The notes below the pieces were generated by a model. It was not told where the DNA came from and did no database searches. It saw only the letters and a list, made by a program, of their open reading frames with translations. From IMG/VR virus record IMGVR_UViG_3300020383_000006, positions 1-64,000 of that record: a stretch of 64,000 bases of DNA; one strand, given 5' to 3'. Each line of letters begins with the position of its first letter. Positions within the stretch are counted from its first letter, which is position 1. Positions 1-64,000 of this stretch are shown here, in pieces. The translations under genes were made by a program, and so were the position numbers. The DNA comes from a virus.

Positions 1-229
1 TAAAGCCACCCCAAGCCAGCCTAGCCGAAGTGAAGGCGAAGGCAGCAAAAGAAGGTATTATCGCAGCCGCATTATCGCTGAATGCAGTAAAGCCAGAGCG
101 GCATCATTCTTATGCGGACGGACATGAATACGGTTATTACGTAGCCTATCAATTAGTTTTTGCATTCGCAGAAAAACACGCCCAACAAATCCGCAACGGT
201 AAGGATGGTGAGTGATAAATGAACGTTTC

Positions 230-284
230 GGTTATATGCTTATAACTAATCGTTATTATACTTTTTTCTTTATTCCGGTACAAT
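230..284 (+). promoter_or_regulatory. Early promoter with conserved upstream 32-bp element (copy 1)
   Basis: GGTTATATGCTTATAACTAATCGTTATTATAC, then 17 nt, then TACAAT; element recurs at ~50544 and ~55863. Confidence 0.7.
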
Positions 285-2822
285 AGGTGTTGTTGAGTTA
301 AACGAAATCACTTTTGAGAGGAATCTATATTATGGCATTTATGAATCAAGAAAAGAAAAAAGAACTTGCACCAGGAATCAAAGCTGTTCTTAAAAAGTAT
401 GGTATGAAAGGTTCAATTTCAGTTCGCCACCATTCTACTCTTATTGTTAAAATCAAATCAGGTAAATTGGATATTATCGAAAATTCAATTGAAAATACTG
501 ATGTTGATAATAACCCGTTCTACTCACCGGAAGACATGCAACAAATCGTTGAACGTAAACGTAAAGAAGGTTTTATCGGAGTAAATTATTTTCATATTGA
601 TACCCACTACTCAGGGGAAGTTGCGGGATTTCTTAAAGAGCTTAAATCCGCTATGATGAAAGGTAATCATGACAATTCAGATATTATGACTGACTATCAC
701 GATGTCGGTTGGTATATTGAAATTGAAGTGGGTTCATACAATAAACCTTATCAGTTGTTAGAGGTAGCTTAATATGAAAATCACTCGCAAATCAATGTTT
801 ACAGGTAAAGTCCGAACAAAGGACTTGCCTGTATCCGAAAAACAAATTAAGCAATGGGAATCTGGTAACTATCACGTTCAAGAAGTCTTTAAGAACCTTA
901 GTCCGGATGACCGTGAATTCATTCTTACTGGCGTAACTCCAGAAGAATGGGAAAATGCTTTTAGTTAAAGGAATTGTTATGAAAATATCTAAAGAAACTT
1001 GGCACTACAAACTGAACGCTTCAATGTCAAGCCATAACGAAACTATGAATAAAAGAAGCCTTTGTACTTACTTTTGGTTTACAGTTTTGAGTTGTATGAA
1101 AGTTGCTTTAATAATTCTTTTGGTTTTTACTAGTATTATAATGTTGGCTTCCCCTTATTTTGCACTTTTTATTGATTCTTTTGAAACAAATTTACCAATT
1201 CCGTTAATAGGGTTGGTATTTAATTACTTTGTTTTTGGGATGATTTGTTATGAACTTATTAAGATGCAATACAGCCAATATAAAGAGAAATATGGTTGGG
1301 GTGAAGGCGCTAACCACCAAAAACAAAATATCGCCTTAGATTATGTTAAAGCAAAGAAACAGAAAATTTGTCCAACCATTGAATTTGAATAGGTGGTAAA
1401 GAATATGAAATGTTATATCTATGTATCTGGAAACCCTGATATTTGCATTGAAGATGAAAATGATTCAAATGTCATACGGGAATTTGAAGGGCAAATCATT
1501 GATGGGAATAGAATTGAGTCTGAAGCCCTTGATTTTGGTATTAACTTTTTTGACGGTTTAGAATTTAATAGAGTATTACCGCTTGATGAAACTCGAACAT
1601 TTATTGCTTCTAAATCTAGGTTGAATTCAGTAAAAGTAAATTCTGAATTTAAGCAATACTATTCAGCCAAGGCTTGTCGGTATCTAGAGGGAATAGAAAG
1701 AAAACTGGCTATTGCTGAAATGATGGCGGGCGAGGAATTTCCTCTACGATTTTATTCTTTAGATGATTAAAGGAGAAATTATTATGATTAGAGATGAACT
1801 AGAAAATCTAAGAAAAGAAAACGAATTACTCCGAGCCAAAATGCGCAAAATAAATGAAATCCTCATGTATTCTGATATTGATGAATTGCGTGATAACATT
1901 TATTCAGAGGTTCTTGAAATCAGTGACCCAAAATGTAAGTCTTTGTTGTCGATTAACTTACTTAATCAACTAGAACAATTCATATTAAGTAGTGACTCTT
2001 GGGAATTTGATGATGAAGGTAAAGTCAAGTTCACTAATATTGCAAAAGTTGTTCGTCAATTCAAACTGGAGAAAATTAATGAATCTGAGTGAAATTGCTA
2101 AAAAAATAAATGTAGAAACACCGTATGAACTTCAAGAAAGTTTTGATGGATATTGGTTTCGCTACGACGTAATTCCAGAAGGAACCACTACAGACCAATT
2201 TGCTAATTATATAGAAGTTAAAGACGTTCTAGAAAGTTATGGCGTTTACCTTGAAAACGTTCAAATAGAACATGATTGCATTACTGGGGATCTACTTAAA
2301 ATAGAAAAAGAAACTGATCGTATGGTCTCAACAACCGCTTGTGATTATTCTGTTACAGGTGAACATCTACAAGGATTCACTATTTCCCCAATAGAAGTTA
2401 AGGATTCAGTTCCTTCTCGTTATAGAGTAGCTGTATATCCTTCAGGCGAAAAAGTATTGCAGGCAGGTAAAGCAATTCGCAAAGGTTTTGATGTAAGTTG
2501 GGATTGGGAAGAGATCGAAACCGTCCACGTTGATGAAAATGGAGAAGAAATCAATGGAAATGATTAGTCGAGTCGTTCAATTCAAAAGCAAAAATCCCGA
2601 AGTCAATTACTTAAAAGCGGAAGCTATTGAAACATTCACTTCTCATGGATATATTGTAGTAGAAAGAAATTGCGATAATGGACATATTCTTGTTTTAGGT
2701 GGAGTTCGAAGAGTTAATTATTATCCAACGACGGGAACGGTCTTTGTTGATAAAGAAGTTGGTAAACCCTCTATTAAAACAAAAGGAATTGAACAAGCAA
2801 TAAGTATTTTAGATAGAGGGAC

Positions 2823-2850
2823 TTTACTTTTTCGTAAAAAACAGTATAAT
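2823..2850 (+). promoter_or_regulatory. T4-type early promoter
   Basis: TTTACT-N16-TATAAT, followed by GGGTTGTTGAGTT. Confidence 0.7.
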
Positions 2851-4048
2851 AAGGGTTGTTGAGTTGGTTAACTCCCTTTTATTATGAATCCAGTGAGGTA
2901 TTTTTATGAAACACTATCGTTATCTTGTCGAAGCCGTTGATCTTTTCCCAAAAGACGCTCCCCACTATACTGAAAAAGTTAAACACGGTATTAATCCTGA
3001 TGAAGATTGGCGTTTAATTTTCTCTTTCACTAACCCTATTGATGCCGAAGAATGCGCTAAAGGTGAAGCGGATAGCTTCTCATTCCGTAAATACCGCGTT
3101 CGTGATTCAGAATCAGATGATATCCTTTTTCAAATCGGTGATCGCGAAAGTGAGTAATCTTACCTATCAAATATACAAGAACCTGACCACAGGTTCTTTG
3201 TCTATTCGTGAAAAGAATTCAGGTTTGGTTGTTGGTTATGCTGTATCGGTTATGATGACCAACGTAACAACAACCGTAAATCAAAAAGTAAGAGAACAAA
3301 TTCTACGCGAGAAAAAGAAATATGTTCACGCTTTCGTTGAAGGTCAAATCGTTGACGTATTCGGTTTTATTTCCCGCGAAGGTAGAAGCGTTATATTGGT
3401 TAATAACGAAAAAGACCTTCATGAACTTGGAATTTTTAAGAAAGGTGTTCAAGCAACTTATAATCCGTACAAACATGATTCTTTTGTTATTAGAGGCACC
3501 TTTCCTACCCAACCTGTAAAAAAGAATTATCCTTTAGCGGTTATTGATTATATTAATGGAGTTAGATTGTATGAGTGATATTGTTGAAGAAATAGAAAAT
3601 GCAAGAAACACTTATAAAGATAAGTTGGTAGGGTTAATCGCTGGTTCAATTAAGCATGCCGTAGAAACTTGTAAATATCCTGGTGGTGAGGTTTACGCCG
3701 AAGATATAATTCAATACGCCAACAAAATTGAATCAACCGTCGATATACCGAAAGTTCATAGTTGTAAAGAAATAGAGTTACTGGAACAATTAAAAAAGGT
3801 GATGGATATATTCGGGGAATTTGAACCTGATGAAAATGATATAAGGATAACTTGGACTAATGAGACCCTAATTGTTCTCAGGGATACTAAGAAAATATTA
3901 AGGGAGTATGGGTATGGTTAAAAGAATTATATTTTATGTTCTTGTACACTATGCTGTTGTGTGTGCCTATGGTTTAGGTTCAAGAATGTTGCACTACCCC
4001 AACTTAGACGTAGGTTGGATATTAACTGGAAAAAGGAGTCGTTCGTAA

Positions 4049-4462
4049 ATGAAAAAACGTTATTATTTTTATATTGTAATAGGTTTAATCGCCTTAACTG
4101 CTTTTGGGTATGGTTACCGATACTTTATGGCACCAATCAAAGGTAAAGTTGCTGCTGAAGAACAACTTGAGTCCGCTTCTAATAGAATCCAGCGGTATAA
4201 TCACTTCTTTGATTTATGTGCAAGTGTGCAAAGACAAAAGGCTCAACTTGTCGCTCAAAAGGAACGGTTACAATCCGAACCCGAAGGAAAATTTAAATCA
4301 AGGGTTCGTGCAAATATTGCAGGTATTCAATCACAAATCGCTGGAAGCGTGGCTCAGTATAATGCTGATTCTACCAAATCGTATACAGCAGCAAGATTTA
4401 AAGATTCTAACTTGCCTTATCGTTTAACTATTGAAGGAAAAACAACATGCGTTTCGTACTAA
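4049..4462 (+). CDS. Membrane-anchored hypothetical protein (N-terminal TM, coiled coil)
   Basis: KKR followed by hydrophobic YYFYIVIGLIALTAFGYGY; helical body. Confidence 0.6.
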   Translation: MKKRYYFYIVIGLIALTAFGYGYRYFMAPIKGKVAAEEQLESASNRIQRYNHFFDLCASVQRQKAQLVAQKERLQSEPEGKFKSRVRANIAGIQSQIAGSVAQYNADSTKSYTAARFKDSNLPYRLTIEGKTTCVSY

Positions 4463-4962
4463 TTATTATTTTATCATTATTCGCGGTCACAGCTTGTAAA
4501 GGTGGTCAATCAACTAGCCAAAAACAAGAACAAACCCGTACTGAAGTTTTGAATCGAGCTGATGCCGCTGTTCCTACACCAGTGATCAGTAACTTTATCG
4601 CCCGTAAAACAGTCGCAGAATATATGCGTCGTATGGATCAACCGAACAAATTGTTTTATATCTATATTGTGGCTGATACAGGTAATATTATTGGTTATTA
4701 TGTAAGTCGAGGCAAGCCTGTTAGTTCTTGTTTAAATATGACGCCACCCGACCGTGGTGATTATTACCGGAATGGCGGTGTTATTAATCGAGTCGCCCCT
4801 AGTTTAAACGGTCTTTATAATGCTGGCGGTGGCGCTTGTAATAGCACGTATTTCTTTGACGCAGAAACTGATGCATTAGTTGAAATCTCAGGATTGAATT
4901 TATTTACAGCTGATCAACCGTTAAATCTTGACGCTGAACCAATTACCGTAGTTTCTGAATAA
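4447..4962 (+). CDS. Putative lipoprotein
   Basis: Signal peptide MRFVLIIILSLFAVTA-C (lipobox); overlaps the upstream membrane gene. Confidence 0.65.
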   Translation: MRFVLIIILSLFAVTACKGGQSTSQKQEQTRTEVLNRADAAVPTPVISNFIARKTVAEYMRRMDQPNKLFYIYIVADTGNIIGYYVSRGKPVSSCLNMTPPDRGDYYRNGGVINRVAPSLNGLYNAGGGACNSTYFFDAETDALVEISGLNLFTADQPLNLDAEPITVVSE

Positions 4963-4968
4963 CTTATA

Positions 4969-4990
4969 TTGGGGTCGTTCGCGACCCCAA
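4969..4990 (+). other. Stable UUCG-loop hairpin
   Basis: TTGGGGTCG-TTCG-CGACCCCAA; no U-tract, so more likely a stabilising or processing hairpin than a terminator. Confidence 0.6.
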
Positions 4991-5014
4991 CTCCACTTCA
5001 AAAAGGAAATTAAA

Positions 5015-6339
5015 ATGAAACCTTTAGAAACCTTAGAAACCTTAGATAAAATTGCTGATTGCATTATTTGGTTTTCTTTAGGCGCTCTAGTCGTCTTATC
5101 CCTCTTTATGTGTTTAAATAATGATTACTATGAAACAAAGAAAACCTTAACTAAAATTGAAAAAACTTGTGAACAAGTTGGTTCCGAACCGAAAGAATTT
5201 GACTGGAATCAAGAAGCTGTTTGTAAAAACGGATTTACTTTTATCTATGAAGAATAGGATTTATTATGGATTATTCTGGTTTATCTGATGAAGAATTAAA
5301 CAATGTATTGAATCAAGCCAAAAATGAATATGATGCTAGGTTAAAGTCTAAACGAGAAAAAGAGAAAATTCAAAGGGTTGGTTTTGCTAAGTTTGTAATG
5401 GAAAATCGTGAAAAGTTTTTAGAAGTTATGAACCATTCACGAACGAGTTGTAGTGACGAAAATCCTTGTAACCCAGGACGTTGCCGTAAATGCGATTTTA
5501 TGGAACTAGACCCTCAAGGTTGGGAATGGGGAGAATACGGGTTTTATTTTGATTCTTGCCTTGAGCTTGTTATTGTAAAATACATTTAAAAGAGGGATAT
5601 TATGAATAAAGATGATTACAACAAGTATCTTGTTCAAATCAATTATAAGAACGGTGTTTCTATGGTGGCTTGGTTTTACAAGTTACATTTTAAGGGTAGT
5701 TATGAAGGTGATAAATCCATTGAATGGGAAATTACTGATGCCCCTAAGAAAACCAAATATGATACTGCGATTAAAGCCGTTTTTATTAACGTTGATTCTA
5801 TTGATAGTATCTGGCAACTAGATGAAGTGGCAGGCTCACTCGGAGACAAACAATCTAAAGGAAAATAATTATGGTTTATATGATACCCCGACAATATAAA
5901 TGCCCAGATTGTGGAACTACTACAAAATGGGCAGATAACGGTGGAGTTGCATCAGTACCAATTATTGAAGGCGCACCCGTTTGTCCTGTTTGTTGGGAAA
6001 AATTCGTAAAAACTAACGTTCCTGTTATGCAATTGGATAATGAAAATGAGTGTTCCTAATTATACTGAATTAACGAAAAGAGTTTGGGATCTATGGGATT
6101 TATTTGACTTTGGTTCACTGAGGCGTTCTGACTGTGATAACTTCAAACATAATAAATTTGAAGGTTGGGTTGGCTTTACTTTAAAAGAAGATTTTATTAA
6201 GGTTAAATACAATTCTGTTGATGATACGGACTGTGAAATTATTGTAAACGATGATGTTGTATTAGAAAGCGTCAGTTTTGATAATATTCAAGAAGAATTA
6301 GAAAATCGGTTCGATATCATGGTTACTTCATTTCTATAA
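5015..6339 (+). other. Five small hypothetical genes, including a CxxC..CxxC zinc-ribbon protein (5871-6059)
   Basis: Contiguous ORFs with SD sequences; CPDC and CPVC motifs in 5871-6059. Confidence 0.6.
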
Positions 6340-6360
6340 AATAAATCATGGATAAAAAGA

Positions 6361-8211
6361 ATGAGTGAAAACCTTTCTAAGTACAAAAAATTATCTTCAT
6401 TAGAACATGTACTCCAACGTTCTGGTATGTATCTAGGGTCTACTGCTATTCAGGAACAAAACGTATTTGTTCCTGGTAAAAAAGGTAGAATGACCGAACA
6501 CAAATTGTCATTTTCTCCAGCATTATTAAAGATGTTTGATGAGATTATCAGTAACAGCGTTGATGAACACATTCGTTCAGGATCAGTTTCAAAAATTGAT
6601 GTTACTATTAACCAAATGGGTGGTGAAATATCAATTTCGGATAACGGTGGAATACCTGTTCAAAAACATCCAGAATATAAACAATGGATACCGGAAATGA
6701 TTTTCGGTGAAATGCGTACTGGTTCAAATTTTGGTGATGAAGAAAGAACCACCGCTGGATTAAATGGTCTGGGTTCAAAGCTAACATCAATCTTTTCAAA
6801 GGAATTTACCGTAACAACTTCTGACGGTAAGAAGCGGTTTACCCAAACCTTCAAAAATAACCTCTCAGAACGCTCTGAACCGAAAATTGTGCAATCTAAT
6901 TCCAAAGGTACTACGATTACCTTTACTCCAGATTACGAACGCTTAGGATGCGAATTAGACACTGATACAGTTCAGCGTATTCAAAAACGGGTTTATGATG
7001 TTGCTGGTTGTAATCCATTAATTCAGGTGACGTTAAATAAAATTCCTATCCGTATAGCTTCATTTGAATCATACGCTCGATTATTTTCTGACGAACTTGT
7101 TTCTGATAAAAATAAAGATTGGGAAATTGTGGTTTGTCCTTCGGAAGATGAATTTAAACAAATTTCCTTTGTTAATGGTGTTGATACCTATAATGGTGGA
7201 ACACATGTTGATTATATCGTAAACCAAATAACAAACAAACTACGTGAATACATTAAAAAGAAACATAAAGTTGACGTAAAACCTTCAAATATTAAACAAC
7301 ACCTGTTTGTATTCATTAATTGTCGAATTAATGCACCTACATTTACTTCCCAAACCAAAGAAAATATGTCATCTGATGTTAAAGACTTTGGTACTTCTTT
7401 TGAGGTTAGTGATAAATTCATTAGGGCATTAACTCGCTCAGAGGTTGTACAAAAGGTTCTTGATTGGGCTGAAGCGCAACAACGCCAAAAAGAATTGGCT
7501 GAAATGCGTAAAGTGAATAAGCAAGCGCAAAAGAAAAACCATCTTAAAAAGATTGTTAAGTTTGACGATGCTACGGGCAAAAAGCGTGAAGAATGCTCCC
7601 TGTTATTAGCTGAGGGTGATTCAGCGGCAAAAACGTTATTATCAGCCCGTGAACCAAAAACAATTGGTGTGTACCCATTAAAAGGAAAACCGCTAAATGT
7701 TCGTGATATTAAACTCAAGCGATTAACATCGAATGAAGAATTTGCGAACATTATGTCAATCTTAGGTCTAAAATTAGGTCATGAAGCTGACCCTAGTCAA
7801 ATGAGGTTTGGTAAGGTTATAATTGCAGCGGATTTTGACCCTGATGGTTCGCATATTTGTGGTCTTATCGTTAATATGTTTCAACAATTTTGGCCAAACC
7901 TATTGAAAGAAGGAATGGTGTACCGTTTAAGAACTCCGTTGATTGTAGCGACTAAGAATAAAAAAGAATATGAATTCTTTAGTCGTGAAGAATTTCAAAA
8001 ATGGGCTTCTAAAAACCCAAATCATTCTTATAAGTATTACAAAGGACTTGGTTCTTGGACTACAAAGGCATTTAAGAAATTTTTAAATGATGAAAATTAC
8101 CATGAACAACTAACCTATGATTCTGAAGATGATTTCAAATCAGTTGACTTAGCGTTTGATAAATCTAAATCAAATGCACGTAAAGATTGGTTGCTTGGTA
8201 CTCAATACTAA
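6361..8211 (+). CDS. 39: DNA topoisomerase II large subunit (gp39+gp60 fused)
   Basis: GHKL motifs (DEIISNSVDE, DNGGIP, GLNGLGSK), Toprim EGDSA, PLKGK, DFDPDG, YYKGLG. Confidence 0.97.
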   Translation: MSENLSKYKKLSSLEHVLQRSGMYLGSTAIQEQNVFVPGKKGRMTEHKLSFSPALLKMFDEIISNSVDEHIRSGSVSKIDVTINQMGGEISISDNGGIPVQKHPEYKQWIPEMIFGEMRTGSNFGDEERTTAGLNGLGSKLTSIFSKEFTVTTSDGKKRFTQTFKNNLSERSEPKIVQSNSKGTTITFTPDYERLGCELDTDTVQRIQKRVYDVAGCNPLIQVTLNKIPIRIASFESYARLFSDELVSDKNKDWEIVVCPSEDEFKQISFVNGVDTYNGGTHVDYIVNQITNKLREYIKKKHKVDVKPSNIKQHLFVFINCRINAPTFTSQTKENMSSDVKDFGTSFEVSDKFIRALTRSEVVQKVLDWAEAQQRQKELAEMRKVNKQAQKKNHLKKIVKFDDATGKKREECSLLLAEGDSAAKTLLSAREPKTIGVYPLKGKPLNVRDIKLKRLTSNEEFANIMSILGLKLGHEADPSQMRFGKVIIAADFDPDGSHICGLIVNMFQQFWPNLLKEGMVYRLRTPLIVATKNKKEYEFFSREEFQKWASKNPNHSYKYYKGLGSWTTKAFKKFLNDENYHEQLTYDSEDDFKSVDLAFDKSKSNARKDWLLGTQY

Positions 8212-8223
8212 AGGATTGAAAAA

Positions 8224-9528
8224 GTGAAAATAGCTGATTTTTTTGATACCGAATTTAAAGAATTTTCAAATTTAGATAATGTTCGTTCTATCCCATCACT
8301 AATTGATGGGTTTAAGGATTCACAAAGAAAGGCGATTTATGGTATGATGAGTCGCCCGTTAAAAGAAGTTAAAATTGCTCAAGCTGCTGGTGAAGTTGCA
8401 CTAAACACGCACTACAATCATGGTGAAAATTCCATGGGTAATACGTTAGTCGGTTTGGCACAAAACTATCCTGGGTCAAATAACGTTAATTTATTAGAAC
8501 CGATTGGCCAATTTGGTTCTATACTAACAAACGAATCATCTTCTCATCGTTATATTTTTACGAAAGTGTCTGAAAACCTTAGAAAGTACATTCGTAAAGA
8601 AGATGATATCGTACTTGAACATAAAACTGAAGACGGTGATAAAGTAGAACCGAAGGTTTTTTACCCAGTTATTCCATTATGGATAGTTAATGGTTCAAAT
8701 GGTATTGGAACAGGACATTCTTGTAAAATACTACCAAGAAACCCGGAATCAATTAAAAGAATACTTTCAAATTGGGCTAAGGGTTCTGAACCAAAATCAC
8801 TAAAAAAACTTTTAATGCCTTATTATGAAGGATGGAAAGGTAGCGTCATTAAAGTTGATGAAAACAGTTTTATATTAGAAGGTGTTATTGAAAAGATTAA
8901 TACTTCTACTGTTAAGATTACCGAAGTTCCACCGAATATGGGTATTGATAAGGTTAAAGCAAACCTTGTAAAACTTCTAGAAGAAAACAAAATTCGGGAC
9001 TTTGATAATAATTCTTCTGAGGAAGGGTTTGAAATTATTGTAAAAATGCCTAGGGACGTTGCTAAAAAGACAACTAAGCAACTTTTAAACCTTTTCAAGC
9101 TAACTACCCGCGTTACCGAAAATGTGACAATGTGGAGCAGTACAGGAGAGTTAACGAAATATGAAAACGTTGAAGAAGCTCTACGGGAATTTTTACAATT
9201 CAAATTATCCAAGGTTGAAGAACGTCGAATTAAACAAATTGAACTACTGGAAGAACAATCTGATTTTTTAAATCAAAAGAAAGACTTTATTTTCAAATGG
9301 AATATGCTTAATAATCCAGGAAAAATGGAAAGAACTGAAATTCGCAAAAAGATTCAAAGTTGTTCTGATGAAAATTTTGAACGGTTTATGAATATGCGCA
9401 TTTCCTCACTAACGTTAGAAAAAGTTGATGAACTGCAAAAAGAAATGGTTCAAATAGAAAAAGAGGTTGAATCTTTAAAAGAAACAACCCCTAGTAAATT
9501 ATATTCTAGTGATTTAAAATTAATCTGA
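8224..9528 (+). CDS. 52: DNA topoisomerase II medium subunit
   Basis: DGFKDSQRK, HYNHGE, GQFGS and catalytic HRY motif; follows gene 39. Confidence 0.96.
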   Translation: MKIADFFDTEFKEFSNLDNVRSIPSLIDGFKDSQRKAIYGMMSRPLKEVKIAQAAGEVALNTHYNHGENSMGNTLVGLAQNYPGSNNVNLLEPIGQFGSILTNESSSHRYIFTKVSENLRKYIRKEDDIVLEHKTEDGDKVEPKVFYPVIPLWIVNGSNGIGTGHSCKILPRNPESIKRILSNWAKGSEPKSLKKLLMPYYEGWKGSVIKVDENSFILEGVIEKINTSTVKITEVPPNMGIDKVKANLVKLLEENKIRDFDNNSSEEGFEIIVKMPRDVAKKTTKQLLNLFKLTTRVTENVTMWSSTGELTKYENVEEALREFLQFKLSKVEERRIKQIELLEEQSDFLNQKKDFIFKWNMLNNPGKMERTEIRKKIQSCSDENFERFMNMRISSLTLEKVDELQKEMVQIEKEVESLKETTPSKLYSSDLKLI

Positions 9529-9954
9529 TTTTTGGTATTGCTCAGAAACAAGCAACTTGAAATTTAAAAGATCTTCATTAACTTTAGTGACTTTTTCTCC
9601 AATGTTGGAAATCTTGTCATCTTGTTCTTGGTCTTTTATTTTAAGAGTTGCTGTTTCTCTATATAATAAATCTTTAAGTTCTGAACTAGAAGTTTCAAGT
9701 CTTTTACTGAAATCATCGAACCTTGAGTCAAATCGAAGTTGGAGTTTATCCAGTTCTTCTTTTTGCTCAAGACGGTTTCTATCTAAAGACTTATTCATTT
9801 CAGAAACTATTGACCCTGAAGATTCTTTAAAGTCTTTGGCAACAAGTTCCATTTTTTTGGACTGATTCTTCAAGAACCACATTGGAATACCAACCAAAGC
9901 AATCATTACTGACACTAGAATTGACAGTATTGTAAGTATCGTTGAAATTTGCAT
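9520..9954 (-). CDS. Single-TM coiled-coil protein (holin-like candidate)
   Basis: Hydrophobic N-terminal ~27 aa then coiled coil; upstream TAAATA late-promoter-like motif near 10001-10007; function inferred only. Confidence 0.35.
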   Translation of the reverse strand: MQISTILTILSILVSVMIALVGIPMWFLKNQSKKMELVAKDFKESSGSIVSEMNKSLDRNRLEQKEELDKLQLRFDSRFDDFSKRLETSSSELKDLLYRETATLKIKDQEQDDKISNIGEKVTKVNEDLLNFKLLVSEQYQKSD

Positions 9955-10030
9955 TATTTTATTTTTCTTATTATGAGTTTTATAATGAGAGAATTCATTT
10001 ATATTTAGCTAAATCTGGTATCTAAAAATT

Positions 10031-11083
10031 ATGTTTAAACCTGATTTTTTTATTGATAATCAATGGCTCCATAGAATAGGACATCGCTTAGAAGGGTTTA
10101 AGAAAGCAGGCGGTAATGCGTTCCAAGCCAGATGCCCTTATTGCGGTGATTCAAAAAAAGATAAGCGCAAAAAACGTTTCTATTTCTATACCAAAAAACA
10201 ATCATTAAATTTTGATTGTAAAAACTGTGACGCAAGTGGTTCTTTTTGGACGTTCATGCAAGAACAGGTCCCTGACTTGTTTGATGAATATAAAAAAGAA
10301 CAAATGTTTAAACACTTTAAACGTTATGAACCCAATAATAATTCTTCAAACAATTTTAAACGGGAAGATGAAGAACAATATCAGATTGAAGAAGAAAATT
10401 ATGAACCCGTATGTTTATCTAAGTTGATAGGGTTAATGGAACCTATTTCTGAATTACCTGAAAGTCATGAAGCAGTTCAATATCTTGTTAAAAGAGGTTT
10501 TTCTAAAAAAGAATACGGTAGATTATTTTATGCTCAAGACTTTAAGAAGTTATCTGAGGTTGTATCATATAAAGAATTATCTGAACGTTTCCCCAATGAA
10601 CCTCGCATAGTCATACCGTTTTTTAATAAAGATTTAAATGTGACTATGATGCAAGGACGTTCTCTTGATCCAAAATCTTCACTGAAATACATCACAATCA
10701 AAACTGATCCAGAATTAGAAAAAATATACGGGTTGGAGAACGTAAAAAGAAATAAAACAGTTTACTGTGTAGAAGGACCTCTAGATAGCCTTTTTGTTGA
10801 TAATTGTCTAGCTTCTTGTGATTCCTCATTAACCAAAGTTCCTGCTGACGTTTATATTTTTGACAATCAACCAAGAAATAAAGAAATTGTTGAACTAATG
10901 GAAGATTGTATTGAAAAAGGCAATCAGTTAGTTGTTTGGCCAAACAGCCCAAACGGAAAAGAAGATATTAATGACATGATTAAAAATGGTACACCACAAA
11001 AAGACCTAATGAAAATAATTAAAGAAAGAACGTTCAAAGGTCTAAAAGCTAGAATAGAGTTGACTAATTGGAGAAGAGTATAA
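10031..11083 (+). CDS. 61: DNA primase
   Basis: CPYCGDS..CKNC zinc finger, QGRSL, Toprim EGPLDS, DNQPRN, EDINDM. Confidence 0.95.
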   Translation: MFKPDFFIDNQWLHRIGHRLEGFKKAGGNAFQARCPYCGDSKKDKRKKRFYFYTKKQSLNFDCKNCDASGSFWTFMQEQVPDLFDEYKKEQMFKHFKRYEPNNNSSNNFKREDEEQYQIEEENYEPVCLSKLIGLMEPISELPESHEAVQYLVKRGFSKKEYGRLFYAQDFKKLSEVVSYKELSERFPNEPRIVIPFFNKDLNVTMMQGRSLDPKSSLKYITIKTDPELEKIYGLENVKRNKTVYCVEGPLDSLFVDNCLASCDSSLTKVPADVYIFDNQPRNKEIVELMEDCIEKGNQLVVWPNSPNGKEDINDMIKNGTPQKDLMKIIKERTFKGLKARIELTNWRRV

Positions 11084-11111
11084 TAAATAGTCAGCGTTAC
11101 CATAACAAAGG

Positions 11112-12788
11112 TTGTACAATATGTCTAAGAATTTTAAAATGGATGACAACGTAAAATTAGAAATCCTTCGACTTGATAATGAAGGAATTTCAATGAACAA
11201 AATTTCTGAATTAGTTGGAATCAATAAATCTACTGTTTCTAGATTTTTGCGTAAATTGACTCATAAAGAATGGTGGGAAAGGAATGATAATAAACCCATA
11301 GCTTCTGGTAATTATAAAGATCATCACGCAAAAATAGAAAAACTTCCAGGAAACCGATTTATATTAACTTCTGCACAAAATAATACCTATGTTCACCCCA
11401 AATTTTTAAAATCCCTTGAAAATGCCGCTGAATATATGGGGGCTCAAATTTTAGTTGGAACGTTCTCATACAATATTGCTGAATATCGTGCACATAACAA
11501 CCAACTATCAGAAAAATATAAAAACAGGGAAACTAATCAAAACCTTGAGAAAGGGGATAATTTATTTTTTGACCCAATGATCAAAGAATATATTGTTGAT
11601 GAACCTAAAATGTTAACAAAGGACTTAATGTGGAACGGTGAATTAAATATTTCACCTACGGCTGTTAATCCATTTAGCGGTATGGAAGGATATACGAAAG
11701 GTATCAGCGGTATATTTCCTCACGTTAAAGTTGGTATGAAGCCACTAGCAAGACATAAAATGGAAGACCCGAGGTATTTGTTTTCTACTGGTTCAATAAC
11801 GAAGAAAAATTATATTCAAAAGAAAGCTGGTCAAAAAGGTGCGTTGCACCATACCTTTGCTGCTTTATTAATTGAAGTAGATGAAGAAGGTGATTGGTTC
11901 CCTAGACAATTAGTTGCTGATTCAGGTACGGGCGAATTTTACGATTTAGACGTCCTGTACACTCCTGAGGGCGTTTTTCCTGGTCAATCAGCAGAAGCTA
12001 TACAGTGGGGGGATTTACACTCCGAAAAGGCAGATGAGGAAGTTTATAAGGTATCATTCGGTAACCATCCTGATAGTTTATTAAATAGATTGAACCCGAC
12101 TTACCAATTTGTTAACGATGTTCTTGATTTTACTAGCAGAAACCATCATAACATAAAAGACCCTTATTTTAGGTTTAAACGCTATATTGAAGGTAAAGAA
12201 AGTGTTCTTGATGATATAAAACAAGTAGCTGATACCTTAGAAATGATGAAGCGTGATTCTACTATCACGGTTATCGTAGAATCAAATCATGATTTAGCGT
12301 TACAACGTTGGTTAAAAGAATCTGATTATAAATCAGATCCAGCAAATTCTATTCCTTTTCTTGAATTACAATTAGCGACCTATAAAGCATTAGAATCAGG
12401 TGATGATGATTTTTCTATCTTTGAATATGCTATGAACAAGTACCATGGTATAGGAGAGGGAAGTGATTACACTATATTTCTGAGGGAAGATGAATCATTT
12501 AAAATATGTGGTTCAATAGAATCAGGTTGTCATGGTCATTTAGGTAATAATGGTGGACGTGGGTCAGTTAGCGCATTTAAGAAAAGAGGGATTAGATATA
12601 ATGTAGGTCATAGTCATTCACCTTGCATTGATGAAGGAGTATATTATGCTGGAGTAAGCGGTAAACTCAGTGAATTCACTTATGCGAAAGGTGGGACGAC
12701 GTGGGATCATGGCCATATCGTGACATACCCCAACGGTAAAAGAGCAATTTATTTAATTAGAAATGGGAAATATTATGCAAAATCTTAA
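11112..12788 (+). CDS. HTH plus metallophosphoesterase-like protein, T5 A1-like
   Basis: N-terminal HTH (SMNKISELVGINKSTVSRFL); LTSAQNNT, GDLH, SNHD, HGHLGNNGGRGS, GHSH motifs; size similar to T5 A1. Confidence 0.6.
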   Translation: MYNMSKNFKMDDNVKLEILRLDNEGISMNKISELVGINKSTVSRFLRKLTHKEWWERNDNKPIASGNYKDHHAKIEKLPGNRFILTSAQNNTYVHPKFLKSLENAAEYMGAQILVGTFSYNIAEYRAHNNQLSEKYKNRETNQNLEKGDNLFFDPMIKEYIVDEPKMLTKDLMWNGELNISPTAVNPFSGMEGYTKGISGIFPHVKVGMKPLARHKMEDPRYLFSTGSITKKNYIQKKAGQKGALHHTFAALLIEVDEEGDWFPRQLVADSGTGEFYDLDVLYTPEGVFPGQSAEAIQWGDLHSEKADEEVYKVSFGNHPDSLLNRLNPTYQFVNDVLDFTSRNHHNIKDPYFRFKRYIEGKESVLDDIKQVADTLEMMKRDSTITVIVESNHDLALQRWLKESDYKSDPANSIPFLELQLATYKALESGDDDFSIFEYAMNKYHGIGEGSDYTIFLREDESFKICGSIESGCHGHLGNNGGRGSVSAFKKRGIRYNVGHSHSPCIDEGVYYAGVSGKLSEFTYAKGGTTWDHGHIVTYPNGKRAIYLIRNGKYYAKS

Positions 12789-12906
12789 AAACAAAGAATA
12801 AAGGATTCTATATTCCAGAATGCCGTTAAATTGGTGAGTTCTTATTTGGAATAATAATTTAACACCTATATAAACGTAGAGTTTCAATAATAATAAGGTG
12901 CGTTTT

Positions 12907-13050
12907 ATGGTTAAAACTGAAATTGATTGTGATAATTGTAGCGAAAGTATTATCTTAGTTACTCGCGAAGAAACAATGGTAAATTTTTGTCCTAATTGCG
13001 GTACAAGCCAAGATTTATCAGACAGTATCTATTCTAGCGACGACGAGTAA
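12907..13050 (+). CDS. 47-aa zinc-ribbon protein (not in ORF track)
   Basis: MVKTEIDCDNC...FCPNCG...; SD AAGGTG upstream. Confidence 0.6.
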   Translation: MVKTEIDCDNCSESIILVTREETMVNFCPNCGTSQDLSDSIYSSDDE

Positions 13051-13056
13051 TTTATC

Positions 13057-13602
13057 ATGAATTTTGCTGGAATAGATTATTCTATGAGTTGTCCTGCTAT
13101 AACAGTGGGACCGTCTGATGATTTTAGTAAATGTCATTCTTTCTTTTATTCAGGTGTTAAAAAGCACCAACGGAAATTTAAGCATGATATTTATGGTTTA
13201 GTCACTATCCCTTACTCAAGTGAATTGGAGCGCTTTGACAATGTTTCAGAGTGGGCTATGGCTATTTTGAAACGATACAAAGTTCAAAAAGTTTGTATCG
13301 AGGGATATGCTATGGGTGCAAAGGGTAAAGTTTTCAATATTGCTGAGAACACTGGAATATTGAAATACAAAATGTGGAAAGCAGGAATTGGTTTTATTAC
13401 CCCTTCACCAATGACAGTTAAAAAAGCGTTTTCCGGTAAAGGAAACGCAGGTAAAGAATTAATGTATGAGTCTTTCAAACAGAAAACAGGGTTAGATTTA
13501 TCAGAAGTCATTGATTGTAAAATTGATGCTAATCCTATTTCAGATATTGTTGATTCATATGCTATGTTAGAATATGGTTTTGAACAGGAGTTTTTTCAAT
13601 GA
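13057..13602 (+). CDS. RuvC-like Holliday junction resolvase
   Basis: GIDYS, EGY and DIVDS acidic motifs of the RuvC fold. Confidence 0.85.
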   Translation: MNFAGIDYSMSCPAITVGPSDDFSKCHSFFYSGVKKHQRKFKHDIYGLVTIPYSSELERFDNVSEWAMAILKRYKVQKVCIEGYAMGAKGKVFNIAENTGILKYKMWKAGIGFITPSPMTVKKAFSGKGNAGKELMYESFKQKTGLDLSEVIDCKIDANPISDIVDSYAMLEYGFEQEFFQ

Positions 13603-13838
13603 TTACAATTTATGGTAAAAATAAATGCCCTTTTTGCGTCAAAGCAAAAAATTTATGCCAAGAAAAAGGTATTGAGTTTAAATACAAAGAAGTCGGTGTA
13701 GACTTAACTAAAGAGCAATTGTTTGGTATTTTAGGTGAAGAAGTAAGAACCGTCCCACAAATTGTTTCCAATGAAGGGGACGGTTTCATGACTAAGATTG
13801 GTGGATATAATCAGTTAGTTGAATATTTAAATCAATAA
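13599..13838 (+). CDS. Glutaredoxin
   Basis: CPFC, TVPQI, IGGY. Confidence 0.95.
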   Translation: MITIYGKNKCPFCVKAKNLCQEKGIEFKYKEVGVDLTKEQLFGILGEEVRTVPQIVSNEGDGFMTKIGGYNQLVEYLNQ

Positions 13839-15673
13839 CTGAAATTATATAAACCGTTTAGTTGATTAAATCTTCTATGCGTAGGGTCTTGGTTTTCCGA
13901 AACTTTAGACCCTTCAAACTTATTGTTATTGATATTCGTTTGATTAGAAGATGGAGCAATAACAGCATTACCACCTGAGCTTGTATTGTTATTATTAGTC
14001 AATTCTTTATTCTTTTTCTCAATAGAATTAGTTACTCTCTCATTAACTACATTTCCATCACCATAATAACGTTCCCTTGATTGTTCAGCTCTTCTTCTCA
14101 CCTTTTCAACTTTGGCGTCTAAATTAGGATTGTTCGTTCTACCGCCTTCTATATTTAAATTAGAACTTTCATCTTCATCACCAGAAAAGAACCCAGTAGC
14201 AGTATCCCAAAAGCTATTAGCTGTATCTTTAGCGCCATCAATAAGATCACCACCAAAATTGGTTATTCCATCAATCTTTTCAGTTATCCATTCTAAAATA
14301 GGTGACAATTTGCTTTCAACCCATTCATAAATGGATTCAAAGAAGTTGGTCATAGAGTTTATAGTATCCGATGCAAAAGATAACCCTTTATTAGTTAGTT
14401 CTTTTACGTAATCAAGTCCTTGTAAAAACCAATCATCTAAGCTAGTAAACCAACCAAATATTTTTTTAGTTAATTCTTCTTGTTTAACACCGAATATTTC
14501 ATCTACACCAAATAATCCAGCCACCCAATCAACAATACCTGTTAACGTGGAAACCAACCCAGAAACAACATTAGAAATACCAACCAATATTCTATCAGTT
14601 ATGTTTAAGTCACCTCTTCCCAATATTTCCTCGGCATTGAATATACCCTCAACAAAATCATAAATTCCTTGAACAATGGCAAGAATTCCGGTAAATTTAC
14701 CGAATTTCATAAACATTTTTCCGCCTTTCTTAAGGAATTCAAATACTTTCAAAAAAGGACCTATAAGAGCAGAAAAACCGGCAGTTATACCACCAAACAA
14801 ACCACCACCTTCATCACCAAAAAGGTCTTTCCCTTCATTTTGGTTTTTGTTTAAGTCAAGTTCAGGGGAAGTGTTATCACTTGACTCAAACTGGGTTTCA
14901 AGTGCGTCTGATTTTTGTTGCTCAATGGATTCCCTTTGGAGTTTATTCTGTTCATCAATACCATCTTTAATCTCAGATAGCGTTTCTTCATCATCAGGGT
15001 TCTCAATACCAAAAGCTTCATTGAATCGTTCTATTGCTAACTCAATTCTTTCAAGATAAGGAATGTAAATATCATTTGTTTCTGGGTTTTTTAATTGATC
15101 TAAATCACGTTCCAGAACTTCAGATTGCATTTCTTCATTTTTAAGTTGTTCTTCTTGGATATTTTGTTCTTCAAGAAGTGATTGTAATCTACGTTTTCTT
15201 TCTTCCTCAAATTGACGCTTCTGTTGTTTTTTAGAAGTCATCAAATCTTTAACCATATTCCCAGCATATCCCAAAACTGGGTTTGCTGTCATCACGGCTG
15301 AAGTTAATGTATCAAAAGAAGGTAGCGAGTCTTTTAAACTAGATAACCCACTACCAATAGTTTTCTTATTTTCAGATTTAATTTCGCTATCAATGTTATC
15401 AATATTGTCAAGAATTGAAGAAAATTTTCCTATGTAAGCGGCTTGTTGAGTACCAGCATCTATTTGTCCTGCGACTAAATCTTTTCTGATTTGTCGCATT
15501 TCTTTCAAAGCTGATTTAGAAAACGTGTTTGTTCCACTTTCTTGAAGGACAATGGCTTCTTGCATTATCCTTTCAAGTGTATTAGCAACAACGTCTTCGT
15601 CGTTACCTCTTAATTTTGTGGCTCTTCTAGCTTTTCTAATATCTAACAAAGCCTTTTTAGGATTTAATGCCAT
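13832..15673 (-). CDS. Baseplate hub / tape-measure protein (gp29-like)
   Basis: 613-aa helical protein with a Gly-rich hydrophobic middle, following gp26/gp51-like genes. Confidence 0.65.
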   Translation of the reverse strand: MALNPKKALLDIRKARRATKLRGNDEDVVANTLERIMQEAIVLQESGTNTFSKSALKEMRQIRKDLVAGQIDAGTQQAAYIGKFSSILDNIDNIDSEIKSENKKTIGSGLSSLKDSLPSFDTLTSAVMTANPVLGYAGNMVKDLMTSKKQQKRQFEEERKRRLQSLLEEQNIQEEQLKNEEMQSEVLERDLDQLKNPETNDIYIPYLERIELAIERFNEAFGIENPDDEETLSEIKDGIDEQNKLQRESIEQQKSDALETQFESSDNTSPELDLNKNQNEGKDLFGDEGGGLFGGITAGFSALIGPFLKVFEFLKKGGKMFMKFGKFTGILAIVQGIYDFVEGIFNAEEILGRGDLNITDRILVGISNVVSGLVSTLTGIVDWVAGLFGVDEIFGVKQEELTKKIFGWFTSLDDWFLQGLDYVKELTNKGLSFASDTINSMTNFFESIYEWVESKLSPILEWITEKIDGITNFGGDLIDGAKDTANSFWDTATGFFSGDEDESSNLNIEGGRTNNPNLDAKVEKVRRRAEQSRERYYGDGNVVNERVTNSIEKKNKELTNNNNTSSGGNAVIAPSSNQTNINNNKFEGSKVSENQDPTHRRFNQLNGLYNFSY

Positions 15674-15858
15674 TATTTTTTACCTTTATTTGCATTCTTT
15701 TCTTTTAATCTTTTATCGATCGCTTGTTCTATTAACATCAAATAAGAAGTTCTTTCAAAAGGCATCATTTCTTCAATATCAACTAACGTAAAATGTTGTT
15801 CAAACTCACTTTTCAGTTTGAACAACAAACGGGTGTTATCCGTATAATACGAAGTCAA
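15673..15858 (-). CDS. Small baseplate hub assembly protein (gp51-like)
   Basis: IEEMMPFERTSYLMLI motif; lies downstream of the gp26-like gene. Confidence 0.6.
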   Translation of the reverse strand: MTSYYTDNTRLLFKLKSEFEQHFTLVDIEEMMPFERTSYLMLIEQAIDKRLKEKNANKGKK

Positions 15859-15869
15859 TGTTTCATGAT

Positions 15870-16607
15870 TTAGACATACGTAAAAAAATCATTTAACCCT
15901 GATAATACAATAGGTAATTTCTTAATTTCTTGGTTGCCTTGTTCATCAGGATCATCTTTCATCGTAACTTCTGTTTTGAAGTACAACTTAGGCATGGTTT
16001 CAAAGAAACTTGATACTTTTCTAAGCATTTGTAAATCAAATGATTCTACAAAATCTTGACGCTCTTCATGCGTTGAATCTTTAAAGTAGTAGATATCATT
16101 TTCATCAAATACGTAATCAATACAAGCTTCAATTGAACTCAGTGATTCTAAATTTTCCTCATACATTTTAATGGTAGGATATTTCATCACCACACCAATT
16201 TTTGTATCTTCATCGAGAACAATTTTATTTGTATGTTCTTCGTATTCTTTTAACTGAATATCAGAAACACTAATATTCAATTTTGTTCTTTTTTCATTAC
16301 CACTGTCGAATTTGTATTTTACTGGAATAGTGATTACATCAGATACTGCCTTTGCTCTGATATGTAAAAATAACCATTCTATATCAAATAAAGGTAAATC
16401 ATCGACAGAAACACCCAAATCAAACGTACATAATTCAATAATTTGTTTGATTGCTTCTATAATTCTATTTTTGTCTTCTTTTGCTTCTTCTTTTGCTAAC
16501 AAAAGTATCTTTTGTTCTTTAACCGTAAACGGTCTAAATTTAATTTGTTTATCAATCCCTTTCAAATATAAAGAATAACGTGGGGAGTCAATTTTAGGTA
16601 AACTCAT
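15870..16607 (-). CDS. Baseplate hub subunit (gp26-like)
   Basis: MSLPKIDSPRY, FRPFTVKEQKILL, FDIEWLFLHIRAKA, MKYPT, FFETMPKL. Confidence 0.85.
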   Translation of the reverse strand: MSLPKIDSPRYSLYLKGIDKQIKFRPFTVKEQKILLLAKEEAKEDKNRIIEAIKQIIELCTFDLGVSVDDLPLFDIEWLFLHIRAKAVSDVITIPVKYKFDSGNEKRTKLNISVSDIQLKEYEEHTNKIVLDEDTKIGVVMKYPTIKMYEENLESLSSIEACIDYVFDENDIYYFKDSTHEERQDFVESFDLQMLRKVSSFFETMPKLYFKTEVTMKDDPDEQGNQEIKKLPIVLSGLNDFFTYV

Positions 16608-16613
16608 TTTTTA

Positions 16614-17573
16614 TCACCCTTTCAATTTATCTATTGCATTATCAACTAATTTAATTAAATTCCCTTGATCTTGGGAACTTAATTTTCCATTTTGATTTAT
16701 ATCAAATTTAAAACTATTTAGTAAAGAAGCTAATTTATTTGTCGATGTTCCTGTTGCACCTTTAATAACATCATCAATCATATTGTATATATTAGCGGCT
16801 TCACCGTCTAAATCTATTCCAGTTGTATCTTCAAATACGCTTAATGCTTCTTGTACAGCTGGGTTAGCGAGTATTGGTGTCACTAGAGGTCCTAACGGAG
16901 TCTGTGACAAGGAATTAACACCATCATCAATAGTTATATTATTGTTTGCATTTTCCCAACGCTTAAAGGCAAATGCTGTAGAAACATTAGCAAATTCATC
17001 CCTTGTTTGATTAGACAAAGGAATAGAATTACATGTTATAGGGAAGGCGTCCCTGAATACAACTGAATACGTAACGTTATCTTGTTCGTCTAAAAGGTTT
17101 AGTGTGATATCAGTAGAATATTCATCCATATATGATATTTCATGTTTAATTGGATCAAAAATGAAATCCATCCACATATCAATGATCATTTTCTCAAACA
17201 TATCACGGGAACATAAGAAACTGAATTCTTGTTCTTCATATAGTGTAGCATAAGGGATTTTATAAAAATCACCGTTATATCTTATTTCAGTCGTTGCTAA
17301 ATTTTTACTTGGTAGTGGAGTTTCATCAATCATCAAGTCTAATGCCTTCGCCATATTCTTTTGACTTTTATCCTCAGGCACAAAAAACGTTTTGACTGCA
17401 TCAATTGGTGATGATGGTGATGGTGAACCGCTATCACGTCGCTCTGGAATATTTTCCAGTTCATTGATTCGACTAATGATTGATTGAGGTATTGGTATAA
17501 TAACCTGAAAGCGGTTATTGGTCGCAACCCCTTTCTTCATTATATGTTCAATACGTTCTCTGAAATCTGGCAT
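16614..17573 (-). CDS. Baseplate tail-tube initiator (gp54-like, tube fold)
   Basis: NRFQV..LP..WMDFIFD..DAFP..F.FKRW tube-family pattern; likely start ATG 17573; TATAAATA upstream. Confidence 0.75.
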   Translation of the reverse strand: MPDFRERIEHIMKKGVATNNRFQVIIPIPQSIISRINELENIPERRDSGSPSPSSPIDAVKTFFVPEDKSQKNMAKALDLMIDETPLPSKNLATTEIRYNGDFYKIPYATLYEEQEFSFLCSRDMFEKMIIDMWMDFIFDPIKHEISYMDEYSTDITLNLLDEQDNVTYSVVFRDAFPITCNSIPLSNQTRDEFANVSTAFAFKRWENANNNITIDDGVNSLSQTPLGPLVTPILANPAVQEALSVFEDTTGIDLDGEAANIYNMIDDVIKGATGTSTNKLASLLNSFKFDINQNGKLSSQDQGNLIKLVDNAIDKLKG

Positions 17574-17619
17574 AAGTTTCTTCTTTAATAAATAGTATGG
17601 TAAACTAAATCCTATAAGG

Positions 17620-17627
17620 TATTTATA
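17620..17627 (-). promoter_or_regulatory. T4-type late promoter
   Basis: Exact TATAAATA on the minus strand upstream of baseplate genes; other exact copies at 19770-19777(-), 49111-49118(+), 49144-49151(-), 63348-63355(+). Confidence 0.8.
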
Positions 17628-17632
17628 TAACA

Positions 17633-18259
17633 ATGGCCGAAGAGATAGAAAACGATACTAATACAGAACTAAAGATTCTAAAAAATATAGAAAAGGCGTT
17701 CTATAGAAATAATGAATCAGCCAAGAAAAGAAATACCCAAAAATCATTAAAATGGTTTTCTAAATATGTTCCGCGTTCATATAATAAAGCTAGAACGGCT
17801 CAAATGTTTAGGGATAGGGATCTATTTTCTAAACGTATTAAAGTTGGTCAAATGCACTTCTTTCAATATGACGCAAAACATAAAGACAAACTTCCTGTTT
17901 GGGATATGTACCCGTTGGTGTTCTTTTTTGACTCTTATAGAGCCAAGGACGGTGCAGAAATCTTATTGGGTATTAACCTTCATTACCTTAAACCATCGTT
18001 GCGTTTCGAAGCTATGAGGACGTTATTGAAGTATAGAAATGAAAAGCGTTATCGCCCATCTACAAGATTGAAGATTTCTTGGCAAGTACTGAAATCACTA
18101 GGTAATTCAAAGTTATTTGAACATTCCATTAAAGCGTATAGAATGGATCACGTTAGAAGCCAATTCGTTCAAGTTCCACCTAGAAGTTGGGAATTAGTGA
18201 TATTCTTACCACTTGCTCGTTGGCAAAAAGGATCTAAGTCAACTGCTTGGAAAATTTAA
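17633..18259 (+). CDS. 2: DNA end protector protein
   Basis: YDAKHKDKLPVWDMYPL, GINLHYL, IKAY..HVRS, W...IFLP. Confidence 0.92.
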   Translation: MAEEIENDTNTELKILKNIEKAFYRNNESAKKRNTQKSLKWFSKYVPRSYNKARTAQMFRDRDLFSKRIKVGQMHFFQYDAKHKDKLPVWDMYPLVFFFDSYRAKDGAEILLGINLHYLKPSLRFEAMRTLLKYRNEKRYRPSTRLKISWQVLKSLGNSKLFEHSIKAYRMDHVRSQFVQVPPRSWELVIFLPLARWQKGSKSTAWKI

Positions 18260-18280
18260 AAAAGGGGCTATGCCCCTTTT
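18258..18280. terminator. Bidirectional intrinsic terminator
   Basis: AAAAAAGGGGC-TAT-GCCCCTTTT between convergent genes. Confidence 0.8.
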
Positions 18281-18408
18281 CTATTTGTCACAACAATCCT
18301 TTTAACGGGAGTTCCATCAGGCGTAGTCATATAATAAACAAAATTATAAAAAATTCCGTATGAAGGAGCAGTTGGTGTACTTGAACTTTCTTCAGTGAAT
18401 CCCATAAT

Positions 18409-19062
18409 TTAGTTTTCCTCAATTAATGGAAATGAATTAATAGGAAAAGCTTCCCAAGAATCAAACCTCAAATATTCTGTTAGAGGGTCTTCGCCTTGAG
18501 TATAATTTGACTCTTTAAGGATACCTTTAATTCCATGTTGATGACAAATATTTAAAGGGAGTAACCTGTCCTCAATAATGTAATCAACGTTGGCTCGGAA
18601 TTTTTCTTTTGAATGTGTTGTAATTGAATGAAAATTAATCCCACCAACTTGACCAAACCAACGCTCAAGGAAATTGTATTTAGATTTTGAATGATTGCCT
18701 TTATTATGGCTAATAAAAACAATTTCATAACCACGCATTTCTAACATCTTTAATGTCTTAATACAACCTTTGTACGGGGAAGCAAGGTCATAAATTCCTT
18801 CTCTTCGAAAGAAGTCAAAAGGATCAACGTTGCTGTTAATTGGTTTCGGGAAATATTTTGTTAAGTTGTAATTAACTTTCTCTCCTTTGCTTGTGTGTAA
18901 TGAATGTAGTTCAGGGAGTGTTAAACACTTATATTCTACTTCATCAAATTCACAAATTGCGGGTGATTGGGTCATACTAATTAACCATTCAAACCACATT
19001 TCATCAGTAGGGCAAACAGTCAAATCAATATCAACACCAATCACATTTCCTTTAGTACTCAT
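18409..19062 (-). CDS. HAD-family 5'(3')-deoxyribonucleotidase-like protein
   Basis: DIDLT (DxDxT) motif, SKYNFLERWF, DYIIEDR. Confidence 0.75.
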   Translation of the reverse strand: MSTKGNVIGVDIDLTVCPTDEMWFEWLISMTQSPAICEFDEVEYKCLTLPELHSLHTSKGEKVNYNLTKYFPKPINSNVDPFDFFRREGIYDLASPYKGCIKTLKMLEMRGYEIVFISHNKGNHSKSKYNFLERWFGQVGGINFHSITTHSKEKFRANVDYIIEDRLLPLNICHQHGIKGILKESNYTQGEDPLTEYLRFDSWEAFPINSFPLIEEN

Positions 19063-19075
19063 TAATAAACTCCGA

Positions 19076-19411
19076 TCATATATTAAATGTAAAAATCTTT
19101 TTCCACCAAGGAAGTTTGTTGTAGTTAGAAACTTTCTTCCTCATGTAATGGTACTCATTTTCCTTTCCCATTCTATAATTAACTGCTTTCTCTAATTCGG
19201 GCATAACAATAGAATCAATAACTTGTTGCAATTCTTCGTCAAATGCAAACTTCACTCCGTCAATTTTCAAAACCCTAGAACGACTCTTCTTTTGTTCTAG
19301 CAAACCAAATTTAGAACCTGAAGTAAAATGGTGGCAAATAACGTGAGTGGAACCATTGTCAGGAATTAACCGTTTTTTAGTTTCATAAAATGTTATGCCT
19401 TCATTATTCAT
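19076..19411 (-). CDS. Hypothetical protein
   Basis: ORF in operon context. Confidence 0.55.
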   Translation of the reverse strand: MNNEGITFYETKKRLIPDNGSTHVICHHFTSGSKFGLLEQKKSRSRVLKIDGVKFAFDEELQQVIDSIVMPELEKAVNYRMGKENEYHYMRKKVSNYNKLPWWKKIFTFNI

Positions 19412-19412
19412 A

Positions 19413-19736
19413 TTAAAATCCCATTAATGTATCAATTTGCCTTCTTTTTGAATCTTGACTAAAGACGTTATTTCCATATTCAAACAATTCAAAAAGTTCA
19501 TCTGGAACACCACCATAAATACCGTCCAAATCAACGCTTCTTACAAAAGAATTAAATGCGTCCTCATAAGAATACCCTGAACCTATATTGATAGAACCTT
19601 TGCCCCAACTAATAAGATAGTTTAAGCCGCGTTTTTCTATTGTGTATCGATTTGTATCTAATAAACTTTTTAACTTGTCTAAAACTTTGTTTTGTGTAAG
19701 TAATCTTTCATTGATAAATTCTTTAAAACTTAGCAT
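19413..19736 (-). CDS. Putative internal head protein (capsid-targeting N-terminus)
   Basis: MLSFKEFINE; TATAAATA at 19770-19777. Confidence 0.65.
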   Translation of the reverse strand: MLSFKEFINERLLTQNKVLDKLKSLLDTNRYTIEKRGLNYLISWGKGSINIGSGYSYEDAFNSFVRSVDLDGIYGGVPDELFELFEYGNNVFSQDSKRRQIDTLMGF

Positions 19737-19795
19737 AATGGTTTACCCGTATTTGTTCGTATATAGAACTATTTATACGAGTAAACCAATTAAAG

Positions 19796-20107
19796 TTATT
19801 CTTCTAAATCGTCACCATCTTCGTCAACGTTATCTTCACTTGATTTCATAACTGATTCATAAAGGTCAGTGTATTCTTCAAAGCGTTGTACGCGACTGTC
19901 AAACTCTTGTTTATGGAAATCATTGAGCATCGTAGTGATTTCCTTCATAGGCAAGTTAAAGTCGTCTTTTAACGCCTTTTTTGCTTCTTTAATATATTCA
20001 CGTTCACCTTCAATGCGGGTCATTGCGTTACTCATTGCCTCAATAACGCCTTTGATTTTCTTGCGATCTTCAGGTGAAGATGGAGTAATAATTAATTGTT
20101 CAGTCAT
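19796..20107 (-). CDS. dsbA: dsDNA-binding protein DsbA-like
   Basis: AMSNAMTRIEGEREYIKEAKKALKDDF..FHKQEF pattern. Confidence 0.75.
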   Translation of the reverse strand: MTEQLIITPSSPEDRKKIKGVIEAMSNAMTRIEGEREYIKEAKKALKDDFNLPMKEITTMLNDFHKQEFDSRVQRFEEYTDLYESVMKSSEDNVDEDGDDLEE

Positions 20108-20517
20108 TATTCAATACCTTTAGATAATGTTTTGATGATTAAGAAATCCCGAACCTTCGGATCAGGAATGGATAGTAAAACCGAATTAAAATCAATATTA
20201 ATTTGGATTGTGAGTGGATCTTTATGTACTATTGCTTCATGTTTAGAAAAAACACCCCGTTCAAAATGAATATCATATTGTTTCATCATAAAAGCAAATT
20301 CATCTCTATCACATTCAGCTAAACACCGAACCCAGTAAACTGATTTTTCATTGAAGTTAGCTATTCGGATTCCAGCATCATCATCATAAAATTTAAAATG
20401 TTTTTCAATAGCTCTCACTAATTGGCGAGCAACGTAAATTTTATCCATAATAAAACCCTTATAGTTCATGTACAATAATGGGTAACGTGGGGCAAGCTTC
20501 GTTAATAGCCCATTCAA
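20107..20517 (-). CDS. Hypothetical protein (probable start ~20448)
   Basis: ORF between the macro-domain gene and dsbA. Confidence 0.5.
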   Translation of the reverse strand: MNGLLTKLAPRYPLLYMNYKGFIMDKIYVARQLVRAIEKHFKFYDDDAGIRIANFNEKSVYWVRCLAECDRDEFAFMMKQYDIHFERGVFSKHEAIVHKDPLTIQINIDFNSVLLSIPDPKVRDFLIIKTLSKGIE

Positions 20518-20944
20518 CTTCCTGTTCCCAATTTAAACCACCTATACCGCAACTAATTTTAGGTATATGCAATTCAATAGGACGTTCTTCCGTATTTACT
20601 TGGGTATATAGAAATTCAAGTCTAGAAAATACTTGGTATATAGCAGAAATTTCTGCATTCGGTCCTGGTTCAACTTGAGTGTATAAGTTGAACAAATCAA
20701 TACCATTACCCATCAAAAACGAAAAATTTCCTAATCTGCCTTTCCCTTTCGGTAAGGGGGAACGTTCATCTTTCATAGGTAATTCAGGGAACGCTTTTGC
20801 AAATTGTGCCGCAACACCAGCACCCATAACACAATGACAATTGCAACCATGGGCAAACCAAAAGTGTTTATTTTCTTCAGGGTACGATTTAACGTTTAAC
20901 GCGGATACTACGATATCGGAAGGTTTTCTATGTTCAATAATCAT
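20459..20944 (-). CDS. Macro-domain (ADP-ribose processing) protein
   Basis: AHGCNCHCVMGAGVA, NLYTQ, PKISCGIGGLNW. Confidence 0.9.
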   Translation of the reverse strand: MIIEHRKPSDIVVSALNVKSYPEENKHFWFAHGCNCHCVMGAGVAAQFAKAFPELPMKDERSPLPKGKGRLGNFSFLMGNGIDLFNLYTQVEPGPNAEISAIYQVFSRLEFLYTQVNTEERPIELHIPKISCGIGGLNWEQEVEWAINEACPTLPIIVHEL

Positions 20945-20981
20945 AATTTAATCTCACTGGCTACATAACGAATAATTTAAA

Positions 20982-21010
20982 ATGATAATATAACCCCACT
21001 TAAAAGTAAA
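20982..21010 (-). promoter_or_regulatory. T4-type early promoter
   Basis: TTTACT-N17-TATCAT. Confidence 0.75.
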
Positions 21011-21024
21011 GTGGAGTTAATTTA

Positions 21025-21363
21025 TTAGACGTAAAATTCGTATGGGTTATCTTTTGTACTGTCTGCCATATCTTGAAAAGTAAGTAAAGCTTCACGTTTT
21101 CTATTAAAAGGGTAAGGATCACTCTCCGTATAAATTTTATTACCGGATTTGTCATGGACTTCTAAAGACCAAACCCACATACCAAGTGATTCATTTCTAC
21201 TTAAAGTAACTTTAGCGTCGCCATTTATTGGTTTTGATGGTTTAGCGCCAGCAACAGACATTTTTGTAGTAAAAACAATTGGGAATTTTGATTCGTAGTG
21301 ACCTTTAAGTAACTTTTTCATTCTCACCTTACTTTCATTAATAAATTCAGAAAAACTTTTCAT
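21025..21363 (-). CDS. Putative internal head protein (capsid-targeting N-terminus)
   Basis: MKSFSEFINE; CTAAATA upstream. Confidence 0.6.
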   Translation of the reverse strand: MKSFSEFINESKVRMKKLLKGHYESKFPIVFTTKMSVAGAKPSKPINGDAKVTLSRNESLGMWVWSLEVHDKSGNKIYTESDPYPFNRKREALLTFQDMADSTKDNPYEFYV

Positions 21364-21457
21364 AACTTTCTAACCCTTATTATACTCTTATATTTCTAAA
21401 CGTATAATAATATTTAGTTATAAAAAAGACGGTTTTTATAACCGCCTTTGGAATTTA

Positions 21458-22378
21458 TTAACCACGAACAACATGACCTTCTATTGTTTGTCTATATTGA
21501 CCCCAACGATGGAAATTTCCGCTCCATGGTTCACCTGATACATCAATATGAGTTACGAATTCTTTATATTCTTCCTCATCTACAATAGGTGTAGCCTGAT
21601 GTTCCGTGGGAGAAGCATGAACAGGTTTTGATTCTACCAATTTACCGTAAATCATTTCGGCTTTATCTAACGAACCGTCTAAAATTCGGTAGCTGGTTTG
21701 GGCTGCACAAGATGATGAAATTTTCAACGCTTGATCTAAGGTAAAATTAACGTTAGCAGGTGTCCAGTAACCATCACCAAAAAACGGTGTATGCCATTCA
21801 CCTTTATTTAGAACAATCGGTTTACTTTGAGCCATTCCCTCACGCATCGCTTTAGCGAGTACTTGAATTTCCGGTTGAGCATCTTCGTGATTTCGTAAAG
21901 CAAACCAATTATTAAATTCAGTTGCAGTAACAAGAACTTTGTATCGTTCAAACGGTTCAAGGATACGGCAAGCAATTTGTTTATGTAGATTAAGTTTCAT
22001 AAAGCCCCAAGCGAACACACAAGCAACTTTAGAAGCAAACCTCCATAAACCCCTTAGTAACTTTCTTTTAAATCCGCTGTGTTCTTTTGCGGCTTGCATA
22101 CCTGACTTATTGACACCCCAATGAACAGGCATTGCTGGGTTATTCCAAATCATAGACAATTTCTTTTTAACTGGGATAGCCCTTGATGATGCCGCATTTC
22201 TTGAAAAAAGGCGATGTGTCATTAATTCTGCATGGATAAATCTAGGGTATTCTAACAAGTACGTTGTAATTCGCTTTTCTTTACCTGTATTTTCAGTTTC
22301 ATAACTGAAAACAGAATCAGCAACAACCTCAGCACTAATCCCTTCATCTAATACAATTTTAATGTTGTTTTTATGCAT
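21458..22378 (-). CDS. thyX: Flavin-dependent thymidylate synthase
   Basis: PRFIHAELMTHRLFSRNAASSRAIP, ALR..DAQPEI, HASP.EH. Confidence 0.9.
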   Translation of the reverse strand: MHKNNIKIVLDEGISAEVVADSVFSYETENTGKEKRITTYLLEYPRFIHAELMTHRLFSRNAASSRAIPVKKKLSMIWNNPAMPVHWGVNKSGMQAAKEHSGFKRKLLRGLWRFASKVACVFAWGFMKLNLHKQIACRILEPFERYKVLVTATEFNNWFALRNHEDAQPEIQVLAKAMREGMAQSKPIVLNKGEWHTPFFGDGYWTPANVNFTLDQALKISSSCAAQTSYRILDGSLDKAEMIYGKLVESKPVHASPTEHQATPIVDEEEYKEFVTHIDVSGEPWSGNFHRWGQYRQTIEGHVVRG

Positions 22379-23325
22379 TATAATTCTTCCCCAAATTCGT
22401 AGTAAAACAAAGCACGTACTGTAGCACGTAACCCATAATTTCTAGTTAAATTCTTAAATAATTGTTGAGGGTTATAGATAGTTCTATCTTTAATTGTTTT
22501 AACATATTCAGCTAATTTGCCTGAAGAATATATTTTACCTCGAGAACCAAGTAAATGATACCCATTATTTTCAGCTAATTTTAATAACATAATAACGTCA
22601 TCTAGACTAGTTGCATAACGAATGTCACGAAGGTAAGGGCAACAATTATCCTTTAATCTAATGTATTCATCATCACGAAGGTCAATGGTTGTTTTTCCTT
22701 CTTTTAAACTGTAAACATTATTTTTAAGTTTGATCGCCCTTTTTGTTTCATCTATGAGTTTTATTTCAGATCCCCTGTTATCAATAACGTCCTTTAATCG
22801 TTCATCAACGATTTTAAAAATATAATCAAGATCCATACTGTTACGCATGTTTAGGTATATAGCGCCTTTATAGTGATTAACATAGTTTCTAGAATCACCG
22901 TCAAACGTAGTTCCTGGGCGTGAACACTGAACAATAATCATTTTACCATCAGTTGCTTCATAAACTGGACCAAATTCTTCACGGAAACCACCATCAGAAA
23001 CAACATTAACGCCTTCTTTTAATGAACTGGCTAACATTTGGCCGAAATGAGCCTTCCCAAGTTTCGGTTTAATTTTGTTTTCAGAAGTATCAATCAGTGC
23101 TTGGCGCTTAGAGAAACCGTCTAACGCTTCTTGCGGTTCTTCTTTGTTATCATTATAACCGTTCATAAACCATTCTAATGAAACACCGAATCGTTCACAA
23201 GTTGCTATAAACAATTGTTCTTTGAATTCTAAGTGATTCCACCCGTACCTTTCAGACAAATAATTACAACAAGCATCTTTACCTGATTTCGGTGGACTAT
23301 TAAAAATAACAGCTACTTTACTCAT
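22378..23325 (-). CDS. Deoxynucleoside monophosphate kinase with C-terminal extension
   Basis: P-loop NSPPKSGKD, SKRQALI, VVSDGGFREE, FDGDSR. Confidence 0.8.
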   Translation of the reverse strand: MSKVAVIFNSPPKSGKDACCNYLSERYGWNHLEFKEQLFIATCERFGVSLEWFMNGYNDNKEEPQEALDGFSKRQALIDTSENKIKPKLGKAHFGQMLASSLKEGVNVVSDGGFREEFGPVYEATDGKMIIVQCSRPGTTFDGDSRNYVNHYKGAIYLNMRNSMDLDYIFKIVDERLKDVIDNRGSEIKLIDETKRAIKLKNNVYSLKEGKTTIDLRDDEYIRLKDNCCPYLRDIRYATSLDDVIMLLKLAENNGYHLLGSRGKIYSSGKLAEYVKTIKDRTIYNPQQLFKNLTRNYGLRATVRALFYYEFGEEL

Positions 23326-23554
23326 TATACAAACCCTCAATTATTTTATCAAGTTCCCTTCTTCGCATAGAATTAAAACTTTTTTGGTTTTCCCTTTTAT
23401 ATTCTATTTCAATATAATCGGTTTCAATATAAGGTTTAGAAAGAACTTGTTTAATAACAAATTGTCTTATATCTTCATCATTAGGAAATCCATGAGGGAA
23501 CCGTAGTTCCCCCTCTTCGATATTTTTATGATACAACTTAACTATGTTCATATA

Positions 23555-24952
23555 TTAATTCTTAATCATGTCTAATGCTTCAACACACGATCCCAGAATT
23601 TCATAACAACGTTCACGTGAATCAGCTTCATTTTTATCATCACGCCATTCGACAAATCGAGGCAAAAATAATGATAACCCGTTTTCAGTTTGGGTTATAT
23701 CATTTGCTCGAATGGTTGCTACTTTACCGGAATCAACCCAATCTTGAACGTATTTAACCCATTCTTTTCTTTCGTCTTCTTTGTAACCACCACCAACAGA
23801 AACTTCAATATCACCTTCTGAAGACTGGAAAGTAATTGCACCGAGACAATCTTTAAATTGACCTTTACCATATTTCCATGCAACAGCCTTCATTTCAATA
23901 TCAAAAACAACCTTAACTTTAACTTGTTCTTTAGAAGTACCGTCTTTCCATTGCATTGAAAAATTCTTAATGACAGTTCCTTCCTCACCAACTTCACGCA
24001 TTTTCTTGAAGTGTTCAAGAATTTCTTGAGTATCATTACAAACTTCGGTGTCAACAATATATAAGTTGTTTACGTTATAGTCATTGGATAATGATTCTAA
24101 CGTTTCTTCTAATTGCAGAAATCGTTCCTGATAAGTATAGTCAAACTTTTTCTTTAGGAAATGTTTATAAGGAATAATATCCCAACAAAAGAATGCTACG
24201 TCATCAAAATTAACTGAATCTGAATTTAAAAACCCGTTTGATTCTTGACGATTCATTAATAACGTTTCTGGGTTTTCTTCTTGTGAATACGCTACTGCTT
24301 CACCACTTAAAACAAATTCCATTTCATTGTCTTTAGCGTAGTTCATTAATAATTTTTCTTTTTCAGGGTTTCTCATATCTAAAAAAGAACCGCTACGACT
24401 ACGGAATTCAACTTTATTCGGAGTAACAACAATGTCAATATAAAGCCCATCCATTTTAGTTTGCGAATAACAAGGGACTTTAATGTTTTCTAAGTTCTTT
24501 TTAGAGAAAGAGGAACAACGCATATAAGGATGGATATAGATAAGGTCGGTGAATACCTTATTAATCGTTTTTGCGGAGATACCAGCTCTTAGGTCGCGTT
24601 TAATGACACGTTTAAATACTTCCGCATTATCGTCACTCAATAATTGGTAATTTTGTTCAACCCATTGTTTTGCTGCATTACCCGTAATCATACGTTTACC
24701 TATGATATTCATTAAATCATAGATAGATTGAAACAAAGGAATTGTGCCTGTTTCATTGGGTTCACGATTTTCATCAAATTCTCTGATATAATAATCGTAT
24801 GAAGAATCATATGTAGCAATAAACAACATTTCGTAAAATGAACGAATATTTTTATCAGTGTTTTTTATTTCTTCAAGGAGGGATATTTTTTCATTCCGTT
24901 TTGAGGTAGAAGCAATTTCCTCAATAACGGATAAAGGTTTCATAAGATCCAT
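23555..24952 (-). CDS. 30: ATP-dependent DNA ligase
   Basis: KMDG adenylation motif, SRSG, EEGTVIK, SLFLPRFVEWRDDK. Confidence 0.95.
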   Translation of the reverse strand: MDLMKPLSVIEEIASTSKRNEKISLLEEIKNTDKNIRSFYEMLFIATYDSSYDYYIREFDENREPNETGTIPLFQSIYDLMNIIGKRMITGNAAKQWVEQNYQLLSDDNAEVFKRVIKRDLRAGISAKTINKVFTDLIYIHPYMRCSSFSKKNLENIKVPCYSQTKMDGLYIDIVVTPNKVEFRSRSGSFLDMRNPEKEKLLMNYAKDNEMEFVLSGEAVAYSQEENPETLLMNRQESNGFLNSDSVNFDDVAFFCWDIIPYKHFLKKKFDYTYQERFLQLEETLESLSNDYNVNNLYIVDTEVCNDTQEILEHFKKMREVGEEGTVIKNFSMQWKDGTSKEQVKVKVVFDIEMKAVAWKYGKGQFKDCLGAITFQSSEGDIEVSVGGGYKEDERKEWVKYVQDWVDSGKVATIRANDITQTENGLSLFLPRFVEWRDDKNEADSRERCYEILGSCVEALDMIKN

Positions 24953-24964
24953 AGCAATCCTTAA

Positions 24965-25237
24965 TCAATATAATTTAGAACAATTAGTAAATGATAATTT
25001 ACAGTCAGGAATAAACCGTTGGCTGTAAGATACGCTTACAGGATATATACCTGAAGTATATCTTTGGTTGGTTAAAGGGTCTTTTGAAGATATTTTAATT
25101 TTACCTTCATGTATATCAGTTAATATAACTTCAAAATCAGCGTTTTTCATATAGTAATGTTCAACAAAAATAAAAGTTGAAACAGAACCAATGAAAAACG
25201 ATGAAATGAATAATAAAATAACTTTGTAGAATTTCAT
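24965..25237 (-). CDS. Small membrane-anchored hypothetical protein
   Basis: N-terminal hydrophobic helix. Confidence 0.5.
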   Translation of the reverse strand: MKFYKVILLFISSFFIGSVSTFIFVEHYYMKNADFEVILTDIHEGKIKISSKDPLTNQRYTSGIYPVSVSYSQRFIPDCKLSFTNCSKLY

Positions 25238-25406
25238 GTTCTTATTGGATTCCTGGGGCAGGATAGATAGCGTATAAGAACATCAATAAACCAATAAATC
25301 CGAAAACAATAATTGCAACGAATTTAACTATTTTTTTAAAAATACTCCACATAATATAATCCTCATTCAATGGTTACATAATTAAACTTAACAACAAAGT
25401 GAGTTC

Positions 25407-25435
25407 ATTATATACCGATTGAATGAGGAAGTAAA
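25407..25435 (-). promoter_or_regulatory. T4-type early promoter
   Basis: TTTACT-N17-TATAAT. Confidence 0.8.
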
Positions 25436-25445
25436 GTTATTGAGT

Positions 25446-26594
25446 TTAAATCATCTTTAACTCATCTAAGAAACTACGACTAACGTCTTGGTCAATTTGG
25501 TTTGTTAAATATGAAGTCAGTTCAGTTTCTTGTGGAGCAACCTGAACTTCATTGTTATTCAACCATTTACGCATCCATGGTAATGGGTTTTCTTTAACTT
25601 GTTTAAATGGAGAGTCTAATCCAACTGCACGCATTCTTTGGTCAGCAATATATTCGATGTACTGACAAAGAATTTTCTCATTTAATCCTCCACGAACATT
25701 ACCCTTGCTAAACAAGTATCTAGCCCAAATCTTTTCTTGTTCAACTGCATCAAGGAATAACTTAATTGCTTCATGGCGCAAATCCTCAGCAATTTCTTGC
25801 ATTTCAGGGTCATCTTTACCACGATGCCAAAGTTGAATAATGAATTGCGTGCCTTTAAGGTGCAAGGCTTCGTCACGGGCAATCAACTTAATGATTTTCG
25901 CGTTACCTTCCATTAATTTGTTTTCAGCAAAATTAAACGAACACGCAAATGAAACGTAAAAGCGAATAGCTTCAAGGATGTTCACTGACATCATGGTCAA
26001 ATAAAGTTTTTCTTTAACTTTACGACGCAAAACTTCTTCAACTTCAACTAGCGTATCATCTAAATGCCAATTAGGGTTTTCATGTAGCGTTTGCCATTTT
26101 CTAGCGACGCTCATCAAATCATCATATAATTTAGATACCGAATCAGCCCGTTCCATAATTTCATCAATTAATACGATTCCATCAAATTCTTTTGCTGGAT
26201 CGTTATAAACGTTACGCATAATATGCGTATATGAACGGCTATGAATAGTTTCGCTCCAAGACCAAGTTTCAATCCACGTTTCAAGCGTTTGGTCACTAAC
26301 AATAGGCAAAAATGCCATGTTGGGTGCACGACCCTGAATACTATCCAACAACGTTTGATATTTCAAATTAGAAGTGAAAACGTGCTTTTCAGCTTCGGTC
26401 AATTTACTAAAATCAATTGAGTCACGTGTTAAATCAACTTCTTCAGGTCGCCAAAAGAACGATAATTGTTTTTCAATTAAGTTTTCAATTTGGGAATATT
26501 TTTGTGACTCATAACGAGCAATTCCTAAATCTTCCCCTAAAAATAGAGGTTGACTGAGATGGTCAACCTTGTTTTTATTAAAAATGCTTGTCAT
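25446..26594 (-). CDS. nrdB: Ribonucleotide reductase class Ia beta subunit
   Basis: FFWRPEEVDL, ETIHSRSY, EAIRFYVSF, RDEALH, QVAPQE. Confidence 0.98.
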   Translation of the reverse strand: MTSIFNKNKVDHLSQPLFLGEDLGIARYESQKYSQIENLIEKQLSFFWRPEEVDLTRDSIDFSKLTEAEKHVFTSNLKYQTLLDSIQGRAPNMAFLPIVSDQTLETWIETWSWSETIHSRSYTHIMRNVYNDPAKEFDGIVLIDEIMERADSVSKLYDDLMSVARKWQTLHENPNWHLDDTLVEVEEVLRRKVKEKLYLTMMSVNILEAIRFYVSFACSFNFAENKLMEGNAKIIKLIARDEALHLKGTQFIIQLWHRGKDDPEMQEIAEDLRHEAIKLFLDAVEQEKIWARYLFSKGNVRGGLNEKILCQYIEYIADQRMRAVGLDSPFKQVKENPLPWMRKWLNNNEVQVAPQETELTSYLTNQIDQDVSRSFLDELKMI

Positions 26595-28888
26595 ATTGTA
26601 CAACCCTCGCAATCATCTTCGACAATAGAATCTTGAATAGACGGTAATGGTTTATCTTGAACTTCTTCAGTTGCATCAGAACCATCTTTAGTGTTGTTGT
26701 AATAAAGTGTTTTTAAACCAATCCTATTGGCATAGTATAAGTTTTTTATCAACACTGTTAAAGGTATTTTACCTTTTGGGTAGATTTCTGGAACATGATA
26801 CTCATTTGCAGAAATACTTTGGTCACCCCATTTTTGAATAACTGCACATAAGTCAAAATACCCTTTATTTCCACGCTCAGCCATCTCCCAAGCATATTCA
26901 TACAAATTACCAAGTGATTCAACTTCAGGAACAACTTGGTTAAATACACCGTCTTTCGAGCCTTTAGTTGAAACAGGTCCTCTTGGTGGTTCTATTCCGT
27001 TAGTAGCGTTCAAGACTTGTGAACTTGATTCACTAGGCATAAACGCAGTCAAAGTAGAATTTCTTAAACCAAATTTAACAATTTTATCACGCAAACCATC
27101 CCAATTTTCTCTCAAATCATAATTTAGATGAGGGAAATCATGCGCTTTTTGTTTTCTATCCTGAGGCAAATAACCTAAAGCATAACTTGTTTGATCATAA
27201 TACTTACAAGCCCCACGTTCAGCAGCCAAATCAGAACTAGCGTTTAATAACCAATATTGCATTGATTCAAAGAATTCATGGGTAGCTTTAAGACCTGAGC
27301 CATCAGAATAGCGCATACCTTGTTTAGCCAACCAATAAGCATAATTTACAACACCAATACCCAAACTTCTGCGATATTTTGCTTTTAATGCTTCATTTAC
27401 TGGATAATCTTGGTAATCTAAAAGGTTATCTAATGCACGAACAATAATTTTTGAAAGTTCAGGTAGTTCAGCAGTAGTAACGTTACCCATATTAAATGCC
27501 GCTAAAGTACAAAGCGCAATTTCACCTGCATCCCGGTCTTCATCATCAACTGGTTCAGTCGGTAAAGTAATTTCAGCACATAGGTTACTCATTTTAACAG
27601 GAGCAACTTTAGAATTAAACGCACTATTTTCATTTGCGTTATCAACAAACATAGGATAAACCCTACCAGTAGAACAGCGCTCAATTGCAAACTGGTGAAT
27701 TATATCAGAAGCTTTAATTCTCTTTTGAACGATTAATGGGTTATTTTCAAGTTCTTCATACAAGCGTTTAAATTTTTCTTTGTCAGAATAAAATGCATCA
27801 TACAATTCACCACCCATAACATTAGGACTGAACAGCGTAATATATTCATCTTCTAAATACCGTTCAAATAAGAAATCATTTAATTGAACACCATAATCTA
27901 ATTCACGGATACGATTCTCTTCCACGCCACGGTTATTTTTAAGGACTAATAGTTTTTCAACTTCTAAGTGCCAAAAAGGATAATAAAGCGTGGCTGAACC
28001 ACCTCTAATTCCGCCCTGTGAGCAAGATTTAACAGACGATTTGAACCCTTTCCAGAACGGTATCACCCCAGTATGTTTAACCTCGCCAGATCGGATTTTA
28101 GAGCCTTCTGCACGTATTCCTCCACCCAAAATACCAATACCAGCTCTACGTGAAATATATTTTACAATACATGAGTTTGTTCTGTTGATTGAATCTAGTG
28201 TGTCACCTGATTCAATCAAAACACAAGAACTGAATTGTCTAGTTGGGGTACGAACACCACCCATAATTGGCGTTGGTAAACTGAATTTGCGTTTGGCGGC
28301 AGACGAATAAAATTTTATTGTATGAAGCGTTCTATCATACTTTTCATTTTGGTGTAAACACATAGCAATAAGCATGTAAGCATATTGCGGTGTTTCAAAA
28401 ATTTGACCAGTTGAACGATCTTTAACCAAATACTTTTCAATTAATTGCATTGCACCAGCGTATGAAAAAGTCATATCTAGGTTATGGTTAATATGCGTTT
28501 CTAAATAATCAATTTCTTCTTTAGACCATTTTTCTAATATTTCTTTATCGTAAACACCACGCTCAACGTTTCGTTTAATTAAAGAATAGAAGCTGATTGG
28601 TCTAAAACCACCGTACACTTGTTTGCGCAAACCGAACATTCTAAGTCTTGCTGCAACGTATTGGTATTCAGGTTCTTGTTCAGAAATTCTATCTGCTGCT
28701 AATTTAACTAAGTTATTTTGAATTTCTTCAGTTGTAATACCATCATACAAATGGGTTCGAATAGAATTCATTAGGGTTCTAATGATATATTCTTGATTAT
28801 TTAGATTTTGTGTAGACCAGGAAATAACCCTTTCTATTTTTGAACCTTCAAACGTTTCGGTTACACCTGAACTTTTAGTTACTTGCAT
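26591..28888 (-). CDS. nrdA: Ribonucleotide reductase class Ia alpha subunit
   Basis: ATP cone, RQFSSC, SNLCAEI, KTLYY, C-terminal CEGC. Confidence 0.98.
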   Translation of the reverse strand: MQVTKSSGVTETFEGSKIERVISWSTQNLNNQEYIIRTLMNSIRTHLYDGITTEEIQNNLVKLAADRISEQEPEYQYVAARLRMFGLRKQVYGGFRPISFYSLIKRNVERGVYDKEILEKWSKEEIDYLETHINHNLDMTFSYAGAMQLIEKYLVKDRSTGQIFETPQYAYMLIAMCLHQNEKYDRTLHTIKFYSSAAKRKFSLPTPIMGGVRTPTRQFSSCVLIESGDTLDSINRTNSCIVKYISRRAGIGILGGGIRAEGSKIRSGEVKHTGVIPFWKGFKSSVKSCSQGGIRGGSATLYYPFWHLEVEKLLVLKNNRGVEENRIRELDYGVQLNDFLFERYLEDEYITLFSPNVMGGELYDAFYSDKEKFKRLYEELENNPLIVQKRIKASDIIHQFAIERCSTGRVYPMFVDNANENSAFNSKVAPVKMSNLCAEITLPTEPVDDEDRDAGEIALCTLAAFNMGNVTTAELPELSKIIVRALDNLLDYQDYPVNEALKAKYRRSLGIGVVNYAYWLAKQGMRYSDGSGLKATHEFFESMQYWLLNASSDLAAERGACKYYDQTSYALGYLPQDRKQKAHDFPHLNYDLRENWDGLRDKIVKFGLRNSTLTAFMPSESSSQVLNATNGIEPPRGPVSTKGSKDGVFNQVVPEVESLGNLYEYAWEMAERGNKGYFDLCAVIQKWGDQSISANEYHVPEIYPKGKIPLTVLIKNLYYANRIGLKTLYYNNTKDGSDATEEVQDKPLPSIQDSIVEDDCEGCTI

Positions 28889-28914
28889 CTACATATTCCT
28901 CTAAAAGTTAGACA

Positions 28915-28940
28915 AAAAAGGGGTAGTTTCCTACCCCTTT
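28915..28940 (-). terminator. Intrinsic terminator after gene 32
   Basis: AAAAGGGGTAG-GAAA-CTACCCCTTTTT on the minus strand. Confidence 0.85.
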
Positions 28941-28965
28941 TGGAAATTTTTATTTATTTTTAGAA

Positions 28966-29970
28966 TTAACTTTGACCAGCTAAACGCTTAAATTTAGCTA
29001 CGGGATCTTCCTCATCCTCATCATCATCTTCTTCATCATTTTCATCTGATTCAGATTCGTTATCAGGTTCAAAAGGCGGTTTATCATTTTCGTCTTTATC
29101 ACCGTGATCAACGTTTTCTTCTAATTCTTTTTCTTTACGGTCATCTTCCATTGATTCCTCAACGCCTTCTTCAGACAACCAATTATAAGGCTTTTTCATA
29201 ACGTCTTTAAAGCGTTTTGCAACCTTTTCAAAAGAATCGAATTTCTCAGGGTCAACAAACTCTGATAATTCGTAAGTTTGTTCTACGATTTCTTCAAGTT
29301 TTTCTTCGTCACCATCCATAAATTCAGAAGGATCTGCAAAACTTGCTTTATCATAATTTGGAACAGTAACTTTTTTGCCAGTACGTGAATCAGGAATTTC
29401 AGTTCCTACCATACGAACTATAAAATCAGAGCCTTCCCAAAGGTCAAACGGATCCATAGGTTCTTGGTCGTCAAACTCAGGTTGGATAGCTTCTTTAATT
29501 TTCTTGTAGATAGCTGGACCAAATTGCCAGATGAAAACTTTACCTTCGTTATCAGGAACTTCATCATCCTTAACAATATAAACATTAGCAAAATATTTAC
29601 GTTTCGGTAAGAACTTCAAACATTGTTTTTTGAGGTTCTCATTTTGTTCAGCTTTAGCTTTACGGAAACCGTTGATTGCTGCAATTTGAACAGGGTCATC
29701 TTCATTGAGTGTTTGACGAGCAAGCCCGTAGAAATTACCGCCAGGACCTTGGAAACTATAACTTAATTGTTCCACGAACGGTTCACCATCGGCAGGAGGA
29801 AGTAAACGCACGATACAAGTACCTTTACCCTTATCAGCATTAAATTTCGGTTTCCAGATTCGTTCGTCGCGTTTACCGCCACCGCCTGATTGCTGTTCAA
29901 CCTTTTCTTGCAATTCTTTAAGGTTTTTACCGCGTTTCTTTTTCAGTTGTGCTAATCTTGACATAGTCAA
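28966..29970 (-). CDS. 32: Single-stranded DNA-binding protein
   Basis: DERIWKP, IVRLLP, YFANVYIVKD..NEGKVF, PFDLWEG.DF, NYD; acidic tail. Confidence 0.95.
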   Translation of the reverse strand: MTMSRLAQLKKKRGKNLKELQEKVEQQSGGGGKRDERIWKPKFNADKGKGTCIVRLLPPADGEPFVEQLSYSFQGPGGNFYGLARQTLNEDDPVQIAAINGFRKAKAEQNENLKKQCLKFLPKRKYFANVYIVKDDEVPDNEGKVFIWQFGPAIYKKIKEAIQPEFDDQEPMDPFDLWEGSDFIVRMVGTEIPDSRTGKKVTVPNYDKASFADPSEFMDGDEEKLEEIVEQTYELSEFVDPEKFDSFEKVAKRFKDVMKKPYNWLSEEGVEESMEDDRKEKELEENVDHGDKDENDKPPFEPDNESESDENDEEDDDEDEEDPVAKFKRLAGQS

Positions 29971-30015
29971 TTTACCTTCTATTTTACTTTTATATTACCA
30001 GTCTAGACGTATGTG

Positions 30016-30687
30016 TTACTGAGTTTCTTTAAATAAAGAACGAAAGATTTCGTAAATACGAGTTTCATCAAGAGCAACATATAAAACTTGTTTTACTAGA
30101 TCTGACCTTTCCACAAACTCATCCCACATAATTATGTCTTTACTGCGCTCTTTGTTTATAACCCCATTCATATTTGGCGTCATATACAAATCTATTAGCA
30201 ACAAAGTATAGTATGAAATGATACCGTCTTTGTGTGCTTCGTAAAGTAATGGATAATTTACCCCATCAGCTTCTACGTATGAATCAATTCTATATTGATT
30301 TTTTACATTAGTAAAGGTTGTTTGCGTCAAATTATGTAAATCTTTTTCTAACTCAATATAGAATTTATCTAATAATTCTTGGAGTGTATCGGTGTCGTAC
30401 ATTGCACCGAGTTCTTTATGGATTTTGTTAAATAATGCTTTTTCATTGAACGGTTTTAAATCACCATCAACGAATAACTTAGAGAATAAGAATATTAATT
30501 GCGTTGGTGTGGAGTTCTTTTCTAATTTAGAATATTTCCATCGAAATTTTGATTGAAGGAACGTATCTTCTTTCATAGATACTTTAAAGTGGTATGCTAT
30601 TGCATTATAATCGGTTTTCTGATTAAAGTGCAACTGAAATGATTTAAATAGGCACGCGGCTTTAAAGCCTACAGGTTGATTATTCAT
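30016..30687 (-). CDS. 59: Helicase loader (gp59-like)
   Basis: LHF..TDYN...YHFK pattern; lies between genes 33 and 32 as in T4. Confidence 0.7.
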   Translation of the reverse strand: MNNQPVGFKAACLFKSFQLHFNQKTDYNAIAYHFKVSMKEDTFLQSKFRWKYSKLEKNSTPTQLIFLFSKLFVDGDLKPFNEKALFNKIHKELGAMYDTDTLQELLDKFYIELEKDLHNLTQTTFTNVKNQYRIDSYVEADGVNYPLLYEAHKDGIISYYTLLLIDLYMTPNMNGVINKERSKDIIMWDEFVERSDLVKQVLYVALDETRIYEIFRSLFKETQ

Positions 30688-30908
30688 ATAAGTTTCACCG
30701 TTTCTTCAGGGTTCCTGAACATCCCAACTTCAGATGCTTCTTGTTCAAGGTTTTCAATGATTTTCTTATTTAGCAACTTGGCTATCTGTTCAGGTTCATG
30801 GTCAGATTCATATTCAATAAAATGGGAAATGGTTTCAAGGTAAGTATCAAAACCCTTTTCCTTCTTTAATTCCTCTAACCTTAAATTAAAATCAGTATTA
30901 TTTTTCAT
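30684..30908 (-). CDS. 33: Late transcription co-activator (gp33-like)
   Basis: TYLETI..F.E..D.EPEQIAKLLNKKIIENLEQEA; synteny 33-59-32. Confidence 0.75.
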   Translation of the reverse strand: MKNNTDFNLRLEELKKEKGFDTYLETISHFIEYESDHEPEQIAKLLNKKIIENLEQEASEVGMFRNPEETVKLI

Positions 30909-31086
30909 CTCATACCATTCATAATTTTTACATAAAATAAAAGAAACAAACATACCATTAAAAGGCAAATAACTAAACCTGTTATTGGCAAGTAAATAGA
31001 AAAATCAAAAATAAATGAAGCAGGAATACCTAAGATGCTTAGTATCAAAAGTATTGCCCAACCCCAAATAATAAAATTAATCACAA

Positions 31087-31314
31087 TTAGATACCCATAT
31101 CTTCTAGGTCAGTTTGATCCCAACCATTATCTAATAGGTATTTTTTAAGGTTGTCATATGCTTTCTTATCAGAAGCATCAACAACTAACCCTTCTAAATC
31201 AGCCTTTTGAACTTTAACACCCATTTTCTTTAAAGCAGATGCATGTTCTTTAGCTTTATTTGTAGGAATTTCAATATTTTTACGCGCTTCAGTGAACTGT
31301 TGAAATGATTTCAT
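31087..31314 (-). CDS. Putative internal head protein
   Basis: MKSFQQFTE N-terminus. Confidence 0.6.
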   Translation of the reverse strand: MKSFQQFTEARKNIEIPTNKAKEHASALKKMGVKVQKADLEGLVVDASDKKAYDNLKKYLLDNGWDQTDLEDMGI

Positions 31315-31326
31315 TTGTTTTAATCC

Positions 31327-31617
31327 TTATGAAATATAAAAATTTAATTCGAATGGGTTACTATTACCGCCACGGTTATAAACTTGTATGTTTAGTGACG
31401 TTTTAGACCAACTACCAGCTCTATACAAAGGAATTTGTAATCTAGTAGTATCGCCTTCTTTCGGTCTGTTTGAATTTAAACCGACAATTTGAGCAACTTC
31501 CCCTTCATCAACTTGATATTTCTTTTTTGCATCATTTAAAGCGTATTCAACCGCTTCAGTATAAGAAGGAAAGTAAAGTTGTTTTTTAGATTCAGTGAAT
31601 TGTTTGAAAGTTTTCAT
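31327..31617 (-). CDS. Putative internal head protein
   Basis: MKTFKQFTE N-terminus. Confidence 0.6.
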   Translation of the reverse strand: MKTFKQFTESKKQLYFPSYTEAVEYALNDAKKKYQVDEGEVAQIVGLNSNRPKEGDTTRLQIPLYRAGSWSKTSLNIQVYNRGGNSNPFELNFYIS

Positions 31618-31657
31618 AAATTAACATTCCTTTTGATTATGATTTCATTATACTCGT

Positions 31658-32014
31658 TTATTCACTGTAAGTAAAGCCTTTACAATAAGGATCGTTTTCT
31701 ATATCCACCCTATACGAACAAAATTTTTCCTTCAATTCTAAGTAGTTAGCTTTCCATTTTTCAAGTTGAATCCTTAACCGTTGACCATCATCCCACTCAA
31801 AACACTGAAATACTACGTTATCAGGTTCTTTATTGATCGTTTCTTTTGTTATAACGTGAGGTTCTTGGTATTCAAATATAAATGGTTCAGGTGGCTCAGG
31901 ATGAATAACAGGCTTATTGACCTCAACGGGTTCTCGAATAACTTCCGGTTCACCGAAAATTGAACACCCTGATAAAAGTAAACCAACTAAAATTACTGTT
32001 GTTCTTTTGAACAT
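31658..32014 (-). CDS. Outer-membrane spanin (o-spanin) lipoprotein
   Basis: Lipobox LLSG-C, Pro-rich; overlaps the end of the upstream TM coiled-coil gene. Confidence 0.7.
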   Translation of the reverse strand: MFKRTTVILVGLLLSGCSIFGEPEVIREPVEVNKPVIHPEPPEPFIFEYQEPHVITKETINKEPDNVVFQCFEWDDGQRLRIQLEKWKANYLELKEKFCSYRVDIENDPYCKGFTYSE

Positions 32015-32415
32015 AATTCAACCTCACCGGAAGCACATGAAACTTCCTCATTAAACTTTTTCCATGAACGCCTTAATAGTCTTTCAACCAATTCAGGTTT
32101 AGCAAAAACGGTTTCTTGGCGACCAATCGCTAAATTCAAATCGTATTGTGTTTGTCTAAGATTTGAACGCAATTCAGAAATTGAACGGTTTAGTTCACGT
32201 TGTTTCTTAACTTCTTCTTCTAATTCTAGTTGGTATTGTTCAATAGAATCAGAAAGATTCTTGTTAACTAAATTCAGTTCTTCAATTTTATCTTCTTTTT
32301 GTTGAATCGTTTGTTCCAGTGAATCTACTTTTTCGAACGTGTACCAAACATAACCAACAATCAATAAGATGGATATACCACCAAGAATTTTAGGATTTAG
32401 AAATAGATTCCACAT
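31993..32415 (-). CDS. Inner-membrane spanin (i-spanin)
   Basis: N-terminal TM, long coiled coil, C-terminal cysteines. Confidence 0.7.
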   Translation of the reverse strand: MWNLFLNPKILGGISILLIVGYVWYTFEKVDSLEQTIQQKEDKIEELNLVNKNLSDSIEQYQLELEEEVKKQRELNRSISELRSNLRQTQYDLNLAIGRQETVFAKPELVERLLRRSWKKFNEEVSCASGEVELCSKEQQ

Positions 32416-32419
32416 AATT

Positions 32420-32578
32420 TTAATACCCGATTTTTTGGGGGGATATTTCTAATTCTTTAACTTCCCATCCATCTTCTTCGTATTCTTTTTTATATTTCTT
32501 GTCAATGTAAACTTTTTGACCGTCATTAGAGATGGCCAATAATTTATTTTCGTTTAAGTATTCTTTAAAACTTTTCAT
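32420..32578 (-). CDS. 52-aa putative internal head protein (not in ORF track)
   Basis: MKSFKEYLNENKLLAISNDGQKVYIDKKYKKEYEEDGWEVKELEISPQKIGY. Confidence 0.6.
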   Translation of the reverse strand: MKSFKEYLNENKLLAISNDGQKVYIDKKYKKEYEEDGWEVKELEISPQKIGY

Positions 32579-32593
32579 TTTTCATTTTTTCCT

Positions 32594-33019
32594 TTATGGC
32601 TTAACGTATGACATAGCGCCAGTTTTTGAATTCTTCATCAAAAACTTGTTATTTTTATGATACATTTTGCGCATTTCATCACGCAAAGATTCATTTTCAA
32701 CGTATTTGGCCCAACGCTTGAATGGAACTTTACCTTTAATACAATTACAATAGGTGTCATCATCAACTTCAATTACTGGATTTCCTGCGAACGTTGATTT
32801 ATTGAAAACAGGTTTAGCGTCAGGCATATCTACACCACCAGTACCTGTAGACGCCACTGCGGAGTCCTCAAACAAACCAAGAGGATCTTTTTTATCTTTA
32901 TTAACCGAGTCGTAAACCGCCCCAAATATATCCTCTATATTTAGCTCACCGGAGCTTTCTAATTGAATTTCTTCAATTTCATTTTCTGATTCTGAAATAT
33001 ATTCTCTTAGAGTTTTCAT
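32594..33019 (-). CDS. Hypothetical protein with capsid-targeting-like N-terminus
   Basis: MKTLREYISE. Confidence 0.55.
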   Translation of the reverse strand: MKTLREYISESENEIEEIQLESSGELNIEDIFGAVYDSVNKDKKDPLGLFEDSAVASTGTGGVDMPDAKPVFNKSTFAGNPVIEVDDDTYCNCIKGKVPFKRWAKYVENESLRDEMRKMYHKNNKFLMKNSKTGAMSYVKP

Positions 33020-33375
33020 GACAACTCCCTATTAATCAGTTCGTAAAATTCCTTATCGTAATTTTCTGGTGGTATCATCATAGGAAATGACAAATATTTT
33101 AGTACCGCGTTAAAATAAGGAACATGTTCTTCTTCAATTTTGTACTGTAACATTTTAGTTGCAGCATGAAAATTAAAGCAATTATAAAAAATCAAGACGT
33201 TGTTAACAAATAATCTAACGTTTATTTCACCGTATTCTAAATATTTGCTCATCATTCTCATGACTGTTGATAACTGCCTTAAATCTGAATAAAACTCGTC
33301 CTCTGTAAGGCAAGTTGTATTCGTATAAAAATGTGCGGCAAACCGTTCAAAATTATTTTCGTTTAATTCAATCAT
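33016..33375 (-). CDS. Hypothetical protein of a type seen in T4-like phages
   Basis: ELNENNF..FAAHFYTN..C....EFYSDL, RL..NN.LI.YN.F pattern. Confidence 0.6.
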   Translation of the reverse strand: MIELNENNFERFAAHFYTNTTCLTEDEFYSDLRQLSTVMRMMSKYLEYGEINVRLFVNNVLIFYNCFNFHAATKMLQYKIEEEHVPYFNAVLKYLSFPMMIPPENYDKEFYELINRELS

Positions 33376-33443
33376 TTGTTCTTATAATTGTTTAGAAAAA
33401 GAAGCGGACTTTTAAATGAAGTCCGCTATTATTTAGGTTTGCA

Positions 33444-33977
33444 TTATTCAGTTAAACTTTCAACTGTAATTTCTTCAGCCAGTTCTTCTCGTAAAGAATC
33501 AGCTTTCTTCATATGGTGAGGTTTTTTACCAAATGTTTCTTGGTAAAGTTCTTTCAGTTCATCTTCTGATTTAGATTCAAGAAATGATTCAACTGTTAAC
33601 GGGTCAGTAGAATCTTGTTCGTCTGGCTCATTTTCATTATCTTCAGGATCTTGGTGCTCACCTGAACCATCGTCTTGGGTTTCAATTTGTTCTGATTCAC
33701 TTTCATCATCTTCAGAACCTTGCTCACCCGAATCTTCTTCTTGACCCAACTCATTTTCAATATCATTAAGGTCTTCTTCAGAAACTTTAACGGGTTCACC
33801 TGTTGAAGCCTGTAAAGAAACGTCAACATCTTCTTTTAGTTGTTCAAGTCGCAAAGGCAAATTCGTAACTGAACGTAGTAATTCACCCGTTTCTTTGACA
33901 ACCCAACCTTTCTCGGTAGCAACAACTTCTTTTTTGTGTTTTGGTACTCTTGCCCAAATAGGTAATGTATTTTGCAT
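33444..33977 (-). CDS. Acidic hypothetical protein
   Basis: VATEKGWV N-domain, acidic linker, small helical C-domain. Confidence 0.6.
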   Translation of the reverse strand: MQNTLPIWARVPKHKKEVVATEKGWVVKETGELLRSVTNLPLRLEQLKEDVDVSLQASTGEPVKVSEEDLNDIENELGQEEDSGEQGSEDDESESEQIETQDDGSGEHQDPEDNENEPDEQDSTDPLTVESFLESKSEDELKELYQETFGKKPHHMKKADSLREELAEEITVESLTE

Positions 33978-34030
33978 AATTAAATTCCTATAATGTTTAA
34001 GTTAATGAACCTATCCGTTCATTTACCTAT

Positions 34031-34687
34031 TTAGGCGGCTTGTTTCTTATGGGATTCGTTTAAATGGAAATATATATCTTTTAGATCATGGCTAAACCAT
34101 TCCGGTTCGCCCTCAGGAAAACAATATTTCTTACCTTTATTAACCTCCCACTCGCGTAATTTAATATTCATATAAACTTGGTACGCGACCAAAGGTTCAT
34201 CTTTATGAAATAAATGAACAAAAGGGTAATTTTCTTCACTTATAGCCAAATAATTACTCAGCAACCCCTTATCTTCCATAGCTTCAAAGGGTGGTATAAA
34301 AATGTATTCAAACATACCTAATGATTTATGATATTTTCCTCTACGGTCATGGAATAATTGATGTAATTCTTGTAAACATTCAACTAACCATTCATAATTA
34401 CTAATAGATTCCATAACCCATAAAACAGAAGGATGATTTTCATGTGTATGAATATAAACCTTATTATCAACCAACACTTCATCAACGATAGTGTCACTAG
34501 GTAGAACATAAGTTAATTTTTTCTTTTTTGCTTCTGGTTTACGGTAAATTTCCATAGGAATGCCGGACTTCAGACGCAAAACAGTAGAAAGTAATTGGGA
34601 ATATTCTAGAATCATTTTGGTAACATGAACGTCACAGTGTTCACGGGCTGACTGGATAGGGCAATCATTAGTACGGAAAATGTTCAT
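34031..34687 (-). CDS. Pyrimidine-dimer DNA glycosylase / DenV-like
   Basis: MNIF..CP..SA..HCD.HV.KMILE..QLLST, TH.NHP...W, NYEWL. Confidence 0.8.
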   Translation of the reverse strand: MNIFRTNDCPIQSAREHCDVHVTKMILEYSQLLSTVLRLKSGIPMEIYRKPEAKKKKLTYVLPSDTIVDEVLVDNKVYIHTHENHPSVLWVMESISNYEWLVECLQELHQLFHDRRGKYHKSLGMFEYIFIPPFEAMEDKGLLSNYLAISEENYPFVHLFHKDEPLVAYQVYMNIKLREWEVNKGKKYCFPEGEPEWFSHDLKDIYFHLNESHKKQAA

Positions 34688-34728
34688 AATATAGTAAAAC
34701 CTCATCAATAAATTAACTCAACAAGGTA

Positions 34729-34757
34729 ATTATACTAAGAAATGGATTGGAAGTAAA
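34729..34757 (-). promoter_or_regulatory. T4-type early promoter
   Basis: TTTACT-N17-TATAAT. Confidence 0.8.
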
Positions 34758-34758
34758 G

Positions 34759-34834
34759 TGGTGCCCCACGACTGGGTTCGAACCAGCAACCCTCCGATTA
34801 TGAGTCGGACGCTCTACCGTTGAGCTACGGGGGC
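34759..34834 (-). tRNA. tRNA with CAT anticodon, probably Ile2 (lysidine)
   Basis: GCCCCCG acceptor (C4-G69, C5-G68 as in Ile2), TCCGA-CTCATAA-TCGGA, TTCGAAC, CCA; one bulged U in the acceptor stem. Confidence 0.85.
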
Positions 34835-34840
34835 ATTAAG

Positions 34841-35484
34841 TGGTGGTTCCCTAGTCAAGGAGATACTATGAACCACCTGCTAACGTTATTATCAGTTTTC
34901 CACGAGACCATGTACAGCCTATCTGATTTCCTTAATAAAAATTCTATTCAGGCAGGGATTACCACTAATTAGCTTGGACACCCTCTTTTTCTTCTCAACT
35001 ACCAAACAACAAGGAGGTAATTAAGCGAGATATAACTCTCACAAGTGACAAATTGCTTTAGAATTGAATCTAGCCACAGTTAACTCAACTCCAGAGCCGC
35101 TATATTTCAGTTTTATGATGAGTGCCCTTAGCGGTAAGGACTCATTCTTTTAGGGCGAACCCATTTTACTGATTACTATGCACCTAACGTCCATGACCGC
35201 TTGCGACTTACTAATAACCAGTAAAATGGGTGGTACACTACGCAGTACCCAGCGGAATATTTGGTGACAAGGCTAATTATTCGGGCGAAAAGCTCCACCA
35301 CAGAGCTTTTCTAAGCCTTGATGGCTAGTAGCTTATTAGGCTACCGCTGCCATATTAAAGTGTGAATCGTTTGCAGTTATAACGATTAATTACAGTTGCA
35401 AATAAGGCGACGACTCCCTACCTGACTCGGTGCGGTTAACACCTGAAAACCTAAACTTGATTTAGGCTTTTAGCTATTAACTAC
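34841..35484 (-). ncRNA. Large tmRNA-like structured RNA lacking a canonical tRNA-like domain
   Basis: Own promoter; ATAACT-GCA resume context, tag ANDSHFNMAAVA** (35374-35336), H5-like hairpin, pseudoknots, long-range helix; no protein ORF. Confidence 0.7.
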
Positions 35485-35489
35485 AATTA

Positions 35490-35518
35490 ATGATAATCAA
35501 TTATTTTTTAAAAGTAAA
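35490..35518 (-). promoter_or_regulatory. T4-type early promoter for the large ncRNA
   Basis: GTTTACT-N17-TATCAT. Confidence 0.8.
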
Positions 35519-35532
35519 CCTTTATAAGAAAT

Positions 35533-35639
35533 TTCCCTAGAGACTTGCTCGGCAAACAAGATTTTTGGGTCTGATTTTGTCATGACGAACATAAAGTTTA
35601 GCGGTTGATTAATCCACAGACAGCCTAAACTCTAGGGAA
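35533..35639 (-). ncRNA. ~107-nt structured RNA downstream of tRNA-Arg
   Basis: Perfect 10-bp closing stem TTCCCTAGAG/CTCTAGGGAA plus internal helices. Confidence 0.5.
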
Positions 35640-35643
35640 TAAA

Positions 35644-35720
35644 TGGCACGGACGGTAGGACTCGAACCTACGACCAAGAGCTTAGAAGGCTCCTGCTCTA
35701 TCCAACTGAGCTACGCCCGC
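35644..35720 (-). tRNA. tRNA-Arg(TCT)
   Basis: Cloverleaf, GGAGC-CTTCTAA-GCTCT, GCCA end; promoter TTTACT-N17-TACCAT at 35742-35770. Confidence 0.95.
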
Positions 35721-35774
35721 ATTTAAACTTTCAATGTAATTATGGTAATATATTTAATTTAAAAAGTAAACCTT

Positions 35775-36068
35775 TTATTTAAGAAGACGGTTCAAAACTT
35801 TATTCATTGTATTAAAGTCAATTTCTTTGTATTTTTTGAAGTCAGAATCTTTGCCGTTTTCGTCAAAAACCCTAACGACTAAATCAATAGAAACATCAAC
35901 TAAATTAGATTTGGTTCTAATTAATTCATAAGAAGTAATTTTAAATTGTAGTTTACCGTCTTTGGTTTTATACCAAACACCGTTTTGAATTTTATCGCTA
36001 TCATAATTACCCCACGTCAAAAACGTGGGGCGAACAGCTTCATTCAAAAAATCTTTAGCTGTTTTCAT
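35775..36068 (-). CDS. Putative internal head protein
   Basis: MKTAKDFLNE. Confidence 0.55.
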   Translation of the reverse strand: MKTAKDFLNEAVRPTFLTWGNYDSDKIQNGVWYKTKDGKLQFKITSYELIRTKSNLVDVSIDLVVRVFDENGKDSDFKKYKEIDFNTMNKVLNRLLK

Positions 36069-36306
36069 TTTTACCTTTTGCCTTTTCTTTATTGTTAGAA
36101 TCAGTCAATCTAGAATCAGCTTCCTTTAAAAATTCATTAATATCGCTGATTTCGGTGATACCCAGCTTAGAACCAATTAAATTAATTAAAGCGTTATTCA
36201 TTTCAGCTAGATTTTTGTTATTTTTCTGTAACCGAACGATGTCACGAGATAACTCTTTTGTTTCATTTTCAAGCTGATTCAACTGGTCTTGTACATTATT
36301 GTCCAT
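36055..36306 (-). CDS. Small coiled-coil hypothetical protein
   Basis: Probable start MDNNVQ with SD AGGAG. Confidence 0.5.
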   Translation of the reverse strand: MDNNVQDQLNQLENETKELSRDIVRLQKNNKNLAEMNNALINLIGSKLGITEISDINEFLKEADSRLTDSNNKEKAKGKNENS

Positions 36307-36775
36307 TATATGGCTCCTGTATTTTAGTTTCAAATAGTTCAATTTGTTCAACGGAATTATCGTTGATATAAGGTTTAACGAATTCAAAAATATCACCGAA
36401 GTTATCCGGTAAGATATTTATATTAAAATATTTTTTAGCAAAAGTATATAAAAGTGTTACTGTAGTTCCTCCACCAGGAACTAAAAACAAAGGTGCTATA
36501 ACCGAAAACTTACCAACGTCTTTTAACTGCTTAAATGCTTCTAGAACATCTTCTTCAGATATATCAGACTTATTGGTAGCTATTTTATTTTTAAGTTGCT
36601 TAAAAAACGTCTCAAGCATCCTATTGGTTTCTTGGGCTTCGACTTTAGAAGCAATAAGAGCCATTTCAGCTTTCTTTTTTATTTTCGGCAACAAACTTTT
36701 AACTTTACTAATCATCGAGAAAAAATCTTCGTTTAATTTTTTCTCTTCTAAGGCAAATTGTTGAAATGTTTTCAT
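36296..36775 (-). CDS. Putative internal head protein with hydrophobic hairpin
   Basis: MKTFQQFALE; APLFLVPGGGTTVTLLY..ILP segment. Confidence 0.55.
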   Translation of the reverse strand: MKTFQQFALEEKKLNEDFFSMISKVKSLLPKIKKKAEMALIASKVEAQETNRMLETFFKQLKNKIATNKSDISEEDVLEAFKQLKDVGKFSVIAPLFLVPGGGTTVTLLYTFAKKYFNINILPDNFGDIFEFVKPYINDNSVEQIELFETKIQEPYNGQ

Positions 36776-37443
36776 TTTAATACATTATCCACTCTATTAA
36801 TTGCTGTATTAAATTCAGCAAATTCAAAACATTTTACTTCTGAATCAGAGTTACAATTATACACCTTGATTCTTTTTTCTTTTAAATTAGGTAAAGCGGT
36901 AGAAAATAAATTATCTAGGTGCCTTAAAGTGCCTCTACAGACCTTCCCATCAAACTTGTTTCTATAAATTTCGCCATCTAAACCTATAATCAAAATATAT
37001 TTAGGGTTCATATGGTAAGCTAGATTTAATGCACCATACAATGAATTCCCCGTACTTATTTTGTTCGGTTCTGTTTGAAGTCCATACGTTTGACTAAAAC
37101 AGTTTTGTTTTGAACTTATTCTTTCTAAGAAATTACAACCGCGATAGATAAATTTTTCTATCGTTTTAGTCCTTAACCTTGGTTCTTGTTTTATATTTCC
37201 TGGTATAGCGACGTATTTTTTATAATCGCTTCTTTTTTGTGCTATTTTTTGATTATCTAAACTTAAATCTAGCGTAAACCAATAATCCGCACTAACGTTA
37301 GGATGGTTCACGGAATTATTTACCGAAATAACTTTCCATGAATCATCAGGTTGGAAAAAATTATTGATAGAAAGACCGGAACCTGTTATAATTATTTTAT
37401 CGTGCTGTTCAGTTACTTCACCAAAATTCACTTCGTTGACCAC
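36772..37443 (-). CDS. Maf/DUF115-like (sialyltransferase-fold) glycosyltransferase-like protein
   Basis: IITGSGLS, ISVNN, DYWFTLD, GNSLYGALNLAYHM, IIGLD, VYNC. Confidence 0.7.
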   Translation of the reverse strand: MVNEVNFGEVTEQHDKIIITGSGLSINNFFQPDDSWKVISVNNSVNHPNVSADYWFTLDLSLDNQKIAQKRSDYKKYVAIPGNIKQEPRLRTKTIEKFIYRGCNFLERISSKQNCFSQTYGLQTEPNKISTGNSLYGALNLAYHMNPKYILIIGLDGEIYRNKFDGKVCRGTLRHLDNLFSTALPNLKEKRIKVYNCNSDSEVKCFEFAEFNTAINRVDNVLK

Positions 37444-38096
37444 CCTGTTTCTCTAGGTCGAGGTCGACCATGATAACACAATATTCTTTCGTCGCCGTTA
37501 TTTAGTCCCTTTTTAACATGAGCTTTATAAGAAATGAACCATTCTTCAGGGAATATATTTTGGAACATAAGTGGTTTTCTTTCAGTGTTTAAACTTAGTT
37601 GATCACCAATAAATTTTTGATCCCCATAAGTGCCGCAATCTTCAGCAATTTGTCTAGGATTAGCAACCCATTTTTCCCAAATAGAACCTCTACAACTAGC
37701 AGGTAGATACATTACACCTGAAGCCAACCTGTGTCTAAAATAAAAATCTTTAAGCATCACAGGATTAGGTATTTCCGAACATTTTTTAATTATTTGGGAA
37801 ATGTCTCCAGTAATAATTGTATCTAAATCAACGTAAAATATATCATGAGTAATTGTATCAAAAAGGTCTGGTCTAAATAATTCCATTTTAGACCACCAAC
37901 CTTCCCATTCATTAGGGTATCTAAGGGGGATCCAGTTAGGAACGTTTTGTACGTTAGAAAGACAATGGAAATTGTCTTCAGGTAGACCGGAATATTTTTT
38001 AAACCCTTCAAAAAGACGTTGAACATAGTCAACGTCATAATGACTTCCTGGTTTTTTATGTAAAACGCAAATAAATTTAACCATTGTAACTACCAT
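37428..38096 (-). CDS. GT-A (GT8-like) glycosyltransferase
   Basis: WWSKMELF, YVDLD (DxD), SGVM, GDQ, HGRPRP. Confidence 0.8.
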   Translation of the reverse strand: MVVTMVKFICVLHKKPGSHYDVDYVQRLFEGFKKYSGLPEDNFHCLSNVQNVPNWIPLRYPNEWEGWWSKMELFRPDLFDTITHDIFYVDLDTIITGDISQIIKKCSEIPNPVMLKDFYFRHRLASGVMYLPASCRGSIWEKWVANPRQIAEDCGTYGDQKFIGDQLSLNTERKPLMFQNIFPEEWFISYKAHVKKGLNNGDERILCYHGRPRPRETGWSTK

Positions 38097-38658
38097 CTAC
38101 AATAAAAAAGTGTTCATGAAAACAGTTCTTAAATTCCTTAACAAATTTTTCAGAATCTTTTCTTTGTACACTATTATCTATAAAAAGGTATCTTACATGA
38201 TTAGGTAACCCAAAGTACATTTCTTTAAATCTTGTATACGGAGTTAAAAAATTAATTTTGTTTAATTGGTTTTCAGTTAATATTAATTTGCTATCTTTAG
38301 CAAATTCTTTTAAAGACCTGCCAGTTTCTTTTCTATTAACCACAAAATAAACTGAATCATTTGCTAAATTTTCACCAATAAATTTAAGTAACATTGAACT
38401 TAGACCAGTCATTCGACCTAAGTTAATTGAAAAGTTGAAAAATTCATTCATTATACTAAAATTAATGCCACCTTGCGAACATATCATTTCAACTAACTTA
38501 GATGTCATCGGGTCTTTAAATTCTATAAATTCTGATTTTAAAAGGTTTTTAATTGTTTTTAAATCGTTTTGCGTGAACAAATCTAAAACAAATTTTCTTT
38601 GACGAAGTAATTCTTCAAATCCTTCATAATAATTATTCATACTATAAGAGCTCCTCAA
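38077..38658 (-). CDS. Hypothetical protein (degenerate P-loop-like)
   Basis: LGRMTGLSS and YLFIDN loosely resemble Walker motifs. Confidence 0.45.
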   Translation of the reverse strand: MRSSYSMNNYYEGFEELLRQRKFVLDLFTQNDLKTIKNLLKSEFIEFKDPMTSKLVEMICSQGGINFSIMNEFFNFSINLGRMTGLSSMLLKFIGENLANDSVYFVVNRKETGRSLKEFAKDSKLILTENQLNKINFLTPYTRFKEMYFGLPNHVRYLFIDNSVQRKDSEKFVKEFKNCFHEHFFIVDGSYNG

Positions 38659-39364
38659 GTGTTATATGCGGACACAAATTATTGTTAGGTATAGCGGTAT
38701 GAAGGGTTGCGTTTTTTACGGTCACACCGGATGCTAACAAATCCTCACAAACATAACGAAAAGAACGTACCCATGTTTCAGGGTTATCTGCGTTCCTTCT
38801 AAACTTTTTCTTATCGTGATCACCAAACCAATGGCGTTTACCAAAAGTGTGACCAAAATCATACCCAACTAAAATTATTTCTTTTGCACCAAAAAGATAA
38901 GCAAGATTAACAGCCATACAACCAGAATTCCCGTTGTGGTGAACCGTATCCACTCTACCGATACCTTTTCCATGTGTAAGTTTAACACCGTTAAATGGTT
39001 TAGAAAGTTTGAATCCCCAACGTTTCCAACTTTCTTTAGCAGATTTTACCACCCGTTCTTGAGTCCATAATTCAGTATGTTCATAAACTAAATCCCTGAC
39101 GCTAGGGTAATAGTGGTGCCACCAAGAATGGTCAGCTGAATATACTGCGTCAACCCAAGGCGCAAGTTGGTAATTATTAGAAACGGCTATAACTTTATAA
39201 CCGTTCTTATTTCTAAGTTCCTCAACTATACCAATTTGTTCTTTAGTTAAAGAAGGACCGGAAGCAATACAAATTACTTTTTCCCATCCTTCTTTTTCTA
39301 GAGGTTTAGAAAAGTGAGATTCCTCTACAACCATTTTCGTAAAATTCCTTAACTGCTTCGTCAA
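38642..39364 (-). CDS. Maf/DUF115-like glycosyltransferase-like protein
   Basis: CIASGPSL, IAVSN, YSAD..WW, NSG..AVNLAYLFGAKEIILVGYD, HWFGDH. Confidence 0.7.
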   Translation of the reverse strand: MTKQLRNFTKMVVEESHFSKPLEKEGWEKVICIASGPSLTKEQIGIVEELRNKNGYKVIAVSNNYQLAPWVDAVYSADHSWWHHYYPSVRDLVYEHTELWTQERVVKSAKESWKRWGFKLSKPFNGVKLTHGKGIGRVDTVHHNGNSGCMAVNLAYLFGAKEIILVGYDFGHTFGKRHWFGDHDKKKFRRNADNPETWVRSFRYVCEDLLASGVTVKNATLHTAIPNNNLCPHITLEELL

Positions 39365-40601
39365 CTATAATGTCTGACCTATTTATCGGGTTAATTAAAC
39401 CGAACCCTTCAATAGATTTGATACGGGATAAGGCAACATAAGTTTGACCATGGCAAAACGCCCCAGAAGAAATATCAACGACTGCATTTGGTATTGTTTG
39501 ACCTTGTGCTTTGTGGATAGTAATAGCCCAAGCAAGTTTCAGTGGATATTGTTTGAAAGTTCCTGCAATATTTGTACCCAGTTTGCCGTCTTTGATTTCA
39601 TAATCAATTTGTTCCCAAATATATTTTTCAACAAATACAGTTTCTTCAGTTTCTTCTAAAAGAACTTCAATTCGGTCATTTACGAAGCCTGTAACATAAC
39701 CAATTTGCCCGTTTTTATAATCAGAGGTATTAGCCGTGATAATAACTTTAGCACCGTATTTAAGACGAAGTTCTTCTTCTACGGGAGTTTGACCTTTGAA
39801 CCCGTATGATTTTTCACCATAGAAAACTTTTTCTTTCCCTTCAAGTTCAGAATAGTTTTGAGTATTGATACCGTTAGCTGTTTTATTAGTTGCACATAAG
39901 AAAACAGGATCAGTATCCAAAACATCAACCAAGTTTTTGTTGCCATGATAGTTAAAGTAATTGACTGATTCCTCATACCCTTCAGAAGCATTCCTGATTT
40001 TTAATAAATTAGAAATCATTTCTTGATCTGATTGGCGCATAATTTCATTTAATTCAATATAATTAAATCCTGCATCAGCCCAAGCTTCCCCACCAAAAGA
40101 ATAAGGGGAATCATACAATGAAAAATAAGTTGATTCTTCATTTCTTACTACAACTGGTGGTAATTGGTAAAAATCTCCTACAGTAATAACTTGTAACCCA
40201 CCAAAAGGTAGTTTATTTCCTCTAACTTTTTTAAGAATCCTGTCTATTGTAAATAGAACGTCATAACGAACCATTGAAATTTCATCAATAAGAATTCGTT
40301 TAACAGGGGAATGTTTACCAAAAAGCTGTACAACCTTTTTGTGTGGATTGTAAGCGTCTTTTGCTTGTAAAATGTGAAAAGGTAATTTGAAGGCAGAATG
40401 TATTGTCATTCCACCTACATTTAAAGCGGCAATCCCAGTTGGTGCAAGCACAACCGTTTCATCTGAAAAAAGACTAACTATTTTTCTCGAAACGACTGAT
40501 TTACCTACACCCCCAGGACCAGAAATGAACGTATTTTTTCCAAGGGAAACGTTCTGTATTGCTTTATTTTGGTTTTGATTTAAAATCATAATATAACACA
40601 C
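39306..40601 (-). CDS. PIF1-family SF1B helicase
   Basis: GPGGVGKS, APTGIAA, DEISM, GDFYQLPPV, QYPLKLAWAITIHKAQG, YVALSR. Confidence 0.93.
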   Translation of the reverse strand: MCYIMILNQNQNKAIQNVSLGKNTFISGPGGVGKSVVSRKIVSLFSDETVVLAPTGIAALNVGGMTIHSAFKLPFHILQAKDAYNPHKKVVQLFGKHSPVKRILIDEISMVRYDVLFTIDRILKKVRGNKLPFGGLQVITVGDFYQLPPVVVRNEESTYFSLYDSPYSFGGEAWADAGFNYIELNEIMRQSDQEMISNLLKIRNASEGYEESVNYFNYHGNKNLVDVLDTDPVFLCATNKTANGINTQNYSELEGKEKVFYGEKSYGFKGQTPVEEELRLKYGAKVIITANTSDYKNGQIGYVTGFVNDRIEVLLEETEETVFVEKYIWEQIDYEIKDGKLGTNIAGTFKQYPLKLAWAITIHKAQGQTIPNAVVDISSGAFCHGQTYVALSRIKSIEGFGLINPINRSDIIVDEAVKEFYENGCRGISLF

Positions 40602-40632
40602 CTATAACGAAGAATTCAATTTTAGTTCAGTA

Positions 40633-41055
40633 TTAACTACTACCAATAGAATATTTTGAATTTAATTTCCATTGGTCTTTTTCATGGTACTTAATAATTT
40701 TTAAACTACGTGCTGATGACATAGGCATTTCCCAATTATTACTAACTGGTTCAATTAAGCCCCAATCCATTAAACATTTTACGATTAAGTTTCTTCGACC
40801 AAGGTCACCTTCACTTAATTCAGCTTCCCTTCCATCTAAGGCAAAAAGCTCAAGGAAATGACAAATATAGTAACGGTCTTTTTTATGTAAAATGTGACAA
40901 GATTGTGTTAAAACCGTTTTATCACGATTAGGAATACCCATTCTTTGTAACGTTTCTTTAACTTTACGGAAACCATCATCAACACCGTCTACAAACTTGA
41001 CCTCAACCATGTTTGAGACGACGATTTGTTGATCGGTTCCTCTCGTATATTTCAT
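40633..41055 (-). CDS. regA: Translational repressor RegA
   Basis: ETLQRMGI, QSCHILHK, HFLELFALDG, W.L.SKY.IG. Confidence 0.95.
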   Translation of the reverse strand: MKYTRGTDQQIVVSNMVEVKFVDGVDDGFRKVKETLQRMGIPNRDKTVLTQSCHILHKKDRYYICHFLELFALDGREAELSEGDLGRRNLIVKCLMDWGLIEPVSNNWEMPMSSARSLKIIKYHEKDQWKLNSKYSIGSS

Positions 41056-41522
41056 TTTTTACCTCTCAAAGTTTTCAATTTGTTTCTAATTATTTTAATT
41101 TGTTCATCGGGTAAAAGATCATAATATTCTAATGCTCTCTCATTTCCCAGTTTATATTTATCCTTTAAATATCCGATAATTTCTTTATCGACTGGTTCTT
41201 GTTTAGCCCATTTACCGAAACGATTAGACGGGGAAATAGAATAAAACAAAAAATCATGTTGCATTTCTTTACTAATAAAAGGCGATTTGTTCATTTCATT
41301 AGCAAACATAATCGTGTCAACATGTTGTGAAAGAGCCTTATTAATCATAAAAGGGATGTATTCTTTAGCGGTATCATCCCCATAAAGGTAATTCTTTTCA
41401 GAACTAATACTTTTAACGAAGTCAAATAAACCAATCTTTTTACGAGTGATTTCTTCAACTTCTTCGGGTGGCTTTTCAACCATCCCGAATAATCCAATAT
41501 CTTTAGTTTCTTCATCACTCAT
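41052..41522 (-). CDS. 62: Clamp loader small subunit
   Basis: PFMINKALS...DT..FANEMN, MQHDF, RFGKWAK. Confidence 0.92.
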   Translation of the reverse strand: MSDEETKDIGLFGMVEKPPEEVEEITRKKIGLFDFVKSISSEKNYLYGDDTAKEYIPFMINKALSQHVDTIMFANEMNKSPFISKEMQHDFLFYSISPSNRFGKWAKQEPVDKEIIGYLKDKYKLGNERALEYYDLLPDEQIKIIRNKLKTLRGKK

Positions 41523-41528
41523 AATAAA

Positions 41529-42482
41529 TCACTTAAATTCGATTGAATTCATTAGTTCAGTACATAAAGCACTAAGGTGTAGTTCACGTGAAGGAACAAC
41601 TGCATCATACCGTTGTGCATCTTCAAGAATTAAAATCATATCAGGAATTGACTTTTTGTCAATCGTTTCTTTTAATTCTTTGTACAAGCGCTCATACATA
41701 CGTGACAAATCATTGTCTTTGTTTTGTTCACACCATTGTAAAACTGATTTAAATTTACGTTCACGCAGGTAATCAATAAGGTTACTAATTTCAACGTCAG
41801 CATATTTCATTAAAATGCCTTCGTCTATTTTACCTTGATCAGCGTATGATTGTAAAGCACCCAAAATTTTACGGTTATCAGGAAATAATTTCGTAACCAA
41901 CGTAGCGACTACTGTTTCATCGTATTCTACGCCTTCGTTATTTAAAATATCCAGAACACGCATATAAAATTTTGCTTGCATTCCATCAGATTCTTTAGGC
42001 GTTGGAGCAAAATCAACAGAAGTGAATCGTGAGTGCAACGCTGGAATGATTTTATTCGGGTAATTAGCCGTCATAATAAATGAACAAGACTTAGAATATG
42101 CTTCAGAAGCGTTACGAAGTGCCGCTTGCGTGGCTGGCATCAAATGATCAGCCTCATCAAGAATAAAGCATTTACCATTACCCGACATTGAAATAGTTGA
42201 TGCAAAAGACGCAACTTTGTCACGAATAACGTCAAGACCACGTTCTTCCGAAGCATTGACAATAACGTAATCCATTCCAATTTCATTACACATTGCACGA
42301 GCAACGGTAGTTTTACCTGTTCCTGGAGGTCCAGATAAAAGCATATTAGGAACTTTACCCGTTTTTACGATTTGGGAAAATTGTTTTTTAGTGCCGGAAT
42401 CTAGAATACAATCTTCAATTTTTTGTGGGCGATATTTTTCTACCCATAAAAATTCTTCACTATTAAATTGAATATCTGACAT
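41529..42482 (-). CDS. 44: Clamp loader large subunit
   Basis: LWVEKYRP, GPPGTGKT, DEAD, ALHSR. Confidence 0.96.
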   Translation of the reverse strand: MSDIQFNSEEFLWVEKYRPQKIEDCILDSGTKKQFSQIVKTGKVPNMLLSGPPGTGKTTVARAMCNEIGMDYVIVNASEERGLDVIRDKVASFASTISMSGNGKCFILDEADHLMPATQAALRNASEAYSKSCSFIMTANYPNKIIPALHSRFTSVDFAPTPKESDGMQAKFYMRVLDILNNEGVEYDETVVATLVTKLFPDNRKILGALQSYADQGKIDEGILMKYADVEISNLIDYLRERKFKSVLQWCEQNKDNDLSRMYERLYKELKETIDKKSIPDMILILEDAQRYDAVVPSRELHLSALCTELMNSIEFK

Positions 42483-42556
42483 AAATGAACTCCACATGAT
42501 AAAGTAATTGGGGTATAAATCAAAATTATACCCCACATAAATTTAGTTTATATTGG

Positions 42557-43273
42557 TTAGCCTTCCCACTTAGAACCAATATTCATAGCAACCCAGAATG
42601 TTTTACCTGAACCGCTTTCTACTTTTGAAATTTTCTTAGAAACAATAGAAAAGTTTAAATCGCCTTCGCCTTCTAAAACACTAACGTTTTGGCTATCCAA
42701 TTTGTAGAACATTTGGAACGTTAAATCAGTTTCCATTAATTCAATAGAAAATTTATTTGTTTCGTTTTCATCGCCGCTATTTTTGTTAAACGCAGTGATT
42801 GAAACAGTTTCACCGTCAGCAATAAAACCAACGTATTCCAGCTTCATTGTTTTTGCTGCGTCCATAATAGAAGCAAATTGTGATTGAGTTACCTCTAATT
42901 CAATATCAGGATCACTTAAATCAGGCGTTTTTTCGGTATAAGAGCCTTTAACGAAATCAGGATCACTTTCCATATAACGGATTTTTTGTTTACCGTCATC
43001 AGATTTAATTAAAAGGTATTTGTCATTGGAAAAATCTAACGTAGGATCTTCAATGATAGAAGTCACTCGCAAAAACTCACCCAAGTCATAAATGTTAAAA
43101 TCACGAGGGAACTGATCTTCAAGTGGAGCATGAAGAAGTAAATTTGCAGAGTTAGTGCAAACTTTTAGTGTATCGCTATCAGCTTTCAAACGAACGCTTT
43201 GATTGACATCATAAGCACTTTTCAATGTCTCAATAGTAGGTTTGCTGATTTTCATAGTCATATCATCAGACAT
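42557..43273 (-). CDS. 45: Sliding clamp
   Basis: MKISK.TIETLK...VNQS, FNIYDLGEFL; synteny 46-45-44. Confidence 0.9.
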   Translation of the reverse strand: MSDDMTMKISKPTIETLKSAYDVNQSVRLKADSDTLKVCTNSANLLLHAPLEDQFPRDFNIYDLGEFLRVTSIIEDPTLDFSNDKYLLIKSDDGKQKIRYMESDPDFVKGSYTEKTPDLSDPDIELEVTQSQFASIMDAAKTMKLEYVGFIADGETVSITAFNKNSGDENETNKFSIELMETDLTFQMFYKLDSQNVSVLEGEGDLNFSIVSKKISKVESGSGKTFWVAMNIGSKWEG

Positions 43274-43335
43274 AATAAAAACTCCTGTAATAATAAAGAA
43301 ATGATATTATAGTGTATAATTGTTTAAATTAAAAC

Positions 43336-45045
43336 TCATTCTTCTTCAAACTCAGTAAATCCTTCTTCAAGTTTGAACCGAATTGAGCTATGGAAATAAT
43401 CCATGAATTCATCATAACGTTGCGTGATAATAAAAACGTTCTTATCAGTTAACATTTCTTTACATAAATTCATGAAATCTTTAACGCCATCTTGGTCAAG
43501 ATTTTCTAAAATTTCATCGAGTAACAAAACATTAGAAACAACGCTATTTTTAATGGAAGCAACTTCCAATAAAGCTAACCAGATAGCCAAATTAACTCGA
43601 GACTTTTGCCCTGTCGAAAGGTTCGACATAGTAAAGTTCTCTTTATTTAGTGCAGCAAAAGATTCCTTAAAGTTTTCATCAAGCGTCATGTTGATGTAGA
43701 AATTCATTGCTTGCAAATATTCGTTCAACTTTTTATTGATTAAATCAATATATTCTTTAATGATTACCGCTTTAACGCCATCATCTTTTAAAACGTTCCT
43801 TAAACGTTCTAGGAGATCACTTTTATCAATGAGTGAAGCAAGTACCTCACGTTGTTCAGATAATTGCTCTTCGAGCGTTTCATACTTACTTACTGCTTCG
43901 TTTAGTTTAGCGTTATCATCAGATTTTTCATTTAGTTTAGAAACTAGCTTTGAACGGTTTCTTTCAATGATACTTAACTCATTTTCAAGTGTTCTTCGTT
44001 CCGAACGAAGTTCATTATAACGTTCTTTTGCGCTTTTTAGTTTATTTTCTTTTGAAACAATTTCTTCTATGGTACCAAGCAATTCAGAAATATGGTTTTT
44101 ATTTTCTTGAATAACACGTTCAGAAGAATCAATTTTGTTTGCCTTTAACCCTTCATCAATATCTTGTTCACAAGTAGGACAAACATCATTTTCATTAAAA
44201 AACTTTAATATGCGTTCTTGTGCATTAATATTGTGTTCAAAATTAGTACCTAAATCTTGAAGTTCACGTTTTTGTTTTTTGACTTTATCCAATTTTGAAA
44301 AATCAAGAAGTTCATCAATCTTACTATCAATTTCCTTAATTTCAGATTCTACCCTTTCAGAATCTTCGTCCAAAGAATCAATTTCTTCTTGTGTTTCTTT
44401 TTCCAAAGATTCTTGGGAATCCTTTATCGTACTAATGACTTCTTTTTGACTTGAAATTTTGTTACGGGTAATTTCTATTGCATTTTCTTGGTTGGTTACA
44501 TCATTATTGTTTTGTTTGATTTTCTCTTTACAAATTTTATTCATAACGGAGAAAATACTAATACCAAGGATATCCTCAACAACCTTTCTACGTTCAGCGG
44601 TACTTAATGACATAAATGGTTTATATTGTTCTTTATTCAACATAACCACTTGAGTGAACATCATATAGTCCATACCCAAAATACCGTCAAGTTTTTTCTG
44701 GTAATCAGAAGCTCTTGCATCTTGTTCAATGAGTTCATCATTTTTATATATTTCAAACTTCTTAGGTTTTTCACCTCGGACAATTTTATAATCATCACCA
44801 CGAGTTGAAAATTCAATCTCAACTAATAAATTTTTCTTATTAGTTGAGTTAATTGCATCAGCAAGTTTAGCGCCATTAGGAAATTTACCAAATAACCCAT
44901 AGGTAAACGCAAACAACATTGTTGATTTACCTGAACCATTATTCCCGCCAATCAACGTGTTTTGGTTTCGGTCTAACTGAATAGTTATTGGGTGATTCCC
45001 AACAGATTGAACGTTCTTGTATTTTAGTGTAGTAAAGTGAGCCAT
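43336..45045 (-). CDS. 46: Recombination nuclease Rad50/SbcC-like subunit
   Basis: GNNGSGKST, CPTC hook, LSTGQ, LLDE. Confidence 0.95.
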   Translation of the reverse strand: MAHFTTLKYKNVQSVGNHPITIQLDRNQNTLIGGNNGSGKSTMLFAFTYGLFGKFPNGAKLADAINSTNKKNLLVEIEFSTRGDDYKIVRGEKPKKFEIYKNDELIEQDARASDYQKKLDGILGMDYMMFTQVVMLNKEQYKPFMSLSTAERRKVVEDILGISIFSVMNKICKEKIKQNNNDVTNQENAIEITRNKISSQKEVISTIKDSQESLEKETQEEIDSLDEDSERVESEIKEIDSKIDELLDFSKLDKVKKQKRELQDLGTNFEHNINAQERILKFFNENDVCPTCEQDIDEGLKANKIDSSERVIQENKNHISELLGTIEEIVSKENKLKSAKERYNELRSERRTLENELSIIERNRSKLVSKLNEKSDDNAKLNEAVSKYETLEEQLSEQREVLASLIDKSDLLERLRNVLKDDGVKAVIIKEYIDLINKKLNEYLQAMNFYINMTLDENFKESFAALNKENFTMSNLSTGQKSRVNLAIWLALLEVASIKNSVVSNVLLLDEILENLDQDGVKDFMNLCKEMLTDKNVFIITQRYDEFMDYFHSSIRFKLEEGFTEFEEE

Positions 45046-45060
45046 TACAAATTCCTTTCA

Positions 45061-46131
45061 TTAACCAAATTCTTTCAATTCAAGTTCAGCTTCCGATTTA
45101 ACTTCAGAAAACAATTCTAAAATAGATTCATCTTCATTAACGTAGTCAGAAACATAATCCTCAATTTCTTTTGTATCAGAAACTTCAATTTCATTAGTAT
45201 TAACTTCATTCGGTATGACCGTATTGTCAATTACATCAACCGAGATAGGGTTAAATTTTTCAATTTTACTGACAACTTCCTTCAAATCAACTTTGTTGTA
45301 TTCATCATTAATGACTATACGAACAAATTGGTTTTCACAAAGGTCTTTTAAATCTTCTTTAGACATTTCACAAACTTCGTCAACATGAAAATCTAATTTA
45401 GTAAACAAACAATATTCATTTTCATGAAGTTCAAAATAGTTTGTATCTGGGTCGTAAACCTGGAAACCACGCCAGTCATTATGGTCTTGCCAATTATAAT
45501 GGAACAACGCCCCAATATATTCAATATTCCCAAGAATATTTCTATGATGAAAATGCCCAGAAAGGACTTTGTGGAAATTTTTTAGTTGACTAGGCTTTAA
45601 CCCTGACTCAGCGATTTTAGAACTCTTGTACATCTTAGCGCCTTCAATTTCAAAGTGCCCAACTAAGATATGGTCATCATCAGCGTAATATTTTAAATCT
45701 TCTAGCAGTAAATCTGAATTTTCTCGATTTAACCAAGGACATAATACAAATTTCTTTCCTTCAGTTTCCACCACTTCAATACCGTTATCAATAACTCGGA
45801 TATTATCGGAAGTCTTAAGGATAGAAAGGGAATTGATTTTGTTTGTATTTTTATAGGCAATGTCATGATTACCCGCAATAACGTGCATGGTTGCACCGGA
45901 ATCTTCGAGTAAAGGAATAAATTCATTAATTACAAAATCAATATCATTAAGGGAAAGGGAATTTCTATTATCAAAAAAATCACCTGCGTGAATGATCGTT
46001 TTGATATTATTTTCTTTAATAAAAGGGAATAATTCTTCTTTGTAGTATAACCGAAATAGTTCCCTAAAAACTTTTGAACCACCTCTTGCACCAAGATGAG
46101 TGTCAGTGATAAACAAAACCTTATCGCTCAT
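45061..46131 (-). CDS. 47: Recombination nuclease Mre11/SbcD-like subunit
   Basis: TDTHLG, GDFFD, GNHD, SGHFH. Confidence 0.95.
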   Translation of the reverse strand: MSDKVLFITDTHLGARGGSKVFRELFRLYYKEELFPFIKENNIKTIIHAGDFFDNRNSLSLNDIDFVINEFIPLLEDSGATMHVIAGNHDIAYKNTNKINSLSILKTSDNIRVIDNGIEVVETEGKKFVLCPWLNRENSDLLLEDLKYYADDDHILVGHFEIEGAKMYKSSKIAESGLKPSQLKNFHKVLSGHFHHRNILGNIEYIGALFHYNWQDHNDWRGFQVYDPDTNYFELHENEYCLFTKLDFHVDEVCEMSKEDLKDLCENQFVRIVINDEYNKVDLKEVVSKIEKFNPISVDVIDNTVIPNEVNTNEIEVSDTKEIEDYVSDYVNEDESILELFSEVKSEAELELKEFG

Positions 46132-46190
46132 ATATAAATTCCTTCATAATTTAATCATATAACAAAATTGTGTTCAAATATTAGCTTTTT

Positions 46191-46832
46191 TTAATTAAAT
46201 AGTAAAGCTGAATCAGTTTCTTCTTGTTCCTCAGAAACACCTTTTTTATTAAAATTGTTTTCTTCGTAAGTTTTTATGAATTGTTTCCTTGACGCAGTAA
46301 CCTCATTATTAAGGTCTTGTTGTTGGAGGTCACTTTCTATAACGTTGTCATCAGTCAGTGCCATGAATTCTTGAGCTTCATCAATTTTTTTGTATTTTAT
46401 ATAAAGTTGTTTACGTTCTTTTCTTAGTTGTTCAAGGAGAGCGTTGTTGATGATTGAAGTTAGGTATGCAAACGGATTATTGGATTTTTCTGGGTCAAAA
46501 CCATTACCGCGAATTGCTGCAGTCATTACTGCATTGGATATAAATTCTTCCTTCCACGATTCACTTGCCATTCGAGTAACTCTCCAAGAATTGCAACGAC
46601 GTTTTGCTATTTGTAAAATAGCCCTACCAATAACTTCAGGAAGAGGTGGTGCAGGTAGATCACGTTCATCATGCAGTAACTTTATTTTCCTATATTTTTT
46701 GTATGCTTCAAGGCATTGTTTGTTATCTACATAGTGAGCATTCTTTTGTTTTGTTTCTTTAAGTTTACCTTCTGAAACTAATAGTTCTTCTATTTCTTCT
46801 TCTGAATATATTCTTGATTGATTTTTAATCAT
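46191..46832 (-). CDS. 55: Late-transcription sigma factor
   Basis: HYVDNK, FDPEKSNNPFAYLT, KERKQ. Confidence 0.93.
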   Translation of the reverse strand: MIKNQSRIYSEEEIEELLVSEGKLKETKQKNAHYVDNKQCLEAYKKYRKIKLLHDERDLPAPPLPEVIGRAILQIAKRRCNSWRVTRMASESWKEEFISNAVMTAAIRGNGFDPEKSNNPFAYLTSIINNALLEQLRKERKQLYIKYKKIDEAQEFMALTDDNVIESDLQQQDLNNEVTASRKQFIKTYEENNFNKKGVSEEQEETDSALLFN

Positions 46833-47062
46833 AACGTAAAACTTCCTCGCGCGCGGAATATTTGTTTAAAGTATGATTCAATTATAATTCAATTATTGAA
46901 TAATTTAAATTGTTTAACAATTATATTCATACTTTAATTATACTTTATATATGAATGATTGTATAAAACCTATAAGTGTTAATTCTGAGAAGTTCATCTT
47001 CGAGGAATTTATCCACTTAGTTTTATTTTCTTTTGGAGTTGAACTGACTTGAAAGTCAAGTT

Positions 47063-47091
47063 AGTCTATATTAAAAATTGAAGGAAGTAAA
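47063..47091 (-). promoter_or_regulatory. T4-type early promoter upstream of gene 55
   Basis: GTTTACT-N17-TAGACT. Confidence 0.7.
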
Positions 47092-47100
47092 CCCCGTGAA

Positions 47101-48681
47101 CTAAAATAAATCCACGGAGGTTGTATCAGGTAGTTCATACTTGTCAAAATTTACCTCATGCTCTTCATCTGTATAATATTCAATCCTTTTTATAGCATGC
47201 TTGTAACACGAGTTCTTTTGTCCATCTAAACTAAGGTCATCGACAATATCAATGATATTACCTGACTCTTTAGTTTTATGGTTACGCATAAGACGCCCAA
47301 CGGTTTGTAAGACCTTTATTTTAGCTTTGCCTGAAGATACAAAAAATGCCCAATGCAACTTTTTGATGGAAACGCCTTGTTTCATTGTACCAAAGGAAGC
47401 GAATATAACTGCATCATCATAATTTTCCATAGATTTACGGATTTCTTCGCGTTCATCACCTTTGACACCACCAACTATAAGGAAAACAGGTTTATTTGGA
47501 TGAGATTCTTTGTATTGTTCATACATTTCTTTACCATAACCCTCAACGCGGTCGAACAATACAATTTTATTTCCCTCGAAAAAGTCGATCATAGAAAAAA
47601 CGAAATCCGTTCTTTCCTTTAGGGAATTAATAAAATCAACCTCATAGTTCCACGTTTTCGCACCGCCACCGATTGCTTTATCTTTCGCGGCAAATTCTTT
47701 TCTTGCTTCCCAAAACTTTTTGCGTAAATGTAGTGGGTAATTTAAGATAGACATGTAAATCTTTATTTTGCTTGCGTTACCCATGTCAATGATTTGTTTA
47801 GCGGTTGTGAACCGTTTAATTGGACCAAGTAAAGCATGGATTTGCATTTCATCGCATTCCATACCGTTTAGAGTACCTGTTACACCGTGTTTAATCGGTG
47901 CTTTGTTACAAGATTCAAGAATTCTACCCAATTCTTTAGCGGAAGCGGAATGTGTTTCATCCACAAGTACTGCTTTAATGTCCTCATAAACCCATAGGGG
48001 CATGTTTGACATTGATTGCCACGTAGTTACTATGATTTGACAATTTAGCTCTTTAGGATACTTTGCAGACACTTTTTGGACGTGTTTACTGACTGACCAA
48101 TCACGATTAGGTTTATTGGAATAATTTTCAAAATCTGAATATATTTGTTCAACCAACGCTACTGAGGGAACACAAATTACAATATGTTTGCCCTGGAATT
48201 CATCCATCAATTGATAAGCTCTAGCGACTGCGTATATGATAAGTGATTTACCCGATGAAGTGGCTAGTAATGATGTTGTTCTATCCATGTTCATCATGTA
48301 TTTGAACGCATCTTTTTGGTAATCATACGGTGTTAGCGGTTCACCTTCGTCGTGGATATCCAAAAAATTGAAAAATTCATTAACATCTTCATCATCAAGT
48401 TGTTCACCGGAAGGTAACAAGTCAGGGTCAACGTTATATTCCCAACCTTTTTTATTTAATAATTCAAGCAACGGCAATAGAAGCCCGACATGCATTCTTT
48501 TGGTTCTTCTATTATAGAGTTTTTTAATTCCGTCCCAGTGACCTTTTTTAACTCTAGGGTCAAATTCATTACCTGCCTTAAATGAGAACCTATCCTGTAT
48601 GTCCAGTTCTTGGTATACCTCAGAACAAAGAACCTTCATCCAAGTTTCATCTAATTTAGTAATGTTAACCAGTTCACTCAT
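47101..48681 (-). CDS. uvsW: UvsW SF2 helicase
   Basis: WDG.K.L, TSSGKS, TTWQS, DETH, TGT, Q.VGR.MR. Confidence 0.93.
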   Translation of the reverse strand: MSELVNITKLDETWMKVLCSEVYQELDIQDRFSFKAGNEFDPRVKKGHWDGIKKLYNRRTKRMHVGLLLPLLELLNKKGWEYNVDPDLLPSGEQLDDEDVNEFFNFLDIHDEGEPLTPYDYQKDAFKYMMNMDRTTSLLATSSGKSLIIYAVARAYQLMDEFQGKHIVICVPSVALVEQIYSDFENYSNKPNRDWSVSKHVQKVSAKYPKELNCQIIVTTWQSMSNMPLWVYEDIKAVLVDETHSASAKELGRILESCNKAPIKHGVTGTLNGMECDEMQIHALLGPIKRFTTAKQIIDMGNASKIKIYMSILNYPLHLRKKFWEARKEFAAKDKAIGGGAKTWNYEVDFINSLKERTDFVFSMIDFFEGNKIVLFDRVEGYGKEMYEQYKESHPNKPVFLIVGGVKGDEREEIRKSMENYDDAVIFASFGTMKQGVSIKKLHWAFFVSSGKAKIKVLQTVGRLMRNHKTKESGNIIDIVDDLSLDGQKNSCYKHAIKRIEYYTDEEHEVNFDKYELPDTTSVDLF

Positions 48682-48690
48682 AATAATCCT

Positions 48691-49092
48691 TTAGGAATTT
48701 TCATACTCTATAAAATCATACGCAAGTTTCATAAGTTTATTTATAGGCAAATTTATTTCCATAATTGGCCAAGGTAAACTCCCTTGTTTTGCCGCGTAGT
48801 ATCTATGGTGACCGTCTAAAACAAATCTATCTTCGGATATTAAAATAGGTGTTTTATCATCAGATTCATTATATGAGTTGATAATTTTATCAACTTTGTT
48901 TTGGTCAAAATCGGTTTGTGTCGGCTGAATATCATCCCAATTAGATTCTAATGATTCTGAAAACCCTATTTCTAACCGTTCTACAAATTTTTTGAAACTT
49001 GGGTAATGTAATTGTGGCATATTGCTCCTACTCACACAAAAAGCTGGCCAAGAAGGTTTCTTGGATAATAAATATTCTTTAAGTAACTTCAT
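48691..49092 (-). CDS. ParB/sulfiredoxin-like domain protein
   Basis: R..MPQ, IQPTQ, ILISED.FVLDGHHR. Confidence 0.8.
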   Translation of the reverse strand: MKLLKEYLLSKKPSWPAFCVSRSNMPQLHYPSFKKFVERLEIGFSESLESNWDDIQPTQTDFDQNKVDKIINSYNESDDKTPILISEDRFVLDGHHRYYAAKQGSLPWPIMEINLPINKLMKLAYDFIEYENS

Positions 49093-49164
49093 AATTAATC
49101 TTCTTATTAGTATAAATAATAATCAATTATAATCAATTATAGTTATTTATACCAAGGAAATAAA

Positions 49165-49671
49165 ATGGTTGAACAAAAGAATAACGCAAGATCTAATAAT
49201 TACCAATTCGTTGTAGGTGACAACCAAGAGGTTTCGTTTAACGTACAATCTACGAACGTTGCGGACATAATGTTAGGTACTACGACCCTTTCATCTAGAA
49301 ACAAAGACGTTTATGTCCCTTCTAATAAAATGGATAAAGAAACAGTAAACATACAAGTCTTATGTAGTGAAGATTTAGGGGAATGGATTTGGTTCTATAA
49401 ATGGATCCTTAAATGCAAGAATTCTATTAACTTTGAAGAAAAAACTAGAGCTTCGGAAATAATGGCTTTAGATTCAGGGAACGCGGTCACAGCAAGGTTC
49501 AGGTACTTGGATTCATTTCCAACTTCATTAACAGGTTTACAATACACCACAATTGGGAATTCAGAATACCTAGTTTTTGATGTAGTTTTGCGTTATAATG
49601 ACTTTTCTATAACCGATAAAGACGGTAATGAAATTGATGAACTTTGGAATGGTGAATTAGATGAAAGATAA
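49165..49671 (+). CDS. 3: Tail completion / sheath stabiliser (gp3-like)
   Basis: Tube-fold pattern EDL.EW..YKW, FP.SL.GL.Y; late promoter upstream; adjacent to uvsY. Confidence 0.8.
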   Translation: MVEQKNNARSNNYQFVVGDNQEVSFNVQSTNVADIMLGTTTLSSRNKDVYVPSNKMDKETVNIQVLCSEDLGEWIWFYKWILKCKNSINFEEKTRASEIMALDSGNAVTARFRYLDSFPTSLTGLQYTTIGNSEYLVFDVVLRYNDFSITDKDGNEIDELWNGELDER

Positions 49672-50143
49672 GGCGGCTGAAGAAAGTTTAACCGAAATTA
49701 TTGATGGTCTAAAAGAAAAATTAGACCAATATAAAAAGCAAGCAAGTAAAGATTTAGAAATTGATGATATTGACCTAGATAGTTCTGTTTTGGTTACGCC
49801 CAAACTGATGGTAAAATATAATGACGCATTTACTGATGAGTCGTTAGCACTAAAAGATTTTTATGGTTTTAGAAGAAAAGTTGAGCTTGAACGTTGGAAA
49901 TATTGGTCCGGAAAACAAACGGATAAATATTATGCAAAGAATGGTATCGTTCACGAAAAAATTCTCAAAGGTGACATTGAAAAGTACCTAAAAGCTGATG
50001 AAAAAATGGCTTTAGTGGATGAACTTATTTCAATACAAAAAGCGATAGCTGAATACTTAGAACGTTGTATAAAAGAACTACAGTCCAGGAATTTTCATTG
50101 CAAAGTAGCTGCGGACTGGAGGAAATTTACTTCAGGGGGATAA
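49661..50143 (+). CDS. uvsY: Recombination mediator UvsY
   Basis: DLEID, PKL..KY, WKYWSGK, YLKAD, W.KF.SG. Confidence 0.9.
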   Translation: MKDKAAEESLTEIIDGLKEKLDQYKKQASKDLEIDDIDLDSSVLVTPKLMVKYNDAFTDESLALKDFYGFRRKVELERWKYWSGKQTDKYYAKNGIVHEKILKGDIEKYLKADEKMALVDELISIQKAIAEYLERCIKELQSRNFHCKVAADWRKFTSGG

Positions 50144-50144
50144 A

Positions 50145-50537
50145 ATGTTCAATAAAATAACAAAAATAAAATTTGAATATGAAGATTTAAAAGCAATAAC
50201 GTTTTTATTTTTTATTGTTGTAATTGCTACTGTGGTTTCATGTAACCAAAAACAAGAACCGTTAAAAGGTACTGAAAATTGGGTCGGGGAGCGCGTGGAA
50301 GTAACTACATATTTTTATGTCAACCAACAAAGACTTGATATGGCGTATAAGAAATTAGTTGATCCTGATGACAAATTGTCTAAGAAAGGGTTTGCTATTT
50401 GGCACCAAGGAATTCCTGAATGCGAGATACATATGAAAAGAATAGAATACAAAAATGATAAAGATGCTATACAAACGCTTGGCCATGAAATGTTGCATTG
50501 CTTAAAAGGTACTTGGCACGCTGAAATAACGTTTTAA
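50145..50537 (+). CDS. Membrane or lipoprotein with HExxH zinc-metallopeptidase motif
   Basis: Hydrophobic stretch ending VVS-C; TLGHEMLHC. Confidence 0.6.
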   Translation: MFNKITKIKFEYEDLKAITFLFFIVVIATVVSCNQKQEPLKGTENWVGERVEVTTYFYVNQQRLDMAYKKLVDPDDKLSKKGFAIWHQGIPECEIHMKRIEYKNDKDAIQTLGHEMLHCLKGTWHAEITF

Positions 50538-50543
50538 TATATC

Positions 50544-50589
50544 CTTATAACTAATCGTTATTATACTTATTGAAATATATGAGTATAAT
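50544..50589 (+). promoter_or_regulatory. Early promoter with conserved upstream element (copy 2)
   Basis: CTTATAACTAATCGTTATTATAC-N17-TATAAT, followed by GGGGTTGTTGAA. Confidence 0.7.
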
Positions 50590-50630
50590 AGGGGTTGTTG
50601 AATACGTTGTTTACCTAAAAGGAACTCATT

Positions 50631-50801
50631 ATGACTAAAGTGAAATGTAAACACGTTGTACGAGTAGTAGAAGATGCAACAGCAAAAATTATTAAAAAAA
50701 TTGTTGTCGATAACTATATGCAAGCTTGTCGATTAGAAAACCGTTTCAATGACGCAATCGACTGTTGCAAGTATTCAGTAGAAATGGAAGCAATAAAATA
50801 A
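50631..50801 (+). CDS. 56-aa hypothetical protein (not in ORF track)
   Basis: MTKVKCKHVVRVVED...; SD AAGGA; stop overlaps the next ATG at 50801. Confidence 0.6.
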   Translation: MTKVKCKHVVRVVEDATAKIIKKIVVDNYMQACRLENRFNDAIDCCKYSVEMEAIK

Positions 50802-50973
50802 TGAAACAATTAACAATATTAGAATTAATATTTTCTTTGTACGTTTTGACTGTTGTTTCTGCTTTAATGATTTCCATTTCTATGCAAATGAAACTACTTC
50901 CAGCGGTAATAAAATCTTTGGTTTGGTTCCTTTATGTACCATATGTCATATTCTTTAAAAAAGGGGGTTGAAC

Positions 50974-51002
50974 TTTACTCTCCTTTGAAATTTTAGTATC
51001 AT
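50974..51002 (+). promoter_or_regulatory. T4-type early promoter for rIIA
   Basis: TTTACT-N17-TATCAT. Confidence 0.75.
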
Positions 51003-51047
51003 TACCTTGTTGAATTAAATTTTTATTGATGAAAAGGTGTTTATATA

Positions 51048-53390
51048 ATGAAACTTTTTGACGAAAAAAGAACCCTTCTTTCCAACGTAGAAAATAAAAG
51101 TAAAATGCGGATTGAAGCATCATCCAAGATGTTTGAAATCCTCAGTTCTAAAATCTACAAATATAAACCAGCTGCCATAGTACGTGAACTTTCTTCAAAC
51201 TGTTATGATTCGCATGTTGAAGCTGGTATTCCAGAAAAACCTTTCACTGTAGTATTACCAAGTAAAATGCACAGTTACGTAGAATTTATTGACTATGGTA
51301 CTGGTATGTCACATGAAGATGTTGTAAACATTTTCACGGTTTATGGTGTTTCCACTAAGAATAATTCAAACAGTGCAATTGGTGCATTTGGTATGGGCGC
51401 TAAAACGCCTTTTGCATACGCCAAATCATTTATTGTTGAAACCGTTAAAGATGGTATCAAACGTTTCTATAATCTATATCTTGATGAATCAAGTGAGCCT
51501 TCTTACTCATTACAAGCCGAAGTAGAAACTGATGAAGGGAATGGAACAAAAATTAAAATTCCAGTTCGCGAAGAACATTACCACAAATTTGTTTCTGAAG
51601 CCGAATTTATTCTTTCATTTTTTGAAGTTCGTCCTGAAATAAACTATGCAGGGAATTTTGAATTTGTGGTTTCTGAAGAAAAAGTTAAAGAATTTTACGA
51701 ACAAGGGTTCATGCGGTTAAATATTGAACGAAGTGAATCTGAATTGTATAACTCATACCGTGATATCTACGCAGTTATGGGACCAGTTTGCTACCCCATT
51801 GATTTTTCTGATATCGGTATTAGTTCATACGAAATTTCTAGAAAACTTCCTGGACTTAAAAATGATTTGTTTAGCGGTAATGATACCATTTTTATTCAGT
51901 TTGAAATAGGTGAATTAGAAGTTAATGCTTCACGTGAAGCACTTTCTATTGACCAAGATTCAAATTCCAAAACTGTAGAAAATATCAGTAATAAAGTGAA
52001 AGAAATTAATGATCGGTTATTAAAAGAATTTGAAGATCATATTTCAAATGCTTCTAACCGAGTAGAAATGTTATCTAACCTTTATGAATATAATAAGTCA
52101 ATTTTTGAATACCGTGGAAATTGGAAATTTGAAATTGCTTTACAAAGTGTTTATTATAAGGAAAAAACGCTTCAGTCCCATTTAAAAGGAACGCTTTTGG
52201 GTCGCAATATCAATGTATATTCTTGTGAAGTACCTAAATCAAGAAAACGCTTTAATTCTAGAAATAACTTGTTACCAAGGTTTTTGTTTGATAATTACGG
52301 TAACAAAAGAAACTTTTTCGTTATTTTTGAAGATGCAGAAACTCATTTAACGACTGAATCATGGATGGGTTTTTATGCTAACGAAATTGAATATAACCTA
52401 AGAAACCAAGATTTATTGGTAAAGTTTAAAGGTAAAAAATCTGATTTAAAACTAGAGCGTTTGGCTAAATTGTTACCAGTTTTTGAACCCGAAGATTTTA
52501 ACGTTATTACTTTGTCAGAAATCCTTTCTGAACGGAAACGTATCATGCGGGAACGTCGGGTTTCTAGCGATGTAGATTCTATTACAAATAGACCCAAAAC
52601 TGAATTTAAGGCAAAAGGGTTAATTGCTAGAAATGAACCTTATACTAATTATTACCATAAAGGCAAGAAAGATATTAAAATAAAAATTCGTGAATCTAGA
52701 AATCAGGTTCGTAAGCCAGAATCAGAAAAAAGTATTTTGTATTTTTATCTGGAAAATGACTCTGGTGTATTACCTAAAAACCTTGGTATCAAATTGATTT
52801 CATTTTACCACAAATTCTTCACAAACACTTCTTACAAAGAATTTGTGTTAGTTTATAAAAACAAAATGAACGCAAAGCGAATTGAAGCTTCAGGTATCCA
52901 AAGTTTTAATGGTTTAATTAAAAAGATTGTTTCTGATAGAAAATTTTTAAGGTTCTTAAAAATATATGATATTTTAAGGAATTCAGAAAATTATAAAATA
53001 GATATTTTTGAATATAAAATTGGAACTCATCGAGAAAATGAATTAAAAGAATTCATTAAGAAAGAAGTTCTTGAGGAAGGCTTGGTTAGAATCTATTACA
53101 AATATGATTTTTTAGAAAATGAACTTGTTAATAAACTGGGTGAAAATGTTGTTGAACTGTTGTTCCAATTAAGGGAAAACTTCTATGATATTTCTACAAT
53201 TCTTGCTGTTTCACCTTTATTTAATACCGTTTACTTTGATAACCTTTTAGGCGAAATTAGTGACCCTAAAACTGAAAATAATAATAACATCGAGGATGAT
53301 TTTCCTATGTTAAAATATGTTCCTCAACACAATTTAACCTTTCAAGACAAGGTTGATGTTTCGAAATATATTCATTCGTACTTTGAATAG
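51048..53390 (+). CDS. rIIA: RIIA protein
   Basis: LSSKIY..K..AIVREL.SN..D, DYGTGM, STK, GAFGMG.K.PFAY, SREALS; precedes rIIB. Confidence 0.93.
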   Translation: MKLFDEKRTLLSNVENKSKMRIEASSKMFEILSSKIYKYKPAAIVRELSSNCYDSHVEAGIPEKPFTVVLPSKMHSYVEFIDYGTGMSHEDVVNIFTVYGVSTKNNSNSAIGAFGMGAKTPFAYAKSFIVETVKDGIKRFYNLYLDESSEPSYSLQAEVETDEGNGTKIKIPVREEHYHKFVSEAEFILSFFEVRPEINYAGNFEFVVSEEKVKEFYEQGFMRLNIERSESELYNSYRDIYAVMGPVCYPIDFSDIGISSYEISRKLPGLKNDLFSGNDTIFIQFEIGELEVNASREALSIDQDSNSKTVENISNKVKEINDRLLKEFEDHISNASNRVEMLSNLYEYNKSIFEYRGNWKFEIALQSVYYKEKTLQSHLKGTLLGRNINVYSCEVPKSRKRFNSRNNLLPRFLFDNYGNKRNFFVIFEDAETHLTTESWMGFYANEIEYNLRNQDLLVKFKGKKSDLKLERLAKLLPVFEPEDFNVITLSEILSERKRIMRERRVSSDVDSITNRPKTEFKAKGLIARNEPYTNYYHKGKKDIKIKIRESRNQVRKPESEKSILYFYLENDSGVLPKNLGIKLISFYHKFFTNTSYKEFVLVYKNKMNAKRIEASGIQSFNGLIKKIVSDRKFLRFLKIYDILRNSENYKIDIFEYKIGTHRENELKEFIKKEVLEEGLVRIYYKYDFLENELVNKLGENVVELLFQLRENFYDISTILAVSPLFNTVYFDNLLGEISDPKTENNNNIEDDFPMLKYVPQHNLTFQDKVDVSKYIHSYFE

Positions 53391-53481
53391 GTTAAAATTT
53401 AACCTTTACTTATAACCAATATTTTATTATCATAATGGCGTGAGTTAATCACGCCAACCTTTAAAATCAGGAGATTATATT

Positions 53482-54468
53482 ATGGCAGTTCAGTGTTTGA
53501 ACCAAATTGAAAAACGTGCAATTTACGATTCATTTAAAGATGGTGCTTCTAAGCGTTCACTCGCTAAAAAGTATGAAGTATCTGATAAAACGATCAAACG
53601 CGTGATTGATGAAATTGAATCTGAAAGTGAAACTACGGTTGTAGGTACAAATGAACCTGAACCACAAGAACAAACTGAAACGGTCGAAGAAAAAACCGTT
53701 GATTCAAGTTTAGAAGGCGTTCATTTCAACTTTACTTTGTGTTCTGATTCAATTTCAATTACTCATATGCTAAACGGTGAAATGGTCTCTCATAACATCG
53801 ATGAGAACCATGAAAAGTTTGAATGGGCATACGGGTTGATTATGGAATCTCGCGGCTCCCAGGAGTCTTTGCGGGAGGTTGTGGAGGAAGTTTCTACTAA
53901 AGTTAAACTGGAAACATTGACATTCGGGCGTTTAAAAGTAGAACCTGAAATTGGGGAAATGACTTATACCTTTGATGACGGGTATGTTCACCAATTCCAC
54001 GGTCGTTTATTGGAACGGGTTGTAGATTCAGTTGTAAGCGGTAATGAATCCAAACTTAACAGCCTTGTAAACTTTAGTAAACTGTTGATGGAAAACCCAT
54101 CTAATCGATCGGTTAATGAACTTTATAACTTCCTTGACCATAACTGTATTCAAATTGATGAAGAAGGTATGGTTATTGCATTTAAGAAAGTCCGTGAAAA
54201 CTTTACTGACGTTCACAGCGGAAAATTTGATAACTCTATCGGTAGTAAACCGCGAGTTAACCGAAACCAAGTAGATGAAGACTCACAAGTAACTTGTTCA
54301 TACGGGTTACATGTTTGCGCCAGTTCATACCTTAGTTCATTCGGTGGCACTAAAACAGTTAAAGTTAAAGTTCATCCGAAAGACTTTGTTGCTATCCCAA
54401 GGGATTATAAAAACGCAAAGGCTCGTGTTTGTGGTTATGAAGTTATTGATGAAGTTACTAACTGGTAA
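53482..54468 (+). CDS. rIIB: RIIB protein
   Basis: N-terminal HTH, NPS.RSV.ELY.FL, AFKKV, CS.GLH, HP.D.V.IP.DY...K.RVC.Y; own promoter 53405-53433. Confidence 0.95.
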   Translation: MAVQCLNQIEKRAIYDSFKDGASKRSLAKKYEVSDKTIKRVIDEIESESETTVVGTNEPEPQEQTETVEEKTVDSSLEGVHFNFTLCSDSISITHMLNGEMVSHNIDENHEKFEWAYGLIMESRGSQESLREVVEEVSTKVKLETLTFGRLKVEPEIGEMTYTFDDGYVHQFHGRLLERVVDSVVSGNESKLNSLVNFSKLLMENPSNRSVNELYNFLDHNCIQIDEEGMVIAFKKVRENFTDVHSGKFDNSIGSKPRVNRNQVDEDSQVTCSYGLHVCASSYLSSFGGTKTVKVKVHPKDFVAIPRDYKNAKARVCGYEVIDEVTNW

Positions 54469-54527
54469 CCCAAGACAAATGGGGTGGGTAATTTAACTCA
54501 CCTCAAATTCACCTGAGGTAAGAAATA

Positions 54528-54755
54528 ATGAAACAAGAAAGAGATATTTTAAGTGAAATTGATAATATTATTGAGACCGAACGGAAACAAGGTAATATTG
54601 TAGACCAAACTGAAGTTGGTGATATTATCAAACAATTAGAAAAATTAAGTTATAACGAATTAAAGTTAATTGAAGTTCGTTTAATTAACCTTAAAAACAG
54701 TAAGAAGCCTGACGTTAAAAAAGGTCAAGATGAACCACCAACGTTTAGTTTATAA
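54528..54755 (+). CDS. Hypothetical protein
   Basis: ORF with SD GAGG. Confidence 0.55.
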   Translation: MKQERDILSEIDNIIETERKQGNIVDQTEVGDIIKQLEKLSYNELKLIEVRLINLKNSKKPDVKKGQDEPPTFSL

Positions 54756-54783
54756 TTATTTTTAAATTATTTTCAAAAAAAGG

Positions 54784-54812
54784 TTTACTTTTATTTTTAA
54801 CTGATTTAATAT
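54784..54812 (+). promoter_or_regulatory. T4-type early promoter for the tRNA-operon leader
   Basis: GTTTACT-N17-TAATAT with an A/T-rich UP region. Confidence 0.8.
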
Positions 54813-54897
54813 GATCTTCACGGTTTAGGGAATTTTAAATTTCAAATTACCTAAATAATAATAGATTCAAAATTTTTAGGATTAACGGAATTCAATT

Positions 54898-55035
54898 ATG
54901 TTATCATTACGATTAGAAAAAGCGACAAAAGGGTATCAGCATAAATCTGCTGAGACGGGTTCGTTTTATTCTAAATCTGATAGTAATAATATTGAACCGA
55001 AAAACGGGCTTTTTGAAGTAGGGGTTTGGGATTAA
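54898..55035 (+). CDS. 45-aa putative leader peptide (not in ORF track)
   Basis: MLSLRLEKATKGYQHKSAETGSFYSKSDSNNIEPKNGLFEVGVWD*; overlaps the antiterminator 5' arm. Confidence 0.65.
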   Translation: MLSLRLEKATKGYQHKSAETGSFYSKSDSNNIEPKNGLFEVGVWD

Positions 55036-55092
55036 ACTCCAAAAGATAAAAATCTTACTTCAAAAAGCCCAGCCTAAAAAGCTGGGTTTTTT
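55006..55092 (+). terminator. Attenuator: antiterminator (55006-55022/55054-55070) overlapping an intrinsic terminator (55062-55092)
   Basis: GGGCTTTTTGAAGTA pairs perfectly with TACTTCAAAAAGCCC; the competing hairpin is GCCCAGC-CTAAAAA-GCTGGGT-TTTTT. Confidence 0.8.
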
Positions 55093-55167
55093 ATTACATA
55101 TAGAAAATTTGAATTACAATAAAGAAATTTAATTTACGAATCAAGTTTCCTTATTATAGTTTAAAAA

Positions 55168-55180
55168 TGTTCTTTAACAA
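55168..55180 (+). promoter_or_regulatory. Nus antitermination boxA-like site
   Basis: TGTTCTTTAACAA matches GYTCTTTAANA, ending 17 nt before the first tRNA. Confidence 0.65.
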
Positions 55181-55197
55181 ATTGGGTTCTAGACAGT

Positions 55198-55273
55198 GGT
55201 GGTAGTGGCAGAGTGGTTATGCCCTCGGTTGTGATCCGAGATCACGTGGGTTCAAATCCCATCTACCACCCCA
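55198..55273 (+). tRNA. tRNA-His(GTG)
   Basis: G-1/C73, CTCGG-TTGTGAT-CCGAG, CCA. Confidence 0.95.
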
Positions 55274-55286
55274 AAGTCTTACTTGT

Positions 55287-55359
55287 ACTCCCATCGTCTA
55301 GTGGTCTAGGACACTTGCCTTTCACGCAGGGAACAGGGGTTCAAATCCCCTTGGGAGTA
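55287..55359 (+). tRNA. tRNA-Glu(TTC), CCA not encoded
   Basis: CTTGC-CTTTCAC-GCAGG. Confidence 0.92.
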
Positions 55360-55375
55360 CAAGTAAGATTTAAAA

Positions 55376-55453
55376 GGCGGAGTGGACTGGAGTTGGTTCC
55401 AGCTCAGGCTCATAACCTGAATGACGTAGGTTCGAATCCTACCTCCGCAACCA
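55376..55453 (+). tRNA. tRNA-Met(CAT), initiator-like
   Basis: 1:72 mismatch, TCAGG-CTCATAA-CCTGA, ACCA. Confidence 0.88.
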
Positions 55454-55459
55454 GTTTGT

Positions 55460-55534
55460 AGTGGTATAGCTCAGCGGTAGAGCAAACTCTTGATAAGGGT
55501 TAGGTCGCTGGTTCAAATCCAGCTACCACTACCA
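55460..55534 (+). tRNA. tRNA-Ile(GAT)
   Basis: AACTC-TTGATAA-GGGTT, ACCA. Confidence 0.93.
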
Positions 55535-55543
55535 AATTTAAAA

Positions 55544-55629
55544 GGACGTGCGGCAAAGTTGGTGAGTTGCGGCAGACTGTAAATCTGTTACCTCAGGTTA
55601 AGAAGGTTCGAATCCTTCCACGTCCACCA
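55544..55629 (+). tRNA. tRNA-Tyr(GTA)
   Basis: GCAGA-CTGTAAA-TCTGT, long variable arm, ACCA. Confidence 0.95.
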
Positions 55630-55637
55630 GTTTCGAA

Positions 55638-55766
55638 AGCGCCACACTAGCGTGATTAGACTTCATCATCTACGTGATGTATGGTGCATACCAAGATAAA
55701 GTAACCTGAAGTAGTGTTCCGGTGAAATTGAAAGGAAGATAAGGTTCAAGTCCTTAACTGATGCTG
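55638..55766 (+). ncRNA. tRNA-like ncRNA with a T-arm
   Basis: TAAGG-TTCAAGT-CCTTA near the 3' end; terminal pairing AGCGCCA/TGATGCT; no anticodon arm. Confidence 0.5.
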
Positions 55767-55778
55767 AAGAATTTTAAA

Positions 55779-55857
55779 CTCCGTGTAATATCAGTCTGGT
55801 CAGATGGCTCGATTTGGAATCGAGAGGTCGTAGGTTCAAATCCTACCACGGAGACCA
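55779..55857 (+). tRNA. tRNA-Pro(TGG)
   Basis: CTCGA-TTTGGAA-TCGAG, ACCA. Confidence 0.93.
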
Positions 55858-55862
55858 ATTTT

Positions 55863-55918
55863 GGTTATATGCTTATAACTAATAGTTATTATACGCAAGC
55901 CATAATTTTTAGTATAAT
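55863..55918 (+). promoter_or_regulatory. Early promoter with conserved upstream element (copy 3)
   Basis: GGTTATATGCTTATAACTAATAGTTATTATAC-N18-TATAAT. Confidence 0.7.
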
Positions 55919-55976
55919 ATTTGCGTTGGTTGGGAAGATCAACGTTAATTAACTAAAATTGAAGGAAATCTATATT

Positions 55977-56204
55977 ATGGCTATTAAACCATTATCTGAA
56001 AAACCAGTTGCTTCAAAACAAGAAATTGATTTATCTGGTCCAGATGGAAACGCTTTTGTTTTGTTTGGTTATGCTAAAAATTATGCAAAACAATTAGGTT
56101 TAGACGGTAATAAAATCGTTGAAGAAATGAAAAGCGGTGACTACGAAAATTTGTTAAATGTTTTTGATAGTTATTTCGGTGAGTTTGTAACTCTTTATCG
56201 CTAA
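55977..56204 (+). CDS. Small hypothetical protein
   Basis: IDLSGPDGNAFVL, EMKSGDYENLL; SD AAGGA. Confidence 0.7.
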   Translation: MAIKPLSEKPVASKQEIDLSGPDGNAFVLFGYAKNYAKQLGLDGNKIVEEMKSGDYENLLNVFDSYFGEFVTLYR

Positions 56205-56213
56205 TAGAATTTT

Positions 56214-56241
56214 GTGAGCCGAATATTCGGCTCACTTTTTT
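56214..56241 (+). terminator. Intrinsic terminator inside the tRNA array
   Basis: GTGAGCCGAA-TA-TTCGGCTCAC-TTTTTT. Confidence 0.75.
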
Positions 56242-56244
56242 ACT

Positions 56245-56324
56245 GGAGTATGGGACTGCTAGGTGTGGTCGCTGGCCTGTCACGTCAGATGTTCAGAGGG
56301 GTTCGAATCCCCTATACTCCGCCA
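56245..56324 (+). tRNA. tRNA-Asp(GTC)
   Basis: CTGGC-CTGTCAC-GTCAG, GCCA. Confidence 0.92.
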
Positions 56325-56329
56325 TTTTT

Positions 56330-56404
56330 GGGGAATTAGCTCAGCGGTAGAGCGACTGCCTGTTAAGCAGTTGGCCATTGGTTCGAATCCAATATTCCCC
56401 GCCA
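56330..56404 (+). tRNA. tRNA-Asn(GTT)
   Basis: ACTGC-CTGTTAA-GCAGT, GCCA. Confidence 0.95.
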
Positions 56405-56409
56405 ATTTT

Positions 56410-56487
56410 GGGTCGGTAGCCAAGTCAGGTGAAGGCAATGCACTTTTAATGCATGGATCGAAGGTTCAAATCCTTCTCGACCCACCA
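56410..56487 (+). tRNA. tRNA-Lys(TTT)
   Basis: ATGCA-CTTTTAA-TGCAT, ACCA. Confidence 0.95.
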
Positions 56488-56492
56488 ATTTT

Positions 56493-56564
56493 GGGGCTGG
56501 TTCTTGGTGACGGAAGATGGTTTGCAACCATTTGAGGAGGGTTCGATTCCCTCTAGCTCCACCA
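56493..56564 (+). tRNA. tRNA-Ala(TGC) with reduced D region
   Basis: GGGGCTG/TAGCTCC with G3-U70 and A73; GATGG-TTTGCAA-CCATT. Confidence 0.8.
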
Positions 56565-56571
56565 AATACAG

Positions 56572-56677
56572 ATTATTTTGTACTGGCGCAATACATGAGT
56601 TCTTTCCTAGGTTTTTTAAAAAGGCTCCGGCTTCCGCTGGCTAATAGGTTGAATGCGGGGCGTCAGTACAAAATAAT
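56572..56677 (+). ncRNA. ~106-nt structured RNA
   Basis: 18-bp closing stem ATTATTTTGTACTGGCGC/GCGTCAGTACAAAATAAT between two tRNAs. Confidence 0.55.
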
Positions 56678-56684
56678 TTTAATT

Positions 56685-56760
56685 GCCGACATAGCTCAAC
56701 TGGGAGAGCAGCGCCTTTGTAACGCGCATGTTGGGAGTTCGAATCTCTCTGTCGGTACCA
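56685..56760 (+). tRNA. tRNA-Thr(TGT)
   Basis: GCGCC-TTTGTAA-CGCGC, ACCA. Confidence 0.92.
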
Positions 56761-56802
56761 ATTTATTGTTAGGTATTTAATTATGTTTGGTGGTAAGAAT
56801 AT

Positions 56803-56879
56803 AGGGGATTAGCCAAGCGGTCGAAGGCAACGGACTTTGATTCCGTTATTCAAGGGTTCGAATCCCTTATCCCCTCCCA
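56803..56879 (+). tRNA. tRNA-Gln(TTG)
   Basis: ACGGA-CTTTGAT-TCCGT, CCA. Confidence 0.93.
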
Positions 56880-56899
56880 ATTTTGAAAGGAGATATATT

Positions 56900-57163
56900 A
56901 TGGTTCGGTTTTATCCAAGGGAACTAGAAGTTTGGAAATCTAAGTTTGATTTTTCTGGAGATACAACCTTAGTTAATAGAACACTAAAACCATATAAAGA
57001 ATTTTATGATAGAGCTGAATTGATAAAATTTTTGAGGGAGAATGGTCCCAAATTAGATAATTCTAAATACCCTTTAGAGTTTAATTCAATAAATCACCAT
57101 TACTATGGTTATTGCCATGTCGTAAAACAAATCGGTGTTCTCGGTTGGATGATTGAGAAATAG
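56900..57163 (+). CDS. Hypothetical protein
   Basis: SD AAGGAG before ATG 56900. Confidence 0.6.
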   Translation: MVRFYPRELEVWKSKFDFSGDTTLVNRTLKPYKEFYDRAELIKFLRENGPKLDNSKYPLEFNSINHHYYGYCHVVKQIGVLGWMIEK

Positions 57164-57181
57164 GGTAAAGTTTTAATTAAT

Positions 57182-57255
57182 GCGTGTGTAAACTCAGTTG
57201 GTAGAGTTCCGTCCTTCCAAGTCGGTGGTCGCAGGTTCGAATCCTGTCACACGCT
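57182..57255 (+). tRNA. tRNA-Gly(TCC), CCA not encoded
   Basis: CCGTC-CTTCCAA-GTCGG, U73. Confidence 0.9.
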
Positions 57256-57263
57256 CAATTTAA

Positions 57264-57350
57264 GGAAAGTTGGCAGAGCGGTCTATTGCACTCGACTGCT
57301 AATCGAGAGTCCTTCGGGGCACGTGGGTTCGAATCCCACACTTTCCGCCA
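57264..57350 (+). tRNA. tRNA-Ser(GCT)
   Basis: CTCGA-CTGCTAA-TCGAG, long variable arm, GCCA. Confidence 0.95.
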
Positions 57351-57354
57351 ATTC

Positions 57355-57449
57355 GGAAGGTCGCAAGGCTGGCGTGCTTATCGGTCTTGAAAACCGTGAT
57401 GCTGAGTGAGTAGCTCGGCGTATGGGTTCGATCCCCATACCTTCCTCCA
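57355..57449 (+). tRNA. tRNA-Ser(TGA)
   Basis: CGGT-CTTGAAA-ACCG, long variable arm, CCA. Confidence 0.88.
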
Positions 57450-57471
57450 ATTTTATTAGTAAGGGTTTGTT

Positions 57472-58698
57472 ATGTATAATTTGATTAAAGGTGAAAATTT
57501 TGATATTAAAGTTTGGAACAAAGATGTTCCAATGGAATCAGGTGTATTTGACCAAGTAAGAAACCTTGCTAAATTACAAGGCGTTCAGGCTGTCTCATTA
57601 ATGCCAGATGCTCATGTTGGCAAAGGGTCAACCGTAGGGTCAGTCATCGTAACTAAAAACGTTATAATTCCTGCTACAGTAGGTGTTGACATCGGTTGCG
57701 GTATGAATGCAATCCGGTTATCTTTAAAAGCTTCTGATTTACCTGAATCACTTACTCAAGTAAGGAACGAAGTAGAAAAAATGGTTCCAGTTGGTTTTGA
57801 CCAACATTCTGACCAACGTACTGGAATTAGTGCTCACAGAAATACTCGTTCAATGCTTAATCGTTATATGAGCAAATTAGAACTTGGGTTTAATGAAATT
57901 ACTAACAAACACGAAGATATTAGCAAAATGTCTAAAAACTTACCACAAAAAGTTCTTCAACAAATCGGGACTTTGGGTGGTGGTAACCATTTCATTGAAT
58001 TATGTATTGATGAAAACCAAGATGTTTGGGTAATGCTTCATTCAGGTTCTCGTGGTGTAGGTAACGCAATTGGTCGTTACTTTATTGAAAAAGCTAAAGA
58101 AGAAATTTTAAAATCAGGGTTACAAGTACCAGAAAAAGATTTATCTTATTTATCCCATGGTACAGATTTGTATCGTGATTATATTGATTCTGTTGGTTGG
58201 GCGCAAGAGTACGCTAAAACTAACCGCAAAGCAATGATGGAATTGGTTCTTACTGCTTTGAAAAGATATTTACCGAATTTCATTGTTACGAAAGAAGCGA
58301 TTAATTGTCACCACAACTATATTTCTAAAGAAGTTCATATGTCTGAAGAAGTATATGTTACCCGTAAAGGTGCAGTTTCAGCGCAAGCTGGTGAATTAGG
58401 AATTATTCCTGGTTCTATGGGTGCTAAATCGTATATCGTTCGTGGTAAAGGTAACGTTGATTCATTTTGTTCTTGTTCACATGGCGCTGGTCGTGTAATG
58501 TCAAGAAGTAAAGCTAAGAAAATGATTTCTATTGAGGATCATTTAAAAGCAACTGATGGCGTTGATTGTCGTAAAGATAAAGGTGTATTAGATGAATCAC
58601 CTTTAGCGTATAAAGATATTGACGCAGTAATGAGTTCACAAGATGACTTGGTTGAGGTAGTTCATACTCTTAAACAAGTTATGTGTGTAAAAGGTTAA
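57472..58698 (+). CDS. rtcB: RtcB RNA 2',3'-cyclic-phosphate/5'-OH ligase
   Basis: MPDAHVGKG, VGVDIGCG, GTLGGGNHFIE, LHSGSRG, CHHNY, TRKGA, SCSHGAGR. Confidence 0.97.
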   Translation: MYNLIKGENFDIKVWNKDVPMESGVFDQVRNLAKLQGVQAVSLMPDAHVGKGSTVGSVIVTKNVIIPATVGVDIGCGMNAIRLSLKASDLPESLTQVRNEVEKMVPVGFDQHSDQRTGISAHRNTRSMLNRYMSKLELGFNEITNKHEDISKMSKNLPQKVLQQIGTLGGGNHFIELCIDENQDVWVMLHSGSRGVGNAIGRYFIEKAKEEILKSGLQVPEKDLSYLSHGTDLYRDYIDSVGWAQEYAKTNRKAMMELVLTALKRYLPNFIVTKEAINCHHNYISKEVHMSEEVYVTRKGAVSAQAGELGIIPGSMGAKSYIVRGKGNVDSFCSCSHGAGRVMSRSKAKKMISIEDHLKATDGVDCRKDKGVLDESPLAYKDIDAVMSSQDDLVEVVHTLKQVMCVKG

Positions 58699-58700
58699 TT

Positions 58701-58776
58701 GCATGGTTGGCTGAGCGTTTTAGGCGTCGGATTGCAAATCCGAATTACGGGGGTTAGAATCCCTCACCATGTTCCA
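58701..58776 (+). tRNA. tRNA-Cys(GCA)
   Basis: TCGGA-TTGCAAA-TCCGA, U73, CCA. Confidence 0.92.
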
Positions 58777-58787
58777 ACTAATTAAGG

Positions 58788-59075
58788 TTGTTTGTTATGA
58801 GTGAATTTAAAGTTGAAGAAATGGTTTGTGGTTGTGGTCGGCAAGGTAGATATATTGACCCGTCCAATGGAAAGTCTTCTTGTAATAAAAATAAACGTTG
58901 CCCAACGTACGAGCAACTAGAAAAAACAAACAAGGAACTGTACCATGACATCCTTATGTTGTTGGAAGCTTCAAATGATGTAACAACATTCAGAGAATCT
59001 ACTAAACCTTACAACAAAGCTAATTTTGTGATTGAAGAATTAACTTCAAAATATGATTTTAATAAAAGGTTTTAA
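58788..59075 (+). CDS. Cys-rich hypothetical protein
   Basis: CGCG...C....CP. Confidence 0.55.
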   Translation: MFVMSEFKVEEMVCGCGRQGRYIDPSNGKSSCNKNKRCPTYEQLEKTNKELYHDILMLLEASNDVTTFRESTKPYNKANFVIEELTSKYDFNKRF

Positions 59076-59076
59076 T

Positions 59077-59152
59077 GGGGACTTAGCTCAGCAGGTAGAG
59101 CACTAGATTGAAGATCTGGGTGTCACTGGTTCAATTCCAGTAGTCCTCACCA
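59077..59152 (+). tRNA. tRNA-Phe(GAA)
   Basis: CTAGA-TTGAAGA-TCTGG, ACCA. Confidence 0.93.
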
Positions 59153-59158
59153 AATAAT

Positions 59159-59242
59159 GCGGGTATGATGGAATGGAAGACATAGGAGACTTAAAATTTC
59201 TGGGCGAAAGCCGTGTGGGTTCGAATCCCACTACCCGTACCA
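59159..59242 (+). tRNA. tRNA-Leu(TAA)
   Basis: GGAGA-CTTAAAA-TTTCT, long variable arm, ACCA. Confidence 0.93.
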
Positions 59243-59258
59243 TTTAGAGGTTTATATT

Positions 59259-59462
59259 ATGATTAAACATTTTGAAAGTAAAACAAGCCATCATAATGAC
59301 TTTACTTACCCTGAAATCGGTAGTAAAGTAATTCACAAAGTTTACGGTAAAGTTCAAATTTTGTCAGTAGATAAACAAGAACTTGAAGCTACTGTTAGAC
59401 AAATTGATGGCGACCCAACGCTATTTTTTAGAATTGGGTTGGAAGATTTAGAAAGTTTTTAA
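59259..59462 (+). CDS. Small beta-rich hypothetical protein
   Basis: IGSKVIHKVYG; SD GAGG. Confidence 0.55.
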   Translation: MIKHFESKTSHHNDFTYPEIGSKVIHKVYGKVQILSVDKQELEATVRQIDGDPTLFFRIGLEDLESF

Positions 59463-59463
59463 T

Positions 59464-59546
59464 ACTGACGTAGTCGTGCTAAGCTACGAACTTAGTAAGC
59501 GTAAATGGATCTGAAAATGTAGGTTCGAATCCTACCGTCAGTGCCA
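59464..59546 (+). tRNA. D-armless tRNA-Arg(ACG)-like RNA
   Basis: Perfect acceptor ACTGACG/CGTCAGT-GCCA, GCTAAG-CTACGAA-CTTAGT, canonical T-arm. Confidence 0.75.
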
Positions 59547-59564
59547 CATTTTAAGGTATTATTC

Positions 59565-60005
59565 ATGTTTCGTAAAATTATTGATAAAGTATTTGCTAAA
59601 TTAGGTTATGTTAGAAATAGAAAACTTAGTGCCAAATTTTCTTTAGAGTCGGAAGAAGATCTTAAAAACCTACATAATATTGGTTGTGAATCCGAATTAG
59701 TTAATGCTATTTCTGAAGAAATTAAGGGTGACCAAACAATTTTAATGAGCCGTGATAACCCTTATGGTTGGAAACTTGAAGAACTATTAGAAAAGGTAAG
59801 AAATGAACTTATCAAGAAAAATAGACTTTTGGAAGGTGATACTTGTAAAGTTTCTGACCGTATAGTTAGAAATAACGATTTCATCATTTCTAACCTAAAA
59901 GAATGTGTTATCATCCAAAAAGAAACGATGGAAGTTTTAGATACTTTAGGTGAAAACCAAGGTCCTCTGGGTAAACCAAGAGTAGGTAATAGAAATGAAA
60001 AATAA
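59565..60005 (+). CDS. Hypothetical protein
   Basis: ORF; ATG start after the tRNA. Confidence 0.6.
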   Translation: MFRKIIDKVFAKLGYVRNRKLSAKFSLESEEDLKNLHNIGCESELVNAISEEIKGDQTILMSRDNPYGWKLEELLEKVRNELIKKNRLLEGDTCKVSDRIVRNNDFIISNLKECVIIQKETMEVLDTLGENQGPLGKPRVGNRNEK

Positions 60006-60132
60006 AGAACTTTCAGATAAACAAAAACGCCTTTTAAAAGAAGGTTATGAAAAATTGGGTTTAATATCCAAGTTACTTGATAAAGCATTCTTTAATGCTA
60101 TGTTGAAATCTTAACTTTAGGATTTTTATATT

Positions 60133-60486
60133 ATGGAATTAGTGAAACAAGACTTTTTTAAAATAGATGAAAACGGTAATGAACATGAACTAACTTATTA
60201 TTTTGGTTTAAAGCAGTGGCAAAGTATTATGGATAAAAATAATATGTACCAAGTTATGCTCTTTGCTGAATATATCTATGATAATACCGTTGAACGGTTT
60301 ACAAAAAATAGGTTCATTGGTTGTGGTTTAGCGAATGAAGTTATTAAGTTAACAGGCGTTAAAATTTTTAACTATGGTTCTGTTAAGTTAGCTTTATCTA
60401 AGTTACTCCTTCAAGAAGAAGATTCTTTTGTAGGAGAAATCCATTTTCAACTTTCAGAAATAATGAAAATGAATAACAATAAATAA
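60133..60486 (+). CDS. Hypothetical protein
   Basis: ORF with SD. Confidence 0.55.
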   Translation: MELVKQDFFKIDENGNEHELTYYFGLKQWQSIMDKNNMYQVMLFAEYIYDNTVERFTKNRFIGCGLANEVIKLTGVKIFNYGSVKLALSKLLLQEEDSFVGEIHFQLSEIMKMNNNK

Positions 60487-60515
60487 TTGTAACTTCACGA
60501 TATAAAGGTTAGAAA

Positions 60516-60896
60516 ATGAAAACATTTAAAGAATTTTTGGTTGAGGGTTCTACTTGGGATTCAATATCTTCAGAACTTAGAAAACATAAAGTTTTTAAAA
60601 ACGGTATGTTGAGGACACCAAGAACTGATGGGACGTATGGTGTTTTTTACTATCATAAAAAATCAGGACTTTATGGTTTGGTTATTGATGCGGATGATAA
60701 AGGCTTTTACTACACTATTTCTAGTGGCAAGTATTATTTACCATACGCTGCTGAATTAGTTTCTTCCAAAGAATTATATATATTTAAAACGAGAAACGCT
60801 CCAAAACACGCTGAAAAATACATTTTAGAAAAAATCGGTGGTGAGAACCCAACTTTGAATAGTGATACTGTGTTAGAAAATTCATTTAAAGAATAA
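60516..60896 (+). CDS. Putative internal head protein
   Basis: MKTFKEFLVE; ATAAATA upstream (~60479-60485). Confidence 0.65.
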   Translation: MKTFKEFLVEGSTWDSISSELRKHKVFKNGMLRTPRTDGTYGVFYYHKKSGLYGLVIDADDKGFYYTISSGKYYLPYAAELVSSKELYIFKTRNAPKHAEKYILEKIGGENPTLNSDTVLENSFKE

Positions 60897-60906
60897 TAAT
60901 TTCTAT

Positions 60907-60991
60907 ACCTCAGTGGCGGAATTGGTAGACGCGCTAGATTTAGGTTCTAGTCCCGAAAGGGGTGGGAGTTCGATTCTCCCCTGAGGTACCA
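60907..60991 (+). tRNA. tRNA-Leu(TAG)
   Basis: CTAGA-TTTAGGT-TCTAG, variable arm, ACCA. Confidence 0.95.
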
Positions 60992-61013
60992 AATTGAATA
61001 GGCGGATAAGAAA

Positions 61014-61562
61014 ATGAGGGTTTTAAAATTAGACAAGGCAGGTACTCCAGAAAAATGGATATCTAGAGAAGATGCGGCTGTTGCGTATGCTAAAGACCAA
61101 GTCCTTTGGGAACTTGGTAATTCTGAAGCTATGTTCGGCGGTATGAATAGAAACCTTGGAATTCAAAGCCACATTGATATCGCGCCTATTATTGCATGCG
61201 ATTCACTAAGTAAATTAAGAGATAAAACAACATTTAGACTTTCTAATGCCGCTTTATTCAAAAGAGACAATTTCCAATGTATGTACTGTGGAAGGCATTT
61301 TAATAGAGGTAATTTGACTCGAGACCATATAACTCCAAGAGTACAAGGTGGTCCGGATATTTGGGAAAACGTTATTACTGCTTGTGTGCGTTGTAATACA
61401 CATAAAGGTGGTAGAACGCCTGAAGAAGCTAATATGGAATTATTAGCTATTCCTTTTGCACCGAACTTATTTGAATTTATGTACCTTAAAAGTCATAAAA
61501 TATTAGCGGATCAAATGGAATTTCTATCTAGTAAATTTAGTGGTCAGAGGGTTTGGCAGTGA
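61014..61562 (+). CDS. HNH endonuclease (McrA-like)
   Basis: RDNFQCMYCG, TRDHITP...GG...WEN.ITAC.RCN.HKG. Confidence 0.9.
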   Translation: MRVLKLDKAGTPEKWISREDAAVAYAKDQVLWELGNSEAMFGGMNRNLGIQSHIDIAPIIACDSLSKLRDKTTFRLSNAALFKRDNFQCMYCGRHFNRGNLTRDHITPRVQGGPDIWENVITACVRCNTHKGGRTPEEANMELLAIPFAPNLFEFMYLKSHKILADQMEFLSSKFSGQRVWQ

Positions 61563-61930
61563 AAAGGGTTAGTTTAGAACTTTTTATTCCAGAAAATTCT
61601 AAAGAAAAAGTTATATACAGGACAATGGAAGAAACTGAGTACCCTGAGTTGGGTATTGTGGTTCCAAAAGGGTTTTACACTGATGGAGCTTCAGTACCTA
61701 AATTATTCAGGGGAATATTTCCTGATATACACCAATATTTCCCTGCTACTTTATTGCATGATTACCTGATATTTGAGCGCAGAAAGGTCGGTAAAATGAC
61801 TTCAAAAATCAGGAAAGAAATTGATAAAAAGTTTTACAACCAACTTTTAAAAATTGGTGTTTCTAAAACCCGATCTAAAATAATGTATTTGGGTGTTAGA
61901 ATATACGCTTTTTTCAATTATAGAAAATAA
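61553..61930 (+). CDS. DUF1353-like protein
   Basis: VPKGFYTDGASVP, ATLLHDYL, MYLGVR. Confidence 0.8.
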   Translation: MAVKRVSLELFIPENSKEKVIYRTMEETEYPELGIVVPKGFYTDGASVPKLFRGIFPDIHQYFPATLLHDYLIFERRKVGKMTSKIRKEIDKKFYNQLLKIGVSKTRSKIMYLGVRIYAFFNYRK

Positions 61931-61934
61931 TTTT

Positions 61935-62011
61935 AGTCCCTTAGCTCAGTTGGTTAGAGCGCAGTCCTTACAAGACTGATGTCTTCCGTTCGAATCGGAA
62001 AGGGACTACCA
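61935..62011 (+). tRNA. tRNA-Val(TAC)
   Basis: CAGTC-CTTACAA-GACTG, ACCA. Confidence 0.95.
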
Positions 62012-62107
62012 ATTTGTGGTAAAGGCTGGTAATACCGCCAGTTCATCCACAGCAGCCGTTCTTAGGACGCTAGGAACCGCTCCACAGCGAAAAGTGGCGT
62101 AAAGACC

Positions 62108-62136
62108 TTTACTTTTATTCAATAAAGTAGTAAGAT
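62108..62136 (+). promoter_or_regulatory. T4-type early promoter
   Basis: TTTACT-N17-TAAGAT. Confidence 0.7.
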
Positions 62137-62169
62137 ACTTTTATTGTTTTTAGTAGAGGTCTTTTTGTT

Positions 62170-62673
62170 ATGAGAGTATTATTTTTGCACGGTTATGGGT
62201 CAAGTTCAGAAACTGACAAGTTTAAGGCAATCACTTCTAATAAAGTTACCCATAAGTTTTGTCCTTATATTGAGTACAACAAAACCGATTTCCTTTCTTT
62301 GTTTACGAAATTATCCCATATTGTTGAAAAATTCAGACCTGATTTAATTATTGGTCATTCTCTAGGTGGGTATTGGGCTAAAGTGATGAGCAACGCTTAT
62401 CATATTCCATGTATTCTATTGAACCCACAGTTATTTCCAAAGAAAAAGTATGGGTTTCCTAATTTGGATAAATCTGATTTTGAAACTGGGGTTTGGACTT
62501 ATAGTTACCTTGAATCAGGCGACGACATTATTGATTATGAAAAAACTAAATTAATATTAGAAAATTATACTGACTTAGAAATCTACGAAGGCGGTCACCA
62601 TAGAATTAAAAACCTAGATTCAATAAATAGTATTATTGAAAAACATTCTAGAATAGACGGGATTTATGATTAA
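62170..62673 (+). CDS. YqiA/YcfP-like alpha/beta hydrolase
   Basis: FLHGYGSS, GHSLGG nucleophile elbow, LLNP, GGHH. Confidence 0.85.
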   Translation: MRVLFLHGYGSSSETDKFKAITSNKVTHKFCPYIEYNKTDFLSLFTKLSHIVEKFRPDLIIGHSLGGYWAKVMSNAYHIPCILLNPQLFPKKKYGFPNLDKSDFETGVWTYSYLESGDDIIDYEKTKLILENYTDLEIYEGGHHRIKNLDSINSIIEKHSRIDGIYD

Positions 62674-63259
62674 ATTTCAAGACTTCATCAACGAAAGATT
62701 TGTTAACCTTTTTGGTGATGTAGAAGGAAAAGAAAAATACGTTGACCAAGTTTGGGATATGTTACAATCATCTTATAAACGTTCAGGCGGTATTAAAGGC
62801 TCTGGTTTCGGTTCTAAGCAAGAAATGATAGACAAGCTACCGTTATGGAAGCTAGTCCGTAAAGACGGCAAGATTGTTGCTGGTGGACTCTATAAAGACA
62901 AACGGGGTCGTAAGCGCGTAGCTTCATTTACTGATGGAACTGAACAAGGCAAAAAATGGTTAGGTAAAGTCGTAGAAGAAGATTTTGAACGTGCTTTCTT
63001 TGAAATGTCTAAAGCGGCATTTGGTTCAGCCGTTAAAAATTTGGGTATTGACTTCATGAAGCGTTGGGCTAAAACGCCACAAGAAGTAGAAAAAATTCTT
63101 AAAGGAAAGGAAATAGTTTATCCAGTACCGGAAAATGACCCGCATGTTATAAAAGTCCCAGAATTGAAGGAATTTTATTACCAACGTGAACTAGGTGGGA
63201 AATTAGAAACCAAAATTATGTTGGGTACAACTGGGAATAAAATAGTTGTAGAACAGTAA
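62666..63259 (+). CDS. Hypothetical protein with capsid-targeting-like N-terminus
   Basis: MIKFQDFINE. Confidence 0.6.
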   Translation: MIKFQDFINERFVNLFGDVEGKEKYVDQVWDMLQSSYKRSGGIKGSGFGSKQEMIDKLPLWKLVRKDGKIVAGGLYKDKRGRKRVASFTDGTEQGKKWLGKVVEEDFERAFFEMSKAAFGSAVKNLGIDFMKRWAKTPQEVEKILKGKEIVYPVPENDPHVIKVPELKEFYYQRELGGKLETKIMLGTTGNKIVVEQ

Positions 63260-63262
63260 ATT

Positions 63263-63339
63263 GGAGATGTAGCTCAGTCGGTCAGAGCACGAAACTCATA
63301 ATTTCGGGGTCGGTGGTTCAATTCCACTCATCTCCACCA
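63263..63339 (+). tRNA. tRNA-Met(CAT), probably elongator
   Basis: CGAAA-CTCATAA-TTTCG, ACCA. Confidence 0.9.
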
Positions 63340-63363
63340 ATTTAAGATATAAATATAGTTTAT

Positions 63364-63449
63364 AAGGGTGCTGATATTGGTGTGTCGAGCGGTCTCCAAA
63401 ACCGTGATCTTAACCGATCTTGGGGGTTCGAATCCCTCCACCTTTGCCA
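63364..63449 (+). tRNA. tRNA-Trp(CCA) with long variable arm
   Basis: GCGGT-CTCCAAA-ACCGT, G73, CCA. Confidence 0.85.
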
Positions 63450-63597
63450 ATTTTAAATAGAAGAGGTTTTTATGAAAAAGAATACATTTGTTGGTGGCGG
63501 CAATTACAACGAAAAATCATCGATTGGTTTTGATGAATACTGTAGCCGAGTTAAAGGTATGATTGATGGTGGTTTTACTGGCGCTTAATAAAATCAC

Positions 63598-63626
63598 TTT
63601 ACTTTTAAAAACAATAAGCCTATAAT
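63598..63626 (+). promoter_or_regulatory. T4-type early promoter
   Basis: TTTACT-N17-TATAAT. Confidence 0.8.
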
Positions 63627-63660
63627 GACCTCATACTAATTTGTTATGAGGTCTTTTGTT

Positions 63661-63864
63661 ATGTTAAACCCTTTCTCTTCAATTATTCTAATAATTATTG
63701 GTTTAATCATGATTGCTTTAGGCATGATTTATAGTGAACCAACACCTACTGTCAAAATTTCTCACTCTTCTGGTGAATGTGTCGAAGTTATCAATTATAC
63801 TAAAGAAACTCGATTTAGTTGTGATAATCTGCCGGAAAAATATGACCACGTTTGGGTCAAGTAA
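63661..63864 (+). CDS. Small membrane-anchored hypothetical protein
   Basis: N-terminal TM; SD GAGG. Confidence 0.6.
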   Translation: MLNPFSSIILIIIGLIMIALGMIYSEPTPTVKISHSSGECVEVINYTKETRFSCDNLPEKYDHVWVK

Positions 63865-64000
63865 TAATGGCTTCCTACCGTATAAAATGTTATTGTGGTT
63901 TTGATAAAGAAGTATCAGAAAGGGATTGTTTATTTGATTCCTTAAAAGAAACTCTTACTTGCCCACAATGCATGTACCGTCTTTCAAAATCAGTAGTCAA

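Follow-up and report, generated by a model that had tools for sequence, protein, structure and literature searches.

A minus-strand gene for an RNA of about 600-650 nt, with no ORF, lies at 34841-35484 (its start is uncertain by about 5-20 nt) in the 145-kb genome of a marine T4-like phage, and there is good support for regarding this RNA as derived from tmRNA, with the tRNA half missing. The window, i.e. the whole stretch of 64,000 nt that was analysed, places the gene between a tRNA-Arg and a tRNA with the anticodon CAT. The reading that we favor, still tentatively and somewhat short of calling it probable, is a stable, folded phage RNA descended from tmRNA and devoid of a tRNA-like domain, which may act as a template, or a competing template, on stalled ribosomes. 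Since there is no tRNA-like half, the RNA probably rewrites or jams the host tagging of unfinished proteins. The features on which the description below is based are as follows, from the 5' to the 3' side of the RNA.

35490 to 35521, minus strand: predicted promoter, TTTACT-17-TATCAT (hexamers 35518-35490) and the extended motif AGGTTTACTTTT, 9 of 12 consensus matches
35431 to 35485, minus strand: long hairpin of the 5' terminus in the MFE and centroid folds, occupying the place of the tmRNA 5' acceptor strand and D-loop
35415 to 35425, minus strand: 5' strand of the predicted closing helix, 11 bp and helix-2-like, pairing with 34948-34958 with one G-U (MFE and centroid folds)
35375 to 35392, minus strand: pre-resume region, with an in-frame UAA at 35392-35390 and AUAACU at -6 to -1
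35339 to 35374, minus strand: tag frame of 12 codons, GCA...GCC, ANDSHFNMAAVA, from the sequence and from the 12-codon frame in the relatives L060 and L054
35333 to 35338, minus strand: tandem stops UAA UAA, inside the helix-5 loop
35321 to 35353, minus strand: helix-5 equivalent, AUGGC..GUAGC, loop CUAAUAA, GCUAC..GCCAU, from the fold and the Rfam alignment
35262 to 35320, minus strand: PK2-like module, with outer helix CAAGGCU/AGCCUUG, an inner 9-bp hairpin with loop UGUGGUG, and CACCA on the 3' side (inverted-repeat scan; loop-tail pairing predicted)
35159 to 35255, minus strand: PK3-like module, with CCGCU, a small hairpin, and a 20-bp hairpin with AGCGG in its loop (inverted-repeat scan and fold)
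35097 to 35148, minus strand: PK4-like module, a hairpin with loop CCGCUA and UAGCGG on the 3' side (predicted from sequence and fold)
34959 to 35096, minus strand: extra folded domain with no assigned tmRNA counterpart (fold; alternative long-range pairings exist)
34948 to 34958, minus strand: 3' strand of the closing helix (fold)
34841 to 34947, minus strand: 3' hairpins, the last being GGUGGUUC...GAACCACC plus A, in place of the tmRNA T arm and acceptor 3' strand
34763 to 34834, minus strand: tRNA with anticodon CAT, starting 6 nt 3' of the RNA, the 3' end of which would be set by the 5' processing of this tRNA
56493 to 56564, plus strand: unusual tRNA-Ala of 69 nt plus CCA whose D arm is reduced, with G3-U70 and A73, a possible alanine-accepting partner

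The dedicated promoter proposed in an earlier note at 35490-35518 was found on the minus strand as TTTACT-17-TATCAT. The 12-mer AGGTTTACTTTT has exactly three copies in the window (35510, 35762 and 54781), each preceding RNA genes, namely the tRNA-Arg, the tmRNA-like RNA and the tRNA array. By its predicted motifs this is the RNA's own promoter, of the same class as the promoters of the phage tRNA genes. At the other end of the gene, the 3' hairpin ending GGAACCACCA is indeed present 6 nt ahead of the CAT tRNA, and RNase P cleavage of that tRNA would free the 3' end of the RNA.

The resume context ATAACT followed by GCA, 12 sense codons and TAA TAA were all recovered from the minus strand as the earlier note had described them, together with an in-frame TAA six codons 5' of GCA, with no ATG, GTG or TTG in between, and with the stop codons in a hairpin loop (35353-35321; a 33-nt hairpin with a loop of 7 nt). 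The combination that marks one-piece tmRNA (RF00023), i.e. a resume codon with its context, a short frame, and stops in the loop of helix 5, is thus found in the RNA. In the comparison with homologs that had been proposed as a check, the tag frame was kept in the sole two partial relatives found, L060 (ANDSVYNMQMAA) and L054 (ANDDVYSVAKVA). Each has 12 codons and TAATAA in the loop, and the differences in helix 5 relative to the window RNA are compensatory.

Two models, the Rfam tmRNA model and model R1 described below, both give alignments that cover the resume context, the tag frame and helix 5, in agreement with the claimed resemblance to the mRNA-like part of tmRNA. Positions 86-140 of the Rfam model align with 35381-35324, and the pre-resume region aligns with the Rfam consensus AAUAAuUGCaAACgA and with R1. 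The Rfam tmRNA score of 10.2 bits (E about 0.08) is sub-threshold, the gathering threshold being 47 bits, and the RNA was not among the matches of a whole-genome search with this model, the best of which was the tRNA-Ala. With Rfam 15, no family reached the gathering threshold on the RNA, GOLLD, ROOL and other large phage-associated RNAs had no match at gathering anywhere in the window, and over 34838-35640 nothing else appeared at E up to 10 besides the sub-threshold tmRNA match. ARAGORN found no tmRNA in the region, standard or permuted, and none with a relaxed threshold either. A partial match or none had been expected from these Rfam and ARAGORN searches, and this was the outcome. Matches of the two-piece tmRNA model (RF04321) in the genome were only on tRNAs of the array, and the RNA does not have the two-piece architecture; one RF04321 match (20.9 bits, 35336-35443) failed to recur on a repeat scan.

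No T-arm motif was found within the RNA by scanning, and the acceptor stem, T arm and G3-U70 of the RF00023 tRNA-like domain are all missing from it. Both RNA ends fold as hairpins, the one at the 5' end being long and without the GGGG acceptor start, as claimed; in the 3' hairpin, the equivalent of position 3:70 is U-A or A. This 3' hairpin was also considered as an acceptor/T minihelix (12-13 bp, ending in A or ACCA) and rejected, as it has neither G3-U70 nor a T-loop signature. The lack of a tRNA-like domain is therefore upheld by ARAGORN, Rfam and the T-arm scan.

The RNA is predicted to fold with an MFE of -206 kcal/mol, compared with -165 +/- 5 in shuffles (z = -7.8), and three pseudoknot-like modules and a closing helix are predicted. 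The 11-bp long-range helix (35425-35415/34958-34948) described earlier is seen in both the MFE and the centroid folds. The loop UGUGGUG, on a hairpin of 9 perfect pairs, and CACCA downstream are both present, as are the pairing candidates CCGCUA and UAGCGG at 35134-35129 and 35102-35097, and in both cases the pseudoknot is predicted. The stem of about 20 bp corresponds to a 20-nt inverted repeat (35159-35178/35212-35231) with 90% complementarity. The R1 alignment places the PK2-like outer helix on stem 1 of PK2 of the headless phage family, and no clear equivalent of PK1 was seen in the sequence, fold or inverted repeats. Covariation is absent for the pseudoknots and the closing helix because the available full-length copies are near-identical.

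Headless tmRNA-like RNAs were found in enterobacterial phages (Felixounavirus, Kuttervirus, N4-like, SSU5-like and others; alignment A2), and no description of them was found in the literature searched. None of the 126 loci of this family has an ARAGORN tmRNA. Model R1 is a covariance model made from 54 headless phage RNAs (alignment A2) that are unrelated to the window RNA. In all 54 the 10-codon frame is open and codon 11 is a stop, with all three stop codons used; codon 10 is always Ala, with a free third position, and the other two frames contain stops in 51 and 42 of the sequences. Helix 5 and two pseudoknots covary, as 19 of 23 pairs change both sides and none of 500 shuffles equalled the score. 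These enterobacterial RNAs appear to be read as templates.

On the 145-kb phage genome the sole significant match of R1 was the window RNA (27.1 bits, E = 2e-6). Genuine tmRNAs score 19-27 bits with R1, so that the R1 score does not separate the window RNA from true tmRNAs and does not demonstrate that it shares an ancestor with the enterobacterial headless RNAs. Both are expressed from a promoter of their own or sit within a tRNA cluster, and both have the resume context, an AND... tag, stops in the loop, and pseudoknots (predicted ones in the window RNA) on the 3' side of helix 5. A tRNA-like domain is absent from both, and in many cases a tRNA follows directly. The enterobacterial RNAs start at a conserved GUUUUCG, antisense to host tag codons, and have 10-codon tags, a core of about 170-200 nt and no closing helix, whereas the window RNA is about 650 nt long, its tag has 12 codons, and a 5' hairpin and a closing helix are predicted for it. 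The enterobacterial hallmarks (GUUUUCG start, 10-codon tag, PK3 with the GAUUAAUAA linker) are lacking in the window RNA, in which the linker aligns weakly; the GGUUUUCAGG at 35452-35443 belongs to the 5' hairpin, as its 3' strand and tail. We regard the window RNA as a divergent marine form of the headless phage RNA, and a far larger one. No ground was found on which the earlier note's claim of a tmRNA-like RNA would have to be given up, since the frame is kept in the relatives, the headless family has a coding signature, and the RNA is present in RNA-library contigs. The functions proposed in that note (a tag supplied in trans, a decoy, a hijack) and a changed recognition of the -VA end by ClpXP are hypothetical.

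With one-piece tmRNA (SsrA, RF00023) the RNA has in common U and A at -5 and -4, GCA, an AND... tag whose hydrophobic end is -xA, and two consecutive stops in the loop of helix 5; a row of pseudoknot-like modules beyond helix 5 and a long helix closing the domain are predicted to be shared as well. It differs in having hairpins at the ends instead of an acceptor stem, D-loop, T arm, G3-U70 and functional CCA context, in its length of about 650 nt versus about 360, and, as far as the sequence tells, in the lack of alanylation. Like the coding piece of permuted two-piece tmRNA, it would carry the tag template on a separate RNA molecule. Two-piece tmRNA is known from Alphaproteobacteria, some Betaproteobacteria, cyanobacteria, and marine myophages such as Melnitz (RF04321; PMC9004378). 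Melnitz and HTVC008M have about 50% major capsid identity with this phage, and the two-piece layout is common in related marine phages. However, in a two-piece tmRNA the coding piece has the 5' acceptor strand at its start and is paired to an acceptor piece derived from the same precursor, and the window RNA has neither an acceptor strand nor an upstream acceptor piece. The tmRNAs without a CDS, consisting of the tRNA-like domain only, occur in jakobid mitochondria, some plastids and mycobacteriophage DS6A (PMC11915505). They too are reduced to one half, and the phage-borne example (DS6A) is reported to interfere with host tmRNA, but they form a mirror image, keeping the tRNA-like half where the window RNA keeps the template. 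Another parallel is found in the tRNA cluster of T4, whose stable RNAs C and D (species 1 and 2) are small non-tRNA RNAs of unknown function that are released by tRNA processing enzymes; we know of no tag frame or likeness to tmRNA in them.

With the features it has, the RNA would be unable to be alanylated or to enter the ribosome alone. It would consequently act on stalled ribosomes already entered by an alanyl tRNA-like domain and SmpB. No SmpB, SspB or ClpP family was found in the phage, so host factors would be needed, and the entering tRNA-like domain would be that of host tmRNA, as the phage has no SmpB. The RNA would then offer, or compete as, a template, and rescued proteins would gain (A)ANDSHFNMAAVA instead of the host tag, ending in ...AANDSHFNMAAVA if the template is supplied in trans; an alternative outcome would be that host tagging is diverted. 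Tagging on the ribosome and translation of the phage tag are what we propose here. In tmRNA-ribosome structures the template is loaded through a tether to the tRNA-like domain. No tether to such a domain is evident for the window RNA, which speaks against the template reading, and a 10-nt complement is the sole candidate docking element. It is rather doubtful that a trans-translation template would be physically separate from the alanine acceptor (host Ala-tmRNA-SmpB or the phage tRNA-Ala-like RNA), with the phage RNA loaded in place of the host template, the tag rewritten to -AVA versus -LAA and the fate of rescued proteins changed during infection, and with the tRNA-like domain lost independently in marine and enterobacterial phages.

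The complement, 35300-35291, matches perfectly the last 10 nt of the phage tRNA-Ala and of E. coli tmRNA. A complement as long is found somewhere in about 2% of shuffles, and both strands of the putative 10-nt duplex are occupied in stable helices. Whole-molecule duplex energies of the tRNAs with the RNA were uninformative. This match, like the lack of a tRNA-like domain and of a phage SmpB, could also be explained by an untranslated RNA that imitates the template part of tmRNA and sequesters SmpB, S1, RNase R or host tmRNA (e.g. by pairing with its 3' end) and stops host trans-translation during infection, which is conceivable, if unlikely. The conserved 5' end of the headless family is antisense to codons 3-6 of the E. 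coli ssrA tag (10-12 nt in 38 of 54), and the tRNA-like-domain-only RNA of phage DS6A is reported to inhibit host tmRNA (PMC11915505), both of which would suit a decoy. A pure decoy, however, could do without an open frame, and the relatives nevertheless preserve the frame, its length class and the stops that lie in phase in the loop; moreover, the 10-nt complement is partly within the 9-bp hairpin stem and its target is within the acceptor stem.

A split tmRNA encoded entirely by the phage, in which the tRNA-Ala at 56493-56564 would be the acceptor half and the RNA the template half, expressed from unlinked genes, is improbable. The tRNA-Ala would suit this role by its 69 nt plus CCA, its D region, reduced like the D-loop of tmRNA, its G3-U70 and A73, and its 3' end complementary to the RNA. 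Among the phage tRNAs it has the lowest score with the tRNA model (34.8 bits) and it is the top match of the tmRNA model in the phage (31.9 bits, model positions 1-374); the ordinary tRNA-Ala of phage humlepung has no tmRNA-model match. But its anticodon arm is regular (U33-UGC-A37) and it is the only tRNA-Ala of the phage, so that it is most simply a decoding tRNA, and the anticodon arm would fill the place of SmpB. An ordinary tRNA-Met also reaches 25.9 bits with the tmRNA model, indicating that this score mainly reflects the acceptor and T arms. Odd D arms are seen in several other phage tRNAs as well, and three phages with headless RNAs lack a stand-alone tRNA-like domain.

Relatives of the RNA are few. 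The search by blastn against 50,697 phage records gave no match, and no relatives were found in IMG/VR by way of the flanking DNA-binding protein and helicase. Homologues of the flanking protein were found only in near-identical Tara, ENA and Logan contigs, plus one 37%-identical protein of a different phage that has no comparable gap. Pattern scans of metagenome and genome contigs for marine relatives gave one true permuted tmRNA and chance matches only, and the IMG/VR scan for the ANDS..NM subtype gave L060 only. When the anticodon arm of the downstream tRNA was used as the scan pattern, 16 loci came up, none with the RNA; a tag-like match among them was rejected, as it is the C-terminus of an HNH protein. 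R1 had no match in phage pf16, the nearest cultured relative. The absence from pf16 and the very few relatives in any collection would be expected of a decaying, functionless remnant of a captured tmRNA gene, but a remnant would hardly keep an own promoter of the RNA-gene class, a very strong fold and an intact frame with tandem stops, or be present in RNA libraries, and we consider it quite improbable. Near-identical copies are also found across ocean samples, with substitutions in the 3' hairpins that preserve or improve pairing: the four strain SNPs are all within 34841-34947, one retaining its pair as a wobble and two making a U-A pair in the last hairpin. Finally, a large structured phage RNA of the GOLLD/ROOL type, unrelated to tmRNA and tag-like by chance, would fit the size, ornate fold, tRNA-adjacent position and Rfam tmRNA score of merely 10.2 bits, but is very improbable, given that no Rfam family is at threshold and the sub-threshold tmRNA match is the sole one at E up to 10, that the resume context, in-phase 12-codon frame and loop stops co-occur and recur in L060 and L054, and that R1 gives E = 2e-6.

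A tmRNA is defined by a tRNA-like part and a template joined in one particle, and to our knowledge all described natural reductions of tmRNA retain the tRNA-like part. A phage-expressed, template-only RNA with a maintained frame would mean either that a template is handed to the ribosome in trans, or that phages make an RNA dedicated to inhibiting rescue. Whichever holds, the phage takeover of host translation would gain a further layer, the placement of the resume codon could be dissected with a natural tool, and hundreds of phage genomes would have an explanation for the gaps without annotation in their tRNA regions. The window shows that headless RNAs are not confined to enterobacterial phages but occur in a marine T4-like phage that is abundant, in a different and larger architecture with a predicted closing helix.

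In metatranscriptomes of two studies, contigs were found that are 99-100% identical to 34826-35145 and 35207-35443, possibly with DNA carry-over. All assemblies, from DNA as well as RNA, break at about 35135-35207, and the simplest account of this is that assembly fails at the 20-bp inverted repeat, not that an RNA ends there. The RNA contigs stop at 35443 (two runs of one study) and 35417 (another), positions that cannot be taken as the mapped 5' end. The contigs of runs X8, X9 and X11 span the RNA and little of the flanking genes; the poor cover of the flanks carries no weight, because missing cover is no evidence and these runs were chosen through this stretch. The RNA-library contigs also carry a natural variant, 35361 T>C, which would change His to Arg in the tag.

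The gene for the window RNA (34841-35484, minus strand) has a dedicated promoter, and the RNA has the template features of tmRNA but lacks a tRNA-like domain. The phage encodes no SmpB; family searches of the phage also gave no SspB or ClpP. All elements listed for this RNA in the earlier note were located on the minus strand. A promoter-like sequence, TTTACT-17-TATCAT, was found at 35518-35490 (-), where a dedicated promoter had been proposed. The 12-mer AGGTTTACTTTT, an extended promoter form including the -35 element, has exactly three copies in the window, each before RNA genes, which argues for a real promoter class for such genes. The copies and the tRNA genes flanking the window RNA are as follows.

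35510-35521, minus strand: AGGTTTACTTTT copy before the window RNA
35762-35773, minus strand: AGGTTTACTTTT copy before tRNA-Arg
54781-54792, plus strand: AGGTTTACTTTT copy before the tRNA array
35644-35720, minus strand: tRNA-Arg(TCT), flanking the window RNA
34763-34834, minus strand: CAT tRNA, flanking the window RNA

On the RNA strand of this region, any ORF is shorter than 50 codons. The region has a G+C content of 39%, compared with 34% for the genome, and its folding energy of -206 kcal/mol has a z score of -7.8 relative to dinucleotide shuffles (-165 +/- 5). The tag frame reads as had been described: AUAACU, then GCA AAC GAU UCA CAC UUU AAU AUG GCA GCG GUA GCC UAA UAA (35374-35333, minus strand). 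It is not an ordinary ORF, since an in-frame UAA is followed by five sense codons without a possible start and then by AUAACU. By sequence and fold, a hairpin of 33 nt has both stops in its loop, which is 7 nt long. The proposed pseudoknots and stem were recovered as three predicted pseudoknot-type hairpin-plus-tail modules 3' of the tag, the 20-bp stem included, and the 11-bp long-range helix (35425-35415 with 34958-34948) is predicted around the whole domain in both the MFE and centroid folds. DNA and RNA assemblies of many samples all break at 35135-35207, inside the 20-bp inverted repeat, which probably explains why the whole gene is rare on short contigs.

The identification of this RNA as a tmRNA derivative without the tRNA-like domain is supported. 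No Rfam family, GOLLD, ROOL and the like included, matched the window RNA at threshold, and tmRNA was the only match at E values up to 10; its 10.2 bits are below threshold, and the alignment (model positions 86-140) covers the resume context, the tag and helix 5. ARAGORN gave no tmRNA, standard or permuted, even at a relaxed threshold, and a T-arm motif scan found none inside the window RNA. As the earlier note had stated, the RNA starts with a long hairpin and ends in a hairpin, and has neither a T-loop nor G3-U70; the 3' hairpin has 12-13 bp and shows no T-loop signature.

The virus record totals 145.5 kb at 34% G+C, the window being its first 64 kb. Its major capsid protein belongs to the T4 gp23 type; the counterpart in Pseudomonas phage pf16 is 63.6% identical, and those in Melnitz, HTVC008M and Mosig, all marine myophages, are about 50% identical. 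A flanking protein is also found in marine assemblies from Tara, JGI, ENA and Logan, and almost all sequencing runs containing the window-RNA stretch are marine. Parts of the stretch were present in seven RNA libraries. Contigs matching 34826-35145 and 35207-35443 with 99-100% identity came from three metatranscriptomes in two studies, and those of a fourth run span the whole 4.5 kb. These contigs are consistent with a transcribed window RNA but are not proof of it, as transcript ends, strand and level cannot be read from them and carried-over DNA may be present.

Four substitutions, all within the 3' hairpins, distinguish the full-length copies found in other ocean samples (L005 and L006); one substitution leaves a pair as a wobble and two change an A/G mismatch to a U-A pair. 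One metatranscriptome contig carries a His-to-Arg variant in the variable part of the tag. Broad searches yielded only two partial relatives, L060 and L054, both truncated at the 5' side, with the tags ANDSVYNMQMAA and ANDDVYSVAKVA, respectively. Both keep a tag frame of 12 codons and have TAATAA in the loop, and their differences in helix 5 are compensatory. The RNA of L060 (1-130), a relative of the marine type, ends at an intrinsic terminator about 120 nt past the resume codon, and directly 3' of it lies a gene for a ClpP-family protease (L060:221-844, PF00574, 56.7 bits), presumably the prohead protease.

The same pattern scans found tag-like frames without an ARAGORN tmRNA in SSU5-type phage-plasmids, and BLAST from these led to Felixounavirus, Kolesnikvirus, Kuttervirus, N4-like phages and Klebsiella siphophages, 742 phage records altogether, in which the matched stretch is mostly without annotation. 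These "headless" tmRNA-like RNAs form a widespread family in enterobacterial phages; an IMG/VR motif scan gave at least 126 loci, with an ARAGORN tmRNA in none among the matches listed. An alignment of 54 representatives (A2) shows strong covariation for helix 5 and for two H-type pseudoknots: standard pairs occupy 94.5% of cells, both partners vary in 19 of 23 pairs, none of 500 shuffles attained the observed score, and slid controls had 29-48% paired cells. The A2 frame behaves as if translated. Ten codons are open in all 54 RNAs, codon 10 is Ala throughout, with GCT, GCC and GCG all used, and in every case a stop follows as codon 11 (TAA 50, TGA 2, TAG 2), while the alternative frames contain stops in 51 and 42 of the 54. 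The conserved 5' end (..UAGUUUUCGU..; invariant GUUUUCG) is perfectly antisense to codons 3-6 of the E. coli ssrA tag (GAC GAA AAC UAC), the match extending over 10-12 nt in 38 of the 54. The tags of these phages themselves avoid that sequence. Our literature search found no paper describing headless phage RNAs, and as far as we could search the element is unprinted; the tmRNA database paper has only the opposite reduction, tRNA-like-domain-only forms, phage DS6A included (PMC11915505).

In the Felix-like phage humlepung (record L100) a tRNA-like RNA, unannotated, lies directly 3' of the headless RNA. It has C1-G72, G3-U70, A73 and an encoded CCA, scores 31.7 bits with the Rfam tRNA model and has homologues in rV5-like and jumbo phages.

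L100:2499-2700: headless RNA of humlepung, one of the at least 126 loci
L100:2701-2783, plus strand: tRNA-like RNA

The covariance model built from A2 (R1) has a sole significant match in the whole phage, at 35185-35420 (27.1 bits, E = 2e-6), but since genuine standard and permuted tmRNAs score 19-27 bits with R1 as well, it establishes likeness to the tmRNA template region but not closer kinship to the enterobacterial headless RNAs. The aligned part includes the resume context, the tag and helix 5, and within the first pseudoknot module it takes in the outer helix. In the pf16 genome R1 found no such RNA, in agreement with a negative statement in the genome paper (PMC5587285). The window RNA differs from the enterobacterial RNAs in its size (about 650 nt against a core of about 170-200 nt), its tag of 12 instead of 10 codons, and its 5' hairpin and predicted closing helix-2-like stem. 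Given these differences, it is read as the product of a separate and probably independent event in which a tmRNA of the one-piece type lost its tRNA-like domain. It adds a marine, architecturally distinct member to the headless tmRNA-like RNAs.

Judging from the gene's position, RNase P would generate the 3' end of the window RNA when it cleaves the tRNA that follows. The family-wide coding signature suggests that headless templates are read, and we tentatively favor reading of the window RNA as a template in trans. As it presumably cannot be charged, its reading would require that an alanyl tRNA-like domain, most simply that of the host, has first entered together with SmpB; the window RNA could then compete for use as template, so that the tag would become (A)ANDSHFNMAAVA, or it could only block the pathway. 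In published ribosome structures the tmRNA template is loaded because it is tethered. This is the main argument against template reading and favors a decoy, which we nevertheless consider rather unlikely.

A phage-encoded split tmRNA, with an odd tRNA-Ala as partner of the window RNA, is a minority reading and appears improbable. Of the 24 tRNA genes of the window, 22 form an array at 55-63 kb and the others lie beside the window RNA.

56493-56564, plus strand: tRNA-Ala(UGC), 69 nt plus CCA

In its favor, this tRNA (GGGGCUG / UAGCUCC-ACCA) has G3-U70, A73 and a shortened D region (UUCUUGG-UGACGG) reminiscent of the tmRNA D-loop. It has the lowest tRNA-model score among the phage tRNAs (34.8 bits) and the best tmRNA-model match in the phage (31.9 bits, with the middle of the model wholly deleted), while an ordinary tRNA-Ala of a Felix-like phage gave no tmRNA-model match. 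Its last 10 nt, AGCUCCACCA (56555-56564, plus strand), are the perfect complement of UGGUGGAGCU in the window RNA (35300-35291, minus strand), located in the loop and 3' strand of the first post-tag hairpin. This match is the longest among the 24 tRNAs (8 nt or less in the others), and 2.4% of shuffles had one of at least 10 nt somewhere; AGCUCCACCA is also the last 10 nt of E. coli tmRNA. However, the anticodon arm of the tRNA-Ala is regular (U33-UGC-A37), the phage has no other tRNA-Ala, an ordinary tRNA-Met also reaches 25.9 bits under the tmRNA model, and a stand-alone tRNA-like domain is absent from three phages with headless RNAs. The tRNA-like domain of a tmRNA could have given rise to the tRNA-Ala, or the other way round. 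A non-functional remnant is very unlikely, and an RNA unrelated to tmRNA is less likely still.

The loop with UGGUGGAGCU has a predicted alternative pairing to an internal CACCA and to the 3'-terminal CCACCA of the window RNA itself. Between tRNA-Arg and the window-RNA promoter, about 107 nt (35533-35639, minus strand) without an Rfam match or ORF are closed by a 10-bp stem, UUCCCUAGAG/CUCUAGGGAA, and may be terminator-like or another small RNA.

What the first reader, a model, noticed from the sequence alone, without database searches (positions are those of the whole stretch)
54784..55197. Leader-peptide transcription attenuator in front of the tRNA+RtcB operon: a candidate general sensor of tRNA loss
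Seen: early promoter 54784-54812, then an unlisted 45-codon ORF (54898-55035, MLSLRLEKATKGYQHKSAETGSFYSKSDSNNIEPKNGLFEVGVWD) that uses 19 of 20 amino acids (all but Cys) and 29 different codons. Codons 37-42 form the 5' arm of a perfect 15-bp helix (55006-55020 with 55056-55070), and its 3' arm overlaps the 5' arm of a strong intrinsic terminator (55062-55092), so the two structures exclude each other. The first tRNA starts ~105 nt later. Established: trp/his/pyrBI-type attenuators use ribosome position on a leader ORF to choose between terminator and antiterminator, and host anticodon nucleases (PrrC, RloC and others) destroy tRNAs during infection. Inference: a ribosome that keeps pace blocks the antiterminator so transcription stops, whereas stalling on any of the upstream codons frees it and switches on the replacement tRNAs and RtcB. 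Unlike classical leaders there is no run of one amino acid, so the ORF would sample much of the tRNA pool. I know of no described attenuator for a phage tRNA operon. Caveats: a possible promoter (TTTACG-N16-TATAGT, 55133-55160) lies after the terminator and could give basal expression; the SD is weak; high amino-acid diversity alone can occur by chance.
Basis: partly seen in the sequence, partly recalled or inferred. Interest (0 to 1): 0.95.

Follow-up and report, generated by a model that had tools for sequence, protein, structure and literature searches.

The report
Translation-gated terminator before phage tRNA array
In a marine T4-like phage, a small probably translated gene ends inside a perfect 15-bp RNA helix that competes with the terminator in front of a 22-tRNA/RtcB array, so it may act as a ribosome-sensing switch, although the idea that it senses tRNA loss has no support.

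Summary
An early promoter (54784-54812), a 45-codon ORF (54898-55035), a perfect 15-bp helix (55006-55020/55056-55070) and an intrinsic terminator (55067-55092) sharing nine bases with that helix are all present.

New support:
- The ORF scores like a real gene in a periodic Markov model.
- A perfect helix this long is not expected by chance (0 in shuffles; 3 in 145 kb).
- Of about 25 terminator-like hairpins in the genome, this is the only one whose stem is out-competed by upstream RNA (pair probability 0.004, against 0.98 once the ORF's last codons are masked as if by a ribosome).
- In the one diverged relative (87.5% identical, contig cut before the 3' arm), the promoter, SD, open frame and 5' arm are kept.

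Against:
- Only 3-4 G-C pairs are contested.
- A second promoter-like site and an exact rrn-type boxA lie after the terminator.
- There is no codon run, and the amino-acid diversity is not unusual (P=0.06).
- No relative shows covariation.
- A stall at codons 17-29 is not predicted to relieve termination.

Verdict: a translation-gated leaky terminator is the best reading (about 0.4). An ordinary small early gene with a 3' stabilising or processing helix is close behind. The tRNA-loss sensor idea is unsupported.

The parts
54784..54812 (+). Early promoter P1 (TTTACT-N17-TAATAT, A-rich upstream; predicted start about 54819-54820)
   Evidence: It belongs to a family of about 20 intergenic (G/C)TTTACT-N16/17-TAnnnT sites in this genome; the closest look-alikes are at 35770(-) and 35518(-). 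The -35 block is identical in the 87.5% relative L087, which has TATGAT at the same 17-nt spacing.
54823..54856 (+). Conserved 5'-terminal stem-loop of the P1 transcript
   Evidence: It is paired in the minimum-energy fold of 54819-55092. The block TTAGGGAATTTTAAATTTCAA.TTACCTAAATAATA has a single change in L087, while its flanks are about 17% diverged.
54887..54889 (+). Shine-Dalgarno-like GGA at -11..-9
   Evidence: G enrichment upstream of 96 long ORFs peaks at -10, and 42% of them carry GGA. L087 has AGGA at -11..-8 through an A/G swap.
54898..55035 (+). orf45, a 45-codon ORF (leader or small early gene)
   Evidence: It scores 0.238 bits/codon in frame, against -0.71 and -1.07 in the other frames. 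Real-gene windows score 0.29+-0.15, and all 103 spurious small ORFs score lower. The frame is open in every variant; against L087 there are 5 synonymous and 5 non-synonymous changes. No homologue exists beyond a cluster at 91% identity or more.
54886..54999 (+). Long imperfect hairpin 1, spanning the SD, the start codon and codons 1-34
   Evidence: It folds at -30.4 kcal/mol. L087 folds at -29.4 in a shifted register. Random 13-substitution mutants average -20.6+-4.2 (P=0.027), but random bases placed at the same positions do as well as L087.
55006..55070 (+). Y-shaped helix (candidate antiterminator): a 15-bp perfect stem plus sub-hairpins 55021-55040 (holding the UAA stop) and 55044-55055
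   Evidence: It folds at -29.6 kcal/mol. It is one of 3 perfect inverted repeats of 15 bp or more in the genome, with 0 expected. 54993-55043 is invariant in L087, and the only difference after it is a 1-nt indel in the unpaired junction. The rare GGG Gly codon (13% usage) is used at both Gly codons inside it.
55067..55092 (+). Intrinsic terminator (6-7 bp G+C-rich stem, 7-nt loop, U6); the first convincing + strand terminator after rIIA-rIIB-orf75-orf45
   Evidence: The core is -11.2 kcal/mol, or -15.4 with the A/U extension. The stem pair probability is 0.001-0.004 in naked RNA. It is 0.85 once RNA up to 55007 is masked and 0.98 once RNA up to 55010 or beyond is masked. The consensus scan reports it on the minus strand as well.
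55133..55160 (+). Promoter-like site P2 (TTTACG-N16-TATAGT)
   Evidence: It departs from the family consensus in the last -35 base and in the spacer length, so its activity is unknown.
55168..55180 (+). rrn-type boxA-like sequence TGTTCTTTAACAA
Evidence: It is the only match to TGYTCTTTAACAA with one mismatch or fewer in the 145.5-kb genome.
55199..55273 (+). tRNA-His, the first of 22 + strand tRNA genes (55199-63449) that enclose RtcB (57472-58698)
   Evidence: ARAGORN, Rfam, PHROG RtcB hit at 3.7e-144.

Best explanation
The element is a translation-gated, deliberately leaky terminator. It sits at the end of the early rIIA-rIIB-orf75-orf45 unit, in front of the boxA/tRNA/RtcB array.

Proposed mechanism:
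- RNA made from P1 (or from the rII promoters upstream) carries orf45.
- The last five sense codons before the sub-hairpin form the 5' arm of a -30 kcal/mol Y-helix.
- The 3' arm of that helix takes the A5GCCC that the terminator stem needs.
- If no ribosome covers 55006-55020 when the polymerase reaches the U-tract, the Y-helix forms first. The terminator is disfavoured and transcription runs on through boxA into the tRNAs.
- If a ribosome is on codons 33-45 or at the stop codon, the 3' arm is free, the terminator folds and the transcript ends at about 55092.

What is shown: the sequence anatomy, the non-randomness of the helix, the coding signature of the ORF, and the predicted energies.

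What is inferred: that the ORF is translated, that the terminator works, and that ribosome position changes read-through in vivo.

The switch most plausibly reports whether the ORF is being translated in step with transcription. It is less likely to report the supply of any particular tRNA.
For: - This is the only terminator-like hairpin of about 25 in the genome whose stem is out-competed by the 150 nt upstream (0.004; one weak candidate is at 0.17, the rest are 0.6 or more and mostly above 0.9). In 71 terminators from unrelated viral loci, only 2.8% fall below 0.05.
- The 15-bp perfect helix is not expected by chance.
- The contested segment is the textbook layout: one strand (55062-70) is complementary to both GGGCUUUUU (55006-14) and GGGUUUUUU (55084-92).
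- Masking the RNA as a ribosome at codons 34-46 would raises terminator probability to 0.98, and at codon 33 to 0.85.
- orf45 has a real-gene coding score and an SD at the phage's usual position, kept in L087 by an A/G swap.
- 51 nt covering the 5' arm and the first sub-hairpin are invariant in a relative that is about 12% diverged elsewhere. GGG (13% usage) is used at 3 of 4 Gly codons, two of them in the helix.
- P1 is a canonical member of the phage's early-promoter family, whereas P2 is atypical.
- A strong terminator (56214-56241) lies 10 nt before tRNA-Asp inside the array. Read-through of terminators is therefore part of this operon's normal working.
Against: - Only 3-4 G-C pairs are contested. 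With the U-tract held in the polymerase, the two states differ by about 1-2 kcal/mol, which is within model error.
- P2 and boxA lie after the terminator and could express the tRNAs on their own. The gain from read-through may then be small.
- There is no codon run.
- No compensatory change is available. All complete copies are 99% identical or more, and L087 stops 17 nt after the stop codon.
- One low-coverage contig (L090) carries three uncompensated changes in the helix's 3' half.
- SD/start accessibility is unremarkable, at the 27th percentile.
- Vibrio phage nt-1 has an unannotated 37-codon ORF, a terminator and a promoter-like site before its tRNA array, with an unobstructed terminator (0.92). 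The bare layout of small ORF, terminator and tRNAs can therefore be ordinary.
Confidence: 0.42

Rival explanations
1. orf45 is an ordinary small early gene. T4-like phages have dozens of these, and this one has its own promoter and terminator. The Y-helix is then a 3'-end structure of that mRNA: a stabiliser against 3' exonucleases, or a double-stranded processing site (RNase III type). The tRNA array is transcribed from P2 through boxA, and there is no regulated read-through.
For: - P1, the SD and the coding score fit a normal gene.
- P2-like and boxA sequences follow the terminator.
- nt-1 shows small ORF, terminator, promoter-like site and tRNA array with no competing helix.
- Two other long perfect helices lie in the first 1.7 kb of the array (55277/55368 around tRNA-Glu, and 56572/56677). 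This suggests a local theme of double-stranded processing signals.
- The 15-bp stem stacks on the 8-bp sub-hairpin, giving 23 consecutive paired bases on the 5' strand.
Against: - A stabiliser or processing site has no need to take the terminator's own G-C pairs. No other terminator in the genome is built this way.
- In naked RNA the terminator would rarely fold, so a plain terminator function would be compromised.
- P2 is a non-canonical member of the promoter family.
Confidence: 0.3
2. This is the first reader's specific version: the leader is a general sensor of tRNA loss. Stalling at almost any codon, for example after cleavage of tRNAs by host anticodon nucleases, frees the antiterminator and induces the replacement tRNAs and RtcB. 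It is a narrower case of the best explanation.
For: - The regulated genes would be a near-complete tRNA set plus the RNA ligase RtcB. Feedback from translation to tRNA supply would make biological sense.
- The masking model gives low terminator probability for ribosomes held at codons 2-16 (0.004-0.29) and 30-32 (0.17).
Against: - Amino-acid and codon diversity is not beyond chance (P=0.063 and 0.20).
- There is no enrichment of any codon.
- Stalls at codons 17-29 give terminator probability of about 0.7 in the same model.
- Nothing in the data links the element to anticodon nucleases.
- With P2 present, the induction ratio may be small.
Confidence: 0.12
3. The roughly 274-nt P1 transcript (54819-55092) is a structured non-coding RNA, and the ORF is incidental. 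This would be comparable to the small stable RNAs of unknown function encoded beside the T4 tRNA genes (from my own recall).
For: - The transcript is strongly folded: z=-7.0 for 54880-55100, and -80.4 kcal/mol for the 274 nt.
- It has its own promoter and terminator.
- Rare G-ending codons sit at paired positions.
- The peptide is an orphan.
Against: - The in-frame coding score lies inside the real-gene range and far above the other five frames.
- The SD is kept at the right spacing in L087.
- Leu4 changes TTA to CTT, two substitutions that keep the amino acid.
- No Rfam family matches.
Confidence: 0.08
4. The 15-bp inverted repeat acts at the DNA level, as a protein-binding palindrome or as a recombination or homing site in a tRNA region that also carries an HNH endonuclease gene. 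Its overlap with the terminator is coincidental.
For: - It is a perfect palindrome arm pair.
- An HNH endonuclease ORF lies in the array at 61014-61562.
- The inverted repeats of this region share short words (TCTTACTT, TTGTACT).
Against: - The 35-nt spacer folds into two hairpins of its own, which fits an RNA role.
- There is no repeat family and no second copy in the genome.
- The overlap with the terminator's contested strand is exact.
Confidence: 0.05

Closest known systems
Leader-peptide transcription attenuators of amino-acid operons (trp, his, pheA, leu, thr)
   Same: Both have a short ORF upstream of an intrinsic terminator. Both have an alternative helix whose 3' strand is the terminator's 5' strand. 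In both, a ribosome that reaches the end of the leader favours the terminator.
   Different: - There is no run of regulatory codons.
- No 1:2 'anti-antiterminator' pairs with the helix's 5' arm, so untranslated RNA is predicted to read through rather than super-attenuate.
- The leader is long (45 codons).
- Only 3-4 stem pairs are contested.
- The downstream genes are tRNAs, and a promoter-like site lies in between.
Ribosome-mediated attenuators that sense general translation inhibition (leaders of ermK, vmlR, lmo0919 and other resistance genes; from my own recall)
   Same: In both, a leader ORF without a codon run makes impaired translation favour an antiterminator, which induces genes that restore translation.
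   Different: Those leaders respond to drug-stalled ribosomes at defined sites, are bacterial, and control protein genes. Here no stall site is defined, and the element is in a phage, ahead of tRNA genes.
pyrBI leader (44-codon leader peptide; from my own recall)
   Same: The leader length is similar, and in both the distance between ribosome and polymerase decides whether the terminator hairpin forms.
   Different: The polarity is opposite. In pyrBI a closely following ribosome blocks the terminator hairpin directly. Here the ribosome would block the antiterminator and so promote termination.
rrn operon leaders (tandem promoters followed by boxA antitermination)
   Same: Two promoter-like sites are followed by an exact boxA-type sequence ahead of a long untranslated stable-RNA operon.
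   Different: rrn leaders have no translated ORF and no terminator between the promoters.
Region upstream of the tRNA array of Vibrio phage nt-1 (NC_021529)
   Same: An unannotated 37-codon ORF, an intrinsic terminator about 90 nt before the first tRNA, and a promoter-like site in between.
   Different: There is no sequence similarity. The nt-1 terminator is not occluded (pair probability 0.92) and no long competing helix is present.

Membership tests
Ribosome-mediated (leader-peptide) transcription attenuator | A short translated ORF on the same transcript, upstream of the controlled genes | tested here: inconclusive
   The ORF is present, with a real-gene coding score, an SD at the usual spacing, and an open frame in all variants. 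Translation itself cannot be shown with these tools.
Ribosome-mediated (leader-peptide) transcription attenuator | An intrinsic terminator between the leader ORF and the controlled genes | tested here: met
   The stem is 55067/8-55086/7 (-11.2 kcal/mol) followed by U6, and lies 107 nt before tRNA-His.
Ribosome-mediated (leader-peptide) transcription attenuator | An antiterminator helix mutually exclusive with the terminator | tested here: met
   The 15-bp helix shares 55062-55070 with the terminator. Terminator pair probability is 0.001-0.004 in the naked transcript. The exclusion is partial, with 3-4 G-C pairs contested and the states 1-5 kcal/mol apart.
Ribosome-mediated (leader-peptide) transcription attenuator | Ribosome position on the leader chooses between the two structures | not testable with these tools
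   The geometry fits: the 5' arm is codons 37-41, and masking from codon 33 onward gives terminator probability 0.85-0.98. This is a thermodynamic model only.
Ribosome-mediated (leader-peptide) transcription attenuator | Regulatory codons (a run of, or enrichment for, the sensed amino acid) | tested here: not met
   There is no run. 19 amino acids and 29 codons are within chance (P=0.063 and 0.20).
Ribosome-mediated (leader-peptide) transcription attenuator | The controlled genes depend on read-through (no promoter in between) | tested here: inconclusive
   TTTACG-N16-TATAGT at 55133-55160 is promoter-like but departs from the phage's own consensus. Its activity is unknown.
Ribosome-mediated (leader-peptide) transcription attenuator | The layout is conserved in relatives, with compensatory changes | tested here: inconclusive
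   Complete copies are 99% identical or more. The 87.5% relative keeps the promoter, SD, ORF and 5' arm, but its contig ends before the 3' arm. No other relatives were found.
Stand-alone early gene unit of a T4-like phage | An early promoter, an SD, a coding ORF, and an unobstructed intrinsic terminator | tested here: not met
   The promoter, SD and coding score are met. The terminator, however, is the only occluded one in the genome.
RNase III-type processing helix | About two turns (around 20 bp) of largely uninterrupted double-stranded RNA | tested here: inconclusive
   A 15-bp perfect stem stacks on an 8-bp sub-hairpin, giving 23 paired bases in a row on the 5' strand. The structure is a three-way junction, though, not a simple hairpin. 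Cleavage cannot be tested here.
Any curated RNA family (Rfam 15) | A covariance-model match at or near the gathering score | tested here: not met
   The only match is a chance-level mir-129 hit (22 bits, E=0.96) at 55004-55067.

The most novel reading that the evidence does not exclude
The phage uses co-transcriptional translation of a 45-codon ORF as a live read-out of the cell's translational capacity. When ribosomes fail to arrive or to finish, the antiterminator helix wins. Early transcription from P1 and the rII unit then runs on through boxA into a near-complete tRNA set and RtcB. This would be a feedback loop from translation to tRNA-gene transcription, not described for any virus as far as two literature searches and my own recall go.
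Probability: 0.15. Interest if true: 0.85.

Novelty: new variant of a known kind. Interest (0 to 1): 0.55.

Why it matters
Large phages often carry tRNA arrays, and why they do so and how the arrays are controlled is still debated. If this switch works as proposed, tRNA and RNA-repair genes would be coupled to the state of the translation machinery by an attenuator. The principle is known from bacterial amino-acid and resistance operons but has not been reported for a virus or for tRNA genes.

The element is small and self-contained, at about 310 nt. Reporter fusions and in vitro transcription-translation can test it directly, even though the phage is uncultured. If the rival reading is right, the region is an ordinary small early gene whose terminator is unusually built, and the interest is modest.

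Tried and rejected
**Searches for relatives**
- rIIB in IMG/VR gave nothing.
- RtcB in IMG/VR gave 80 loci at 65% identity or less. None has rIIB, orf75, orf45 or orf81 nearby.
- Exact and degenerate DNA patterns for the helix and for the peptide's C-terminus gave nothing in IMG/VR, JGI metagenomes or GTDB genomes.
- A 20-nt block of the 5' UTR gave only chance matches.
- An alignment-based search with the peptide gave nothing.
- The next-best rIIB proteins are 54% and 50% identical. The 40-kb contig of the latter has no tRNA array after rIIB.
- orf75 has one 78%-identical relative, on the same short contig as L087.

**Homologues of the peptide**
- The exhaustive HMMER search found the near-identical cluster plus two repeat proteins. 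These matched through a recurring GxxxYS-type stretch and were judged spurious.
- The ESM Atlas gave no usable hit. PHROGs gave none.

**Metatranscriptome contigs, not counted as evidence**
- One RNA-library contig spans the whole region at even depth and may be DNA-like.
- In another run a contig begins at 54819, the predicted P1 start, and ends at 55009, and 55010-55188 has no cover. Contigs cannot show RNA ends, and uncovered parts prove nothing.
- Runs X10 and X11 turned out to be the same species, not relatives.

**Other tests**
- SD/start sequestration by hairpin 1 is not exceptional: accessibility is at the 27th percentile of 142 genes.
- Hairpin 1 shows no covariation. All 9 changed pairs but one are broken in the window's register, although L087 refolds equally well in a shifted register.
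- A layout survey of 12 tRNA arrays in other viral loci found no terminator within 500 nt upstream of any of them.
- A -1 frameshift reading of G-AAA-AAC before the helix was considered and dropped. The first base is wrong for the slippery pattern, there is no spacer, and the -1 frame stops at once (from the sequence).
- Two literature searches found no described attenuator for a phage tRNA operon. The library lacks most older subscription papers on the T4 and T5 tRNA regions.
Full report
**Context**

The window is the first 64 kb of a 145.5-kb uncultured viral genome from IMG/VR. It has about 33% G+C. It encodes T4-type Gp23 (433 bits) and gp32, and rIIA and rIIB. The same locus occurs in Tara Oceans and other marine assemblies, so this is a marine T4-like myovirus.

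The local order on the + strand is:
- rIIA, 51048-53390
- rIIB, 53482-54468
- orf75, 54528-54755
- the finding, 54784-55197
- 22 tRNA genes from 55199 to 63449, with RtcB at 57472-58698

**The observation**

All stated elements are present.
- The 45-codon ORF runs 54898-55035.
- 55006-55020 and 55056-55070 are perfectly complementary over 15 bp. The 5' arm is codons 37-41.
- The 35 nt between the arms fold into two small hairpins. The first (55021-55040) holds the last four codons and the UAA stop. The whole is therefore a Y-shaped structure of -29.6 kcal/mol.
- The terminator is a 6-7 bp G+C-rich stem (55067/8-55086/7, -11.2 kcal/mol) followed by U6. An A5 tract in front can extend it to -15.4.
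- The two structures compete for 55062-55070.

**Is it more than chance?**

- Perfect inverted repeats of 15 bp or more with loops up to 80 nt occur three times in the genome and never in 20 Markov shuffles.
- I scored every terminator-like hairpin in the genome for the probability that its stem forms when the 150 nt upstream are present. This one scores 0.004. One doubtful candidate scores 0.17. All others score 0.6 or more, mostly above 0.9.
- In 71 terminators from 80 unrelated viral loci, only 2.8% fall below 0.05. The terminator is therefore built in a rare way.

**Is the ORF real?**

I trained a three-periodic second-order Markov model on 96 long ORFs of this genome.
- orf45 scores 0.238 bits per codon in frame. 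The shifted frames score -0.71 and -1.07, and the antisense frames are all negative.
- Real-gene windows of the same length average 0.29+-0.15.
- All 103 spurious small ORFs score lower.
- The null set lies inside genes rather than between them, which is a caveat.

Other points bearing on translation:
- The SD-like GGA sits at -11..-9, where G enrichment peaks in this phage.
- The peptide has no homologue outside a cluster at 91% identity or more, either in 5.8 billion clustered proteins or in an exhaustive HMMER pass over 1.84 billion representatives. It is an orphan, which suits a leader and a small phage early protein equally well.

**Comparative evidence**

This is thin. Nine contigs are 99% identical or more. 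Their only differences in 54700-55300 are:
- 54930 A>G (synonymous)
- C>A in codon 20 (Thr to Lys)
- 54977 C>T (Ser27Phe)
- a 2-nt length change in the A-run before P1
- three clustered changes in one coverage-5 contig, discussed below

One contig, L087, is 87.5% identical but ends 17 nt after the stop codon. In L087:
- The -35 block of P1 is identical, and a TATGAT sits at the same 17-nt spacing.
- The SD becomes AGGA.
- The frame stays open, with 5 synonymous and 5 non-synonymous changes. These include TTA to CTT at Leu4, two changes that keep the residue.
- The 51 nt from 54993 to 55043 are unchanged. The next difference is a 1-nt deletion in the unpaired junction of the Y.

With about 12% divergence elsewhere, 51 invariant bases are unlikely (about 1e-3 by my arithmetic, or about 0.04 counting synonymous sites only). 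Because nothing varies there, the stretch cannot separate peptide constraint from RNA constraint. The 3' arm of that lineage is not available, so there is no covariation test.

The low-coverage contig L090 carries three uncompensated changes (55036, 55057, 55067), all in the 3' half of the Y and nowhere else in 412 nt. These may be hairpin-associated sequencing errors or a real variant. I count them as mild evidence against.

**How exclusive are the two folds?**

- In the full naked transcript the helix pairs have probability above 0.99, and the terminator pairs 0.001 or less.
- Only the three C's (plus G55067) are truly contested. 'Helix minus three pairs plus terminator core' is -31.0 kcal/mol, against -36.0 for 'full helix plus a shifted weak hairpin'.
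- If the RNA is cut at 55086, as when the U-tract is still inside the polymerase, the gap shrinks to 1-2 kcal/mol.

I also modelled a ribosome by removing all RNA up to 14 nt past the first base of the A-site codon.

| Ribosome position (A-site codon) | Terminator probability |
|---|---|
| 2-16 | 0.004-0.29 |
| 17-29 | about 0.7 (a 3-bp CCG/CGG hairpin steals two outer helix pairs) |
| 30-32 | 0.17 |
| 33 | 0.85 |
| 34-46 | 0.98 |

The robust contrast is between no ribosome on the last codons (terminator disfavoured) and a ribosome on the last codons (terminator favoured). The claim that a stall at any upstream codon gives read-through is not robust in this model.

**Surroundings that bear on function**

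- P1 is a canonical member of a family of about 20 intergenic sites, (G/C)TTTACT-N16/17-TAnnnT. This resembles the GTTTAC-type -35 of T4 early promoters (the T4 consensus is from my recall; the family is).
- P2 (TTTACG, 16-nt spacer, TATAGT) is an atypical member.
- Directly after P2 lies TGTTCTTTAACAA. It is the only match with one mismatch or fewer to the rrn boxA consensus TGYTCTTTAACAA in the genome.
- No convincing + strand terminator lies between rIIA and 55067. This terminator therefore also ends transcripts from the rII promoters at 50974 and 53405.
- A strong terminator at 56214-56241 lies 10 nt before tRNA-Asp, with no promoter in between. Polymerases must read through terminators to express much of the array.
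- Two more long perfect helices lie nearby: 55277/55368 around tRNA-Glu, and 56572/56677 closing a -39 kcal/mol spacer structure.

**Claims that did not hold**

- The diversity of the peptide (19 amino acids, 29 codons) is within chance, P=0.063 and 0.20.
- The SD and start are not unusually buried, at the 27th percentile.
- Hairpin 1 (54886-54999) is stable in both lineages, but through a register shift and without compensatory pairs. The test against random mutants gives P=0.027 for where the changes fall and 0.33 for which bases they became.
- No Rfam family matches.
- In Vibrio phage nt-1 the tRNA array is also preceded by an unannotated 37-codon ORF, a terminator and a promoter-like site, but the terminator there is unobstructed. 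In 12 other viral tRNA arrays I found no upstream terminator at all. The competing helix, not the ORF-terminator layout, is what is special here.

**Metatranscriptomes**

Four RNA libraries hold the stretch, but only as assembled contigs.
- One contig spans everything at even depth.
- In another run a contig runs from 54819, the predicted P1 start, to 55009, and the helix, terminator and P2 stretch is uncovered.

By the tool's own rules this shows neither ends nor absence, and I do not count it.

**Verdict**

The structure is real, non-random and unusual.
- The best reading (about 0.42) is a translation-gated, leaky terminator that sets how much early transcription runs on into the boxA/tRNA/RtcB operon.
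- The main rival (about 0.30) is an ordinary small early gene whose 3' helix stabilises or processes the RNA, with the tRNAs driven from P2.
- The specific tRNA-loss sensor idea is a narrower case, at about 0.12.

In kind, this would be a new variant of ribosome-mediated attenuation: a new setting, no codon run, and read-through as the untranslated default. It is not a new category.

Noticed in passing
window 55168-55180 (+): TGTTCTTTAACAA matches the rrn boxA consensus TGYTCTTTAACAA exactly. It is the only match with one mismatch or fewer in the 145.5-kb genome. It sits between the P2 -10 element and tRNA-His, which suggests Nus-factor antitermination of the tRNA operon.
   Followed up: partly
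window 56214-56241 (+): A strong intrinsic terminator (9-bp stem, 6 G-C pairs, -15.2 kcal/mol, T6) follows orf81 and lies only 10 nt before tRNA-Asp, with no promoter in between. The downstream tRNAs therefore seem to need terminator read-through.
   Followed up: partly
window 56565-56684 (+): The 120-nt spacer between tRNA-Ala and tRNA-Thr folds at -39.1 kcal/mol. A roughly 20-bp helix closes it, with 14-bp perfect arms at 56572-85 and 56664-77. It could be an unrecognised structured RNA or a processing helix.
   Followed up: no
window 55277-55293 / 55352-55368 (+): A 17-bp perfect inverted repeat encloses tRNA-Glu and extends its acceptor stem. It shares the word TCTTACTT with the 3' arm of the helix studied here.
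   Followed up: no
window 59464-59543 (+): Rfam's tRNA model matches here (37.8 bits), but ARAGORN reports no tRNA. This may be an atypical tRNA.
   Followed up: no
window 59541-60005 (+): A 154-aa ORF inside the tRNA region has a weak match to the Gp23 major capsid family (23 bits, model positions 145-183; also PHROG 138). The real gp23 is at genome position 83191-84285, so this is probably a capsid-gene fragment.
   Followed up: no
window 54823-54856 (+): A stem-loop at the very 5' end of the predicted P1 transcript is almost unchanged in the 87.5% relative, while its flanks diverge by about 17%. It may be a 5' stabiliser or a protein-binding site.
   Followed up: partly
genome-wide, e.g. 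window 50974, 53405, 54784, 62108, 63598 (+); 35770, 35518, 34757, 31675, 25435, 21010 (-): About 20 intergenic sites form a family, (G/C)TTTACT-N16/17-TA(T/A)nnT. They are probably the phage's early promoters and resemble T4 early promoters.
   Followed up: partly
L102 (Vibrio phage nt-1, NC_021529) 3100-3361: The tRNA array of nt-1 is preceded by an unannotated 37-codon ORF, an intrinsic terminator (3252-3272 plus a T-run) and a promoter-like site, about 90 nt before the first tRNA.
   Followed up: partly
genome G000:C1 75523-75583: This is the third perfect inverted repeat with 15-bp arms in the genome (arms TTTAAACCTCTAGGA, 31-nt loop). It lies outside the window and was not examined.
   Followed up: no

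Follow-up and report, generated by a model that had tools for sequence, protein, structure and literature searches.

A conserved compact-core form of tRNA-Ala(UGC), probably functional, in the tRNA array of an uncultured phage

Closest described systems: The canonical tRNA-Ala(UGC) (RF00005; 76 nt) has a 7-bp acceptor stem with G3.U70, followed by A73 and CCA, a canonical T arm, a 7-nt anticodon loop with U33, UGC and A37, and a core made of the U8/N9 linker, A14 and a 4-bp D-stem (10-13/22-25). In the tRNA-like domain (TLD) of tmRNA the D-loop is reduced and stemless and the anticodon arm is missing; helix H2 lies in its place and the gap is filled by SmpB (PMC3968760). The TLD-only ('CDS-less') tmRNA of mycobacteriophage DS6A is a small RNA of 83 nt with an Ala acceptor stem, a T arm, a reduced D region with GG (D-loop ending UCGAC) and, in place of an anticodon loop, a 5-bp stem around an irregular insert of ~20 nt (PMC4131195, PMC11915505). 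D-arm-reduced tRNAs of animal mitochondria (PMC7609411) are working decoders with shrunken cores in which the canonical tertiary contacts are absent, and they are served by adapted translation factors.

Compact tRNA-Ala(UGC), 56493-56564 (+): The window, i.e., the whole stretch of 64,000 nt that was analysed, covers the initial 64 kb of a record of 145.5 kb (34% G+C) from an uncultured phage. The RNA encoded at 56493-56564 is 72 nt long including an encoded CCA; it was called tRNA-Ala(tgc) by ARAGORN, was accepted by the Rfam tRNA model (34.8 bits, cut-off 29; the lowest among 21 tRNA matches in the window) and scored 88.1 bits with a family covariance model (R1) built from five members. It is probably a functional tRNA-Ala(UGC) of the phage, of a conserved compact-core type. 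The preliminary description, which had quoted the sequence exactly (72 nt on the + strand, G3.U70, A73, encoded CCA, TGC anticodon, no U8 or A14), proposed a free-standing TLD or one half of a split tmRNA and kept a tRNA-Ala with a correct TGC anticodon as a fallback; the fallback is borne out by ARAGORN, by the Rfam tRNA model, by the covarying stem and by the invariant UUGCA of the loop.

tRNA array: ARAGORN found 24 tRNA genes in the phage, all of them inside the window: two are at 34.8-35.7 kb, and the other 22 make up an array at 55.2-63.4 kb. Every one of the 20 amino acids is covered by this set, but only when the gene at 56493-56564 is counted as Ala; the phage has no other Ala tRNA. 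It is separated from the preceding tRNA-Lys gene by a 5-nt spacer, AUUUU (56488-56492), and 5-nt U-rich spacers are likewise found in both tRNA pairs upstream; the encoded CCA is also common to this gene and its neighbours. The Ala codons in the long ORFs of the phage are GCU (861), GCA (573), GCG (239) and GCC (163), most of which would be served by a tRNA with a wobble U. The region was recovered in assembled contigs from marine sequencing runs, where the tRNA-Ala is unchanged in related strains and its flanks vary. It was also present in an RNA library, in which it may represent carried-over DNA.

Secondary structure: The 5' strand of the acceptor stem (GGGGCUG, 56493..56499, +) pairs with UAGCUCC (56554-56560) to give 7 bp including G3.U70 and G7.U66, and is completed by the discriminator A73 and the encoded CCA (56561..56564, +). 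The T arm (GAGGG/UUCGAUU/CCCUC, 56537..56553, +) is canonical, as seen from the sequence, the Rfam alignment and family covariation. The anticodon arm (56515..56533, +) consists of a 6-bp stem, A23-U41 to G28-C36 (AGAUGG/CCAUUU), and the 7-nt loop UUUGCAA, which holds the anticodon UGC (56523-56525, +), U33 and a purine at position 37. Only 15 nt lie between the acceptor stem and the anticodon stem. They are occupied by a hairpin that begins directly at nucleotide 8 (GUUCUUGGUGAC region, 56500..56511, +; G8-C19, U9-A18, U10 bulged, C11-G17, i.e., 3 bp; loop UUGGU with an invariant GG) and by the linker GGA (56512..56514, +), which is nearly invariant in alignment A2. The variable region is the nearly invariant trinucleotide GAG (56534-56536, +).

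In comparison with the canonical tRNA-Ala, the acceptor stem with G3.U70, the A73, the CCA, the T arm, the anticodon loop and the location in a phage tRNA array are alike, whereas the U8/N9 linker, A14 and the 4-bp D-stem are absent (position 8 is G and position 14 is not A), as is a variable loop of 4-5 nt; instead there are a 3-bp D hairpin, a 6-bp anticodon stem and a 3-nt variable region, in 72 rather than 76 nt. The absence of a normal D-arm had been pointed out before; the arm is indeed not canonical, but the RNA is not armless, the 3-bp hairpin being backed by covariation. A conventional D-stem, as drawn by the Rfam model, is not supported: position 11 varies among the family members and its supposed partner, the GG of the linker, does not. 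GGA (56512-56514) and GAG (56534-56536) could pair as tandem G.A and lengthen the anticodon helix, in which case the four helices would abut without linkers; the stack of anticodon helix and D hairpin would then be about as tall as the anticodon stem, D stem and tertiary layers of a canonical tRNA.

Covariation (12 aligned members): Standard pairs were found in 96.8% of cells (slid controls, ~50% pairing); the covariation score was 0.447 (shuffles, 0.165; none of 500 shuffles as high). The inner pair of the D hairpin is CG in 4, GC in 4 and AU in 3 members, and its loop is of 4-5 nt with GG invariant. Both-sided changes were observed in 4 of the 6 pairs of the anticodon stem, the outermost of which is AU in 8, UA in 3 and GU in 1 member. 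G3.U70 and UUGCA were each found in 12 of 12 members; the consensus of the loop in the family is YUUGCAM. The term 'degenerate', which had been considered for this tRNA, is not appropriate to a compact form that is conserved and covaries in many phages.

Distribution of the family: A full-length 71-nt homologue (79% identity) was found by BLAST in 291 Vibrio phage GenBank records of ~114 kb, D419 and 234P1 among them. In the record inspected (D419) it lies within the tRNA cluster, unannotated and overlapped by 'hypothetical protein' calls. Further members were collected with patterns in which the letters of acceptor and T arm, or those of the D region, were fixed and the anticodon loop was left free. 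The metagenome scan gave 23 matches, of which 15 are true members (71 nt, 8 distinct sequences), each at a locus with other tRNA genes; the other 8 are chance matches that do not have the shape of a tRNA. All 15 carry the 7-nt loop YUUGCAM, i.e., U33, UGC and A37, which the search had not constrained, and the same holds for 8 of the 10 IMG/VR matches of ≤73 nt; the IMG/VR members are L107, L110, L113 and L116, and L087-L089 came from an earlier pattern. A second subclass (G001, G002, G007, G010 and G013) is distinguished by a 4-bp D hairpin (CUGU/ACAG, GUGU/ACAC or CCGU/ACGG) with the loop AUGGG and by the T-loop AUCGUUA. Two contigs from bacterial MAGs (L173, L195) also contain true compact tRNA-Ala(UGC) genes. 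Two members of the second subclass that carry a permuted tmRNA have the compact tRNA-Ala(UGC) close to an ordinary tRNA-Ala(UGC): in G010 (L131, 13458-13610) the two genes adjoin, and in G001 (L105, 15313-15630) they are ~170 nt apart.

No full-length compact tRNA-Ala was found by BLAST of phage records in any Escherichia or Salmonella phage; an RtcB-based search for relatives (80 loci) gave neither close phage relatives nor a compact tRNA-Ala, the neighbouring 225-aa protein used as bait gave no relatives, and an exact 19-mer and a close-relative pattern gave 0 matches each in IMG/VR. A published description of the compact form was not found, and phages are not mentioned in the review of non-canonical tRNAs (PMC7609411).

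Detector scores: With the Rfam tmRNA model 56493-56564 gave 23.4-31.9 bits (cut-off 47, not reached); the alignment rests on the acceptor and T arms only, the D region having low posterior probability, and similar scores were obtained with ordinary tRNA-Ala genes. In the comparison of tRNA and tmRNA covariance models suggested earlier, the RNA passed the tRNA model (34.8 versus 29 bits) and failed the tmRNA models (<47). The D419 homologue gave 24.8 bits with the tRNA model (below the cut-off of 29) and 38.2 bits with the tmRNA model (below 47). The family model separates the members (79-89 bits) from ordinary tRNA-Ala (36-42 bits) and from the DS6A TLD-only RNA (35.8 bits). About half of the family members seen were missed by ARAGORN.

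Proposed function: The tRNA would be transcribed within the ~8-kb tRNA array and then trimmed like its neighbours. It would be charged by the alanyl-tRNA synthetase of the host, and since this enzyme asks for no more than an acceptor stem carrying G3.U70 and A73, the core could become smaller and the identity still be kept. In the predicted fold the 3-bp D hairpin starts from nucleotide 8, with a GG loop that presumably contacts the T-loop; the four helices would abut almost without linkers, and the anticodon helix, lengthened to 6 Watson-Crick pairs and possibly by the GGA/GAG G.A pairs, would keep the distance from anticodon to elbow. The UGC anticodon would read GCA, GCG and GCU codons. Consistent with decoding, the compact gene is the only Ala tRNA found in D419, in G004, in G007 and at every close-relative metagenome locus; in the complete genome of D419 all Rfam tRNA matches lie at 62.8-72.6 kb, and the others are without G3.U70. 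Several observations weigh against a decoder. The canonical tertiary contacts U8-A14, 9-23 and 15-48 are impossible, and the L shape is a prediction; in the subclass of G001 and G010 the vicinity of an ordinary tRNA-Ala(UGC) hints at a separate role for the compact gene; the same compact D hairpin occurs in TLD-only, tmRNA-like RNAs that have no Ala anticodon arm; the D419 homologue does not reach the Rfam tRNA cut-off; and among nine records of compact-form carriers that were examined, that of this phage included, there are four with a tmRNA, and this phage has a tmRNA-like RNA. The mitochondrial tRNAs provide a parallel for decoding, here predicted, with a reduced core; they differ in belonging to animal mitochondria, whereas the compact family occurs in bacterial phages and keeps a GG/T-loop elbow and a defined hairpin.

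TLD-only RNA of the DS6A kind: According to the best surviving alternative, 56493-56564 is a 'mini-tmRNA' that would be charged with alanine and, by binding SmpB and EF-Tu of the host, would titrate or bypass trans-translation; its UGC loop would be incidental or have another purpose. This is considered unlikely, and the evidence on it is divided. Its Ala acceptor stem, its T arm and the reduction of its D region do resemble a TLD, although an Ala-accepting stem with CCA and a T stem-loop are common to tRNA-Ala and TLD and do not discriminate between them. The DS6A RNA, which reportedly inhibits tmRNA (PMC4131195, PMC11915505), has the same general make-up and is likewise missed or under-called by standard tools, but its irregular insert takes the place of the true Ala anticodon arm and covarying D hairpin of the compact RNA. 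The D419 homologue scores higher on the tmRNA than on the tRNA model; against this, no tmRNA-model score reaches the cut-off, and the values for ordinary tRNA-Ala genes are similar. One subclass adjoins an ordinary tRNA-Ala; in this phage, on the other hand, removal of 56493-56564 would leave the otherwise complete tRNA set short of Ala and of no other amino acid. An anticodon arm of textbook form, with an invariant UUGCA and a covarying stem, makes up the middle hairpin, and the D region also has a covarying stem, whereas the D-loop of a TLD 'has no stem' and SmpB takes the place of anticodon and D stems (PMC3968760), both of which are present here.

The scaffold also occurs with middle hairpins that are irregular and not of the Ala type, in RNAs of phages (L112, L118) and of bacteria. 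The former are TLD-only-like and possess the compact D hairpin from nucleotide 8, as does, more loosely, the DS6A RNA; the hairpin being common to them and to the tRNA-Ala, the scaffold therefore hosts decoders and non-decoders. The likeness of the D region to that of a TLD, on which the TLD proposal had partly been based, holds for the hairpin at nucleotide 8 and is limited to it. On many bacterial contigs (L167-L215, e.g., L167, L184, L207, L168 and L208) RNAs of 70-74 nt with G3.U70, a D hairpin from nucleotide 8 and irregular non-Ala middle hairpins were observed in Acidimicrobiia (sometimes in tandem), Patescibacteria (Falkowbacteria, Peribacteria), Rhodobacterales and Terriglobia; they look like TLD-only mini-tmRNAs. 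One further candidate, in G013 (197509-197627), was rejected as a mini-tmRNA; it resembles a tRNA whose anticodon loop carries an insert.

Large tmRNA-like RNA, 34841..35484 (-): This structured RNA (fold z-score -7.8) matches positions 86-140 of the Rfam tmRNA model with 10.2 bits and contains a tag frame, ANDSHFNMAAVA, followed by two stop codons (35374-35333, -). A tRNA-like domain was not found in it by ARAGORN or by inspection, and there is no acceptor strand; no homologue was found by BLAST in 50,697 phage records or in the fetched loci, and the phage has no gene for SmpB. At 35291..35300 (-) it carries UGGUGGAGCU, 10 nt that are perfectly complementary to the tRNA-Ala's 3' end, AGCUCCACCA, and that lie in a local hairpin, in its loop and its 3' strand. 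In an exact-complement test this was the longest complement among the 24 tRNAs (P ~0.02 for Ala alone, 0.47 for any tRNA), and AGCTCCACCA occurs only twice in the genome, in the tRNA-Ala and, on the opposite strand, at 35291-35300. The RNAduplex energies of the tRNAs with the large RNA are dominated by long loops and were uninformative.

Two readings connect the two RNAs. According to the first, compact Ala RNAs may bridge tRNA-Ala and the TLD of tmRNA, being decoders with a TLD-type D hairpin that can also engage the machinery of trans-translation; here the tRNA-Ala would dock through the 10-nt complement to the tag RNA and deliver or regulate a phage-specified tag. We regard this as improbable. 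According to the second, which is still less probable, the tRNA-Ala is the alanyl-acceptor partner of the large RNA, and the pair would make up a split tmRNA by association in trans. A precedent for a tmRNA built of two RNA chains is given by the two-piece (permuted) tmRNAs (RF04321, RF01849-51), in which each chain also supplies one strand of H2. In favour of an association, both RNAs occur in one phage, the complement has a P of ~0.02 when Ala alone is considered, and the tag has GCA as its resume codon. Both pieces of a two-piece tmRNA are said, in work by Keiler, Shapiro and Williams from 2000, to come from one gene, each giving one strand of the acceptor stem. Here the tRNA-Ala is self-contained, closing its own acceptor stem and anticodon arm; pairing of the 10-mer would need unwinding of the acceptor stem, and the large RNA brings no acceptor strand; 21 kb separate the two genes, which are on opposite strands, and a complement of this length is expected by chance in some tRNA with P = 0.47. 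The Rfam permuted-tmRNA model (RF04321) gave 19.8-20.9 bits versus a cut-off of 47, and ARAGORN in permuted mode found nothing. The match of that model at 56537-56668 (19.8 bits) was discarded, as it consists merely of the T arm, the CCA and the GGGGCG of a downstream hairpin stem; there is no room for a coding piece, because the tRNA-Thr gene follows at once.

The preliminary description had also asked whether the compact RNA and the large RNA occur together across phages; co-occurrence of the compact RNA with tmRNA-like RNAs is not obligate. No standard tmRNA, permuted tmRNA or Vibrio-type tag was found in the complete genome of D419, which carries the compact tRNA-Ala, and four carriers (G001, G002 and G010 with permuted tmRNA, G003 with standard tmRNA) have complete tmRNAs with their own TLDs; the acceptor stems of these tmRNAs differ from that of the compact tRNA in G001-G003, where the sequences were compared. 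The covarying D hairpin, the canonical anticodon arm and the failure of the tmRNA models speak against the proposal of a free-standing TLD or split-tmRNA half. A decaying tRNA-Ala pseudogene, for which the lowest Rfam tRNA score in the array and the lack of U8 and A14 could be quoted, is scarcely credible at all, given an architecture conserved with compensatory changes across unrelated phages, the absence of substitutions in related strains and the status of the gene as the sole Ala tRNA of the phage.

Implications of the compact tRNA-Ala(UGC): In the Vibrio phage record that was inspected, the GenBank annotation lacks a conserved alanine tRNA, and the homologue in question is present in 290 more records; with about half of the members seen missed by ARAGORN and the D419 homologue short of the Rfam tRNA cut-off, the tRNA repertoires of phages are under-counted. 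The family is a natural example, from a bacterial translation system, of a tRNA in which four helices meet almost without linkers, and it offers a test case of how much of the canonical core is needed by the bacterial ribosome, EF-Tu, RNase P and the modification enzymes. Shrinkage is limited in this array to the alanine tRNA, which fits the rule that alanine identity resides in the acceptor stem only. Because the same scaffold also carries non-decoding middle hairpins in the TLD-only-like RNAs, the family may inform on the origin of the TLD of tmRNA from tRNA-Ala.

Other RNAs and neighbourhood: A further tRNA-like gene without an ARAGORN call is present at 59464-59543 (+; Rfam tRNA 37.8 bits); its acceptor and T arms are normal and its D/anticodon region is irregular. 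Degenerate tRNA-like genes without an ARAGORN call were also seen in the T5-like cluster of D419 (L099/L100; record positions 69194, 69946 and 72549), one of them with a 9-nt loop containing UGC and without G3.U70. Directly 3' of the large RNA lies a tRNA(CAU) gene (34763-34834, -), which has two acceptor-stem mismatches in the Rfam register and is placed 6 nt after a hairpin ending ...GAACCACCA. Between the tRNA-Ala and tRNA-Thr genes an element at 56570-56679 (+) forms a 20-bp stem around ~70 structured nt (MFE -39.1 kcal/mol, z -4.5), and its conservation extends to related marine strains; like the T4 RNAs known as species 1 and 2, it may be a stable small RNA from the tRNA operon. On the other side of the tRNA-Ala gene, related strains (runs X5 and X7) have different sequence in place of the block 56367-56492, which comprises the end of tRNA-Asn and the tRNA-Lys; the break falls exactly at nucleotide 1 of the tRNA-Ala, suggesting a modular exchange of tRNA genes.
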